In this document: one piece after another, positions 1-43,877 of the stretch
How positions within the stretch are numbered: position 1 is the stretch's first letter
Layout of the letters: every line of letters starts with the position of its first letter
IMG/VR virus record: IMGVR_UViG_3300032074_000007
Location: 1 to 43,877 of that record
Length of the DNA: 43,877 nt
Reading direction: 5' to 3' (one strand)
Source of the DNA: a virus
Taxonomy: Duplodnaviria > Caudoviricetes
Translations under genes and position numbers: made by a program
The notes under the pieces: model-generated
Seen by the model: the letters and a program-made list of their open reading frames with translations, nothing else
Told to the model about the DNA's origin: nothing
The model's database searches: none

Positions 1-12
1 CCTAAGGGCCTT

Positions 13-87
13 TTTTTATGCCCTTTTACGTCCCTTTTGTCCCCTACCTTCGGGTAGGGGCTAAACGCCCTATTTTTATGCCCTTTT
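13..87. repeat. Direct repeat TTTTTATGCCCTTTT (13-27 and 73-87) flanking a hairpin, with extra CCC-T(n) units
   Basis: Identical 15-mers exactly 60 bp apart; further CCCTTTT at 32-38; AT-rich relative to the rest of the window. Confidence 0.8.
41..60. terminator. Stem-loop CCCCTACC-TTCG-GGTAGGGG, probable terminator at the end of the tail operon
   Basis: Perfect 8-bp stem with a C(UUCG)G tetraloop on the + strand, 28 bp beyond the last minus-strand stop; the active strand is uncertain. Confidence 0.5.
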
Positions 88-453
88 TCAGTCGTGGGAC
101 AGACCGATAGTTCCTGCCGGGATGGAGAGGTTTCGACCCTCCAGCACTCGCCAGGGGGTTTCCAGTGGGGCACTCCACAGGTAGTTGCCGTTGTACTGGG
201 CATCCCAGCCCACGATGTAGGTGATCTCCACAGCAGGCAGGGCCTTGAACGTGAGGTCGTTCAGCAGCAGCATCCCCCGTGAGGAGGGAGAGGTCATCGA
301 GTACGCCTGCCGGGTGTAGGAGCCACCGAAGACCTCAGAGGCGTAAGCGCCAGCTACCTCGGGGTTGTCGTAGGCCAGCCCGAGGTAGCCGTCCTGCACG
401 TCGTTCAGCCACTTCTCGACTTGGTAGTTGGAGAACAGTCCTTCAGTGCTCAT
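88..453 (-). CDS. Minor tail / tail-tip protein (paralog of 3538..3966)
   Basis: 121 aa, ATGA-coupled to the upstream gene; YLGL..P..SE...YTR..wDA..GN.L..AGTIGLSHD pattern shared with the 142-aa protein. Confidence 0.7.
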   Translation of the reverse strand: MSTEGLFSNYQVEKWLNDVQDGYLGLAYDNPEVAGAYASEVFGGSYTRQAYSMTSPSSRGMLLLNDLTFKALPAVEITYIVGWDAQYNGNYLWSAPLETPWRVLEGRNLSIPAGTIGLSHD

Positions 454-2609
454 GAGCCTGTCTCGCTTCTGAAAACGCGCCCGAGGAAGTAGACGGGCTT
501 TGGGCCTTGGTCATCGCAGTAGATCATCACGAACAGCATCCCAGCCGTGGGGTTCTTACGACTGTTAGGGACCGAGTACTTGTCGAACCCGGAGTCCTGC
601 ATGGTGCTGTAGGACCAGGGAGTCTCATCCACCAGCAGACCGGTCTTGGGCGAGCCCAGAGACTGCTCACCGGGGGAGTAGCCAGCGCCCGCGTAGTAGT
701 TGCCCCAGCCCACTACCATGTCGCTTCCATCAGGTAGCAGCACACCGGGGTTATCGGTCTCCGTGCCATCTGCCTTCTTGTTCTCGAAGGCCCCCTCGAA
801 GAAGGGGTAGCGCTGAGCAGCGGCGTAGCCACTAGTCCCCTTAGTGGTGGTGGCCGGGATACGCGGCATGGCTGACATCGAGATACCGGAGTTGGAGTAG
901 AAGGAGACGTGGAACCGAACTGGCATCACGTTCCCGTTCTCGTCGTAGGCGGCGATCTGGATCATTCGGATGGTGCCCTGCTGGCTCATCTTCACCGGAA
1001 TAGCGGCCTTGGCGATACCCGAGCGGGTCAGGCCCGACCAGTTGTTGTCAGCGTTGGTGCTCTTCGGATTGATCTTGATGTAGTAGTTGGGGTACTTCTT
1101 CGGCGGGTACTTCTGGGTGGTCGTGGTCCAGGGGAACTTCTCGGTGCTGCTCATCTTCTTGGTGAACAGCTCAGTTGCGTCCACTGCCCCACCAGAGGGG
1201 ATCACCCCAGAGCCAGCGGTGTAGGACCACGGCAGGATGCTGTCCTGCACGGTGGTGGAGAACTGGCCGACCTTGAGCAGACGCACCGGGTCCAGAGCGT
1301 CTCGGGTACGTGCTCGAACTTCATCGACCGTGAGCGCATCACGGAACTTGGTATCCACCGTCAGAGAGGTAGACCCATCCTCAGGAGAGACTGAAGAGGA
1401 AGTGACGTGGAAGAGCACGTCAGTCCCCCGGAAGTCCTTCACCAGGATGTTGTCTCCACCCCGGATCAGGAAGCGGTTGTAAGGGATGCCACCACGAGTG
1501 GGGTCGCTCTGCAGGGTGATCGACCCGGTGTAGCCAGGGTCGGAGTTCCGGCGAAGCTGAGCAGCAGCAGTGGATCGAGCAGCCAGTTCGCTCATTCCAT
1601 TGGGGAACTGCAGGCGAGATTCCTTGCGCGGGATGTTCGAGTTGAACTTCGGGTTGCCAGCAGCGGGGTAGACCTGAGGAAGCGCAGCGAACGGGTCATA
1701 GTAGGTGGTCTGCCCATCAGCACTGACTTGCTGGCCAGAGAATGCCGAGTTCTGAAGGTCTGTGCCCTGCCCGAAGATGATGTTGGTGGACTGTGAGAAA
1801 TCCCGGCTGGAGCTGACCTGTACACCAGGGGCACCGTTGTAGACCACCAGCACGTCATCAGTGGGGTAACGCAGGGCAGGTCGAATCATCAGTTCCGGGA
1901 TGCGTCCGGTCTTCTTCCGGATGGTCCATTGACCGCCATCCTCGGTGAACATCACTCCCAGTAGGGACTGGATGTAGCCGGTCAGCACAGGCTCCCAGCC
2001 ACCAGTGTTGCGGGTAGTCAGCCCAGTCCACTTGGTGCCCGGAGTCACACCCCAGGGGCGCAGGAACCACAGGTAGTCCGGAAGGGTGGTGCTAGGCACC
2101 ACGGTGTTCCAGTTGTCCGGGAAGGTGATCTGCAGTGCCGCAGTTCGCAGCGTGCTCTGGCGCTTAGGGTCTAGCAGTCGCTGGATCATGTACTCGTAGG
2201 GCACTGGGTACTGCGGGTACCAGGGAGCCGCGAGGAAGTTGTCAGCCTGGTAGAGCGCGCCCTTGAGCGCGATGCTGTACTCGTCCCCGATTTCCTCAGA
2301 GACGATGAAGCCCTCCCAGACCCAGTCCGAAGCAGTGCCATCGCTGTTGTAGAAGACGATGTCCACGTTGGCGTAGGGCACCAGCCACCCGAGGTCACCG
2401 CTGCCCGGTCGGTCCATCGAGGTGATCCCCGGAAAGGACAGCGAGGCAGAAGCATCCCCGTACGGGTCGTTCGAGGTCATCGTCCCGATCTTGGTGGGCA
2501 GGTCGCGGAAGAAGGTGACATCCTTCTTCGCCTGTCCGGGCGGCTGGACGAATACCTTGAAGTAGCCACCGGTCCCGTTGAGAATCCCTACATCTGGCTT
2601 ATCGACCAT
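450..2609 (-). CDS. Minor tail protein (Tal/hub-like)
   Basis: 719 aa, downstream of tape measure and Dit-like genes; WVWEGFI and 'YTGSITL...IRGGDNILV' patterns are typical of siphophage tail-tip hub proteins. Confidence 0.65.
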   Translation of the reverse strand: MVDKPDVGILNGTGGYFKVFVQPPGQAKKDVTFFRDLPTKIGTMTSNDPYGDASASLSFPGITSMDRPGSGDLGWLVPYANVDIVFYNSDGTASDWVWEGFIVSEEIGDEYSIALKGALYQADNFLAAPWYPQYPVPYEYMIQRLLDPKRQSTLRTAALQITFPDNWNTVVPSTTLPDYLWFLRPWGVTPGTKWTGLTTRNTGGWEPVLTGYIQSLLGVMFTEDGGQWTIRKKTGRIPELMIRPALRYPTDDVLVVYNGAPGVQVSSSRDFSQSTNIIFGQGTDLQNSAFSGQQVSADGQTTYYDPFAALPQVYPAAGNPKFNSNIPRKESRLQFPNGMSELAARSTAAAQLRRNSDPGYTGSITLQSDPTRGGIPYNRFLIRGGDNILVKDFRGTDVLFHVTSSSVSPEDGSTSLTVDTKFRDALTVDEVRARTRDALDPVRLLKVGQFSTTVQDSILPWSYTAGSGVIPSGGAVDATELFTKKMSSTEKFPWTTTTQKYPPKKYPNYYIKINPKSTNADNNWSGLTRSGIAKAAIPVKMSQQGTIRMIQIAAYDENGNVMPVRFHVSFYSNSGISMSAMPRIPATTTKGTSGYAAAQRYPFFEGAFENKKADGTETDNPGVLLPDGSDMVVGWGNYYAGAGYSPGEQSLGSPKTGLLVDETPWSYSTMQDSGFDKYSVPNSRKNPTAGMLFVMIYCDDQGPKPVYFLGRVFRSETGS

Positions 2610-3541
2610 CAGCGCGCTCCATAGACCGAAGAGTAAAGCGAGATGATCTGGTTGACGTTGTACTGCCCCGTAGTGCCATCAGATTGCACTGCGTAATCGA
2701 ACAGACTCCACTCCATGAGCTTCATGTTCGCTCCACCTGCGGTGACTCCCAGCTTCCTGCCGAGCTGGAAGATCATGTCCTGGGACTGAGCAGGGGTGAT
2801 AGCCGATGCGTAAGCCACTTGGTTGTCAGGAGAAGCGACCCAGATCCGAGTGGTCGGAGGCCGCACCGAGAGCACCACGATGGCAGGGTCGATCTGAGCC
2901 GGGTGGCTGAGCGTCCTAGGTACTGCGGTGGTGGTGTCTAGCACTGTGAACGCCTCGTTGATCAGGAAGTCCCGCTGCGGGGTGCTCATCGCCATGTAGC
3001 CGGTGGGGTTGTCGAAAGAGGCCACCATCACCACGGTGTACTCGGCAGCATCGTCCAGATCCCCGTTGAAGGCTGAACGCAGGAAGTCCTGGTCCTGGAA
3101 GTTCAGCACATCGAAGGTCAGGATCTCCTTGCCGATCCGGTACTCCAGATCCATGTAGGTCGGCTTGGCTACTGGGTCGGTGGTCCAGTACCAGTCCACC
3201 CCTCGGGTGTAGAACGGTCGCCAGACCCCAGCTATGTCGTCATAGAAGTCAGAACCGGCCAGGAAGCGGCTGTGACAGTCCACCTGTAGTTCGGTAGGTC
3301 TAAGCCGTGCTGAGTCGATGTAGGAGCCATCAGAGGTCGCTACGGCCCTGCCCCGGACCCAGACCTTGGGCACCATCTTGTAGCCGTTGACGATCATCCC
3401 GTCTTCAGGGACGAAGGCAGTCAGATTTATCGGCCTGGGGGTGTGCTCCGGGTCGTCATCGATGACCTTTTGAACAGCAGGCCGAGCATGCGGCGTTGCC
3501 TTGATCGGAGTAGGAGGCTGGGGTGCTGGGCTGATGATCAC
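2609..3541 (-). CDS. Minor tail protein, possibly with a lectin/LamG-like beta-sandwich
   Basis: 310 aa in the tail-tip cluster, coupled on both sides; beta-rich C-terminal half (YTVVMVA...LMEWSLFDYA). Confidence 0.55.
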   Translation of the reverse strand: MIISPAPQPPTPIKATPHARPAVQKVIDDDPEHTPRPINLTAFVPEDGMIVNGYKMVPKVWVRGRAVATSDGSYIDSARLRPTELQVDCHSRFLAGSDFYDDIAGVWRPFYTRGVDWYWTTDPVAKPTYMDLEYRIGKEILTFDVLNFQDQDFLRSAFNGDLDDAAEYTVVMVASFDNPTGYMAMSTPQRDFLINEAFTVLDTTTAVPRTLSHPAQIDPAIVVLSVRPPTTRIWVASPDNQVAYASAITPAQSQDMIFQLGRKLGVTAGGANMKLMEWSLFDYAVQSDGTTGQYNVNQIISLYSSVYGAR

Positions 3542-3966
3542 GACTGCGTGTTCCAGTCATCGAGATCCAGCGAGATACCCAGCGTCCCTGCTACGAAGAC
3601 CACCTGATCGCCTGCTGAGACCTGGAAGGAGTCGAAGTCACCAGCCATGAGGACACGGCCATCCTGAGCCTGGTCACAGAGCGCCCAGAACCGCACGATC
3701 CCCCAGTCCTGAGAGGCCACTGGGAAGGAAGCATCGATGTTGGTTAGAGCCAGTTGTGGCTGGTTGATCCAGTTACCCGAGAGGTTCTCCAGCGGTGCGC
3801 GGGCGTACTCAGCGAATGGAGGCTCATCCAGTTCGCTACCGTGCGAAGCGATACCGGGCTGGTCGCCAGTGATCAGGGCGAGGTAGTACGTCGGAATAGC
3901 CTGCTCATTCGCAGTGAACAGGTTGATCAGATAGTCCGCACCATCAGCGGTGAAGTAGCCGATCAT
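3538..3966 (-). CDS. Minor tail protein (paralog of 88..453)
   Basis: Start moved to ATG 3966 (TAATG overlap with the upstream stop); 142 aa, MIGYFTADG...YYLAL...EYAR...SFP.A..DWG.V...LCD...G.VL. Confidence 0.7.
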   Translation of the reverse strand: MIGYFTADGADYLINLFTANEQAIPTYYLALITGDQPGIASHGSELDEPPFAEYARAPLENLSGNWINQPQLALTNIDASFPVASQDWGIVRFWALCDQAQDGRVLMAGDFDSFQVSAGDQVVFVAGTLGISLDLDDWNTQS

Positions 3967-4445
3967 TACAACACCACCTCGTAGGTCACCTTGGGCAGGC
4001 GGGGAACCTGGGCGGTGAAGTGAGCCCGCACGTTGTGCATGTTGACGTGTCCTCGGTCGATGGCGTACTCCGCAGGGAAGCAGCTCCATGTCTCCAGGTG
4101 GTCATCCATCCGGAGAGTGATGGTGTAGGAGACCTGGGTAAAGACCTCCTCTAGCAGCAGCAGATTCTCAGTCACGTGGTTCTGGGAGTAGCCCAGCACA
4201 TAGACCTGGACCCCCTCCGTGACGTTCTCCTTGGTGTAATGCGTGACGAAGGTGCCGTCGTAGAACCGCGAGGAAGCCTCCAGCTTGCGCAGGGACTGCT
4301 GCTTGTTGCCGAAGCCCTCTACGCCCGTCTGGTAGTTGATCCCGTCGTTGAGGCTGATCTCCTGAAGGCCGTAGGAGATCGTGACATCGAACTCTTCCAT
4401 CGCCTCATCGGCGTAGGGCTGGATCTGCCCCTGCTGGTTCGTCAT
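3966..4445 (-). CDS. Distal tail (Dit)-like minor tail protein
   Basis: 159 aa immediately after the tape measure (ATGA overlap); call rests mainly on position. Confidence 0.55.
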   Translation of the reverse strand: MTNQQGQIQPYADEAMEEFDVTISYGLQEISLNDGINYQTGVEGFGNKQQSLRKLEASSRFYDGTFVTHYTKENVTEGVQVYVLGYSQNHVTENLLLLEEVFTQVSYTITLRMDDHLETWSCFPAEYAIDRGHVNMHNVRAHFTAQVPRLPKVTYEVVL

Positions 4446-7400
4446 CGGCGGGCTCCCGTCAGTGCCTTCATCCGCTGCTGTGCCTCCATCTTCCGTGCGA
4501 ACTCCATCGGGTCCTGAGCCTGGACCGTGATGTCACCAGTGAAGTGGTTGCCCTTGTCGATGCGCTGGTAGTAGTTGTGCGTAGCGGTCGTGTTGGGCAC
4601 GGAGTTGCCAGCCAGCAGGTAGTTCTTCACGCCAGCGACACCATTGGCACGCAGGGCGTCCATGAAGGCCCAGCCCATGTCCTTGACCCGGTGCTTGGGC
4701 ATGACGTACTCGCCAGCCTCAGCGAGCATCGGAACACGGTCACCGAGCTGGGTGCCGTAGACACCACCGCCAGCGGAGCGACGCAGCCAGGGCATCGGGT
4801 TGATGGCGTTCTGGTTGCCGTAAGCACTGCCCTTCTGGATCTGGTAGTGCAGGTGCGGACCCGTGACGTTGCCGGTAGCACCGGACGATCCGATGCCCTG
4901 ACCAGCCTGAAGCGACTGGCCCGTTGCGACGTTGTACCTGCTCAGGTGGCCATAGATTGAGAAGAGCCCATTGCTGTGCTGGACTCGCACATGGTTGCCA
5001 TAGCCATTGCCCTGGAATCCGGTCATGACCACTCGACCAGCCATCGAGGTGTGGACCCCAGTGCCGACAGGGGTTCCGAGGTCTACGCCGTAGTGGAACC
5101 CGCCCCTGCGGGGACCGAAGGCAGAAGTGATCGGATAACTGCCACTAGTAACCGGCTGGACATCACCACCGCCAGAGTTCGGAGTGTTATTGCGGGACGA
5201 TGCCGATCCATGGCCGATGTCACCAGTAGCATCGCCCTTTGTCGCAGGAGCAGGGGAAGAACCATAGATGGCATTACCGATAGTCGAGGCGGCAGTGGCG
5301 ATCTGGGTGGTCATCGAGGTCAGCTTGGTGCTGAGGTCTACCTGAGCCCCGTCCAGGTAGGACAGCAGGGTGCCGAACTCAGACTTGGCTGTGCCGGTAA
5401 GGGTCTTCATCGCCTCCTTGGTCAGACCACCGATCTTGCTGTTCATGTCGGTGGCAGCCTCTTGGAACGCCTTGTTCGCCCGCGTGATCTGGGTGGCGAA
5501 GTCCGTCTCCATCTGGGTCCGGGCGGTGTTGTACAGGGCGTTCTGGTGCCTCAGGTTGGTGTCGAAGTCAGTCGCCTGCTGGCTCATCTGCAGGTTGAAC
5601 GCAGTCGCACTGCGGCTCATCTGGGTGCGGAAGGCCAGATCCTGCTGCTGTATGGAGATCTTCCGCTCGGATGCCTGATCATCGAGCTGCTGCTTGAACT
5701 GCTTGTCCTGTCGAGCCAGCGACTGGTTGAAGTCCGTGAGCGACCGAGACTGGTTCTGCTTGAAGGAACGGTTCATCTCCTTCCACTGCTCGTTGTCCTG
5801 ATCGGTGACGACCTGGCCAGCGGACTTGATACGGGAGGCGACAGAGTCGTTGAACTTCTTGACCAGGGACGGGTCAGACATGAAGTCATCGACCATCCGA
5901 GAAAGCTGCTGAGCGTTCTTGGGGTCGTTCAGGCCCATCTGGTCGATGGCATCACCGGACAGGCCCATCCCGCGAAGCTTCTTCAGGTTGGCCTGCTGCT
6001 CATCCAGCCGCTTCTGCTGGTCAGCCATGTTCTGGAGCAGGTTCTGGCTGTCCCAGGTGCGCTGGACGTTCACGCGGGAGTAGATGTCGTAGACCGACTT
6101 AGCAGTCGACTTGGTCATCTCCACGACCTGGTGCTGGAAGTCAGCCTCAGCCCGAACTCGGTTCTTGTTGAAGTCGGCTACCGAGTACTTGCGCTGCAGA
6201 TCGAAGTCACGATGCGTGCGACTCAGTTGACGGTAGTAGGCATCGTCGGACTGCTTCCGTTGCAGGTCGTAGTCGTCCTGGGACTGCTTGCGCTGTAGGT
6301 CGAAGGCGGTCTGTGCCCGCGAACGGGAGAGGTTGTAGGCATCCAGGTTCCACTGGTCACCTTGCTTCTTGGCGGCGTCAGAACGAGTCTCCTGCAGCGT
6401 GAGGTCGCTCCGGGCGTATCCCTGCTGCTGGTTCATCTGGTGGGCCTGCAGGGCGATGGACATGACTCGGTCGTAGGCACCAGCCTTGGCCTGATCGAAT
6501 GCCATCTTGTCGCTCTGCGCCTCAGCCTGAGCCCCCTCCGAAGGGTGGAGCTGGGCATTCAGTGAAGAGAGCGTTGCCTGCTTCTCCAGGAGCTGGACGT
6601 TCTGAACCTGGGTGTTGTAATGCATCGCCAGCTGCTGCTGCGCACGAAGGAGCGACTCAGCAGAGTTGGCGAGCTGGTAGAGCGGGTCAGAAGCGTTCTT
6701 GGCAGCGGCCTTGAACTTCTGCATCTCATCGATGCCGCCCGATAGAGAACCAGTGAAGCGGGTGGCAGATTGGGCTAGCTCGTCAGCCTTCTGACCCACG
6801 ATGTCGGTGTTGCCCGTGTTGTTGGCCGCGAGATCGATGGCTCTACCTGTGGCATTGTCCTTGAACGCATACGAACCGAAGGCAGAGACGTTCCGGGCGT
6901 TAGTGACGACCGTGTCGTCTAGCTGAGAGAACAGGTGATCGCTGTTAGCCCGGACAGGCATTGACACGGAGGTGCTCCAGCGGTCGGTTCCGGTCAGCCC
7001 GGAGTTCTGGAACATCCCGTAGAGCGACTTCTCCTGAGTGGTGGCCTGACCACTCTGAACCCGCTTGTAGAGGGCCTCCCAGGTGCCCTGAATCCCGGTA
7101 GGAGCCATCCCGTTAATAGAGGTATTGGAAGCGCGAAGCAGATCCGAAATTGCAGCCAGGGACTTGTCATCGCCATTGAGCTGCTTGTTGATGACCGTAG
7201 CGATCTGCGGAAGGTTCTCTTCCGGGTCCTTGGTCTTCTCCATCGCCGCGTTGAAGGCAGCGACCATAACTCGGTTACCGCCCTGAGGATCACGAGAACC
7301 CGCAGCGCCAGCCATCTGACCGAGGGTGGCCTCAGCGCCTGAAGCGGCAGCCTTAGACGCCGAGGTGAAGCCGCCCATACCCATCATGTCTCGACCAGAG

Positions 7401-9913
7401 AGGCCCGAGAACAGGTTGTTCATGTCCACAGGACTCTTGCTCTTGGCTGCGTTGAGGATGTCCTGGGTGCGCTTCTGATCCCCGCCCGTGCGCCGCAGCA
7501 CGTCGTAGCCGAACAGCTCCAGATCGGCAGGAGACATCTCGCCAGACTGTGCCCAGTTCTTCATCTGGGCATCGGTCATGGTGGCGACCTTTTGGTCGGT
7601 GTACGGCGCGTTGATGTTCTGGTTGTAGCGCCGCATCATCGCGTCATCGACTTGGCCGTTGAAGTCAGCCCCTGCGTTCGGGATCATGTGCGCAGCGTTC
7701 TGCTTTACGACATCCGCGAAGGTGCTAGTGGCCTTGGCAGCCTCACCTAGCGCAGCACGGTAAGCACCACCGGCAGCATCTAGCGGACCAGCGTTACTGA
7801 TCTCCTCCAGGTCGGCCTTCTGCTGCTGGTTCTTGGTAGAGATGGCGTCAGCCAGCATCATCCCGCCCATAATGGCGAGAGTCGGTCCACCGAGAGCGCT
7901 ACCGACCTGCTTAGCGCCCTGCCACGCCAGCCCAGCACCAGTGCGAGCGAGACCTGCGTAGCCCTTTGCTGCGTACTGAGCGACGTTGGCCATCTCGTTG
8001 GTGGCGGTCTTCAGCACACCAGAGGTGTTGCGAAGCTGGCGAGCGTGCTCTTCAGCTGCAGTGGCAGCCTTCTTGAAGCCTGCCGAAGCGGAGTTGATGC
8101 CTTCCTTGGCCTGGATGTTCTGGTAGTCCATGGGCTTGAGGCTGGAACCTGCGCCCCCGAGGACAGGCTGGCGGGCGAAGACGTTCTGCCGTACCCCAGG
8201 GCGCAGGGTGTCCAGAGTGCTGCCCACCATGTTGCCAGCGCCACGAACGACAGCATTGAACGGAGTACGCCACGTCCAGTCCCGGATACCCCGAATACCT
8301 GCCCCGCCGCCCTCCACAGGAACAGGGGAGAGGAGACCTGCAGCGGTTGCAGCGCTCCTGTTGAGGCCAGCGAAAGGAACGGTGCTACCAGGCACGGGCA
8401 GGACGGGCATGCGAGCGCCGCCTCTACTGCCGCCCTGGCTAGCCATTGCTCGGGAGACGCTCCAGGCGCTGCCCAGCTTTGCCCCAGCCGTGTAGCCAGC
8501 CCGCTGAGCCCTAGAGCCATCACCAGCCTGGTAGGACCGCCAGGCATTCCGGGTGCGGGTGTTCATCCGGTCTTCGTTGCCCATGGCTCGACCGGCACCG
8601 AAGCCACGACGGACGAAGCCTTGCGCGAACTGCGAGATGCCCGCCAGACCCATCATCTTGCCGAGGTTGGCGATTCCGAACCCTGTCAGACCCATCAGCG
8701 CCGCACCAGCAGCGCCAGCGATGCCGGGAAGGCTACCCAGCATCTGCAGGAGCTGGTTGATCGGGGACAGGATCATGGTGATGGCCTTGAGTGCCTGAGT
8801 AACCGGCTCGACCAGACCAGAACCGAATGCCTCACCCATCTGAGCCAGGGTGTTCTTCAGTCTCTGGGCAGCCTCATTGAGGGTGTCCATCCCCTTCTTA
8901 GCGGCCTCATCGAACTTGCCAGTGTCGTTGTAGCCAGCGGTCGCCTGATCCACAGACTGCTGGATACCGCCACCGGCAGCGACAGCCTGGATGGACTTCA
9001 GGGTGCGAGGGCCATCGAGACCGAGGCGCTCCAGGGTCTTCATGGCTGCAGGACCCTGGCTGTTGATCTGCGTGAAGATCTGACCGATGGCATCAGACTT
9101 GGACATCTTGGTGAACTCTTCGGTGCTCTTACCGATGAGGTTCGCGTAAGCAGCGATCTCAGGAGATCCGTACTGGACCGCCCGAGTGATGTCCGTGAGC
9201 ATCTTGTTGAAGGCAGTGGTAGCGCCATAGCCATCAGCACCGACCTTGTTGAAGGCGGTAGCCACACCCATGATCTGGTTCTGGGTCATGCCAGCGACAC
9301 GACCGATGGGAGCGATGGCGTTGGAGAAGGACAGAATGCCCTCTGCCGAGGTGCCAGCGTTGGCCGAGAGGTTAGCCAGAGCAGAGGCATAACGCTCGGT
9401 CTGCTCCGCTCCTGTAGTGCCCATTGCACGCTGCAGGGAGATCAGACCATCAGCTAGACCGGAGACCGATTCCCCAGTAACGGCACCGAGCTTGATGAAC
9501 GCCGTTGCGAGTCGCTCGACGTTGTAGTTGCCCTGGCCCATGTTGTTGAGCTGCTGGACGAGGTTCACGATCTCGCCCGTAGACATGCCGACCGAGGCAC
9601 GCAGGTTATTGGTCTGGCGAACCATGGTGTCGAAGGACCGACCGGTCATCTCCGACTGGGCACGAAGCTGGGACATCTGCTGCTCGAAGTTTGCAGCCTG
9701 ATAGGTGGCAGCAGCCAGAGCAGCCGCAGTGCCAGCACCGACCAGTTCGATCTTCTGGCCAGCCCGCTTGGTGAGTTCTCCGAGGGCATTGGAGAGCGCC
9801 ATGACCGAAGTCAGCAGAACCTGAGTCTTGGACGCAGATTGGTCCATCGACTGCTGGTACTGGGTGGTGTCAGCAGTCAGGACGACATTCTGCTGAGTCG
9901 GGTCACCAGCCAT
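4442..9913 (-). CDS. Tape measure protein with C-terminal M23 peptidase domain
   Basis: 1823 aa, Ala/Gln-rich helical; N-terminal 'VVLTADTTQY' and TMP-type core; M23 motifs HYGVDL, YGHL, GPHLHY, INP at about 4785-5140; follows the tail chaperones. Confidence 0.95.
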   Translation of the reverse strand: MAGDPTQQNVVLTADTTQYQQSMDQSASKTQVLLTSVMALSNALGELTKRAGQKIELVGAGTAAALAAATYQAANFEQQMSQLRAQSEMTGRSFDTMVRQTNNLRASVGMSTGEIVNLVQQLNNMGQGNYNVERLATAFIKLGAVTGESVSGLADGLISLQRAMGTTGAEQTERYASALANLSANAGTSAEGILSFSNAIAPIGRVAGMTQNQIMGVATAFNKVGADGYGATTAFNKMLTDITRAVQYGSPEIAAYANLIGKSTEEFTKMSKSDAIGQIFTQINSQGPAAMKTLERLGLDGPRTLKSIQAVAAGGGIQQSVDQATAGYNDTGKFDEAAKKGMDTLNEAAQRLKNTLAQMGEAFGSGLVEPVTQALKAITMILSPINQLLQMLGSLPGIAGAAGAALMGLTGFGIANLGKMMGLAGISQFAQGFVRRGFGAGRAMGNEDRMNTRTRNAWRSYQAGDGSRAQRAGYTAGAKLGSAWSVSRAMASQGGSRGGARMPVLPVPGSTVPFAGLNRSAATAAGLLSPVPVEGGGAGIRGIRDWTWRTPFNAVVRGAGNMVGSTLDTLRPGVRQNVFARQPVLGGAGSSLKPMDYQNIQAKEGINSASAGFKKAATAAEEHARQLRNTSGVLKTATNEMANVAQYAAKGYAGLARTGAGLAWQGAKQVGSALGGPTLAIMGGMMLADAISTKNQQQKADLEEISNAGPLDAAGGAYRAALGEAAKATSTFADVVKQNAAHMIPNAGADFNGQVDDAMMRRYNQNINAPYTDQKVATMTDAQMKNWAQSGEMSPADLELFGYDVLRRTGGDQKRTQDILNAAKSKSPVDMNNLFSGLSGRDMMGMGGFTSASKAAASGAEATLGQMAGAAGSRDPQGGNRVMVAAFNAAMEKTKDPEENLPQIATVINKQLNGDDKSLAAISDLLRASNTSINGMAPTGIQGTWEALYKRVQSGQATTQEKSLYGMFQNSGLTGTDRWSTSVSMPVRANSDHLFSQLDDTVVTNARNVSAFGSYAFKDNATGRAIDLAANNTGNTDIVGQKADELAQSATRFTGSLSGGIDEMQKFKAAAKNASDPLYQLANSAESLLRAQQQLAMHYNTQVQNVQLLEKQATLSSLNAQLHPSEGAQAEAQSDKMAFDQAKAGAYDRVMSIALQAHQMNQQQGYARSDLTLQETRSDAAKKQGDQWNLDAYNLSRSRAQTAFDLQRKQSQDDYDLQRKQSDDAYYRQLSRTHRDFDLQRKYSVADFNKNRVRAEADFQHQVVEMTKSTAKSVYDIYSRVNVQRTWDSQNLLQNMADQQKRLDEQQANLKKLRGMGLSGDAIDQMGLNDPKNAQQLSRMVDDFMSDPSLVKKFNDSVASRIKSAGQVVTDQDNEQWKEMNRSFKQNQSRSLTDFNQSLARQDKQFKQQLDDQASERKISIQQQDLAFRTQMSRSATAFNLQMSQQATDFDTNLRHQNALYNTARTQMETDFATQITRANKAFQEAATDMNSKIGGLTKEAMKTLTGTAKSEFGTLLSYLDGAQVDLSTKLTSMTTQIATAASTIGNAIYGSSPAPATKGDATGDIGHGSASSRNNTPNSGGGDVQPVTSGSYPITSAFGPRRGGFHYGVDLGTPVGTGVHTSMAGRVVMTGFQGNGYGNHVRVQHSNGLFSIYGHLSRYNVATGQSLQAGQGIGSSGATGNVTGPHLHYQIQKGSAYGNQNAINPMPWLRRSAGGGVYGTQLGDRVPMLAEAGEYVMPKHRVKDMGWAFMDALRANGVAGVKNYLLAGNSVPNTTATHNYYQRIDKGNHFTGDITVQAQDPMEFARKMEAQQRMKALTGARR

Positions 9914-9921
9914 GCGGTCTC

Positions 9922-10700
9922 CTAGTCGTCATCCCCCTGGCCGAAGTCCATCTCGGCCCTCCGTTGTGCAGCCAGGAGCTTCTCGGCCTTACGTTGCTCG
10001 GTAGGGGCGACCAGGTTGATCGTCGTACCGGGGAGAGAGTTCTTGTCCTCGCTAGAGACTGCCTTTATGTAGCAGCCCTGACAGAAATGCTCTTCTGCCT
10101 CGTACGCGAACCTGTTCTCTTCCCACTCCCATTGTGCTGTCCCGCACAACGAACACACCTCTCCCTCGAATAACAGGGTGGCAAGGTGTTTGGCTCGGGA
10201 TTCCTGCGACCAGGAAAGCCAGTCGTCATGCGGTATGCCCTTTTCGACGCAGTACCGCATGACGAGTCTGAACTCGGGATCGTTCCTCAGTCGCTCTTTG
10301 TAAAAGGGACCTGCATGCCCTCCATGCAGAGGTTGGAGCAGGTGTCGAAGAGCTGGTTCAGCTCACCCGTGCTCCAGAACTCCGACTCCCAGATCTCCCG
10401 AGCGTCATCGAGAGAGAGCTTCGGCTCCACCGAGCAGGCCGCGACCAGAGCAGGGGCGAAGGTGTTCGGGTTGAATGCGAACCCCCGCGCCCGCTGCTCG
10501 GTCGTCGGCTTGTGCTTGGTCTGAAGCTTGTCTAGCTCGTGAGCTGAAATGGCCTCGAAGGTCATCTGCACCTCTTCACCCGACACATCGATTGCGATGG
10601 TCTTGCGACGAGGCCGCTTTCCCTTGAGCTTGTCCAGCAGGGACTGCTTGTCATTCTCACTCTGCTTCTGACGAGCAGCGGTGATCTTCACTTCGGACAT
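9922..10700 (-). CDS. Tail assembly chaperone, long (-1 frameshift) form
   Basis: A -1 shift at C-CCT-TTT gives ...VPFYKERLRNDPEFRLVMRYCVEKG..., open and in frame with ORF 9922..10260; classic position between major tail and tape measure. Confidence 0.85.
10287..10700 (-). CDS. Tail assembly chaperone, short form
   Basis: Start moved to ATG 10700 (MSEVKIT..., GAGGAG RBS); 137 aa ending VPFTKSD. Confidence 0.85.
   Translation of the reverse strand: MSEVKITAARQKQSENDKQSLLDKLKGKRPRRKTIAIDVSGEEVQMTFEAISAHELDKLQTKHKPTTEQRARGFAFNPNTFAPALVAACSVEPKLSLDDAREIWESEFWSTGELNQLFDTCSNLCMEGMQVPFTKSD
10302..10308 (-). other. Programmed -1 ribosomal frameshift slippery site CCCTTTT
   Basis: X-XXY-YYZ heptamer in the correct phase, a few codons before the stop of the short chaperone. 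Confidence 0.85.
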
Positions 10701-10741
10701 TCTGTTGTTCTCCTCTGGGCGGTGAGGGTGGGTACTGCTGA

Positions 10742-11221
10742 TTACGCGACGGTTGCAGCCTCGACCGGGACCTGCGAGACAGCACAGGTAACCGTGAAGG
10801 TCATGACCGAGTTGTTGCTCATGTTGGCCATCGTGCGGGAAACGACCGTGATCGGCCAGACCTCGACCTTGGTGCCAGTGACGGGAGCCGTGCCGCCCGT
10901 GCCGAAGCGCGACAGGACGAAGAAGCCCTTGGTCTTGCGCGGGAGGGTGACCCACGCCAGGTCGCCAGTGACACCCACGGTGTCGTCACGGTAGAAGTCA
11001 GCGGTGACAGTCGCGGAAACCGTACCGGGGACGCTGGTCTCGAAGAGGTTGTCCAGAGTCGGGGTCGGAACCGTGTTGCCGTTGGTGGAAGCGTTGAACG
11101 AGATGAGGTAGCCGGTGAGGTTCTTACCAGCGGTGATCTCAGCCGTCGAGGGTGATGCGAGGTTCGCCACGGCAGGAAGGAAGCCCACCCAGACGTTCTC
11201 GTTGGGGATAAGGCGAGCCAT
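10742..11221 (-). CDS. Major tail (tube) protein
   Basis: 159 aa; 'VANLASPSTAEITAG', 'ETSVPG', 'KVEVWP' resemble actinophage tail tube proteins; lies before the chaperones. Confidence 0.85.
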   Translation of the reverse strand: MARLIPNENVWVGFLPAVANLASPSTAEITAGKNLTGYLISFNASTNGNTVPTPTLDNLFETSVPGTVSATVTADFYRDDTVGVTGDLAWVTLPRKTKGFFVLSRFGTGGTAPVTGTKVEVWPITVVSRTMANMSNNSVMTFTVTCAVSQVPVEAATVA

Positions 11222-11223
11222 GC

Positions 11224-11424
11224 TCAGTTCTCCTTCGTGAGCGCAGAGCTGGGGAGGTCGACCTCACCCTTCTCCACAGCCTTCTTGACTTCGGTCTCGG
11301 AGGCGACGGTCCATCCTGAATCCAGCCACGTCTCGACAGACTCAGGGACGAACTCCTGAATCGCGCCGGTCTTGCTGTTCTTCAGAACGACATAGCCCCT
11401 GTTGTTCTGCTTGGGTTCAGCCAT
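11224..11424 (-). CDS. Small conserved-type phage protein (66 aa) preceding the major tail protein
   Basis: Coupled to the tail terminator; 'ESVETWLDSGW' motif. Confidence 0.65.
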   Translation of the reverse strand: MAEPKQNNRGYVVLKNSKTGAIQEFVPESVETWLDSGWTVASETEVKKAVEKGEVDLPSSALTKEN

Positions 11425-11882
11425 TACATCTCCTTTGAAACATACAGAACGACGATGTCGGTCTGAGTGAACTCACTTGGTTCAGTGCTGTCGGTGCGCC
11501 CGATAGCTCCGATGGAGTTGACCCTCGCCTGCTGGATCTTCCAGTTGAAATCACCTAGCAGTACTACAGTACGAGCGAGGTCTACGATGACCTTTCGGGC
11601 CTTGTCGGCGTAGAACTCCACCTGCCCCCGGCTCACTCCGTAATACGAGAATGAGTAGGGAACCCGGTACTCCGAATTGGAATCACCGAGAGATCCACTG
11701 GCCTCTTGCGCGGTCTGCGGGTTAAGCACCACGTAGGGCACGTAGGAAGACGTGGGAAGGTTCGGGTCGTCATCCCAGCCGCCATCGCTAGGGGCTGCAC
11801 CATCTCCGACGAGGAGCACCTTGGAAAGCTGGCTGATCAGGTAGTCGGTGAAGTCACCACGGGTGAACGAAGTCTTAGACAT
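11424..11882 (-). CDS. Tail terminator / tail completion protein
   Basis: 152 aa; 'VGDGAAP...PYVVL...Y.G.SR.Q....ADKAR' pattern; position after the HK97 gp10-like gene. Confidence 0.7.
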   Translation of the reverse strand: MSKTSFTRGDFTDYLISQLSKVLLVGDGAAPSDGGWDDDPNLPTSSYVPYVVLNPQTAQEASGSLGDSNSEYRVPYSFSYYGVSRGQVEFYADKARKVIVDLARTVVLLGDFNWKIQQARVNSIGAIGRTDSTEPSEFTQTDIVVLYVSKEM

Positions 11883-12339
11883 TCGCGCTCCCCTTGATCA
11901 GCCGCTTTCCAGCCTCGGCATAGGGGACACCGAGAGGGGTCAGAACCTCGTATGCAGCGGGGCGCATGTAGGGCTGGGCACGCTGACCCTTGGGCTTCTG
12001 CAGCACCACCCACTGGCCCTTCTGCTTGAACATCATGGTGTTGTTCTTACCGGGCTTAAGCTCAGCCATCTCGCCACGGGAGCCAGTGCCGTACTCCACG
12101 TAGTAGGCGTACTCCACACCTACCGGGCCGACAGTGACTCGACCGGGCTCAGAGATGACGCGGATGGACTCTTTGAGTCGGCCAGTGTCCACTGGGACGT
12201 AGGCGCGCATCTTCTCTGCGATCTCCTCGCCCGTCTTCTCCAGGATCTCCTGAGCCTCTTGCTTGATGTCCTGCCCAGCATTGTGCAGCGCCTGGACTAG
12301 AGAGCCCAGGTCGCTACGTGCAGCAGGACCCATCACCAT
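11875..12339 (-). CDS. HK97 gp10-like neck/tail completion protein
   Basis: PVDTGRLKESI, YAYYVEYGT and AQPYMRPA motifs; the start may be ATG 12333. Confidence 0.9.
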   Translation of the reverse strand: MVMGPAARSDLGSLVQALHNAGQDIKQEAQEILEKTGEEIAEKMRAYVPVDTGRLKESIRVISEPGRVTVGPVGVEYAYYVEYGTGSRGEMAELKPGKNNTMMFKQKGQWVVLQKPKGQRAQPYMRPAAYEVLTPLGVPYAEAGKRLIKGSANV

Positions 12340-12749
12340 GAGGACTTCTTCGACTCTCGGACTCGAACCTGGAGCTTGCGGGAAGCTCGCAGCCCACCCC
12401 CGCGAACCACAGAGATAACCTCCACAGTCCTACCGATCAGGTCGGTGTCGTCACTGCGGGTGATCTCTACTACGTCGTCCGACTCTGGGATGGGCGCGTT
12501 ATAGGGAAGTGAGAGGTAGGACTGGGTCATCGTGATCTGCTCGTCACCGACGAGGATCTGTTGACCGGCCTGCACCTCCCAGAAGCGGCAGGGGCCTTCG
12601 TACTTGACCTCTAGCACCTGACGGCTGGACTTACCGGTGTTCTTGTCCACTACTACTGGACCCGGCTTCCAGATCTTGCAGGCGTCGTCCTGACGCTCCT
12701 TAGCGCGCTTGCGGACGTAGCTGCGACCGAAAGTGCTGATTCCTACCAT
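12333..12749 (-). CDS. Head-to-tail stopper (DUF6093-like)
   Basis: 138 aa; 'DACKI', 'YEGPCR', 'LSLP...DDVVEIT.S.D..L.GR' pattern; position. Confidence 0.75.
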   Translation of the reverse strand: MVGISTFGRSYVRKRAKERQDDACKIWKPGPVVVDKNTGKSSRQVLEVKYEGPCRFWEVQAGQQILVGDEQITMTQSYLSLPYNAPIPESDDVVEITRSDDTDLIGRTVEVISVVRGGGLRASRKLQVRVRESKKSSW

Positions 12750-13219
12750 CGATAGTCACCCCACTGCCAGGGGACACCGCCACCGAGATCACCGAGATCC
12801 TGCTGACCAGCCTCGTAGAAGTCGTGCATGCCCGTACCGAACGCAGGGGGAGTAACAGTCGGATCAGGCTGCTCACCGGCGTTGATGCCGCCCACATCAA
12901 CGAAACCTCCGGTGAGCAGCGTCTCGTGCTGGCGGCGAAGGCGCGCAGCAAGATCCAGATATTTCTGCTGTAGTTCGCTCGTGCTGACCGACTGGCCGTC
13001 AGCGTTCGTGGACACCTCACGAGCGAACTTGGCAGCGATGGACTCAGCGGCCATCGAGGCGGTGTAGAAAACGGAGTTCTTGCCCACCCACACGTCGATG
13101 ATCCACATGATCTCCTGATCGCTCAGGAACCACTCATCAGCCTGCGTATCCCCCACGAGGAAGCGCACGGCATCGACCGGGTTGTTAGCCGGGTCTTCGG
13201 TGTAGGAGTAGGTGGCCAT
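12743..13219 (-). CDS. Head-to-tail adaptor
   Basis: 'YSY..DP......AVRFLVGDT...LSDQEI' N-terminus typical of adaptor proteins. Confidence 0.8.
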   Translation of the reverse strand: MATYSYTEDPANNPVDAVRFLVGDTQADEWFLSDQEIMWIIDVWVGKNSVFYTASMAAESIAAKFAREVSTNADGQSVSTSELQQKYLDLAARLRRQHETLLTGGFVDVGGINAGEQPDPTVTPPAFGTGMHDFYEAGQQDLGDLGGGVPWQWGDYRW

Positions 13220-13515
13220 CAGCGCTTAGCAGCGTCCTTTTCGGCCTTCTCGCGCTCGGAGCGAAGCTTCTTCTTCTCTTCCTCGCGCTCCTTGACGGCA
13301 GCCTCGTGCTCCTTGGCCAGGAGAGCGAGCTGGTCAGCCTGCTTGCGCGGCTTGTTCTGCTCCGTGGACTTGTCGCCCTCGAAGTGAGCGCCCTGCTGGA
13401 CCGCGTTGCTGTCGAGAATCCGCTTCGCCTCGAAGTTGCCATCGGCCAGAGTCTGAGCGACCTCAGACTGCTCCGGGGCAGCGATGGGCTTGGGAGCCGT
13501 GTCCTTGTCCGTCAT
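13219..13515 (-). CDS. Hypothetical protein with charged coiled-coil C-terminus
   Basis: 98 aa, coupled on both sides. Confidence 0.65.
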   Translation of the reverse strand: MTDKDTAPKPIAAPEQSEVAQTLADGNFEAKRILDSNAVQQGAHFEGDKSTEQNKPRKQADQLALLAKEHEAAVKEREEEKKKLRSEREKAEKDAAKR

Positions 13516-14000
13516 TTCTCTTCCTTCTGGGTAGGAGCTGCCGTCTTCTTGGCGGCAGCCTTCTTGGTGGCGGGTCGGTTAACAGCCTCCGGAGGACGCT
13601 GCGCTCGGGTGTCACCGTCTCGGGCCTCACGCATGAGGTTGCTACGGTTACGGATGGTCTCGTAGACCTGCTCCTGATCAGCAGCCTGCTGCTCTGCCTC
13701 TATGACGACCTCAGGGACGATGCCGTCCTGATACTGCTCGACATCCGGGGTGGGGTCACCAGCGATGAAAGCTTCGACCTCAGCCAGGACGTTGGTCTCT
13801 GAGAAGAGGTGCGGGGGCAGGTAGTCGTAACCATTGCCAGGGGAGTACGGGTGGAGGAGTCCAGCCGAGACCAGAACATCCAGATTGGGAAATTGAGGGG
13901 CCTGCGTCACGACAGTGCCAGCCTCATGCGTGCCGTACTCCGACTGGAAGGTACGACCTGCGATGAAGGCGACACCGGGGAAGCCTTGGTAGTTGACCAT
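13512..14000 (-). CDS. Hypothetical protein with a Lys/Ala-rich tail
   Basis: 162 aa, TAATG-coupled; ends KKAAAKKTAAPTQKEEK. Confidence 0.65.
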   Translation of the reverse strand: MVNYQGFPGVAFIAGRTFQSEYGTHEAGTVVTQAPQFPNLDVLVSAGLLHPYSPGNGYDYLPPHLFSETNVLAEVEAFIAGDPTPDVEQYQDGIVPEVVIEAEQQAADQEQVYETIRNRSNLMREARDGDTRAQRPPEAVNRPATKKAAAKKTAAPTQKEEK

Positions 14001-14260
14001 TACTTAATCACTCCTGCGGATCTAAGGGCGGTTAGAAGAGACATTACGGTCCCTCGCAGGTTCTGCACGTCATCTCGCAGGTTCTGGACCTCAGCCTGTG
14101 AATAGGTCCCCGGAATAGTGCTGGCCACCTTGAGAGCCTTGGCGTCCGTGACAGCCCCACCCTGAACTGGCTGGGTGTCAGAGTCAGCGAGAATCTTGGC
14201 AGCGCCGTGCGGCATGCCATTAGAGAGAAGGTCGCGGTACTTGTCGTTGTTAAAGGTCAT
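14000..14260 (-). CDS. Small head-fibre/decoration-like protein
   Basis: Start moved to ATG 14260 (86 aa, MTFNNDKY...); C-terminal 'LLTALRSAGVI' resembles the trimerisation tip of phage head-fibre proteins. Confidence 0.6.
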   Translation of the reverse strand: MTFNNDKYRDLLSNGMPHGAAKILADSDTQPVQGGAVTDAKALKVASTIPGTYSQAEVQNLRDDVQNLRGTVMSLLTALRSAGVIK

Positions 14261-14261
14261 C

Positions 14262-14783
14262 TCAGCGCTTCTTCCGCTTGTAGTAAGCATCTCCAGCCCT
14301 GCGACCAGCCTGATAGCCAGCAGCAGCGCCACCAGCAGCGATGCTGGCATTTCCCAGCACACCTGCGTAGTTACCGCTGATGAGGTGAGGAACGGCTGCC
14401 GTACCGCCCGCAGCGTTAGCGATGCCGGTAGTGTCTCGCCCGATTGGTCGATCCCGGTGCTTGGAGTTGTAGTGGGACTGGTGAGCGCCGACACCTGCAC
14501 CAGCGGCTCCACTGCCACCGCCGACGAGGGCGAGCTTCTTCCAGCTAACTCGACCACTGGCGAGACCGCGCTTGTCAGCCACCGGGTTCTTTGGGACGAA
14601 GTTCTCCCGAGGCGGCTTACGAGGGCCAGTACGACCGAAGCTCGTTCGCTTACCTTGGTGGAACCGGACCTTGCCTTCGAGGGCGGGTGGTCCCTTAGGC
14701 GCTTCTCCAGGGAGATGCACCAGGGCACTACCTATGCTCTTGGACACGGTTGAGCCGTGGTCCACACCCCAGACGCTGATCAT
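14262..14783 (-). CDS. WGVDHG-leader basic glycine-zipper protein 1 (173 aa)
   Basis: AGGAG RBS; MISVWGVDHGSTVSK leader; Arg/Lys-rich body; Gly/Ala hydrophobic helices; ends YYKRKKR. Confidence 0.8.
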   Translation of the reverse strand: MISVWGVDHGSTVSKSIGSALVHLPGEAPKGPPALEGKVRFHQGKRTSFGRTGPRKPPRENFVPKNPVADKRGLASGRVSWKKLALVGGGSGAAGAGVGAHQSHYNSKHRDRPIGRDTTGIANAAGGTAAVPHLISGNYAGVLGNASIAAGGAAAGYQAGRRAGDAYYKRKKR

Positions 14784-14802
14784 TCTTTCTCCTACTACGA
14801 CG

Positions 14803-14839
14803 AGAGGGGGCTGAGAGCCAGTAGCCCACAGCCCCCTCT
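14803..14839 (-). terminator. Hairpin downstream of the major capsid gene
   Basis: Perfect 11-bp inverted repeat AGAGGGGGCTG/CAGCCCCCTCT, extendable by G-U pairs on the minus strand; no U-tract. Confidence 0.65.
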
Positions 14840-14859
14840 GGGTCTTAATCAGTCAGCGA

Positions 14860-15855
14860 TCAGGCGACCGCGTTGGCGAGGAAGACGCCCACGTCCTTGG
14901 AGATGACGCGCATGTCGTAGGTCATCTCACCCTCGATACGGTCGGAGCGGATGTGCTCCTGACGGAACCGGGAGATCCGGATGCCCTGGCCGTTGCCAGC
15001 GAGGTAACCGTTCCAGGTGAACGTGTAGCCAGCAGCGGGCTGCATGATGCTCGGGCTCGACGGCGTGTAGCAGAGGAGAACCGAGTTCGGGTCGCAGATG
15101 AAGCCGTAGGTGGCAGCAGCGTCCTGGGCGCGAGCGTCCGGAACCTGCGGGCCAGCGGCGACAGTGGCGTAGGAGACCAGAATCTTGTCCACGTCGAAGA
15201 GCGTGGCGAGGAGGTCAGTCCCCACGATGCCCTTCTGGGTGTACTTGATTCGGTCGATGATGCCGGGGTGGTTCTTGAGCGCCTTGAGGACGTTCGCACC
15301 GAGGACCATCGTGTTGGCCTTGAAGCCGGTCTGCTGGATGAAGTTGATCTGCAGGGTAGCGAGCTGCGAGATCGGGTCCGAGGTGGACAGGTGCCACTGG
15401 AGGAACTGGTTACCCGTGGGGGTAGCAGCCACACCCGTGTAGTCCGTGCCCCAGACGCCAGCCTTGAAGAACGTCGCAGCCCAGTCGATGTCCCGCTTCA
15501 GAAGAAGCTGGTTCGTGACGAAGGAGGTCGCGTCCGAGTCGAGGCGGAAGTTGGAGTCCGCGTTCGCACGAAGCTGGTCATCGATGTCCTTGTGGACGCC
15601 GTAGACGTGCGCGAAGTAGGTGTCCGTGTCCACGTTCCAGCCGACACCGGGGGTCTCGGTCGAGGGGGCACGGCGCTTCACGTCCGTCCGACGCCAGTCG
15701 GACTTGCTGTACTTCCAGTACAGATCGCTCTGCTTCTGAACAGCGACGTTCGGGAACACCTTGGTAGCGATAAAGGCGTCAGCCTTCTGGATATACGCGA
15801 CCGAGACGTTCGTGAGCGGCTGATTGATGTGCAGATCGCTCTGGGTGGGGTTCAT
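14860..15855 (-). CDS. Major capsid protein (HK97 fold, lambda E-like family)
   Basis: 331 aa; 'PLTNVSVAY...FIATKVFP.V.V.KQSD.Y..Y' and 'N.MVLG......LK.HP.I.DRIKYT' patterns; AAGGAG RBS; follows scaffold and decoration genes. Confidence 0.9.
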   Translation of the reverse strand: MNPTQSDLHINQPLTNVSVAYIQKADAFIATKVFPNVAVQKQSDLYWKYSKSDWRRTDVKRRAPSTETPGVGWNVDTDTYFAHVYGVHKDIDDQLRANADSNFRLDSDATSFVTNQLLLKRDIDWAATFFKAGVWGTDYTGVAATPTGNQFLQWHLSTSDPISQLATLQINFIQQTGFKANTMVLGANVLKALKNHPGIIDRIKYTQKGIVGTDLLATLFDVDKILVSYATVAAGPQVPDARAQDAAATYGFICDPNSVLLCYTPSSPSIMQPAAGYTFTWNGYLAGNGQGIRISRFRQEHIRSDRIEGEMTYDMRVISKDVGVFLANAVA

Positions 15856-15873
15856 CGTCTCTACTCCTTTCGA

Positions 15874-16284
15874 TCAGCCGTTGAGAAGGAGCAGGACGGG
15901 GACGAGCTGGTTGGCACCAGTGGTGGTTGCCAGCGCGATTCCCTTTGCCTTACCCGCGGCGAGTGGGATGCCTCGGCCAGTTGCATCGGCCTCGACCTTC
16001 TGACCTGCCGTGACAGCAGCGCCACACATGACGTTGGTAACGCCAGCGATAGCGACCGTCGCGGCCTGCCCCGTCACCTGGGGCTTGTTCTGCATGACAC
16101 CGACCGAGTCGTCAGCACCTGCAGTGCTGAGGCCGACCTGGTTTGCACCAGTGACCTTGACGAACCGGTACTGGAAGCCGTAGTTCGGGTTCGCGCTACC
16201 CGGCAGTCCAGGGACGCCCGTGTAGACAGCGAGCGAAGAGTCCGCGTTCAGGGAGATCGACCGGAGGCTCTCGTCGTAGCTCAT
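15874..16284 (-). CDS. Capsid decoration/cement protein (DUF2190-like)
   Basis: 136 aa; 'QYRFVK...GV.QNKP..G.AA.V...G...V..G..V.AG..V..DA.G'. Confidence 0.8.
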   Translation of the reverse strand: MSYDESLRSISLNADSSLAVYTGVPGLPGSANPNYGFQYRFVKVTGANQVGLSTAGADDSVGVMQNKPQVTGQAATVAIAGVTNVMCGAAVTAGQKVEADATGRGIPLAAGKAKGIALATTTGANQLVPVLLLLNG

Positions 16285-16303
16285 TTTCTATCCTCCTTTG
16301 ATC

Positions 16304-17116
16304 TCAGAAACGCTCGGAGAGGTACTCGTCGTACGCCTCCGGGTTGGACATGAAGAAGTCTGCGGTCAGCTCTTCCGTGGAAGCGTCGAAGCCCTTGGAA
16401 ACGGCCTCACTCGCGTAAGCGGAAACCTGGTCGTAGACATCCGAGTTGGAGCCGCCACCGATGTTGCCGGTCTCCATGTAGACAGCCTCACCAGCCGCCT
16501 CCAGGCACTTGGCGATGACCTCGCAGTCCTCGCGGCTGAGGTTCTCCGCAGCGCGCATGAGAACGCCACCCAGAACGTCGTCCTGGAAGGGAAGGCCGTA
16601 GCTCTTGGCGATCTCGGAGTACTCACGGTGCAGGCGAACCTGACGCTCGTGCTCGGCAGCCTGCTGAGCCTTCGAGACCTGCTCGTGCAGAACCTCGATG
16701 GTGCCGAAAGCCTTGGTGATGACCTGGTCACGGTCAGAGTCGCTGAGAGCCTTGGAAAGCTCCGAGCGAAGGTCCTCCACGAAGGAGGGGGACGAAGCGT
16801 TCTTGCGCACCGTCTCATTACGCCGGAAGGGGTTCTCGAAGGACTTGCCGACGAGCTCGGGCTCGCGCTCCTCCTCGAACTCCTCATCGAGGGTGAACTG
16901 GTATGCCTCGCCGTCCGCGTCGTAGACCACGTCGCCGTCGTTGAGGGCATCCAGGTCGAGCGGGTTCCCCTGCTCGTCGTAAATGTCCATCGTTTCCTCC
17001 ATCTCGCCTGATGCACTCTTGGCGATGGTGACTACAGCGTGCTGGTTAGCACCCTTATCGACCAGAGAGATCTCATCGATCTCCAGGCCGCTGATCTGTC
17101 GAGCTTTGCGAGCCAT
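16304..17116 (-). CDS. Scaffold protein whose N-terminus carries a prohead-protease-type EISLVDxxAN strand
   Basis: 270 aa, acidic and helical, ending 'NPEAYDEYLSERF' just before decoration and MCP genes; nine (I/V/L)xK sites; internal GGAGG-N5-ATG at 16990. Confidence 0.8.
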   Translation of the reverse strand: MARKARQISGLEIDEISLVDKGANQHAVVTIAKSASGEMEETMDIYDEQGNPLDLDALNDGDVVYDADGEAYQFTLDEEFEEEREPELVGKSFENPFRRNETVRKNASSPSFVEDLRSELSKALSDSDRDQVITKAFGTIEVLHEQVSKAQQAAEHERQVRLHREYSEIAKSYGLPFQDDVLGGVLMRAAENLSREDCEVIAKCLEAAGEAVYMETGNIGGGSNSDVYDQVSAYASEAVSKGFDASTEELTADFFMSNPEAYDEYLSERF

Positions 17117-17158
17117 CTCATAAACCTCGTTCTTAGTTTGCAGAGGGGTGCAACACCC

Positions 17159-18751
17159 TCACTGATTGATCATTCTCAGTTGTCCGTAAGAACGGCCACG
17201 GCCCCTCTTGTAACTGCGAATCCGGTCTGCTCCCACCCCGAGTCCGATAGCGCCTGCACCCAGAAGCGCAGCCTTTCCAGCGTGCCCGTTAGCGGTCTTG
17301 CGGCTAGAAAGGGCTCGTTCCAGAAGCCCTGCCTTCGTACCGTTGTGCTCGGCGTGGCTGAAGTTGTTGCGAGCAGAGTTCTCCCATTCGCTCTTAAGCC
17401 CGGTAGGCGGCGGAACGTGGGGCGTCTCGGTCTTGTAGTTGCTGGCAGTCTTCTCGGCGGCACGAGCCTTACGAGCGTGCATGGCAGCGAATCGAACATG
17501 GGTTGCAGAACCTGCACCCAGAGCACCAGCTCCCGCCACTGCACCATTCTGGTAAGCGGACATTCGACGCTGACGACTGCGCTCCGGGTCATAAGCCTTG
17601 AAGACCAGGTCATCAGCAGACTTCTTCATCCGCTGGCGACGAAGCTGGGAAACAGCGTGGTCGTGCCGCTTCTCGTTAAGGCGACCTGCGACCATCGTGG
17701 CTCCACCACCGACCATCGCAGCACCACCAGCCAGGGCCATAGTCCCAGCAGGGTTTGCCTTCAGACCGCTGGCGAGAGCACGACGTGCGAGCTTGCGTCC
17801 TGGCTTAGACATCCTTTGAGGTCCGACGTGATACTGAGCAGCGTGTCTGGCCAGGTTGGAAGCGTTGTGAATCTCAGTGCCCCAGTCCGAGCCTCGGGCA
17901 CCTGCCAGAACAGCAGAACCAGTAATGGCAGCACCACCGACTCCTGTAGTGCTCTTGCCACGGTTGTAGGTGCGGCGGGAGTCACGGGCACGACGCTGGT
18001 GCTCTGAGATGTTGAATCCCTCGTCGTAGCTCTTACCGAACTTCTGACGCTTGGGCTGACCCATTGCCATCGCACCCGCACCAGCAGCCAGACCCAGACC
18101 ACCAGCAGCGCCCATCTTCTGGTTGGGGCTAAGGCGAGAGAGCATCCCGCCCTGCTGACGGTGACGACCCGGCATAGCACCAGGTATCGTCTTGCCGGTG
18201 GGAGCCCCAGGACCGGCCTGACGGTAGGTAGAAGTGGCAGCACCGAAGGTCTTGGGAGCCTGAGCGCCTTGAGGACCCATCGGCTTGGGCATAGCCATCG
18301 GCTTGACGTTGAGAGCGGGCTTTACGCCCATCGCAGCCATGGGAGCCTTCAGTCCAGGGACCTTAGGCATGGGCATTGCCTTGGACACCTCAGTGGTGCC
18401 AGAGAGACCGAAGTCGAGCATCTGAAATCCCTTTACGATGGGCTTTGGCTGTCTCTTGCGAGCCTCAGCCTTGGTGTAACTGGCGAAGTTGAATGCACCG
18501 ACACCGCCGATGCCACCAGCAGCGACAGTGGCACCTGTAGAAGCATCCTTGAGCTTTTCTGAAGCTGCAGCGTTATGAGTGATCGGGGTTAGTCGCTGGA
18601 TGGTGCGTCCGATCTTTCCTGCCCCCCGCGCAGCACCAGCACCTCGCATGCCCAGCGCAGTGAGACCTAGGGTGCCAGTCGTGAGACTGATGTTTCCCTG
18701 GATCTTCTTACGCCGAGCGATCTGCGCGTCGGACAGGATTGGACGGGTCAT
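17159..18751 (-). CDS. Basic glycine-zipper polyprotein-like protein (530 aa, about four modules)
   Basis: ATGA-coupled; Arg/Lys-rich modules with GxxxG helices separated by IVK|GFQMLDFGLSGTTEVSK|, FGK|SYDE and MKK|SADDLVFK|AY. Confidence 0.8.
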   Translation of the reverse strand: MTRPILSDAQIARRKKIQGNISLTTGTLGLTALGMRGAGAARGAGKIGRTIQRLTPITHNAAASEKLKDASTGATVAAGGIGGVGAFNFASYTKAEARKRQPKPIVKGFQMLDFGLSGTTEVSKAMPMPKVPGLKAPMAAMGVKPALNVKPMAMPKPMGPQGAQAPKTFGAATSTYRQAGPGAPTGKTIPGAMPGRHRQQGGMLSRLSPNQKMGAAGGLGLAAGAGAMAMGQPKRQKFGKSYDEGFNISEHQRRARDSRRTYNRGKSTTGVGGAAITGSAVLAGARGSDWGTEIHNASNLARHAAQYHVGPQRMSKPGRKLARRALASGLKANPAGTMALAGGAAMVGGGATMVAGRLNEKRHDHAVSQLRRQRMKKSADDLVFKAYDPERSRQRRMSAYQNGAVAGAGALGAGSATHVRFAAMHARKARAAEKTASNYKTETPHVPPPTGLKSEWENSARNNFSHAEHNGTKAGLLERALSSRKTANGHAGKAALLGAGAIGLGVGADRIRSYKRGRGRSYGQLRMINQ

Positions 18752-19203
18752 TGGCTCTTCCTGCGTCCGAAAGCAGTGATCTGGCCCTTAGGGACACCAG
18801 TCTGAAGGTCGCCATTCTTGATGCCAGCCTTAATAGCGCCACGGCGAGCCCTGTTGTTGATGCTGCTCATTCCTGTGGCCTGACCCACGTATGAACCGAG
18901 TCCAGCCCCAGCGACAGCGCCTTGCCTAACGCTGCCCAGGGAGCGACCCGCTGCGGCCCCCAGAGCGCCACCGACAGCAGTGCCAGTACCCATGTGGGTT
19001 GCCAGTGTGCCCCAGTTCTTAGCTCGGTGACCCTTAGACCTCGGGGAGACTAGACCTGATCGGCGCATCATCTCCCGGCGAGTGTTAACCCGCCCAGCCT
19101 TGTCGGTATACGCGATTCCCTGAGCCTTAAAGCTCCGGTCGGTCGGGTCCTTCTTGGAGATCTCGACACCATGATCGACACCCCAGACTGAAATGCTGCT
19201 CAT
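18748..19203 (-). CDS. WGVDHG-leader basic glycine-zipper protein 2 (151 aa)
   Basis: MSSISVWGVDHGVEISK leader; glycine zipper GTAVGGALGAAAG...GAVAGAGLGSYVG; coupled to the protease gene. Confidence 0.8.
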   Translation of the reverse strand: MSSISVWGVDHGVEISKKDPTDRSFKAQGIAYTDKAGRVNTRREMMRRSGLVSPRSKGHRAKNWGTLATHMGTGTAVGGALGAAAGRSLGSVRQGAVAGAGLGSYVGQATGMSSINNRARRGAIKAGIKNGDLQTGVPKGQITAFGRRKSQ

Positions 19204-20051
19204 AGATCTATGTCCTTTCGGATGCCAGAACCGTGGATCGAGAACTCCTTGCGCTCGCCACGCTTAACCTGCTGCCAGGTGTCCTCATCGTTCACCTGAA
19301 ACCCGACCCACCATCCGGTTGGGGTGTCCTCGGGAAGTCCCATCTGCTGCTTCTTCTCGGGGGTGACCAGGAAGGACTCGATCATGTCCGAGACATGAAC
19401 GCCCTTCTGGTGCTGGTTGCCACCCACCCGCGACTTACGCACGTAGTTGTAAGCGGCCTTTTCGATCTCATCGACGGAGAGATAGTCACCCTGCAGGTCC
19501 ACCACAGGCTCACCATTGACCTCCACGATGGAAGCCCAGCCGAAGACCTGTCGCTTGTCGTCGTCCATCTTGGAGATCTCGCCACGCCACTGGATGTCAG
19601 GAGTGTCGCTCTTGGAGATCTTCTCTTCCATAGCGGCACGGCGAAGACGCTTAACGACCGTGGGGTTCTTCTTCTGCTTGGTGTCGCTGTGCAGGATCTT
19701 GGTGGCCATCACTTCACCACCGAGACCAGCGACCTCCAGCGGGACCAGCGCAGTACCGAAGGGCTCGTGCTTGGCACCGGTCTTAACGGCTTCCCCCACC
19801 TTGCGGAACTTGCCGACCTTCTTGGAAGCCTTGTAGGCAGGAACAGCTGCCTCACCGAACTTCTTACCGGCATATGCCAGACCAGCAGCGCCAGCAGTAG
19901 CACCGACAGCACTAAGCGCAGCAGTGCCCACACGCTTCTGCCGATCAGTGAGAGCCTTGGAAATCTCCCAGGCTCCATCCCCGTACAGAAGCTCCGCGAC
20001 GGACAGCACCTCGTCACGGTTCTTCTGCACGAGCTTAAGAGTGGGGTTCAT
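19200..20051 (-). CDS. Prohead protease (XkdF / S78-like serine protease) with long N-terminal pro-region
   Basis: C-terminal domain 'RQVFGWASI...VDLQGD...IEKAAYNY...NQH...IESF...GWWVG...W..VK.GE..EFSIHG'; three ISK sites precede it. Confidence 0.85.
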   Translation of the reverse strand: MNPTLKLVQKNRDEVLSVAELLYGDGAWEISKALTDRQKRVGTAALSAVGATAGAAGLAYAGKKFGEAAVPAYKASKKVGKFRKVGEAVKTGAKHEPFGTALVPLEVAGLGGEVMATKILHSDTKQKKNPTVVKRLRRAAMEEKISKSDTPDIQWRGEISKMDDDKRQVFGWASIVEVNGEPVVDLQGDYLSVDEIEKAAYNYVRKSRVGGNQHQKGVHVSDMIESFLVTPEKKQQMGLPEDTPTGWWVGFQVNDEDTWQQVKRGERKEFSIHGSGIRKDIDL

Positions 20052-20073
20052 GGTTCCATGTTCCTGTTCTCCG

Positions 20074-22257
20074 CTAGTCCTGCGGCTTCATGTAGACGAT
20101 GGTCACTGGAAGGTGGCTGGCCTGTTCCAGTTCCAGATCTGGAGCGTCGTAGTCGGGAACCCAGTTACCGGGGTTCTTCCAGCCTTCGATGGTTTCCTCT
20201 GTCTCCATCGGTCGAACCGCATTTGTGACCACTATGGTGGGAACCATTTCGTCTGTTTTCGCTTCGAGCGCCAGTTTCTTAATCAGGTATTGAGTGGTAA
20301 AGGGACGCTGAATGGTGTGGCCCTCAGCGTCTGTACCTTCCAGCAGCCAGAGTTCGTTTGATCCACGCCCAGAAACGCTGTAGGCAGCGTTCAGCATGAG
20401 GTCATGGAGCATTTCGTTGTCATCCGCATCGAACCTGATGCCATCAGTAACGAATGTCTTCCTGCTCCTGTCGTGCTCCCACTCTTCGAGCTCATCAGTG
20501 ATGGCGTCATCCCAGGCAGCCTGGATCTTGTCCTGAAGAACCTGGTGACCGCCGAGAGCGCGTTCACCGACCCGGAATCCGTTGTCATCCCGCTCATCGA
20601 GGATGACTCCGTTGCCGACCAGACCTTCCGCAGCGGGCTTGATGAAGAGAATTGGGTACTCGGCAGGCTGCCATCCGAACGGCAGGTACCTATCGCCCTT
20701 GTCCGTCTTGTGGTATTCCAGAAGCCTGCTGACTGCCTCATCGATCTGGCGTCCGACCACGGTGTCACTGAGTTGGATGCGACCCACTTCACGGGCAGTA
20801 CCGCCGATCTCACGACGCTTGGTACCGAGTTCGCGCCCAGTGGTCCTCAGCTCAGCACCAGCGCCGATCTCCCTAGGCTGACCGATCTCAGCCCTACGGC
20901 CTACCTCACGACCCTGGCCGATGGACCTTCCCTGACCGATGGTCCTGGCTTGACCGATCTGGCGCTGTCCCAGTTCCCTGCCTACGGTCTCCCGTAGCGG
21001 GCTGGCCTCTGCCTCACGCTCAGCACCCTTCTCTTCCTCAGCCGCCCGCATGACCTCTCGCAGGTCGCCCTTCTTCTGCCGCATCACCTGAGACAGATCA
21101 CTGCGGTGCGGAGGAACTTCCTGACCAGCCTCCTGCACCCTCTGCTCTTCCTCATGCGGAGGCGCAGCAGCGGTGGCGTATAGCGGAACCTCTGCCTTGC
21201 CATGGGCAGGATGACGGGTCTCCCGACGAGCGAAGTGACCATGGGTATCACGGTTGTATGGATCACCCGGCTGGTTCTTGGAGACCGTGATCTTGCGAAG
21301 CCTCTTAGCGAGCTGAAGGCGAGGAGCACTCGTGTACTCCAGGATCACGTCGCAGCGGCAGTTGACGTGCAGAGGTGGTGTCCAGGCTTTGCCGAGGGTT
21401 GTGTCGAAGGTTTCCCCGACCTCCACCCGCTTACGGTGCAGCGGGCCACAGTGCTTGCAGACCTTCTCGTCCTTGGCAGTTACCCAGACCCGTCGAGCAT
21501 CCGGAGGGATAATCCCCTTCTGCACGCCATAGGCCCAGACGACCTGCTTGGCTTGCGACTTGGTGCTCCAGGCTTCTGCCTCAGCCACCTGCCCAGCCCG
21601 GTTACGAAGCTGAGCGTCGATGAAGGTCTTTGCCCGGACATCACGAACCGAGTCCTGCAGTACCGAGGTGAACCGCTTTGGGTCTTCAGAGTTCCAGATG
21701 GAGACCAGCGCATTCATCGCACGCGGAGGAACACCGAAAGCCTCAGCCACCATGCGAGCAGCCCGAGCAGGAGGAACCTTGCGGTTCACCTGCGCCTGGA
21801 AGCCCATAAGCATGGCCTCGGTAGAGACCTCGTTGTAGTGCTCCCCCAGTTGACGCGCATATCCCTCAGCGATCTCGTACAGATCCTTTTCGGGGATCTG
21901 ACCCGCCTTGGCTTCCTTCACACCGATCCGGTAGCCAGCCAGCAGCGGAGGTAGAGCCATGCCCACCCACTTCAGCATCAGGGACTGCGCAGTGGTGTTT
22001 GCGATCATCTCCAGGGTAGAGACCCGAGGCTCAGATCCAGCCTTCTCCTTGATGACCCGAGACATGATTGCTCGATGCAGAAGGAAGGCAGCACCTAGCG
22101 CCAGTCCGACCTTCTCCAGAGTGGAGAAGTCTCGCTGGTTAGACAGGCGGGTGTACTCCTGCTGCTCCGGTGGGGTGAGAACCAGCGGGTCCTTAAGGGC
22201 CAGCGGGTCCTGTAGCTCATACGGATTAGTGAGTTCACTCGAAGTCGAAGTCGTCAT
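20074..22257 (-). CDS. MuF (Mu gpF / SPP1 gp7-like) minor head protein with C-terminal extension
   Basis: WVTAKDEKVCKHCGPLH...PPLHVNCRC MuF signature, then VSK, RDTHGHF and hexapeptide repeats. Confidence 0.85.
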   Translation of the reverse strand: MTTSTSSELTNPYELQDPLALKDPLVLTPPEQQEYTRLSNQRDFSTLEKVGLALGAAFLLHRAIMSRVIKEKAGSEPRVSTLEMIANTTAQSLMLKWVGMALPPLLAGYRIGVKEAKAGQIPEKDLYEIAEGYARQLGEHYNEVSTEAMLMGFQAQVNRKVPPARAARMVAEAFGVPPRAMNALVSIWNSEDPKRFTSVLQDSVRDVRAKTFIDAQLRNRAGQVAEAEAWSTKSQAKQVVWAYGVQKGIIPPDARRVWVTAKDEKVCKHCGPLHRKRVEVGETFDTTLGKAWTPPLHVNCRCDVILEYTSAPRLQLAKRLRKITVSKNQPGDPYNRDTHGHFARRETRHPAHGKAEVPLYATAAAPPHEEEQRVQEAGQEVPPHRSDLSQVMRQKKGDLREVMRAAEEEKGAEREAEASPLRETVGRELGQRQIGQARTIGQGRSIGQGREVGRRAEIGQPREIGAGAELRTTGRELGTKRREIGGTAREVGRIQLSDTVVGRQIDEAVSRLLEYHKTDKGDRYLPFGWQPAEYPILFIKPAAEGLVGNGVILDERDDNGFRVGERALGGHQVLQDKIQAAWDDAITDELEEWEHDRSRKTFVTDGIRFDADDNEMLHDLMLNAAYSVSGRGSNELWLLEGTDAEGHTIQRPFTTQYLIKKLALEAKTDEMVPTIVVTNAVRPMETEETIEGWKNPGNWVPDYDAPDLELEQASHLPVTIVYMKPQD
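20779..20994 (-). repeat. Coding tandem repeats R-x-(I/V/L)-G-x-x in the MuF extension
   Basis: RELGQ RQIGQA RTIGQG RSIGQG REVGRR AEIGQP REIGAG ... RELGTK REIGGT REVGR. Confidence 0.75.
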
Positions 22258-25216
22258 GCACCAGCCCCAGCTTCTTCATTCGCTCGATGATCACCTTGGT
22301 GCCCTCGTCGTCCATCTCACGCAGGTTGGCCAGGGCGTCGTAGATCTCATCTTGACTGCCCTTCATGATTCCAGTCCGGAGCTGGTGAAGGTTGTCTTGC
22401 GTCTCCTTGTCGCGGGATCGCTTTTCCCAGTCGACCATGTCAGCGATCAGTTGAGTGCGCTCCTGGTCAGCCTTGGGCATGTGTGCGTACTGCGAAGCGC
22501 CAGAAGGAGTGGAGGAACTGGTAGAGGTGACCTGAGGCTCCGCAGCAGCAGCAGGAGCAGGAGCAGGCTTCTCGACAGCATCTCCACCGGAGGCCAGGAC
22601 TCGACGCAGTCGCTCGATTCGCTCAGCACCGATAGACCACCGATCCTTAGCCTCAGCGGGGTTGTCCTTCATCAGGCGAACCGTGCGAGAGGTCTGCGAA
22701 TCAGTCCAGGTCGGGTTGAGGTTGGTGAGTCGCTCGACCAGCGTCTCCTCATCCGCGTTCGAGTCAGCCAGCTTCCACATCTCACCGAATCGGTTACCGA
22801 GATCACGCAGCTTGTCATCGTCCTTGGGGACCTTGATCCCAGGATTCTGCTGCTCGATCTCCTTGGTGAGCTGACCCCATGTGCGCTGGTAGACCCCAGC
22901 ATCCGAGCCCAGAATGTAGGCAGGGCCGACGAACTGGTAGGTGCTAGCGGGAGAAGGCTCGCCCTTGTACTCCTTGCGGTTCCACACGACGTTGCCCTCA
23001 GGAAGCTTCAGATGGGCGATGGTCTTCAGCTTGGAACGAATCTGGCTCGCACGGCTCTGGAAGCTCTTGGTCTCTGCCTCGTTCTGACCAGCGCTCTCCA
23101 GCTCGTCGGCGTAGGACTTCATCTCATCCATCAGCTTGGAGGACTGGATGTGGTCCTTGACGATCTGGTCCAGCTTCTCATCGCTGGACTGAGCCGCGTT
23201 CAGGGTCGGGAACAGCTCCTTGTTCGCCTTGGCGACCTTGGTGATCTTGACGGCTTCCTTGATCTGGTTCTGGACCTGAACCGAGCGACGGCCCCTCTCG
23301 GCAGCAGCACGAAGGTTGGCAGGCTTCTTGACTGCGCCTTCCTCGGTGGTCCCCTCACCCTCAGGAGTAGCGGTGGCTGCAGCCTGCTGGACCGGAGTCA
23401 GCTTGTGACCGCGCTGGCTCCAGTTCTGGTAGTTGGTCTGCTCGGCAGAGTGCTTCTTCGCACCGATCTTCTCGCCGTACCAGCCAGCCTGAGCAGCCGT
23501 AGGACGGTTGTACCTGGGCTTGACGTATCCAGAGTCCGTCTCGGGAGACAGACCCATGTCACGCGCACGCGGGTCCTTGTTGTGGATGTACTGGACGTTC
23601 TGGATGTAGTACGGGTACTGCTCGCGCAGAGCGTCCAGAGCCACTGCGTAGCCCTCGCCATCGAGCTGAAACTTGGTGGCTTCCTTGTCCCGGAGAGCGT
23701 CCTCGATCATCTGGCCCTTGTAAGCCAGGAAGCGCTTCTTGGGGTCATCAGAGATACGAGTCCACTCACGCTCAGAGAACTGACCACGCGGACCACGGCC
23801 ACCCTCAGCAGCGGCAGCAGCGGCCTTGCTGTTGATGTCATCCAGTTCAGAGCGCGAGAGCGTAGGACGGGTCTGAGCCTCAGTAGTCCGACGCTTGATC
23901 TCGTCTTCGATCTCAGACGGGGTGAAGCCATCGAACTCCTGCTCCACCTCATCACGAATGCGGAGGCGGTCCTCCATGCTCATCGGAGCACGAGTCACCT
24001 GCTTGGACTGAACCGCGTCGAGAGTGTGAGCGTACCGACTGACCATGCCTGCGGCCTTGTCGTTGAAGCGACGGCCACCACGGAAGTCATCCTCGAAGTC
24101 CATCGTGAAGACACCCGAGCGAGAGACCACCGTGACACTACGAGCACCTGACACCAGACCGGTGTAGATGTCCTCAGAGGTCAGACCGCCCGAAGAGCGC
24201 GTGCGCACGTAAGCGCCACCCTGCAGCCCCCTGAGGTTCTTGAGGTTGAAGGGCAGGTAGTGGTCATCCATGTAGCCGACAGCCTGCGTGATGATCTTGC
24301 CGTCACCATTGATGATGACGCCCTCAGACGGCGGGATCTTGCCCGACTTGGCCTGCAGCTCAGCGAGCGACTTCTGGGGGATTCGCTTGGACAGGTAGTT
24401 GACCGCAGCCTGGTGTGCAGCCGTGTTCATCATCGGAGTGGTGAACTGCGCGTTAGAGGTCAGACCCTCCCTGCGACCGATGTTGGCCACCTGGTCACGC
24501 TGAATCCTGGCCAGCTCGTTGTCAGGAACGCGCTCAGTGCCCCGGTAGCGGTAAGCGGTACGGCGCATGTGCGGGCCGATGATGGCCTCAGCCTGAGGAC
24601 CGTACTGACCCAGGAACTGACCTACGTCACCAGCGACACGAAGCTTGGCGTTCCCAGTGGCGTTACCGACCTGAGACAGGGCATGGCTGCCTGCCTCGAT
24701 GCGGCTGTAGACACCAGCGGTGGTGGAGTCCTCCTGGCCTCGCTCGTGCCACTTGTCCGAGAACCGGTTGCTCTCCTGCCCGGTGCGTGCCAGCGCGTTG
24801 GTGACATCGAAGTTCCCGACCGACACGTTCTGCTTGGCTCGCTTGTCAGCCTTGCTGGGCTTGTTCTTCTCCCGAGACGCAGAGAAGTTCACCGTCCAGC
24901 GACCATTGTTCCCACGCGGCTGGGGCTTGTGGTACAGCTCCTCGAAGTTGGTCCCCGACTTGCTCACCACTCCCACTAGAGCAGCAGCAGCCACAGCCTC
25001 AGGCTGACCCTCACGAGACTGCAGGGACTTGCTGACCTCTTCCCGGATCTCTCCGAGGATCTCTCCTACAGCCTTACTGACAGTACGACGGTTGTTCTCC
25101 AGGTCCTCCATGAGAACACCGTGGACGACCATCTTCTGGAACATAGCGGCGGTATCGTCGTCCATCTTGGCGACGATGTCGAAGTACTTTGCCGCGAAAT
25201 CACGGTTGAAACTCAT
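22235..25216 (-). CDS. Large putative internal virion protein (993 aa) with pro-segment and degenerate JAB/MPN-like domain
   Basis: AGGAGG RBS; VSK at K48, K63 and K86, then PRGNNGRW; 'EGVIINGDGK...AYVRTRSSGGLTSED' segment. Confidence 0.65.
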   Translation of the reverse strand: MSFNRDFAAKYFDIVAKMDDDTAAMFQKMVVHGVLMEDLENNRRTVSKAVGEILGEIREEVSKSLQSREGQPEAVAAAALVGVVSKSGTNFEELYHKPQPRGNNGRWTVNFSASREKNKPSKADKRAKQNVSVGNFDVTNALARTGQESNRFSDKWHERGQEDSTTAGVYSRIEAGSHALSQVGNATGNAKLRVAGDVGQFLGQYGPQAEAIIGPHMRRTAYRYRGTERVPDNELARIQRDQVANIGRREGLTSNAQFTTPMMNTAAHQAAVNYLSKRIPQKSLAELQAKSGKIPPSEGVIINGDGKIITQAVGYMDDHYLPFNLKNLRGLQGGAYVRTRSSGGLTSEDIYTGLVSGARSVTVVSRSGVFTMDFEDDFRGGRRFNDKAAGMVSRYAHTLDAVQSKQVTRAPMSMEDRLRIRDEVEQEFDGFTPSEIEDEIKRRTTEAQTRPTLSRSELDDINSKAAAAAAEGGRGPRGQFSEREWTRISDDPKKRFLAYKGQMIEDALRDKEATKFQLDGEGYAVALDALREQYPYYIQNVQYIHNKDPRARDMGLSPETDSGYVKPRYNRPTAAQAGWYGEKIGAKKHSAEQTNYQNWSQRGHKLTPVQQAAATATPEGEGTTEEGAVKKPANLRAAAERGRRSVQVQNQIKEAVKITKVAKANKELFPTLNAAQSSDEKLDQIVKDHIQSSKLMDEMKSYADELESAGQNEAETKSFQSRASQIRSKLKTIAHLKLPEGNVVWNRKEYKGEPSPASTYQFVGPAYILGSDAGVYQRTWGQLTKEIEQQNPGIKVPKDDDKLRDLGNRFGEMWKLADSNADEETLVERLTNLNPTWTDSQTSRTVRLMKDNPAEAKDRWSIGAERIERLRRVLASGGDAVEKPAPAPAAAAEPQVTSTSSSTPSGASQYAHMPKADQERTQLIADMVDWEKRSRDKETQDNLHQLRTGIMKGSQDEIYDALANLREMDDEGTKVIIERMKKLGLVHDDFDFE

Positions 25217-25255
25217 GAATGCCTCCTAGGGAACATCATCGCGGCAGACGCTAGA

Positions 25256-25579
25256 TCACCAGTGGCCGAGGTTCACCACAGTGTTCCAGACAGAGTTCAC
25301 CACGTACTCGAAGTCAGAGTCGGGGGAAGAAGAGATCCCGGTGTCATCGAGGCTGGATTCGATAGTCCCGTTGACCACACACTCCCACATGAACAGGTTG
25401 ATGATGTCATCACGGTAGGGGTCAGCGATGATCGCCTGCGCGAGATTACGCCGCTGCTGGTAACTCGGAGTGCTGCTTGCCTCGTTGAGGACGAACTCTG
25501 CCGTCTTCCGAACGCAGGCGATTACTCGGCCCTTGAACGCCTCGTTCTGAGAAGCCTGGTACTGCTGGTGGTAGGACAT
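25256..25579 (-). CDS. Small protein following the fibre gene (fibre-associated / chaperone-like)
   Basis: 107 aa with GAGGA RBS; 'Y..Q.....AF..RV.AC...D.D....V..VW' pattern. Confidence 0.6.
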   Translation of the reverse strand: MSYHQQYQASQNEAFKGRVIACVRKTAEFVLNEASSTPSYQQRRNLAQAIIADPYRDDIINLFMWECVVNGTIESSLDDTGISSSPDSDFEYVVNSVWNTVVNLGHW

Positions 25580-25586
25580 TTCTTCC

Positions 25587-28500
25587 TCACTTCGAGTAGG
25601 TAATGCGGATCATGGGCTTACCGCTGCTCGCAGCATGGTTAACCCACTTTGAGTAATAAGACTGCGAGTTTGACGTAGTAGACCCAGAACCGCCAGGACC
25701 ACACATCCAGACTCTGCCACCGCCTAGGACCACGCTGTTAGCCGCAGAGGGGAGCGTGACCCATTTTCCAGTACCGGGCGAGAACGAGATGGCACCTGTG
25801 TAGGTGGTGGACGGCTGAGTCAGCGTGCCAGAGGTAGGGATGCTGGTCAGCGAGGTCATACCGAAGCGCTGCGAGCCGCCTGCGCTGGCATAGAACGAGG
25901 AGTTCTTGATGTAGACCTCCACCTTGCTGACCGTCGCGTTGGTAAGCGCAGCACTGATGGTCCTGCCCGTCTCGCTACCGGTGGAGTTAGCGCTGGTGAA
26001 GGAAGCCAGACTGTACTGGTTGCCGTTCGTGGACGAGTAGTAGCCAGCCAGCATGGTAGACGACCCGGTGTAGGAAGTCGGGTTGATTGTGTTGGCCCCC
26101 AGCGATGCGGAAGTGCCACGGCGCGTCTGGCTGTAGTTGGCAGTCCAGGTGGAGACGTAGGTTTTCTTGGTCACCACCGTGGCGGGCTGCGCAGCGGCCT
26201 GCGTAGTAGCAGAGATGCCGGTACCAGTGGAGAGATCGGGCTGATAACCGATGTCGTAGACCGACATCAGGAACTGGTCTTGAACCGGAGTCACCGTGCC
26301 AGTGCCAGACAGGTAAGACAGTTGAGCCAGGATACGCAGATCTCGCTGGTTAGACGTGCCAGCCACTGCTCGGTCAGCGATTTGAAGAGTAGTGGTGTTT
26401 CCAGCACCTACGGTATAGCAGCGAGCCAGAATGCTGCCGGAGACTGTTGGGTCAGTGCCATCCGTTGTATAGCGCAGGATCAGAGCTACGACTGCGCCGG
26501 TAGGAACAGTAACCAGCAGGGGGCTGGTACGCACGGTGTAGAGACGGCCCATCTCCAGGTCGGCGTTCACTTGGGCGATGCGCTGGTAAGCGCCAGCAGC
26601 GAGTAGACCAGTGTTAGAGGGGGTCGTATTGACGTGCGCGATGATGCCACCAGACATGGCTTCGATAGCGCCGATTGGGTTGACTGTCTGGTCACGGTTG
26701 GAATCCCAGCCACTGCCCCAGGTTCGGTTACCGAAGCCGAAGCGATACCCGCCCATCAGTGGAGAACCTGCGATGGACATGTCTTGAGTGGCGTCCACTG
26801 AGATGAAGGCAGCAGTGCCGTCATCGTTCACCGCTGCCACGGTGTTGCCGTCCTGCACCACGTTCAGAGCGCTCGGACGGTTTGCGACGAGGGCCACAGC
26901 CTCTTCACCAGAGTTGTCGAAGATGCGGATACCGGCTGGAGTGATCTCCATGCCACCACCAGCATTCATCAGCATGCACGAAGCGTCATCGATGAGGATG
27001 GCTGTGTCGGGGTTGTTGTTGGTACTGCGGAAGCGGATCACGCACCACAGATCTGCCTGCCCAGCAGGGATATCGATCTGGACCGACTTCTCGGTCCAGT
27101 TGGCAGCCGGGATGGATGCTGCATAGCTGGCTATGAGGTTGCCGTTGCCGTCTAGTTGATCCCAGGTGGTGATCGGCTGGAAGTAGGTGTTTTCGCCATC
27201 AGTCACGAGGTTCTGCGCAGAGGCAGTAGCGGCCACGTTAGAGGCGGTGGTACCGAACCAGGCATCCACATAGAACTTGGGGACACCGGTACCAGTGGTT
27301 GCAGCGCCAGTACCGGTAGAAGCCGCTGCGAAATGCAGCTTGTAGGACTGTCCTGCCTGAACTGCGAAGGCGTTGGTGTACAGGTCAGCGGTGTCTGCGG
27401 TGGTTCCCCCAGGCTTGATGTACAGCCGAGCCACGTAGTTACCTGAGTGGGCGTAGGTGAGCCCAGCCAGATCGACCTGACCATTTGTGCTGGCCCCGTA
27501 GCGCCACTGAGCGGTGTTGCCCTGCCCAGCGTCAGTGAGCTGGGTCCAGGTGAAGTTCTCCTCGTATCCCGAGTTGTTGATCGGGTTCTGACGCAGCACG
27601 CCCAGTGCGATCTTGTCAGTACTGATGCTGTAGGCATTCAGCTTGGCTGCGCTGATGTTGCCCAGCACGGTGTCTTGGATGGTCTGCACCTGCCACTGGG
27701 TGCCAGAACCACCAGCGCCATCACCCTGACCGATCCACATCCCGATGAGCAGACCTGAGCCGCTGAACTGGTACCAGACATCACCAGGAATATTGGTCTG
27801 CGTCCCCGGCACAGTGTTGCGGTAGTAGATCGCATTCTTGCCGTTGGCAGCAGTCATAGCGGCTACAGCGGCGGCGTAGGACGAGGACTTGGCGACAGCG
27901 GTGTAGCCGTAAGTGGAGTCGCTGTAGAGGACCAGGTCGGTTCTCCACAGCTCAGTGCCAGCTACGTAGGTGGGCTCAGTGGCCGTCCATGTCCCACCGG
28001 GAGGGTTGGTTGTCGGCAGCGCAGGAGCAGCAGAGCCTGTGGTCTTGGCCTGGTAGTAGGGCGTGTATGAGGTGATGCCCTTGCCCGTAGAGCCCGCAGG
28101 ACCAGTAGGGCCAGTGGGGCCAGTAGGTCCCTGAGCGCCAGCAGGGCCTTGAGAGCCCGTTGCACCGGTAGATCCCTGAGGACCAGTGGCACCAGTTGCT
28201 CCGATGTAGGAGACCGACCATGCGAAGAGCTTGGTGAAGGTGATTCCGTCGACAGTGACCGGAATGGTGAGCGTGCCGCTCTGCTGGGTCAGTGCAGTGG
28301 TGACCGAGACGGTGATGACCGGGTTGGCGACGCCAGTGTTGTTTGCGACAGAAGCGGTGATCTGACCAGCGATCTGGCCCGTGATCGTCCCGACTGTTGC
28401 GAACTTCTGCGTAGTGCCCTTGTAGGCCATCACCGCGCAGGTAGCGTTGCCAGCCAGCGCAGCGGTAGTGGACCCAGGAAAGACCTGAGCCTCGTTGGAC

Positions 28501-29771
28501 AGGATGACGGTGTAGGCATCTGTGCCTGCAGCACCAGTGCCACCCGTAGGTCCAGTCGGCCCCTGTGATCCTGTTGCGCCATCAGAGACCTTGGCGACGG
28601 TAAGAGTGTCAGCCACGCCAGCGCCATTGTCAGCCTGGACGGTGATGGTTCTGGCCGTCATGGTCGAACCAGTAATGGTTACCGTGTTGGAGTTGCGATT
28701 CACTCCTGCAGGCACGGCGGCAGCGAAAGCCCCACCGTCGACTGAGTAGGTCCAGTTGGCGATGGTGGTGTTGATGCCAGAGCCAGTCACAGTGGCAGTG
28801 GTCGGAGTGGTAGCCGAAGCTCCGGTAGCCAGAGCCAGCACCTGAGCATTGGCAGTAAGAACCACCAGGCCCGCTGGGGCACCAGCAGGACCAGTAGGTC
28901 CAGTCGGTCCAGTAGGTCCAGCAGGTCCAGCGGGACCTTGAGCGCCGATGGAACCAGCAGGCGTGGTCACCACCCAGGCAGGAGTGAAGGTAGAAGAGCT
29001 GTTTCCTACTGTCCCACTCCAGGCAGCATTCGACATGCCACCATCGAAGTAGAGCCCGGTGTCACTGGCCTTCTCGAACATCACATCACCGACCCAGAAG
29101 GCGTCAGAGATGTTCAGCTCACCAGCATCGAATGGACCGATGAGGAAGTCGAACTTGGTAGCACCAGCGGGCACGGTGTCAGTAACCGGAACCTTGATGA
29201 TGTTGTCCGGGGCAGAAGAGGTGATGACCACACCATCAGAAGTGGCGATCAGGTTGCCTGCGTTATCTCGCCACTGGATACGTGCTCGATAGCGGGTAAT
29301 GCCCGAGAGCGCAGATGAACGCGCATACGCGGTCATCGTCCACGTGTCGCCTGCAGTAACGGTGACGGTGCGAGCAGTCCACTGCAGACACTGGGAGAGA
29401 TCCCCGACCGTGGTGAGGTCGTTAATCAGCACCTTCCACATCGACCGACCGTTGATAGTGACCGTGGTGTCAGTGGAGAGCGCGCCTCGAACAGCAGACC
29501 AGCCAGTGGAGTTGTAAACCGGACTGGGGTTGGGTGCGTAGTTGGTCCGAGCTACGTTGCCGTAGTCACCCATCCATCGGTACAGCTTGTTGCCGTCGTT
29601 GGTGTCGAACCATAGATCACCGTTGGCATTTGCTACAGGCTGTCCGTCCTGGGAAAACGTGGTCAGCGAGCTGCTAGCCGTTTCTGCCGCTGCTGCCAGG
29701 GCTTCCACTGCCGCGACGTATGCCTGGTTTCCACGGGCATAGGTCTCGTTAGTGAAGAAAGCCCCGCTCAT
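25587..29771 (-). CDS. Long fibre / receptor-binding protein with collagen-like repeats and carbohydrate-binding-like domains
   Basis: Start moved to ATG 29771 (AAGGAG RBS); GDLWFDT..GNK.YRW motif; three Gly-X-Y tracts; 'TNYAPNPS' and 'NPINNSGYE' CBM-like openings; I.A.K(L/I) repeats. Confidence 0.8.
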   Translation of the reverse strand: MSGAFFTNETYARGNQAYVAAVEALAAAAETASSSLTTFSQDGQPVANANGDLWFDTNDGNKLYRWMGDYGNVARTNYAPNPSPVYNSTGWSAVRGALSTDTTVTINGRSMWKVLINDLTTVGDLSQCLQWTARTVTVTAGDTWTMTAYARSSALSGITRYRARIQWRDNAGNLIATSDGVVITSSAPDNIIKVPVTDTVPAGATKFDFLIGPFDAGELNISDAFWVGDVMFEKASDTGLYFDGGMSNAAWSGTVGNSSSTFTPAWVVTTPAGSIGAQGPAGPAGPTGPTGPTGPAGAPAGLVVLTANAQVLALATGASATTPTTATVTGSGINTTIANWTYSVDGGAFAAAVPAGVNRNSNTVTITGSTMTARTITVQADNGAGVADTLTVAKVSDGATGSQGPTGPTGGTGAAGTDAYTVILSNEAQVFPGSTTAALAGNATCAVMAYKGTTQKFATVGTITGQIAGQITASVANNTGVANPVITVSVTTALTQQSGTLTIPVTVDGITFTKLFAWSVSYIGATGATGPQGSTGATGSQGPAGAQGPTGPTGPTGPAGSTGKGITSYTPYYQAKTTGSAAPALPTTNPPGGTWTATEPTYVAGTELWRTDLVLYSDSTYGYTAVAKSSSYAAAVAAMTAANGKNAIYYRNTVPGTQTNIPGDVWYQFSGSGLLIGMWIGQGDGAGGSGTQWQVQTIQDTVLGNISAAKLNAYSISTDKIALGVLRQNPINNSGYEENFTWTQLTDAGQGNTAQWRYGASTNGQVDLAGLTYAHSGNYVARLYIKPGGTTADTADLYTNAFAVQAGQSYKLHFAAASTGTGAATTGTGVPKFYVDAWFGTTASNVAATASAQNLVTDGENTYFQPITTWDQLDGNGNLIASYAASIPAANWTEKSVQIDIPAGQADLWCVIRFRSTNNNPDTAILIDDASCMLMNAGGGMEITPAGIRIFDNSGEEAVALVANRPSALNVVQDGNTVAAVNDDGTAAFISVDATQDMSIAGSPLMGGYRFGFGNRTWGSGWDSNRDQTVNPIGAIEAMSGGIIAHVNTTPSNTGLLAAGAYQRIAQVNADLEMGRLYTVRTSPLLVTVPTGAVVALILRYTTDGTDPTVSGSILARCYTVGAGNTTTLQIADRAVAGTSNQRDLRILAQLSYLSGTGTVTPVQDQFLMSVYDIGYQPDLSTGTGISATTQAAAQPATVVTKKTYVSTWTANYSQTRRGTSASLGANTINPTSYTGSSTMLAGYYSSTNGNQYSLASFTSANSTGSETGRTISAALTNATVSKVEVYIKNSSFYASAGGSQRFGMTSLTSIPTSGTLTQPSTTYTGAISFSPGTGKWVTLPSAANSVVLGGGRVWMCGPGGSGSTTSNSQSYYSKWVNHAASSGKPMIRITYSK

Positions 29772-29814
29772 GTCACTCCTTGGTGATTTTCTTAAGTCTG
29801 CCGCGCTTGCGCTT

Positions 29815-29855
29815 CCGACCCACTCCACCCATTACGTGCAGGGTAGAGGGGTCGG
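29815..29855 (-). terminator. Hairpin between the holin and fibre genes
   Basis: CCGACCCCUCUACCC...GGGUGGAGUGGGUCGG on the minus strand, about 15 bp with one G-U pair and one bulge; no U-tract. Confidence 0.55.
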
Positions 29856-29887
29856 GCGACATCTTCTTGATCTGAACCCTACGGAAG

Positions 29888-30181
29888 TTAGAACCCATTG
29901 CCATCAGCGTTGAGCGCCTTGGGCGTGTCAGTCTCCACCACAGAGGCGTCAGGAGGCTGGACCGACTCGTCCTGCTTCTTGGCCAGCGGGTCCTTGTTGG
30001 GAGTGCCGAAGACGACCGGAGCGCCCAGAATGGCCAGCACGATGGTCAGCCAGTGGGGAGCGTCGGGGACAGAAGCAGAGATGACTGTGAGAGCAGCCAT
30101 CACAGATGCCGCATACGTCTTGGCGTAGGGCTGCGCCTTTGCAGGCAGGGTGTCCACGATGGACTCTAGAAAGTTAGACAT
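29888..30181 (-). CDS. Holin
   Basis: 97 aa with two short hydrophobic segments, 'YAK...A' and 'VF.TPN' motifs, directly after the endolysin. Confidence 0.75.
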   Translation of the reverse strand: MSNFLESIVDTLPAKAQPYAKTYAASVMAALTVISASVPDAPHWLTIVLAILGAPVVFGTPNKDPLAKKQDESVQPPDASVVETDTPKALNADGNGF

Positions 30182-30183
30182 GA

Positions 30184-31023
30184 TTACTTCCCTTGGTTCT
30201 TGGACCGAGCCATTGCAGCCCAGGTCTTTGGCCCGACGATTCCGTCAGGGGTAAGGCCGTTGCGCTTCTGCCATGCGATGACAGCGTTGACGGTGTTGAC
30301 CTCGTAGAGGCTGGTGATCCGAGTACCGGTCACCTTCTGGATGCGCTGGATGTGACCACGAACCCAGCTCAGAGCCAGAGCCCCAGAGGCCCCTACGCCC
30401 TGGTTGCTACCGCCAGCCACCTTCCCGGAGTACCAGGGAGTGTTGGTGTGGCTCGGGCCGTAGTAGCTGGCACCGATCTTGCCGGGGTAGGGATACCAGC
30501 CAGCGGTGAGCTGGTAGGGCACTGTGTAGTCCACCTTTGCACCCGGAACAGGTGCAGGGGCTGGGGCAGGAGTCGGAGCGCTGTTGCGGTTGGCGTAGAG
30601 CTTCATGATCGCTGCGGCACTGCGCCGATCCCAGGGGTCCTTGTCGATCCCCACCAGACCAGTCTCACCATTGCCGAACTGGACCATCTGGTCCTCAGCC
30701 TCAGGAGACATGGTGGGGCAGGCAGGGTCGAGCAGGTGGATGTGGTGGTTGCCGTTCCACCAGCGCCCGAAGGTCACCAGGTTGAGCTTGCGGCCCTGGT
30801 CCACACACCAGTTGCCCTGTGAGATCGAGTACGGGTCCATCTCGATGTCGTAGACCCCACCACCAGCGTGCGTGCCCGTAGAGGCAGCCACAGCGGTGGA
30901 GTAGCAGCCCTGGATGGGCTTGATGTAGATCGAGCCGGTAGCGGAGGCCCAGGCGTTGAGCTTGGCGACCGAGTGGACGCAGACAGTGACTCCCCGCCAG
31001 GTAGTCGTAGCGCAGCGAGACAT
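30184..31023 (-). CDS. Endolysin: M15-like zinc peptidase plus PG_binding_1 domain
   Basis: Start probably ATG 31023; THAGGGVYD (H-x6-D) and HIH zinc ligands; PAPAP linker; 'AVIAWQKRNGLTPDGIVGPKTW' peptidoglycan-binding motif. Confidence 0.85.
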   Translation of the reverse strand: MSRCATTTWRGVTVCVHSVAKLNAWASATGSIYIKPIQGCYSTAVAASTGTHAGGGVYDIEMDPYSISQGNWCVDQGRKLNLVTFGRWWNGNHHIHLLDPACPTMSPEAEDQMVQFGNGETGLVGIDKDPWDRRSAAAIMKLYANRNSAPTPAPAPAPVPGAKVDYTVPYQLTAGWYPYPGKIGASYYGPSHTNTPWYSGKVAGGSNQGVGASGALALSWVRGHIQRIQKVTGTRITSLYEVNTVNAVIAWQKRNGLTPDGIVGPKTWAAMARSKNQGK

Positions 31024-31068
31024 AGATGATCCTTCCGAGGGGTCTTTCTTCAAGGGTACGAAGATGGA

Positions 31069-31392
31069 CTAGCGCAGGCTCGGAGGATCTTCGATGATCA
31101 CGTTTGGGTCGATCTGCCTGATCTTGATTACTAGTTTCCTGTCCCAGGCTTCATGCATTTCTAGCTTCTGCCGAAAGATGTTCTCGGCAAGCTCTCGCTC
31201 TCGGTCCTTGGCCTCTAGTTCCTGCAGGCGTGTGCTCATGGTCTGGGTTACTGATGCTGCAGCATCGGTGATCATCTTGGCGGCATCAGCAGTCAGTTTG
31301 CGCTTGTTGAAGAGCGCAGTGACCACAGCCGTGAGCAGGCCAGAGCCGAATACGGCTGTGACGACCTGTAGCCAGACTGGGACGTTTTCCAT
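31069..31392 (-). CDS. Membrane protein (one TM plus coiled coil), lysis cassette
   Basis: N-terminal hydrophobic helix followed by a charged coiled coil; adjacent to the endolysin. Confidence 0.7.
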   Translation of the reverse strand: MENVPVWLQVVTAVFGSGLLTAVVTALFNKRKLTADAAKMITDAAASVTQTMSTRLQELEAKDRERELAENIFRQKLEMHEAWDRKLVIKIRQIDPNVIIEDPPSLR

Positions 31393-31829
31393 CAGTGGGC
31401 ACGCCGCCTGACCTTCTTAGCGATGCTGTGGATGCTGTCCAGGTACTTCTGGATCTGCCAGCAACGCACCAGACAGGAAATACCGAAGCCGCAGATGATG
31501 CCTGCCGATATAAGCCCCCCGCGAGGGTAGGTGAAGTAGCCGACAGCGAGGCCATAGAAGATGCAGGCCAGCCCGGTGAAGGCCAGCCCGAGCTGCTCCA
31601 TGATCAGGCCAGTCCCTCGGTTCTTGAAGAAAACACTGAGGAGCGCTACTCCAGCGCCGATGAAGACGACCCACGCCCACGCCGCTGCCACGACGTGAGG
31701 CACGAAGGCCATGATGGTGCCCGGAGGCGGGACTACACCCGCGATGGTGGGGAGAGTAGACGCTTCGCACAGGGCCAGGATGAAGACCTCGAAAGGGTGT
31801 CTGGAGTGCGAGAACAGATCAGTTCTCAT
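31392..31829 (-). CDS. Multi-pass membrane protein, lysis cassette
   Basis: 145 aa with about four hydrophobic segments. Confidence 0.7.
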   Translation of the reverse strand: MRTDLFSHSRHPFEVFILALCEASTLPTIAGVVPPPGTIMAFVPHVVAAAWAWVVFIGAGVALLSVFFKNRGTGLIMEQLGLAFTGLACIFYGLAVGYFTYPRGGLISAGIICGFGISCLVRCWQIQKYLDSIHSIAKKVRRRAH

Positions 31830-31832
31830 GTG

Positions 31833-32249
31833 CTACGTCCTTAGCGATCTAAGAGTGACCCCCAGAATTACGAAGATCAGCGCGTTCTGCAGATACGTAG
31901 GGATACCGGTAAGGCTGGCTTGCCCGCTGTTCATGGCTGAAAGGTAGAAGGTCACTGCGAAGAACATGGACCAGACACCCGCCCCGAAGGCAGCCCAGGA
32001 AGCTACCCGCCAGTGTTCCTTGGCTACAGCGGTGGCCAGCACTAACCCAGCCAGACCGAGGACTACTCCCCAGCTATGTGGCGCTCCTGGGATCTGCATA
32101 GCCACGGTCCAGCCAGGAGCACTGAAGCGGTCCTTGCCAGCGAAGATCAGAATCACTGCCTGAGTTATCGCATACAGGGCGAGAACAGCCCCGATCATTC
32201 GCATGCCTAGGGCCATCACTGCCAGTCGATACGCAGCTTTCTCAGGCAT
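31833..32249 (-). CDS. Multi-pass membrane protein, lysis cassette
   Basis: 138 aa with about four hydrophobic segments; purine-rich RBS. Confidence 0.7.
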   Translation of the reverse strand: MPEKAAYRLAVMALGMRMIGAVLALYAITQAVILIFAGKDRFSAPGWTVAMQIPGAPHSWGVVLGLAGLVLATAVAKEHWRVASWAAFGAGVWSMFFAVTFYLSAMNSGQASLTGIPTYLQNALIFVILGVTLRSLRT

Positions 32250-32261
32250 GCGATCCCCCTC

Positions 32262-34832
32262 TCAGGCTCCGATGGCCTTAATCAGAACGTAGTCAGCCGT
32301 GACACCGACACCAGCAGTGGAGACCCGCGCACGGACCATGGCAGGCATCTCGCCGCTGTAGGTCTGCCTCACCACAGAGGAGGCCACACCAGTCAGACCA
32401 GCACCGATGGCGAACCAGGTGGTGCCACCGTCCTCGGAGCCTTCGAGCTGAAGGACCGGGAAGGTCGTGCCACCCGCACCCAGAGAGATCGCCAGCATGA
32501 AGCGCTCAGCACCCTCCACGATGTAGGTAGGCGTGACAGAGTTCAGCGTGGTGAGCACGATGGAGCGATCCATGTAGCGACGGAACAGCGGACCGTTGGA
32601 GGAGAACTGCACACGGTTGATCGCTCGGGTGAACGAGGGAGATGTGCCAGTCACCGTCTGCACGTAGCGGTAACGAGTACCGAATTGGGCGCGGATCAGT
32701 GGCGAGGTCCACGAGCCCGTAGTCCTGATGCGCGGGAAGTCGTAGATACGCACCCAGTTGGTGCCGTTATCGATGGACTCCTCCACACCCACATCGAGCG
32801 TGGGAGTGGTGCCGGTAGCGGCGGTGACCACGACGTTGAACGAGTGAGCGTAGACACCGACGTTGTTGACGACACCAGGAGCGATTGCAGCGGTAGTGGT
32901 GGTGGCAGTGAGGGCAGCAGAGGCCACATCAGCCACCAGGTAACCACCCCAGCCTGCAGCGTTCCACTGAGTGGTTGCCGTGCCAGTGGACTGGGACACA
33001 CCGACAGTGTTAGAGCCAGAGACGTAGACCGGGACAGCGTTATTGCTGTCAGAGACGCCTCGGCCACCCGTGACCTCAGTGACGTGACGGGTGTAGTCCA
33101 TGACCCGAGCGAAGTGCAGGCGCACATCGGTGACGCGGATGACCGTACCGCCACAGTTGATCGAGGCGAAGTCCGGACCAGCAGCATCCAGCAGCAGCGA
33201 GGTGGTGTTTACCTTGAGGACTCGGTACATGCCCTCGTACTGCTGACCAGCGCCGTCCAGACCGTGCAGGTAAACCGTTTCACCAGGCAGCGGAGTAGCC
33301 CAGTTGGCGTTACCCACGACCGTCATCACACCAGCGGTACGAGAGATCGACTGAACTACCTGAGAGAAGGCAGATGCGTTGACCTGCGTGTTGCCCTGAA
33401 CGCGCCAGACGCTGCCACCAGCGGAGGAGGCAGTGACTGCAGAGCCGAGTACCACAGTGAACGTGGTGGAAGTAGGAACGCTCGCCACCTGAACCCAGGT
33501 GGTCTGGTTGGCGAAGTTGACCTGGTCACGCACACCCCAGACAGAGACCCAGTCGTCCACAGTCAGACCATGAGGAAGGTCAGTAGTGACCGTGGCAGTG
33601 GTCGTGCCGCTCTTGGCGATGTTCGTGATGCGAGCTACAGGACGGGTCTGCCCTGGAAGGGTCTTGACACGTGCCTGGATTCGGTACTGCGGGTTCTCGT
33701 CCGGGATGCCCTGGGTGTACTTCTGAGCAGAGTTCATTGCTGCAGTGGAGTCTGAGGCGAAGGAGCGGAAGAGAACCTCATCGAGAGTGAGGTACTGCTC
33801 CCAGTTAGCTGCCGTGTTGAAGGCATCAGTAAATGGGTTGGTGTTCGCCTGGGTCGCAGTTGTAGTAGCTGTGGTGACAGCCTGGGTGCGGAACCTGGCC
33901 CCGTTCCTACGCAGGACGTGCGAGGTGGTGGTAGCGCCAGTGGACTCGAACAGGAAACCCACGCCGTTGTTAGCCCCGCCCAGCGGGTCAGCCAGCCCCA
34001 CCATGCCGCCAGTGGCGTTGTAGGTGCCATTGGAGGCGACGATGGGGACAGTGAAGGTGTTCTGGTCCACCACAGTCACGACGACCGGAGCGACGTTCAT
34101 CGGTGAAGACGGGCAGTTGTAGATGTGAACTCGGTCGCCACCAGTGAAGCCGTGGTTGGGAACAGTAATCGTGCCCACGTTGGTAGCGATGACGATGTTT
34201 GCAGTGATGGCCTTGTCAGCCGGGAGGTTGGCCTTAACCACCATGTTGGGCGAGGCCGTGGTGTCAGCCTCCACCATGCCGACGAAGAACTCCTGGCCGT
34301 TGACGCGCTGCGAGGCAGTGATACCGAAGCCAGTACGCATCGGCATGCGGAAAGCCTGCTTGGAGACGATGCTGACTTCAGTGCCATCGTTAAGTGGGTT
34401 CAGGGAGATACGCAGGTAGGACGAACCAGAGGAGTTGCCACCCTGAGTGATCTGGTGGCCATCCGGGTTGACGATAGTCCACGTACCAGGGTCAGGCTGC
34501 GTCCCGACAGAGGCGAAGCCATCACGGAACTTGGAGCGAGCGTTACCGACGATCTGCCGGTCATACGCAGGGTCGCCCACCTTAGTGGTGTAGTCGATGC
34601 GGATCTGGTCAGTGGCAGCCATGCCCTGCGTGCTAGCAGTGAGCGTGATGACGTTGCCGCTGACCGTAGCCCCGAGAGCAGGGTTGGGGTCAGCGAAGTT
34701 GAACATGACGACACCACGAGTGACGTTGGTGATCAGCGCCAGGTTGCCCAGCGAAATCGAGTCGAACTCGGGCAGAGTGATCGTCTTGGCGACAGGATCG
34801 AACGTGTAGACGTTCACGATCTGCTTGGTCAC
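32262..34832 (-). CDS. Large beta-rich virion structural / fibre-like protein (856 aa)
   Basis: GTG start with GAGG RBS; Thr/Val/Gly-rich; repeated 'T.T...HG...GD.V.I' barrels and two 'P.L...E.S.D.G..W..I' repeats. Confidence 0.7.
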   Translation of the reverse strand: MTKQIVNVYTFDPVAKTITLPEFDSISLGNLALITNVTRGVVMFNFADPNPALGATVSGNVITLTASTQGMAATDQIRIDYTTKVGDPAYDRQIVGNARSKFRDGFASVGTQPDPGTWTIVNPDGHQITQGGNSSGSSYLRISLNPLNDGTEVSIVSKQAFRMPMRTGFGITASQRVNGQEFFVGMVEADTTASPNMVVKANLPADKAITANIVIATNVGTITVPNHGFTGGDRVHIYNCPSSPMNVAPVVVTVVDQNTFTVPIVASNGTYNATGGMVGLADPLGGANNGVGFLFESTGATTTSHVLRRNGARFRTQAVTTATTTATQANTNPFTDAFNTAANWEQYLTLDEVLFRSFASDSTAAMNSAQKYTQGIPDENPQYRIQARVKTLPGQTRPVARITNIAKSGTTTATVTTDLPHGLTVDDWVSVWGVRDQVNFANQTTWVQVASVPTSTTFTVVLGSAVTASSAGGSVWRVQGNTQVNASAFSQVVQSISRTAGVMTVVGNANWATPLPGETVYLHGLDGAGQQYEGMYRVLKVNTTSLLLDAAGPDFASINCGGTVIRVTDVRLHFARVMDYTRHVTEVTGGRGVSDSNNAVPVYVSGSNTVGVSQSTGTATTQWNAAGWGGYLVADVASAALTATTTTAAIAPGVVNNVGVYAHSFNVVVTAATGTTPTLDVGVEESIDNGTNWVRIYDFPRIRTTGSWTSPLIRAQFGTRYRYVQTVTGTSPSFTRAINRVQFSSNGPLFRRYMDRSIVLTTLNSVTPTYIVEGAERFMLAISLGAGGTTFPVLQLEGSEDGGTTWFAIGAGLTGVASSVVRQTYSGEMPAMVRARVSTAGVGVTADYVLIKAIGA

Positions 34833-34842
34833 GGTTTACCTC

Positions 34843-35268
34843 TCAGAGAGCAGCGGCGAGACCGAGCTGCAGTCGCTGCTCAGCCTTAATTTGATCGAGC
34901 ACCCACTGAGCGGTCACTCCAGTGGCGAAGCCACCATTCACGACATCAGGGATCTGAACGTTTGCGGGGAGATCAGAGATGTCAGTAATCGACCCCTTAG
35001 CGCTCGCCTTGAAGACGAGAGGGTCGATGAGTGGAGAGCCACCTTGGGTGATGTCCAGCGTGTAGTAGAGCCCATCCCAGGTGACCAGATCCATGGAGAA
35101 CTTGCCGTTGGCATCGGTGTAGACGTAACCGACCTCATTGGCGAAGACGACATCGTTTACGAGATCAGTGCCACCAGCAGGAGAAGGGGTAGCGCGCACC
35201 AGAGCACGCGGCACAGGGTTATCGAAATGGTCATGGACCGTTCCTTTGATGGTGAACTTGTCAGCCAT
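34843..35268 (-). CDS. Hypothetical virion protein with a carboxypeptidase-regulatory-like beta fold
   Basis: Start moved to ATG 35268 (GAGGAG RBS); 'TIKGTVHD..DNPV..A.V...TDANGKFS'. Confidence 0.6.
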   Translation of the reverse strand: MADKFTIKGTVHDHFDNPVPRALVRATPSPAGGTDLVNDVVFANEVGYVYTDANGKFSMDLVTWDGLYYTLDITQGGSPLIDPLVFKASAKGSITDISDLPANVQIPDVVNGGFATGVTAQWVLDQIKAEQRLQLGLAAAL

Positions 35269-36304
35269 CGGTGCTCCTCTCCCAGACCAGCGAGTCATGT
35301 GCCCGCGACATCTTCTGGAGGTGCGGGGTAGCCACGAAACGACCTGTGTTGAGATCCCTCACAGGCAGGTCTTTTTTAGGCTCTTCAGTAACCATTGCAC
35401 CGCCCATGTCCAGCGTCTCGAAAGCTTTCGATACCGACTTTCGGTGCAGCGCGTACATCCCTCCACCTGCACCCACAGTTGCACCCCCGCCGATCAGAAC
35501 GTTGCGTCGAGTGTTGTTGGTAGGAGCAGGCTTCATCGAGGCCCTCGAAGGATCAGGAGCAGGCTTAGGCGTCTGTGGCGTGCTGGGCGCAGAGTTGGGC
35601 ATCTGCGGAGTAGGCCGAGAAGGAACGTTCACCCCAGCCTTGGGTGCGCTAGAGGTAGGAGGAGCGAAACTAGCCCGAGGAGGACGAGGAGCCGCAGGGG
35701 CAGGAGTTGCTACAGGCTTAGGTGCTGCAGCAGGCTTGGGAGCGCTCAGTCGAGCGGCGCGATCAGCTAGTGCTTTTCGGGCGAGCTTTCTGGGGTCTGC
35801 AGGTCTCTGCGAACGAACCGGTCCACTCTCAGCAGAATGAGCCCAGGCTTCTTCACGAGCGAGCTTCCGGGGATCGTTCTGGATCTGGTGGTGCCGCCAC
35901 GAACTGCGCTGAGGAGCAGCGTGAAACATCTCATGCCTCATGGTGCTATCTGGCGTTGATACCGGAGCCACCACATGCGAAGTCCCACGCTTGGAGCTGC
36001 CGAAACGCACAGTGCCAGCATCAGCACCCTTTTCTGCCTGGGACTGTTCGAACGCCTTGTCTGGGGTGTGGATGTAGGTAGATCCGACCTTGCCTCGAAC
36101 CGTGGTGTGGTTCTTCAGCGCGCTGGCGTTTCCCGCCTGAGCTGCACGGAACTTGTCTGCCGTGTTCTTAGTCTTCATGCGATTCAGGCTGCCCTCGATC
36201 TTGCGAGTCTTGAAGGCACCGCGAAGTTCTTTGGCCCCTACCTCAGTGGCCTTCACATATCCCATGCCAGGGACATAGGACTTGAAGACCAGATCCTCGC
36301 TCAT
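35261..36304 (-). CDS. Basic protein with DLVFK leader, HExxH motif, Pro/Ala linker and Gly-rich hydrophobic helix (347 aa)
   Basis: MSEDLVFKSY; RHEMFHA...REEAWA; VLIGGGATVGAGGGMYAL-HRK; VSK|AFETLDMG; RDLNTGRF. Confidence 0.75.
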   Translation of the reverse strand: MSEDLVFKSYVPGMGYVKATEVGAKELRGAFKTRKIEGSLNRMKTKNTADKFRAAQAGNASALKNHTTVRGKVGSTYIHTPDKAFEQSQAEKGADAGTVRFGSSKRGTSHVVAPVSTPDSTMRHEMFHAAPQRSSWRHHQIQNDPRKLAREEAWAHSAESGPVRSQRPADPRKLARKALADRAARLSAPKPAAAPKPVATPAPAAPRPPRASFAPPTSSAPKAGVNVPSRPTPQMPNSAPSTPQTPKPAPDPSRASMKPAPTNNTRRNVLIGGGATVGAGGGMYALHRKSVSKAFETLDMGGAMVTEEPKKDLPVRDLNTGRFVATPHLQKMSRAHDSLVWERSTDG

Positions 36305-36948
36305 GGCTTGATCTTCTTGGGGAGGGCGAATTCACCGTCTTCGTGCAGCAGGCGGTCCAGGTCAGAGAACTTGAGCCATGCAGAGCCATTGACGCCCCAG
36401 CTCTTGCCCCAGGAGTTGTCCAGACGAACCAGCTCCTTCTTGGCGTCGATCCCGCCGATGCAGATGGCGTGTCCACCAGCCTGAGAGCCAGTGACAGCCA
36501 GCACACCGTTGGAGTCAGGCTCGAACATCCCGTCGTACCAGTTGATACCGATCTCCATGGGGCCGAGGTGAGAGATGGACTGCAGCACCTCATCCGTGGT
36601 CGTAGCCCAGTGATAGGAGAGCACCAGCTTGTCCTGCTGGGCAGCCTTCATGGCCCCGAGCACAGAGCTACCGTCGTAGTTCTCTCCCGGCCACTCATCG
36701 CACTGGCGAGCACGGTCATAACGCTCAGTAGCGAACTGGTTGGTCAGGTTGGGCATACGGCGAGGCGTGATGCCCAGCGTGTGCGAGAGACCGAAGCCAG
36801 TACAGCCAGAGGTCTGGCCCTGGTCCAGCCACAGGTCACGCTTCCAGCTGCGGCTCTTGAGCATGGGCTTAGGAGCGAGCTTGGAGATCTTGTAGTCCAG
36901 CGACTTGGGGTCGAAGCGAGGCTTCCAGTCGAGAATGTGGTTGGTCAT
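36301..36948 (-). CDS. Papain-like (C1A) cysteine peptidase
   Basis: DQGQTSGCTGF (Gln, Cys), GGHAI (His), NSWGKSWG (Asn); no signal peptide. Confidence 0.9.
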   Translation of the reverse strand: MTNHILDWKPRFDPKSLDYKISKLAPKPMLKSRSWKRDLWLDQGQTSGCTGFGLSHTLGITPRRMPNLTNQFATERYDRARQCDEWPGENYDGSSVLGAMKAAQQDKLVLSYHWATTTDEVLQSISHLGPMEIGINWYDGMFEPDSNGVLAVTGSQAGGHAICIGGIDAKKELVRLDNSWGKSWGVNGSAWLKFSDLDRLLHEDGEFALPKKIKP

Positions 36949-37328
36949 GCGACGCTCCTAGGCCATGTAGGGGTGGGTGCAGGGCCATTGCCATCCCAGG
37001 CAGCAGCCCACTGTTGTTCGATCAGCTCTGCGACGAGGTTTGTCCCGTCTTCGAGGGTGACTCGTGCGACGAACTCGCCGCCGTACTTGTAGTCCTTCAC
37101 CATCGTCAGGATCACGAGTGAGTCCAGTGGCAGGCGCTGTACGAGGTGCTCTCGCGCAGCCTTTCCTGCCTCGGTCTTAAGCTCCCAGGCGTTACAGCCC
37201 AGCAGCCTGACCTTGTACTTGATGGTGATGCGCAGACCCATGTCGATGTAACACTCGATGGTGTCTCCATCCACGATGCGATCCACGATGGCTACGTAAG
37301 CCCGCTCATGCGGGAAGTCGAGATTCAC
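36945..37328 (-). CDS. Thermonuclease (SNase-like) protein
   Basis: IVDGDTI, VRLLGCNAWE and KYG motifs, 'L...G.N....L' C-terminus; GTG start coupled to the upstream stop. Confidence 0.85.
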   Translation of the reverse strand: MNLDFPHERAYVAIVDRIVDGDTIECYIDMGLRITIKYKVRLLGCNAWELKTEAGKAAREHLVQRLPLDSLVILTMVKDYKYGGEFVARVTLEDGTNLVAELIEQQWAAAWDGNGPAPTPTWPRSVA

Positions 37329-38326
37329 GGCGCGATGGCCTTCTTTGCATGGTTGAGACGCCCACGAGCGCCAGGCTTCATCTTCACTTCCAGGCTTCGT
37401 CCCGCGACACCAGCAGCAGCGATACCCAGACCGACCTTTCCTGCCTTGCGGGCGACCTGTGCTTGCTTGCCATAGACCCGAGAGAAGTAACGCTCCTGGG
37501 TAGCCATGCCTCGCAGCTTTCCAGCCTTGGTGGCGTCAGCATCAGTGTGGCCATGGAAGACGCCCTGCCAGTTGTTGGCGATGTCCTGCGTGCTACGGCT
37601 GGGGTGATATTTAGGAACATTGGTGGCGCGGTTACGTCCGAAGGGGCTCTTGGCTGGAGTCTTCTCTTTCTCGTAGCCACCCAGGTTGGGGTTGAGCTTG
37701 TGGGCTTCAGCCATGTGGGTCTTAGCGCGATGAGCCCACTTGTTCCCCTGAGCGTCCATCACATGACCGCCAGCGAAGCCAGTGGCAGCGAGCGTGCCTC
37801 CTCCACCGAGGAGCGCGTTGGACTTGAACTCATCGTGCTTCTGGGCCTTGGCGACGAGACTCTTGTTCTTGCGCTTGTGGGCATAAGCGCCTCCTGCAGC
37901 CAGAGCAGCACCTGCCCCGAGAGCGATGTTGGACCCGATACGAGCGCCGTGCATGGTCCTGATGACCTTCTTCTCAGCCTGGACCCTGCCCTGCATCGCA
38001 CCACGCTCGAAGGCTTTGCCGGTGTTCTCAGCTCTCCAGCCGCGAAGGTCGTTGTTCATCTCGTTGAGGTACTTGCGGTGAGCGTCCTCTCGGTAGCCGA
38101 AGATGCCACCACGACCGCCTGACACTAGGTGTCTAGTTGCTCCGACCTTGCTCGTCGCAGTCTTGGCTTGGTGCAGTCGTCCACTGTCAGGACGAGCGAT
38201 GGGAACACCACCACCTACCAGACCGACACCACCGATGGTTGCGCCAGCACCCATAGCCTGACCGCTGTAGTCAGACTTGCGCTTAGAGACTTCGACGCCA
38301 TGGTCTACGCCCCAGTAACTCTCCAT
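37325..38326 (-). CDS. WGVDHG-leader basic glycine-zipper protein 3 (333 aa, two modules)
   Basis: ATG overlaps the portal stop (TGATG); MESYWGVDHGVEVSK leader; internal LVAK|A junction. Confidence 0.8.
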   Translation of the reverse strand: MESYWGVDHGVEVSKRKSDYSGQAMGAGATIGGVGLVGGGVPIARPDSGRLHQAKTATSKVGATRHLVSGGRGGIFGYREDAHRKYLNEMNNDLRGWRAENTGKAFERGAMQGRVQAEKKVIRTMHGARIGSNIALGAGAALAAGGAYAHKRKNKSLVAKAQKHDEFKSNALLGGGGTLAATGFAGGHVMDAQGNKWAHRAKTHMAEAHKLNPNLGGYEKEKTPAKSPFGRNRATNVPKYHPSRSTQDIANNWQGVFHGHTDADATKAGKLRGMATQERYFSRVYGKQAQVARKAGKVGLGIAAAGVAGRSLEVKMKPGARGRLNHAKKAIAP

Positions 38327-40182
38327 CACTTGCTCCCTGGCTTCTTCTTCTTGGCCCTGAGAGCTTCTCTCTCGGCCTGTTGCTTGGCCTTGGCCTGGTT
38401 GGTAGCCACCCGCTCCTTGAGGCGTCCCAGGGCCTCCTGGCGCTTGTAGTCACTGTCCTTGGCCTTCTGGTCCCGAGCAGTGTCCTTGTCCCGGATCTTG
38501 GACTGGTGCTCACGGTCCTTCTGAGCGAACTGGTGATCCTGCGCCTTGGCCTTCAGGTCCATCTGCTTGGCCTGCATGTCCATCTGGTGCTTCTGGTCGT
38601 TCTGCTGCATCTGCTGACCGTGCTGCTCCTGCTGCATGGCCTGAGCATTGGGGTCTTGCATCTGCTCCTGCTGCTGTGCAGCCTGCTCAGGAGTGGGGCT
38701 CTGGGCCTGCATCTCTGCCTGCTCAGGGGTCATGCCAGCATCCACAGCCATCTGCTTCTGCTGCGTGCCCTGAGCCATCATCTGGGTTTCCATGAAGCTC
38801 TGGTGGTTCTGCATCAGGGCCATCTGACGACGCTGCTCTAGCTGGTCCTCGGGGATCTCAGGCAGGTGCGCAGTCTCACGCAGGAACTTCTCCAGATCGG
38901 GATCAGGGAAGAACTGCATACCTAGCCCAGCCATGCCAGTCATGAACTGGGTCAGTTCAGCGAGGTTGGGCGGATCGACGTTGGCCGGGACGATGCGAGG
39001 CAGCTCATCCAGCTTCCAGGCATTGATCTCGAACAGCCGAGGGATCGCGTGACGGTTGAACACATCAGCGATGGCCTCAGTGATGACGTTCATGGCAGCG
39101 CGGAAGATGCCGGTCTTGTCCACGTGCATGGCGTAGGAGCCAGACTGCTCATGGCCCAGCAGGATGAAGTCAGCCAGGACAGTCATGAGGATGCCCTGCT
39201 GGTAGCGACCGATCAGAGCGTTGGTGTCGAAGGTACGAGCGCCACCAGAGGACATCAGCTCGAACTTGAAAAGCTCGTTGCCCTTCTCGTCGTACTCCAG
39301 AGGCAGCACCAGACCTTCGTGCTCATCCCGGCGCACGTTCTGCACCATGCGCTTGAAGGCTTGGTAGACCTTCTGCTCATCGGTGTTCTGCTTGGCCTTC
39401 ATGTAGGAGCTGGGGACCATGGCCACAGGCATACCTGCGAGATCACGCTCCACACCGATGGCCTCGAACTCCTCCAGGCGCTTCTTGAAGAACCAGGGGC
39501 GATAGGCATTACGCAGCATGGACTGGCCCTCGGGGTTTCCCTTGTACAGGCCAGTGCGGAAGAGCAGGCTCTTCCTGATCGGGATGATGTTGGTCTTGTA
39601 GCTGGGCGGTGCGATCTGCACCATGCCCTGAATGCCACCATCCTCATCGAAGAGCCAGCGAAGCAGCGTCTCCTGTGAGCGAATGGGGATCTTGCGCCAG
39701 CCGATACGCCCATCGGTGTACTTGGACTTCTTCTTGGGGTCTTTCTCCCACGGGCCTACACGCTTCTTGTAGACGATCTCGTGCCAGGACCAGCCATAGA
39801 CCAGGCAGGACAGGATCTCGGAGATCATGTCGTTCCAGGTGTGGGACATATCGTCCATGCACTGCTCTACGAACTCCACAGCCTCTGCTGACTGCGAGGT
39901 GTTGTCGTTGCCCTCTACACGCCAGGTGACCTGACGAACCAGCTTGTCGATAGCGAAGAGCAGCGCACCCACGATGGGGTCGTTGAGGGACATCTCCCGG
40001 TAGACCTTGATGGCCTTACGCCCCCGCAGGGCTGGGAGGAACTCTTCATCGATGGTGCCAGTAGCCCGCTTGAGACCAGTCTGTCCGATCTCCTGCAGCG
40101 GGTTGGTGTTTGCACGCGCCTGCGTCAGCTCGGGGAAAGCCTCGTCCCCGTAGCGCAGCACGTCTGCGATGTTCTCAGGCAT
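38326..40182 (-). CDS. Portal protein (DUF935 / Mu gp29-like) with Gln/Met-rich C-terminal extension
   Basis: Start moved to ATG 40182 (GAGGAGG RBS); 'YREM...DP.VGA', 'YGWSWHEIVYK', 'GNPEG.S.LRNAYRPW', 'IGVERDLAGMP', 'GSYA'. Confidence 0.9.
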   Translation of the reverse strand: MPENIADVLRYGDEAFPELTQARANTNPLQEIGQTGLKRATGTIDEEFLPALRGRKAIKVYREMSLNDPIVGALLFAIDKLVRQVTWRVEGNDNTSQSAEAVEFVEQCMDDMSHTWNDMISEILSCLVYGWSWHEIVYKKRVGPWEKDPKKKSKYTDGRIGWRKIPIRSQETLLRWLFDEDGGIQGMVQIAPPSYKTNIIPIRKSLLFRTGLYKGNPEGQSMLRNAYRPWFFKKRLEEFEAIGVERDLAGMPVAMVPSSYMKAKQNTDEQKVYQAFKRMVQNVRRDEHEGLVLPLEYDEKGNELFKFELMSSGGARTFDTNALIGRYQQGILMTVLADFILLGHEQSGSYAMHVDKTGIFRAAMNVITEAIADVFNRHAIPRLFEINAWKLDELPRIVPANVDPPNLAELTQFMTGMAGLGMQFFPDPDLEKFLRETAHLPEIPEDQLEQRRQMALMQNHQSFMETQMMAQGTQQKQMAVDAGMTPEQAEMQAQSPTPEQAAQQQEQMQDPNAQAMQQEQHGQQMQQNDQKHQMDMQAKQMDLKAKAQDHQFAQKDREHQSKIRDKDTARDQKAKDSDYKRQEALGRLKERVATNQAKAKQQAEREALRAKKKKPGSK

Positions 40183-40217
40183 GGCCCTCCTCGGTCCCTT
40201 CAATCATGCAGAAATGA

Positions 40218-40256
40218 ACAAGGCCCGAACCCACTCCACATGGATTCGGACCTTGT
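40218..40256 (-). terminator. Terminator separating the small-gene cluster from the virion operon
   Basis: 16-bp stem that is fully paired only on the minus strand (two G-U pairs), followed by UCAUUUC. Confidence 0.75.
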
Positions 40257-40290
40257 CTTTATGGGAGTACCACGTCCCGATGACAGTTAA

Positions 40291-40572
40291 TCATGGTGTC
40301 TCGATACTGTCCTCAGCCCACACGCGCACATAGACATCACGCTGATCCCCGTTACGCAGTGAGGCGACCTCTACCAGATCGTTGTTGTACTTGTTCTTGA
40401 TCTGGCGCACCAGGGACTGAGCGACATTCTCCGGGTAGGTCTTGCTGACCCAGTTGCCCTTGGCATTGGCTGCAGCGTCGATCAGAGCGAAGGGCGTGGA
40501 CAGAGGCGTTCGTCCCCGACGAGGAGGCTGGAAGTTGCTCTCGTGGACAGTGAAGCCGTTGTTGTCAGGCAT
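40291..40572 (-). CDS. Hypothetical protein (93 aa), possibly DNA-binding
   Basis: AAGGAG RBS; 'PPRRGR' and 'DVYVRV' motifs. Confidence 0.7.
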   Translation of the reverse strand: MPDNNGFTVHESNFQPPRRGRTPLSTPFALIDAAANAKGNWVSKTYPENVAQSLVRQIKNKYNNDLVEVASLRNGDQRDVYVRVWAEDSIETP

Positions 40573-40590
40573 TGGTTCTCCTTAAGGCGG

Positions 40591-40887
40591 TTATGCAGGT
40601 GACTGTAGCGCTTTTCTGATTACCTGTGGGATCTCAGACTCTCTGACCCAGAACTCACGATCCTCATCCATCACAGGCTCGTTAGTCTCTCTGTCCCACT
40701 GCGCTTGGCCCTGTGCATTGAGTTTGTACATCTTTGCCAGGAAACAGGCCATTGGTCCTGCTGATCCCTCGAAGGTGAACCCACAGCAGTTATCGAGGCT
40801 GATGCCATTGCTGGTCAGGAACTCCTGCACTTCTGCCTTGTGGTCAGGCCCTATGAGATTGAGCCATCCGGGGCTGAACTCTCTCAT
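40591..40887 (-). CDS. Hypothetical protein (98 aa)
   Basis: Start moved to ATG 40887 (GGAGGAG RBS, ATGA overlap with the 46-aa gene). Confidence 0.7.
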   Translation of the reverse strand: MREFSPGWLNLIGPDHKAEVQEFLTSNGISLDNCCGFTFEGSAGPMACFLAKMYKLNAQGQAQWDRETNEPVMDEDREFWVRESEIPQVIRKALQSPA

Positions 40888-41024
40888 TTGATGAACTCCT
40901 CCATGTGTGCCCACCACTGGTTCTTGGCCCCTGTCCTGTCCTTTGCCAGACCTGCGACCCCACAGCCACAGACCCATGAGACGCCTCCCTCTCGTTCGCC
41001 TATGAACTTAAGGATGTGGATCAC
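40884..41024 (-). CDS. 46-aa H-CxC-H zinc-finger-like miniprotein (not in the ORF track)
   Basis: MIHILKFIGEREGGVSWVCGCGVAGLAKDRTGAKNQWWAHMEEFIK; GTGA and ATGA overlaps on both sides; aligns with the C-terminus of 41541..41810. Confidence 0.75.
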   Translation of the reverse strand: MIHILKFIGEREGGVSWVCGCGVAGLAKDRTGAKNQWWAHMEEFIK

Positions 41025-41548
41025 TGCTGCTTGTCCTTGTAGAACTGGGTTACTGCGTCATCAGCGCTCTGGTACAGCTCTTCCATGCTGGTCTCGTCCA
41101 TGGGCTTCCTGGGGATCATGGCCATCCACACCTTGGTGATCTCAGTCAGATCCTTGGGCTTGGCTCCGCACTGCACCAGCAGAGCAGCGATAGCCACACG
41201 CTGGGTCATGGTCCCGAAAGCATCTAGCCTCTCTAGATCCTTCTCGTTCTCATCGATGTCAGTGTGAAGCGAACTGATGTCAGCTTGCAGAGCAGAAATC
41301 TCCCGGTGAGCCAGCATGAGTGATGTTGCCTCATCGCCACCAGCCAGAGTCAGCTCTTCTACAGCAGCCTGTGCCTTGGAAGCAGCCATAGAGATGCCAT
41401 GAAGGCTCATGCTCGCCGCGAGGCTCGTGGTCGACGCAGGCATGTTGAAGCTCAGCGGCTGAGGCTTGCCATTGAGCTCGATGCTCACCTTCGGTCCAGC
41501 GCTCCTAGCAGCCTCGATGCCATCCAGCGGAATCTTGTTTTCACTCAT
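41021..41548 (-). CDS. Hypothetical protein with coiled coil (175 aa)
   Basis: Start moved to ATG 41548 (GAGGAG RBS, 8-nt overlap). Confidence 0.7.
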   Translation of the reverse strand: MSENKIPLDGIEAARSAGPKVSIELNGKPQPLSFNMPASTTSLAASMSLHGISMAASKAQAAVEELTLAGGDEATSLMLAHREISALQADISSLHTDIDENEKDLERLDAFGTMTQRVAIAALLVQCGAKPKDLTEITKVWMAMIPRKPMDETSMEELYQSADDAVTQFYKDKQQ

Positions 41549-41810
41549 CGCCCATCTCCTCATACTTGTGTGTTCGGTGTTGTCGTGTTGCATCGAACTG
41601 ACTGATGCCCACGCCATTGGCTCCACAGGAGCAGCGCCAGTAGTGGAAGCCGTCCACAGACTTCTCGATGTTGCAGGCGTGTAGCTCTGTGGCTGCCGGG
41701 TCATCTAGGAAGAACTTCTTGTACTCCTCAGGCGTCAGTTCGATCTCGGTCATGTTCCAGACCTTGGTCCCGCCCTCTTCCTGGACGGCGTACACGTATG
41801 CCTTATGCAT
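41541..41810 (-). CDS. Hypothetical protein with C-terminal H-CxC-H finger (89 aa)
   Basis: Start moved to ATG 41810; ...HACNIEKSVDGFHYWRCSCGANG...HRTH. Confidence 0.65.
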   Translation of the reverse strand: MHKAYVYAVQEEGGTKVWNMTEIELTPEEYKKFFLDDPAATELHACNIEKSVDGFHYWRCSCGANGVGISQFDATRQHRTHKYEEMGDE

Positions 41811-41997
41811 CACACACCGGGCACTCTCCTGGCTTTGGTCGCACTGTGCGGACCTCCAGAACATCAGGCTTTGGCCATTTGGCCGGGACAGTGATGACTG
41901 TTTCCCCGCGCTCACGTATCTCTGCTGGTCGTATATCCAGCCACTTCGCTACGAGTGGCTCTGTGATCTCAGGGACCAGATGGATGCAGTCACGCAC
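41803..41997 (-). CDS. Small CxH...CxxC protein (64 aa)
   Basis: GTG start with GAGGAG RBS; overlaps both neighbours. Confidence 0.65.
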   Translation of the reverse strand: MRDCIHLVPEITEPLVAKWLDIRPAEIRERGETVITVPAKWPKPDVLEVRTVRPKPGECPVCDA

Positions 41998-42277
41998 GCT
42001 TGCGCTCCTCGATGTGCTCGCGCTCCATCTTGTGCACAGCAGCCACAGTGAAGTTGCCCCTGAACTTGTAGATGAAGTCGCAGTTGAGCGCTGAGCACTT
42101 CAGGGCTGAGCCATCGAAGTAGAAGGCATGCACTTCGCTGTTGTGGCTGCGCTGCACAGAGACCAGGTAGTCCACGAAAGCGTCTCCTCTGATAGTGCTG
42201 ATGAACTCGCACTTGTCGCACTTGAGCACCAGGCCAGACGCAGCGCTTGTCTCGACCTTGATCTTGTGATCACTCAT
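41990..42277 (-). CDS. Protein with two tandem H...CxxC...H repeats (95 aa)
   Basis: LKCDKCEFI..RG..H and LKCSALNCDFI..RG..H. Confidence 0.7.
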   Translation of the reverse strand: MSDHKIKVETSAASGLVLKCDKCEFISTIRGDAFVDYLVSVQRSHNSEVHAFYFDGSALKCSALNCDFIYKFRGNFTVAAVHKMEREHIEERKRA

Positions 42278-42386
42278 CAGCTACCGCGCAGTTGGGCTGG
42301 CAGGAGCAGGGGACCTCGTTGTCTTCTTCATCGAAGGCGAAACCAGCACAGTTGGAGTGTTTGCCTTGTGCGCACTCAGGACACAT
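42270..42386 (-). CDS. 38-aa Cys-rich miniprotein
   Basis: MCPECAQGKHSNCAGFAFDEEDNEVPCSCQPNCAVADE; GGAGG RBS before ATG 42386. Confidence 0.6.
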   Translation of the reverse strand: MCPECAQGKHSNCAGFAFDEEDNEVPCSCQPNCAVADE

Positions 42387-42645
42387 CTTCAGCCTCCACG
42401 CGCTTGTAGTAGACCTCTGGCACTTCCTCGATGCGCCCCATGTCCTGCACATGCAGCCACACACCATCCCGGTAGCTGGCTACGACGAATGCATCGTCAT
42501 CGACCTTGATGCCATCTTCCATCCCCTTGACGTGCATGTGGACATCGAGGTGGCCAGTCTTCGGGTCTATGAACCACCAGTTGCCCTCTTGGTACTCGTG
42601 GCTGTCCACCTCGCCGTTGATGCTGACGGTAACTCGAATACTCAT
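42376..42645 (-). CDS. Hypothetical protein (89 aa)
   Basis: Start moved to ATG 42645 (ATGA overlap). Confidence 0.65.
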   Translation of the reverse strand: MSIRVTVSINGEVDSHEYQEGNWWFIDPKTGHLDVHMHVKGMEDGIKVDDDAFVVASYRDGVWLHVQDMGRIEEVPEVYYKRVEAEDVS

Positions 42646-42848
42646 TCGTCTTCTCCCAGTTTCATTGGTTCTTGGATGTGCTTGGCATGCCACTGTGTGA
42701 CCACTGGTGGGATGTCAGCGCAGTTGAAGCACATCGCATCGACATCATTAGGTGATCTGTGATGCACCCACGCCATCGGGTTCTCACAGGCATGGAAAGC
42801 ACGCCAGATCTCTAGCTCTTTAACTAGTTGCTGGTATTCCTTGTCCAT
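42642..42848 (-). CDS. Small His/Cys protein (68 aa)
   Basis: Start moved to ATG 42848 (GAGG RBS); HAC...H...CFNC...H. Confidence 0.65.
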   Translation of the reverse strand: MDKEYQQLVKELEIWRAFHACENPMAWVHHRSPNDVDAMCFNCADIPPVVTQWHAKHIQEPMKLGEDE

Positions 42849-42858
42849 CGACCTCACC

Positions 42859-43074
42859 CTACGTTTCTGCAGTAGGTACAGCACACGCTAGCAGATCATC
42901 TAGATGTTTTGAACGTTGGATTTCATCTAATGTGTAGCGCTTGGGTTCAGTCATGCAGGCACACAGCAGAGTGGGCCAGTCATACAGCTCTCGATCTACA
43001 CGCTCCACCCTGGCGGTACGTACAGCTCCTCTGTACTCACAGGTGGGATGCATGCACACCACGTAGATGTTCAC
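42859..43074 (-). CDS. Small Cys-rich protein (71 aa)
   Basis: GTGA-coupled; CMHPTC...CAC. Confidence 0.6.
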   Translation of the reverse strand: MNIYVVCMHPTCEYRGAVRTARVERVDRELYDWPTLLCACMTEPKRYTLDEIQRSKHLDDLLACAVPTAET

Positions 43075-43376
43075 TGCGGGATGTCCTCGATGGAGTCGTA
43101 GACCGGCATGGCTAGATCGATGGCTAGGTCTACCTCGATCCCTGCTCCCCTAGAGCCTTCCCACCCCTTGAGCGTCATCACAGCATCAGCCGAGCACATC
43201 ATTGGGATGGTCCGCTTCATGTACCACTCCCAGGAGTGTGCCTCTCCCCCGTTGTCTACCGAGGCAGGATTCAGCGGTATGTGTCCCGCCGCTTCTAGCT
43301 CCTTGGCTGCTGCCTCGAAGGCTGGGTAGTTGAAGTCCTTGTATCCGGTCATTGGCCCCGCGATGTAGATCCTCAC
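43071..43376 (-). CDS. DUF4406 / nucleoside 2-deoxyribosyltransferase-like protein
   Basis: RIYIAGPMTG...NYPAF...LNPA...W..YM...D....L.GWE.SRGA..E signature. Confidence 0.85.
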   Translation of the reverse strand: MRIYIAGPMTGYKDFNYPAFEAAAKELEAAGHIPLNPASVDNGGEAHSWEWYMKRTIPMMCSADAVMTLKGWEGSRGAGIEVDLAIDLAMPVYDSIEDIPQ

Positions 43377-43537
43377 CAGTCGTCCTCCTCATCGGTGCCA
43401 TGCCAGATCTTGGCGAGCGCCTGAGTCAGGGTGACCAGAGTCTGAGCCGGTACGAAGTGCTCGTCGCAGGTGTCACAGCGCCATGCTGGCTTGGTCTCTT
43501 CTCTGCGTGTGATGACTGTGTGCTGGCACTCGTTCAT
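43373..43537 (-). CDS. 54-aa CxH...CxxC zinc-ribbon-like miniprotein (not in the ORF track)
   Basis: MNECQHTVITRREETKPAWRCDTCDEHFVPAQTLVTLTQALAKIWHGTDEEDDW; ATGA and GTGA overlaps on both sides. Confidence 0.75.
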   Translation of the reverse strand: MNECQHTVITRREETKPAWRCDTCDEHFVPAQTLVTLTQALAKIWHGTDEEDDW

Positions 43538-43722
43538 CCGAGAATCCTCCCGTCAGGGCTCAGGCACAGGTAGTTGTCGTTCTTGTCGTTGAACCACTTG
43601 ACGTAGCCACCCTTGGCTTTGCAGTTGTCCTCGACGCGCCCGTGGTACCAGACCACCGCTCCGATTGCGAGTACGAACAGCATGATGAAGGCTGCGATTG
43701 CCAGCCCGTCGTCACGATCCAC
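43534..43722 (-). CDS. Small single-pass membrane protein (62 aa)
   Basis: Start moved to GTG 43722 (AAGGAG RBS); TM helix then 'C.AKGG...C..PDGR'. Confidence 0.7.
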   Translation of the reverse strand: MDRDDGLAIAAFIMLFVLAIGAVVWYHGRVEDNCKAKGGYVKWFNDKNDNYLCLSPDGRILG

Positions 43723-43738
43723 CCGGTTTCTCCTTCTA

Positions 43739-43877
43739 CTAATCGATCCAGTTGACGGTTGTGGCCCCGCCATGGCCATGTACTGCGAGGGCATCCCAGA
43801 TGTTTTCCCAGACCACAGTGCTGGCGGTCTCTCCCCGCCACCTGATGACGGTCACCCCGTCTGGGAACTGCACACCG
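43739..43877 (-). CDS. Partial conserved phage protein (C-terminus only)
   Basis: ...GVQFPDGVTVIRWRGETASTVVWENIWDALAVHGHGGATTVNWID*; the 'GV.F.DG....RW...HGHGG.T...W.D' pattern is familiar from actinophage small proteins. Confidence 0.65.
   Translation of the reverse strand, partial: GVQFPDGVTVIRWRGETASTVVWENIWDALAVHGHGGATTVNWID

Follow-up and report, generated by a model that had tools for sequence, protein, structure and literature searches.

A probable phage prohead protease divided between two genes, with its last strand encoded at the start of a probable scaffold gene

Introduction

Where is the rest of a prohead protease encoded when its gene stops shortly after the active-site serine? 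The question is raised by a 43,877-nucleotide stretch of tailed-virus DNA (Caudoviricetes; IMG/VR record IMGVR_UViG_3300032074_000007), referred to here as the window. In HK97, the third residue of the catalytic triad is acidic and lies on the last strand, a segment that the protease gene of the window appears to lack. An earlier note on this DNA proposed that this strand is carried at the N-terminus of the scaffold and that the enzyme is completed only when the two proteins meet in the prohead. We followed up these claims computationally.

Results

The protease gene (19,200−20,051, minus strand; 283 aa) encodes a conserved, basic, Gly/Ala-rich leader of 147 residues, followed by a core (aa 148−283; 19,203−19,610, minus strand) that starts after an ISK/S motif. 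The core matches PF14550 (Peptidase_S78_2, XkdF-type; aa 158−276 on profile positions 4−122 of 126, E = 2.9e-21), scoring 76.2 bits against a curated cut-off of 24 bits, while a search of the genome with the canonical S78 profile, PF04586, found nothing at E ≤ 10. Both predicted active-site motifs are present, GNQH with His214 (codon 19,410−19,412) and EFSIHG with Ser271 (codon 19,239−19,241), and the equivalent core residues H67 and S124 are invariant, in the order His...Ser, in 54 of 54 sequences. Also invariant within the core are three acids, D185, E197 and E225 (D38, E50 and E78 of alignment A1). The early stop described in the earlier note is real, but it follows FSIHG by nine residues (SGIRKDIDL) rather than ten, and lies 12 residues past Ser271. 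PHROG 1530, labelled ‘DNA methyltransferase’, is a wrong annotation for such genes.

The missing segment was found 2.1 kb downstream, at the 5' end of a probable scaffold gene (16,304−17,116, minus strand; 270 aa in its long form) that sits before the decoration and capsid genes. Residues 9−163 of its product match PHROG 3270 (E = 0.0021), and ICP1 has a tested scaffold in the corresponding position (PMC10945586). Residues 1−33 (17,018−17,116, minus strand) form a strand module homologous to the final strand of S78 proteases and the loop after it, with E15 (17,072−17,074), S17, GAN at 22−24 and K33 as landmarks; LEIDEISLVDKGANQHAVVTIAK corresponds exactly to residues 11−33 of the 270-aa ORF (17,086−17,018), as had been claimed. 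Profile searches bear out the proposed homology. PHROG 3017 is tiled by the two ORFs, scaffold aa 5−39 occupying profile positions 2−36 (E = 0.0026) and protease aa 148−280 positions 32−156 (E = 1.4e-11); the 40-aa scaffold N-terminus also matches PF04586 weakly at positions 128−158 of 165 (E = 0.074, under the cut-off), and three homologous scaffold N-termini do so, again weakly, at positions 127−159. The strand profile had no match in the three minus-strand frames of 17,117−20,100. A canonical S78 protease (PF04586, HK97 gp4 type) holds His, Ser and last strand in one chain, whereas here the chain stops 12 residues past Ser and the strand-only match is on another gene; nor does the module precede the core at the N-terminus of its own chain, as in permuted proteases, being carried by the ORF at 16,304−17,116. 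A search for longer proteins into which the scaffold N-terminus is fused gave three candidates, none of which scored; this evidence is weak.

Two ORFs lie between the halves, as the earlier note stated. One (18,748−19,203, minus strand) encodes a basic, Gly-zipper-like protein of 151 aa with a SVWGVDHGVEISK leader, its Gly-zipper matches being below the cut-off; the other (17,159−18,751, minus strand) encodes a basic, Gly/Ala-rich protein of 530 aa with three hydrophobic-x-Lys motifs and no family match in profile searches. Both are putative head cargo. Beyond the scaffold gene are those for a head decoration/cement protein (15,874−16,284, minus strand; PF09956, E = 3.3e-05) and the major capsid protein (14,860−15,855, minus strand; PHROG 1005, E = 1.4e-85). 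A promoter and terminator scan of 14,700−20,400 predicted one promoter and five terminators, where 1.1 and 3.5 would be expected, every one of them on the non-coding strand. We reject a sequencing artefact or frameshift as the cause of the split, because the halves are separated by two whole ORFs and 135 cores show the same layout. The protease is thus split across two genes, and since the core gene stops after Ser while the strand opens the scaffold gene, the working enzyme is probably made from two gene products.

The earlier note had allowed that the split might be general, and a survey of 162 distinct cores near the lineage of the window demonstrated that it is: the module is on a downstream gene for 135 of them, so the layout is widespread in the family rather than unique to this phage. 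Among split cores, 120 of 134 end within 30 aa of Ser, and 37 of the 135 pairs are no more than 100 nt apart. Conversely, of 78 loci retrieved with the strand, 61 have a core on a separate gene upstream, and the remaining 17 contain 36−2,711 nt of upstream sequence. None of 200 core-bearing proteins had the strand within its own chain (best score 0.6 bits). The permuted form that the earlier note described for XkdF, with the module before the core in a single chain, was seen in PBP180 ORF10, B83 and two survey loci, L042 and L043, and psiM2 has a canonical single chain with the module after the core at Ser+24/+26, so that the survey recovered fused, permuted and split forms alike. Six cores had no strand gene despite more than 3.5 kb of downstream sequence; three of these appear damaged, and no clear capsid module follows any of them. 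Conservation of the strand module extends over viral contigs, prophages of Bacillota and Actinomycetota, and alphaproteobacterial phages, with positions S/D17 and V19 and a [GPA]AN loop maintained, while tblastn with the full scaffold of the window found no counterpart in 50,697 phage records. A tree of 74 of 150 rows, kept after removal of near-copies (145 columns), assigns the window to a starred group of 58 rows, all of them split; the other side mixes seven split, eight permuted and one canonical row. Long branches come together there and the tree has no known root, so it does not establish in which order the forms arose. A structure search of the ESM Atlas returned a 411-aa cluster in which PF04586 and PF14550 occur together; the Atlas feature matches were all <0.9 and serve as leads only.

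The acid on the last strand was said to be conserved, a claim that the survey weakens. Among 138 strands scored (135 split and four permuted, one not parsed), 95 carry E-x-S, as does the window with E15, 31 have the acid two residues on (x-x-D) and 12 have neither. At the corresponding site, 118 permuted Bacillus chains carry Y (109), F (7) or H (2), never an acid. We therefore reject a universal strand-borne acid on these counts. In SPN3US gp245 the third triad residue is D178, 25 residues past Ser (PMC5694885), a position beyond the end of the protease chain of the window.

The core was modelled alone, and its fold begins at about aa 155 (strand E8−16 of the model), so the construct suggested in the earlier note, which starts from MDDDK at aa 162, inside the first modelled strand, would cut that strand. 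The predicted Ser strand is limited to E122−125, and residues 126−136 have pLDDT <50, consistent with the suggestion that the core alone is incomplete. Chain ends often score low in models anyway. In the model of the natural permuted chain L043, strand E3−16 is accompanied by a 12-residue Ser strand, E147−158, at pLDDT about 80; comparison of the two models is not a clean with/without control, as both protein and alignment depth differ. The GAN loop and return segment (19−35) of the permuted model have pLDDT <50, so an oxyanion role for this loop rests on homology. Structural comparison of the core model gave Z 9.0 with T4 gp21 (PDB 5JBL, residues 3−151; 116 aligned positions at rmsd 3.5); no other of the 48,161 chains reached Z ≥ 8. 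Z was 5.4 with the VZV protease and 3.9 with HCMV protease 12−153, where the alignment ends before H157. Foldseek gave E = 0.38 for the core model against 5JBL, which is not significant, and no match at E ≤ 0.001 for either model. VIA-align placed residues 32−162 of the permuted model on gp21 chain residues 2−153 (Z 10.6, rmsd 2.7); residues 1−31 were not mapped onto the last strand of gp21, so the place of the strand in the barrel is not shown directly. Sequence searches of PDB chains found nothing for the core alone, and the core and strand profiles gave chance matches only. As modelled, the core has the assemblin/gp21 protease fold.

Just past the IAK/S motif of the scaffold there is a predicted internal ribosome-binding site and start, overlooked in the earlier note (16,988−17,000, minus strand): GGAGG (17,000−16,996) followed by ATG at Met43 (16,990), which would give a 228-aa scaffold without the strand. 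The predicted Shine–Dalgarno (SD) duplex energy is −9.3 kcal/mol at Met43 versus −7.1 kcal/mol at the first ATG. A strong SD and start after K33 occur in 91 of 134 scaffolds versus 127 of 1,248 control windows, while the long start retains its own SD in 100 of the 134. On this prediction, the scaffold gene probably yields two products, of which the long one includes the strand and the short one lacks it; since the conserved internal start skips the strand, probably only the long form would donate it.

Hydrophobic-x-Lys motifs number 25 in the head-module proteins versus 6.4 expected and seven versus 5.1 outside the module, with a pattern picked after viewing these proteins and counts that are not independent, as the loci are related.

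Discussion

We lean towards a two-chain protease completed by, and tethered to, the long scaffold form. Scaffold residues 1−33 would bind the core as last barrel strand and oxyanion loop, probably whenever the two chains meet, before or during assembly, and the ratio of long to short scaffold would set the number of protease molecules per head. The enzyme would likely cut after hydrophobic-x-Lys in scaffold, cargo and its own leader; a cut at IAK/S would leave the strand on the enzyme. Such an arrangement would amount to a non-covalent counterpart of the nested protease–scaffold genes of herpesviruses (UL26/UL26.5).

Activation strictly inside the prohead, as the earlier note proposed, is possible. 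Here the strand would be hidden or bind weakly until the prohead concentrates both partners. Other systems offer parallels: herpesvirus protease is held off by dimer-dependent ordering of its oxyanion loop (PMC4498786), the predicted equivalent of which is included in the donated module, and T4 gp21 is held off until assembly by an N-terminal block (PMC9958956). A free protease can trip CBASS (PMC12991175), which could favour a gate, and the conserved leader of the core gene might carry the core into heads separately. Yet our analysis gave no sign of weak or conditional binding, a long strand in a barrel usually binds tightly, ungated permuted and canonical single chains occur in the same family, and the closely spaced pairs of the survey would suit co-translational pairing, so we consider strict gating unlikely.

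A role for the strand in docking or recruitment only, with Ser, His and a core acid (D185, E197 or E225) working without it, perhaps in a homo-oligomer, is in our judgement improbable. The invariance of those acids while the strand acid varies would fit, as would the retention of most of the gp21 fold by the core alone; against this, the conserved S/D17, V19 and [GPA]AN loop exceed the needs of a plain docking peptide, and the Ser strand does not fold when the core is modelled alone. That the module is a vestige of gene fission which serves the scaffold and does not bind the core is very improbable, for although a few cores lack a nearby strand gene and the predicted short form suggests a scaffold that may work without the module, the module is kept across phyla where the full scaffold has no tblastn match, and the long start is so often furnished with its own SD.

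The proposed completion of the core by the long scaffold can be set against known systems. XkdF-type proteins (PF14550/PHROG 3017; PBP180 ORF10, B83 gp09, HHTV-2 gp38) share the core, His and Ser, and a module ending in hydrophobic-x-Lys, but hold strand, core and scaffold in one permuted chain, whereas in the window the strand is two ORFs away; most Bacillus chains of this type have Y-x-S where the window has E-x-S. psiM2 ORF12 is a collinear PF14550 case whose order of core, strand and scaffold is the gene order of the window. In cultured phages, RDJL Phi1 gp71/gp72, CRP-6 gp55/gp54, DLP3 gp3/gp5 and Mufasa8 gp4/gp5 each have a core gene that stops shortly past Ser or is strandless, and a next large gene that opens with the module; these genes are adjacent or nearly so, whereas two ORFs intervene in the window. 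Their annotations read protease, ‘DNA methyltransferase’ or hypothetical, the split being unmentioned in the records examined, and we found no description of the layout in the literature searched. ICP1 gp125/gp124, genes 0006/0007 of the E. coli K-12 phage Bas58, and PaoP5 appear by eye to be split pairs whose divergent module was missed by the strand profile. T4 gp21 and the herpesvirus assemblins share their fold with the core model and are complete protease domains, covalent to the scaffold in herpesviruses, whereas the scaffold of the window carries just the last strand module. Hepatitis C virus NS3/NS4A and the adenovirus protease with pVIc are activated by a β-strand from another polypeptide. 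Their folds are unrelated and the cofactor joins a domain that already holds all catalytic residues, whereas in the window part of the enzyme's own fold has moved; activation by the strand would resemble that of NS3/NS4A if binding holds. Long and short scaffold products of one gene, predicted here, are described for UL26/UL26.5 (PMC4498786).

It is only partly settled how a prohead protease is packaged and kept inactive until the shell is ready; with a protease whose last strand is carried by the scaffold, both questions become accessible to experiments on a 35-residue peptide and a 136-residue domain. The split predicts that many genes annotated as a complete protease or ‘DNA methyltransferase’ encode half-enzymes that would look inactive when expressed alone, a point of consequence for work that reconstitutes capsids or screens phage proteases against CBASS. 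A family that holds canonical, split and permuted members is a natural example of circular permutation through fission and fusion. A bolder proposal, which we regard as doubtful, is that a large tailed-phage branch, possibly including ICP1, Pakpunaviruses and Vequintaviruses, has an obligate two-chain protease that receives its oxyanion loop and third catalytic residue from a minority long scaffold only in the assembling prohead, the split form being a fission–fusion intermediate from canonical to permuted. If true, this would be a new timing route for head maturation, perhaps one that dodges protease-sensing immunity.

A probable prohead protease divided between two genes

The structural genes of the window record (43,877 nt, GC 59.7%, estimated to be about 54% complete) are encoded by the minus strand. 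Read along that strand, the order is a Mu-type portal (38326-40203(-)), accessory genes, a 993-aa ORF without a Pfam or PHROG family (22235-25216(-)), a gene for a MuF-domain protein (20074-22257(-)) and the protease ORF (19200-20051(-)). Two ORFs, of 151 aa (18748-19203(-)) and 530 aa (17159-18751(-)), separate the latter from a 270-aa ORF (16304-17116(-)), the probable scaffold, whose first 33 residues form the strand module; genes for the cement and major capsid proteins come next. A papain-family peptidase gene (36301-36948(-); PF00112, E 2.5e-06) sits between the portal and the head accessory genes, and an ORF (10287-11221(-)) that overlaps the tail tube gene matches the tail assembly chaperone family PF08890 over its later portion.

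In profile searches, PF14550 matched aa 158-276 of the protease ORF (E 2.9e-21), and His214, Ser271, D185, E197, E225, W247 and G274 are invariant in an alignment of 54 core sequences. PHROG 3017 is covered by two genes, the scaffold N-terminus at profile positions 2-36 and the core at 32-156, while scaffold aa 9-163 match PHROG 3270 at positions 106-267. The N-terminal 40 aa of the scaffold match PF04586 positions 128-158 of 165 below the cut-off (E 0.074), and three homologous scaffold N-termini match positions 127-159. Among 35 aligned scaffold N-termini, 24 matched PHROG 3017 and 25 matched PHROG 3270 (E<=0.1). No strand-like match was present in window positions 17117-20100. The split that an earlier note had described is confirmed in the window, with the core on one gene and the strand on the 270-aa ORF, where the segment it quoted indeed forms residues 11-33; the protease ORF stops nine residues after FSIHG, rather than the ten stated.

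Predicted structures of the core and a permuted relative

The model of the core alone (mean pLDDT 75) has a short Ser strand (E122-125), and residues 126-136 score below 50. T4 gp21, whose nucleophile is S140 (PMC12991175), comes closest in structure (chain residues 3-151; Z 9.0, rmsd 3.5, 116 aligned), followed by VZV protease 11-125 (Z 5.4); HCMV protease 12-153 aligns at Z 3.9. The core chain stops short of the positions corresponding to H157, the third residue of HCMV protease in PDB titles, to D178 of the SPN3US triad (H77, S153, D178; PMC5694885) and to Ser+24 and Ser+26, where the strand sites of psiM2 are located. In the model of L043 (aa 1-165), a natural single chain in which the strand precedes the core, the N-terminal strand is long (E3-16) and the Ser strand spans 12 residues (E147-158); the match to gp21 is stronger than for the core model (Z 10.6, rmsd 2.7). 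Residues 19-35 of the L043 model are of poor quality, and the structural alignment to gp21 left residues 1-31 unplaced.

Distribution of split and permuted forms

We surveyed 266 loci: from IMG/VR, 44 and then 78 new ones by core queries (the second taking the best 80 of 363) and 78 by a strand query (best 80 of 131); 50 from GTDB genomes; and 16 phage records, one per group out of 60 listed. The strand lies on a separate downstream gene in 135 of 162 distinct cores, a proportion that describes a sample gathered around the window lineage and is not a family-wide rate. Four cores are permuted single chains and 23 had no strand match by profile. By eye, five named phages among these 23 are split (PHB09, Mufasa8), permuted (HHTV-2, P12024L) or canonical, with the strand after the core (psiM2); 12 of the 23 had <2.5 kb of downstream sequence available, and six had >3.5 kb with no strand gene there. 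The gap between core and strand genes in the 135 split pairs is <=100 nt in 37, 100-500 nt in 13 and >500 nt in 85 (maximum 4,184). Canonical, permuted and split forms all occur, split being the most numerous in the sample, and the caveat that the arrangement may be general is supported.

The core profile reaches 11,825 clusters at E<=0.001, and none of 200 core-bearing proteins carried the strand in the same chain. With the PHB09 core as query, 551 phage records were found; in four of them (Bas58, ICP1, PaoP5 and A7_1) the gene after the core starts with a segment of similar appearance, which ends in ...G-x-[SA]-A-N...L-x-x-K. The strand profile did not match this segment and profile-profile comparison was weak (probability 0.9%, E 0.063); on sequence resemblance these phages are leads to possible further split cases. 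A split or permuted prohead protease was not described in the titles and abstract openings of the open-access literature searched.

What the strand carries

The proposed strand donation has analogies in NS3/NS4A and pVIc. The earlier note had the last strand bearing a conserved acid, which proves not to be universal: the 138 parsed strands comprise 95 with E-x-S, 30 with S-x-D, one with K-x-D and 12 with neither acid, and 118 permuted Bacillus chains have Y, F or H at the first site. The S-x-D strands, from Bacillota prophages (L064-L107), place the acid two residues later, possibly a compensating swap on the same strand face. Since the [GPAT]AN loop and the module-ending Lys (124/125) are steadier than the acid, the proposed donation more likely contributes structure and oxyanion formation than a required acid. 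In herpes proteases the regulated element is the oxyanion loop (PMC4498786). The Lys is retained in permuted chains as well, where we infer that a cut would yield the same two pieces as the split form.

Cleavage motifs, leaders and candidate cargo

HK97 protease cleaves after Lys. Head-module proteins (4,900 aa) contain 25 copies of the motif [IVF][SAGFE]K[SAKRMG], chosen after inspection of these same proteins, versus 6.4 by shuffling; other proteins (7,317 aa) contain seven versus 5.1. The scaffold has five copies and the protease ORF four, one of the latter immediately ahead of the core.

Three ORFs (14262-14783, 18748-19203 and 37325-38329, all (-)) have in common the N-terminal leader S-x-W-G-V-D-H-G-x(2-3)-[IV]SK, and 131 copies of a related pattern were counted across 65 fetched loci, partly redundant. 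By analogy this is a candidate cleavable capsid-targeting leader, for which the T4 CTS offers a comparison (PMC9958956). The 147-aa protease leader (19613-20051(-)) opens with a sequence resembling L[YF]GxGAxE[IL][IV]SK that many relatives conserve, and its Gly/Ala-rich helices resemble those of the putative cargo ORFs; it may bring the core into heads without the scaffold. Distant basic ORFs (17159-18751(-) and 35261-36304(-)) share a DLVFK|[AS]Y motif. The 993-aa ORF has five hydrophobic-x-Lys motifs, four within its first 90 aa, and is possibly an internal head protein.

Some split cores (loci L061, L093, L181 and L255; proteins P0151, P0154, P0183 and P0190) continue for 300-840 aa after the Ser without a strand; these extensions are possible passenger domains carried into heads. 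Others (L047, L056, L059 and L060, from RHph_Y1_11, DLP3, MS01 and RcTiptonus) run on for ~90 aa with repeated H-x-H, possibly a metal-binding tail. DLP3 gp3 and gp5 were both found in virions, with two peptides each (PMC7326821).

Predicted internal scaffold starts and a proposed model for protease recruitment

Internal starts were sought 3-25 codons past the module-ending Lys (SD duplex <= -7 kcal/mol), with windows of equal size further into each gene as controls. A start codon with a strong SD was present in 91/134 scaffold genes versus 127/1,248 control windows, and in 71/84 genes far from the core versus 20/50 near it, counts that are inflated by related genomes. In the window scaffold, GGAGG lies five bases ahead of Met43 (duplex -9.3 versus -7.1 kcal/mol for Met1), a predicted start that would give a second, shorter scaffold product lacking the strand. 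The ICP1 scaffold gene product assembles shells and, when made in E. coli, shows as bands of 23 and 17 kDa, but not when protease inhibitors are added (PMC10945586).

The observation in the earlier note stands, and its interpretation, completion in trans by the scaffold peptide inside the prohead, is partly supported. The most probable reading, at moderate confidence, is that the first 33 residues of a long scaffold form would complete the barrel and oxyanion loop of the core, so that proteases would enter the prohead with the scaffold in limited number and cut hydrophobic-x-Lys sites there. Strict gating, with activity confined to the prohead, seems unlikely; that the strand serves as a tether only is rather more doubtful, and its being a vestige is highly improbable.
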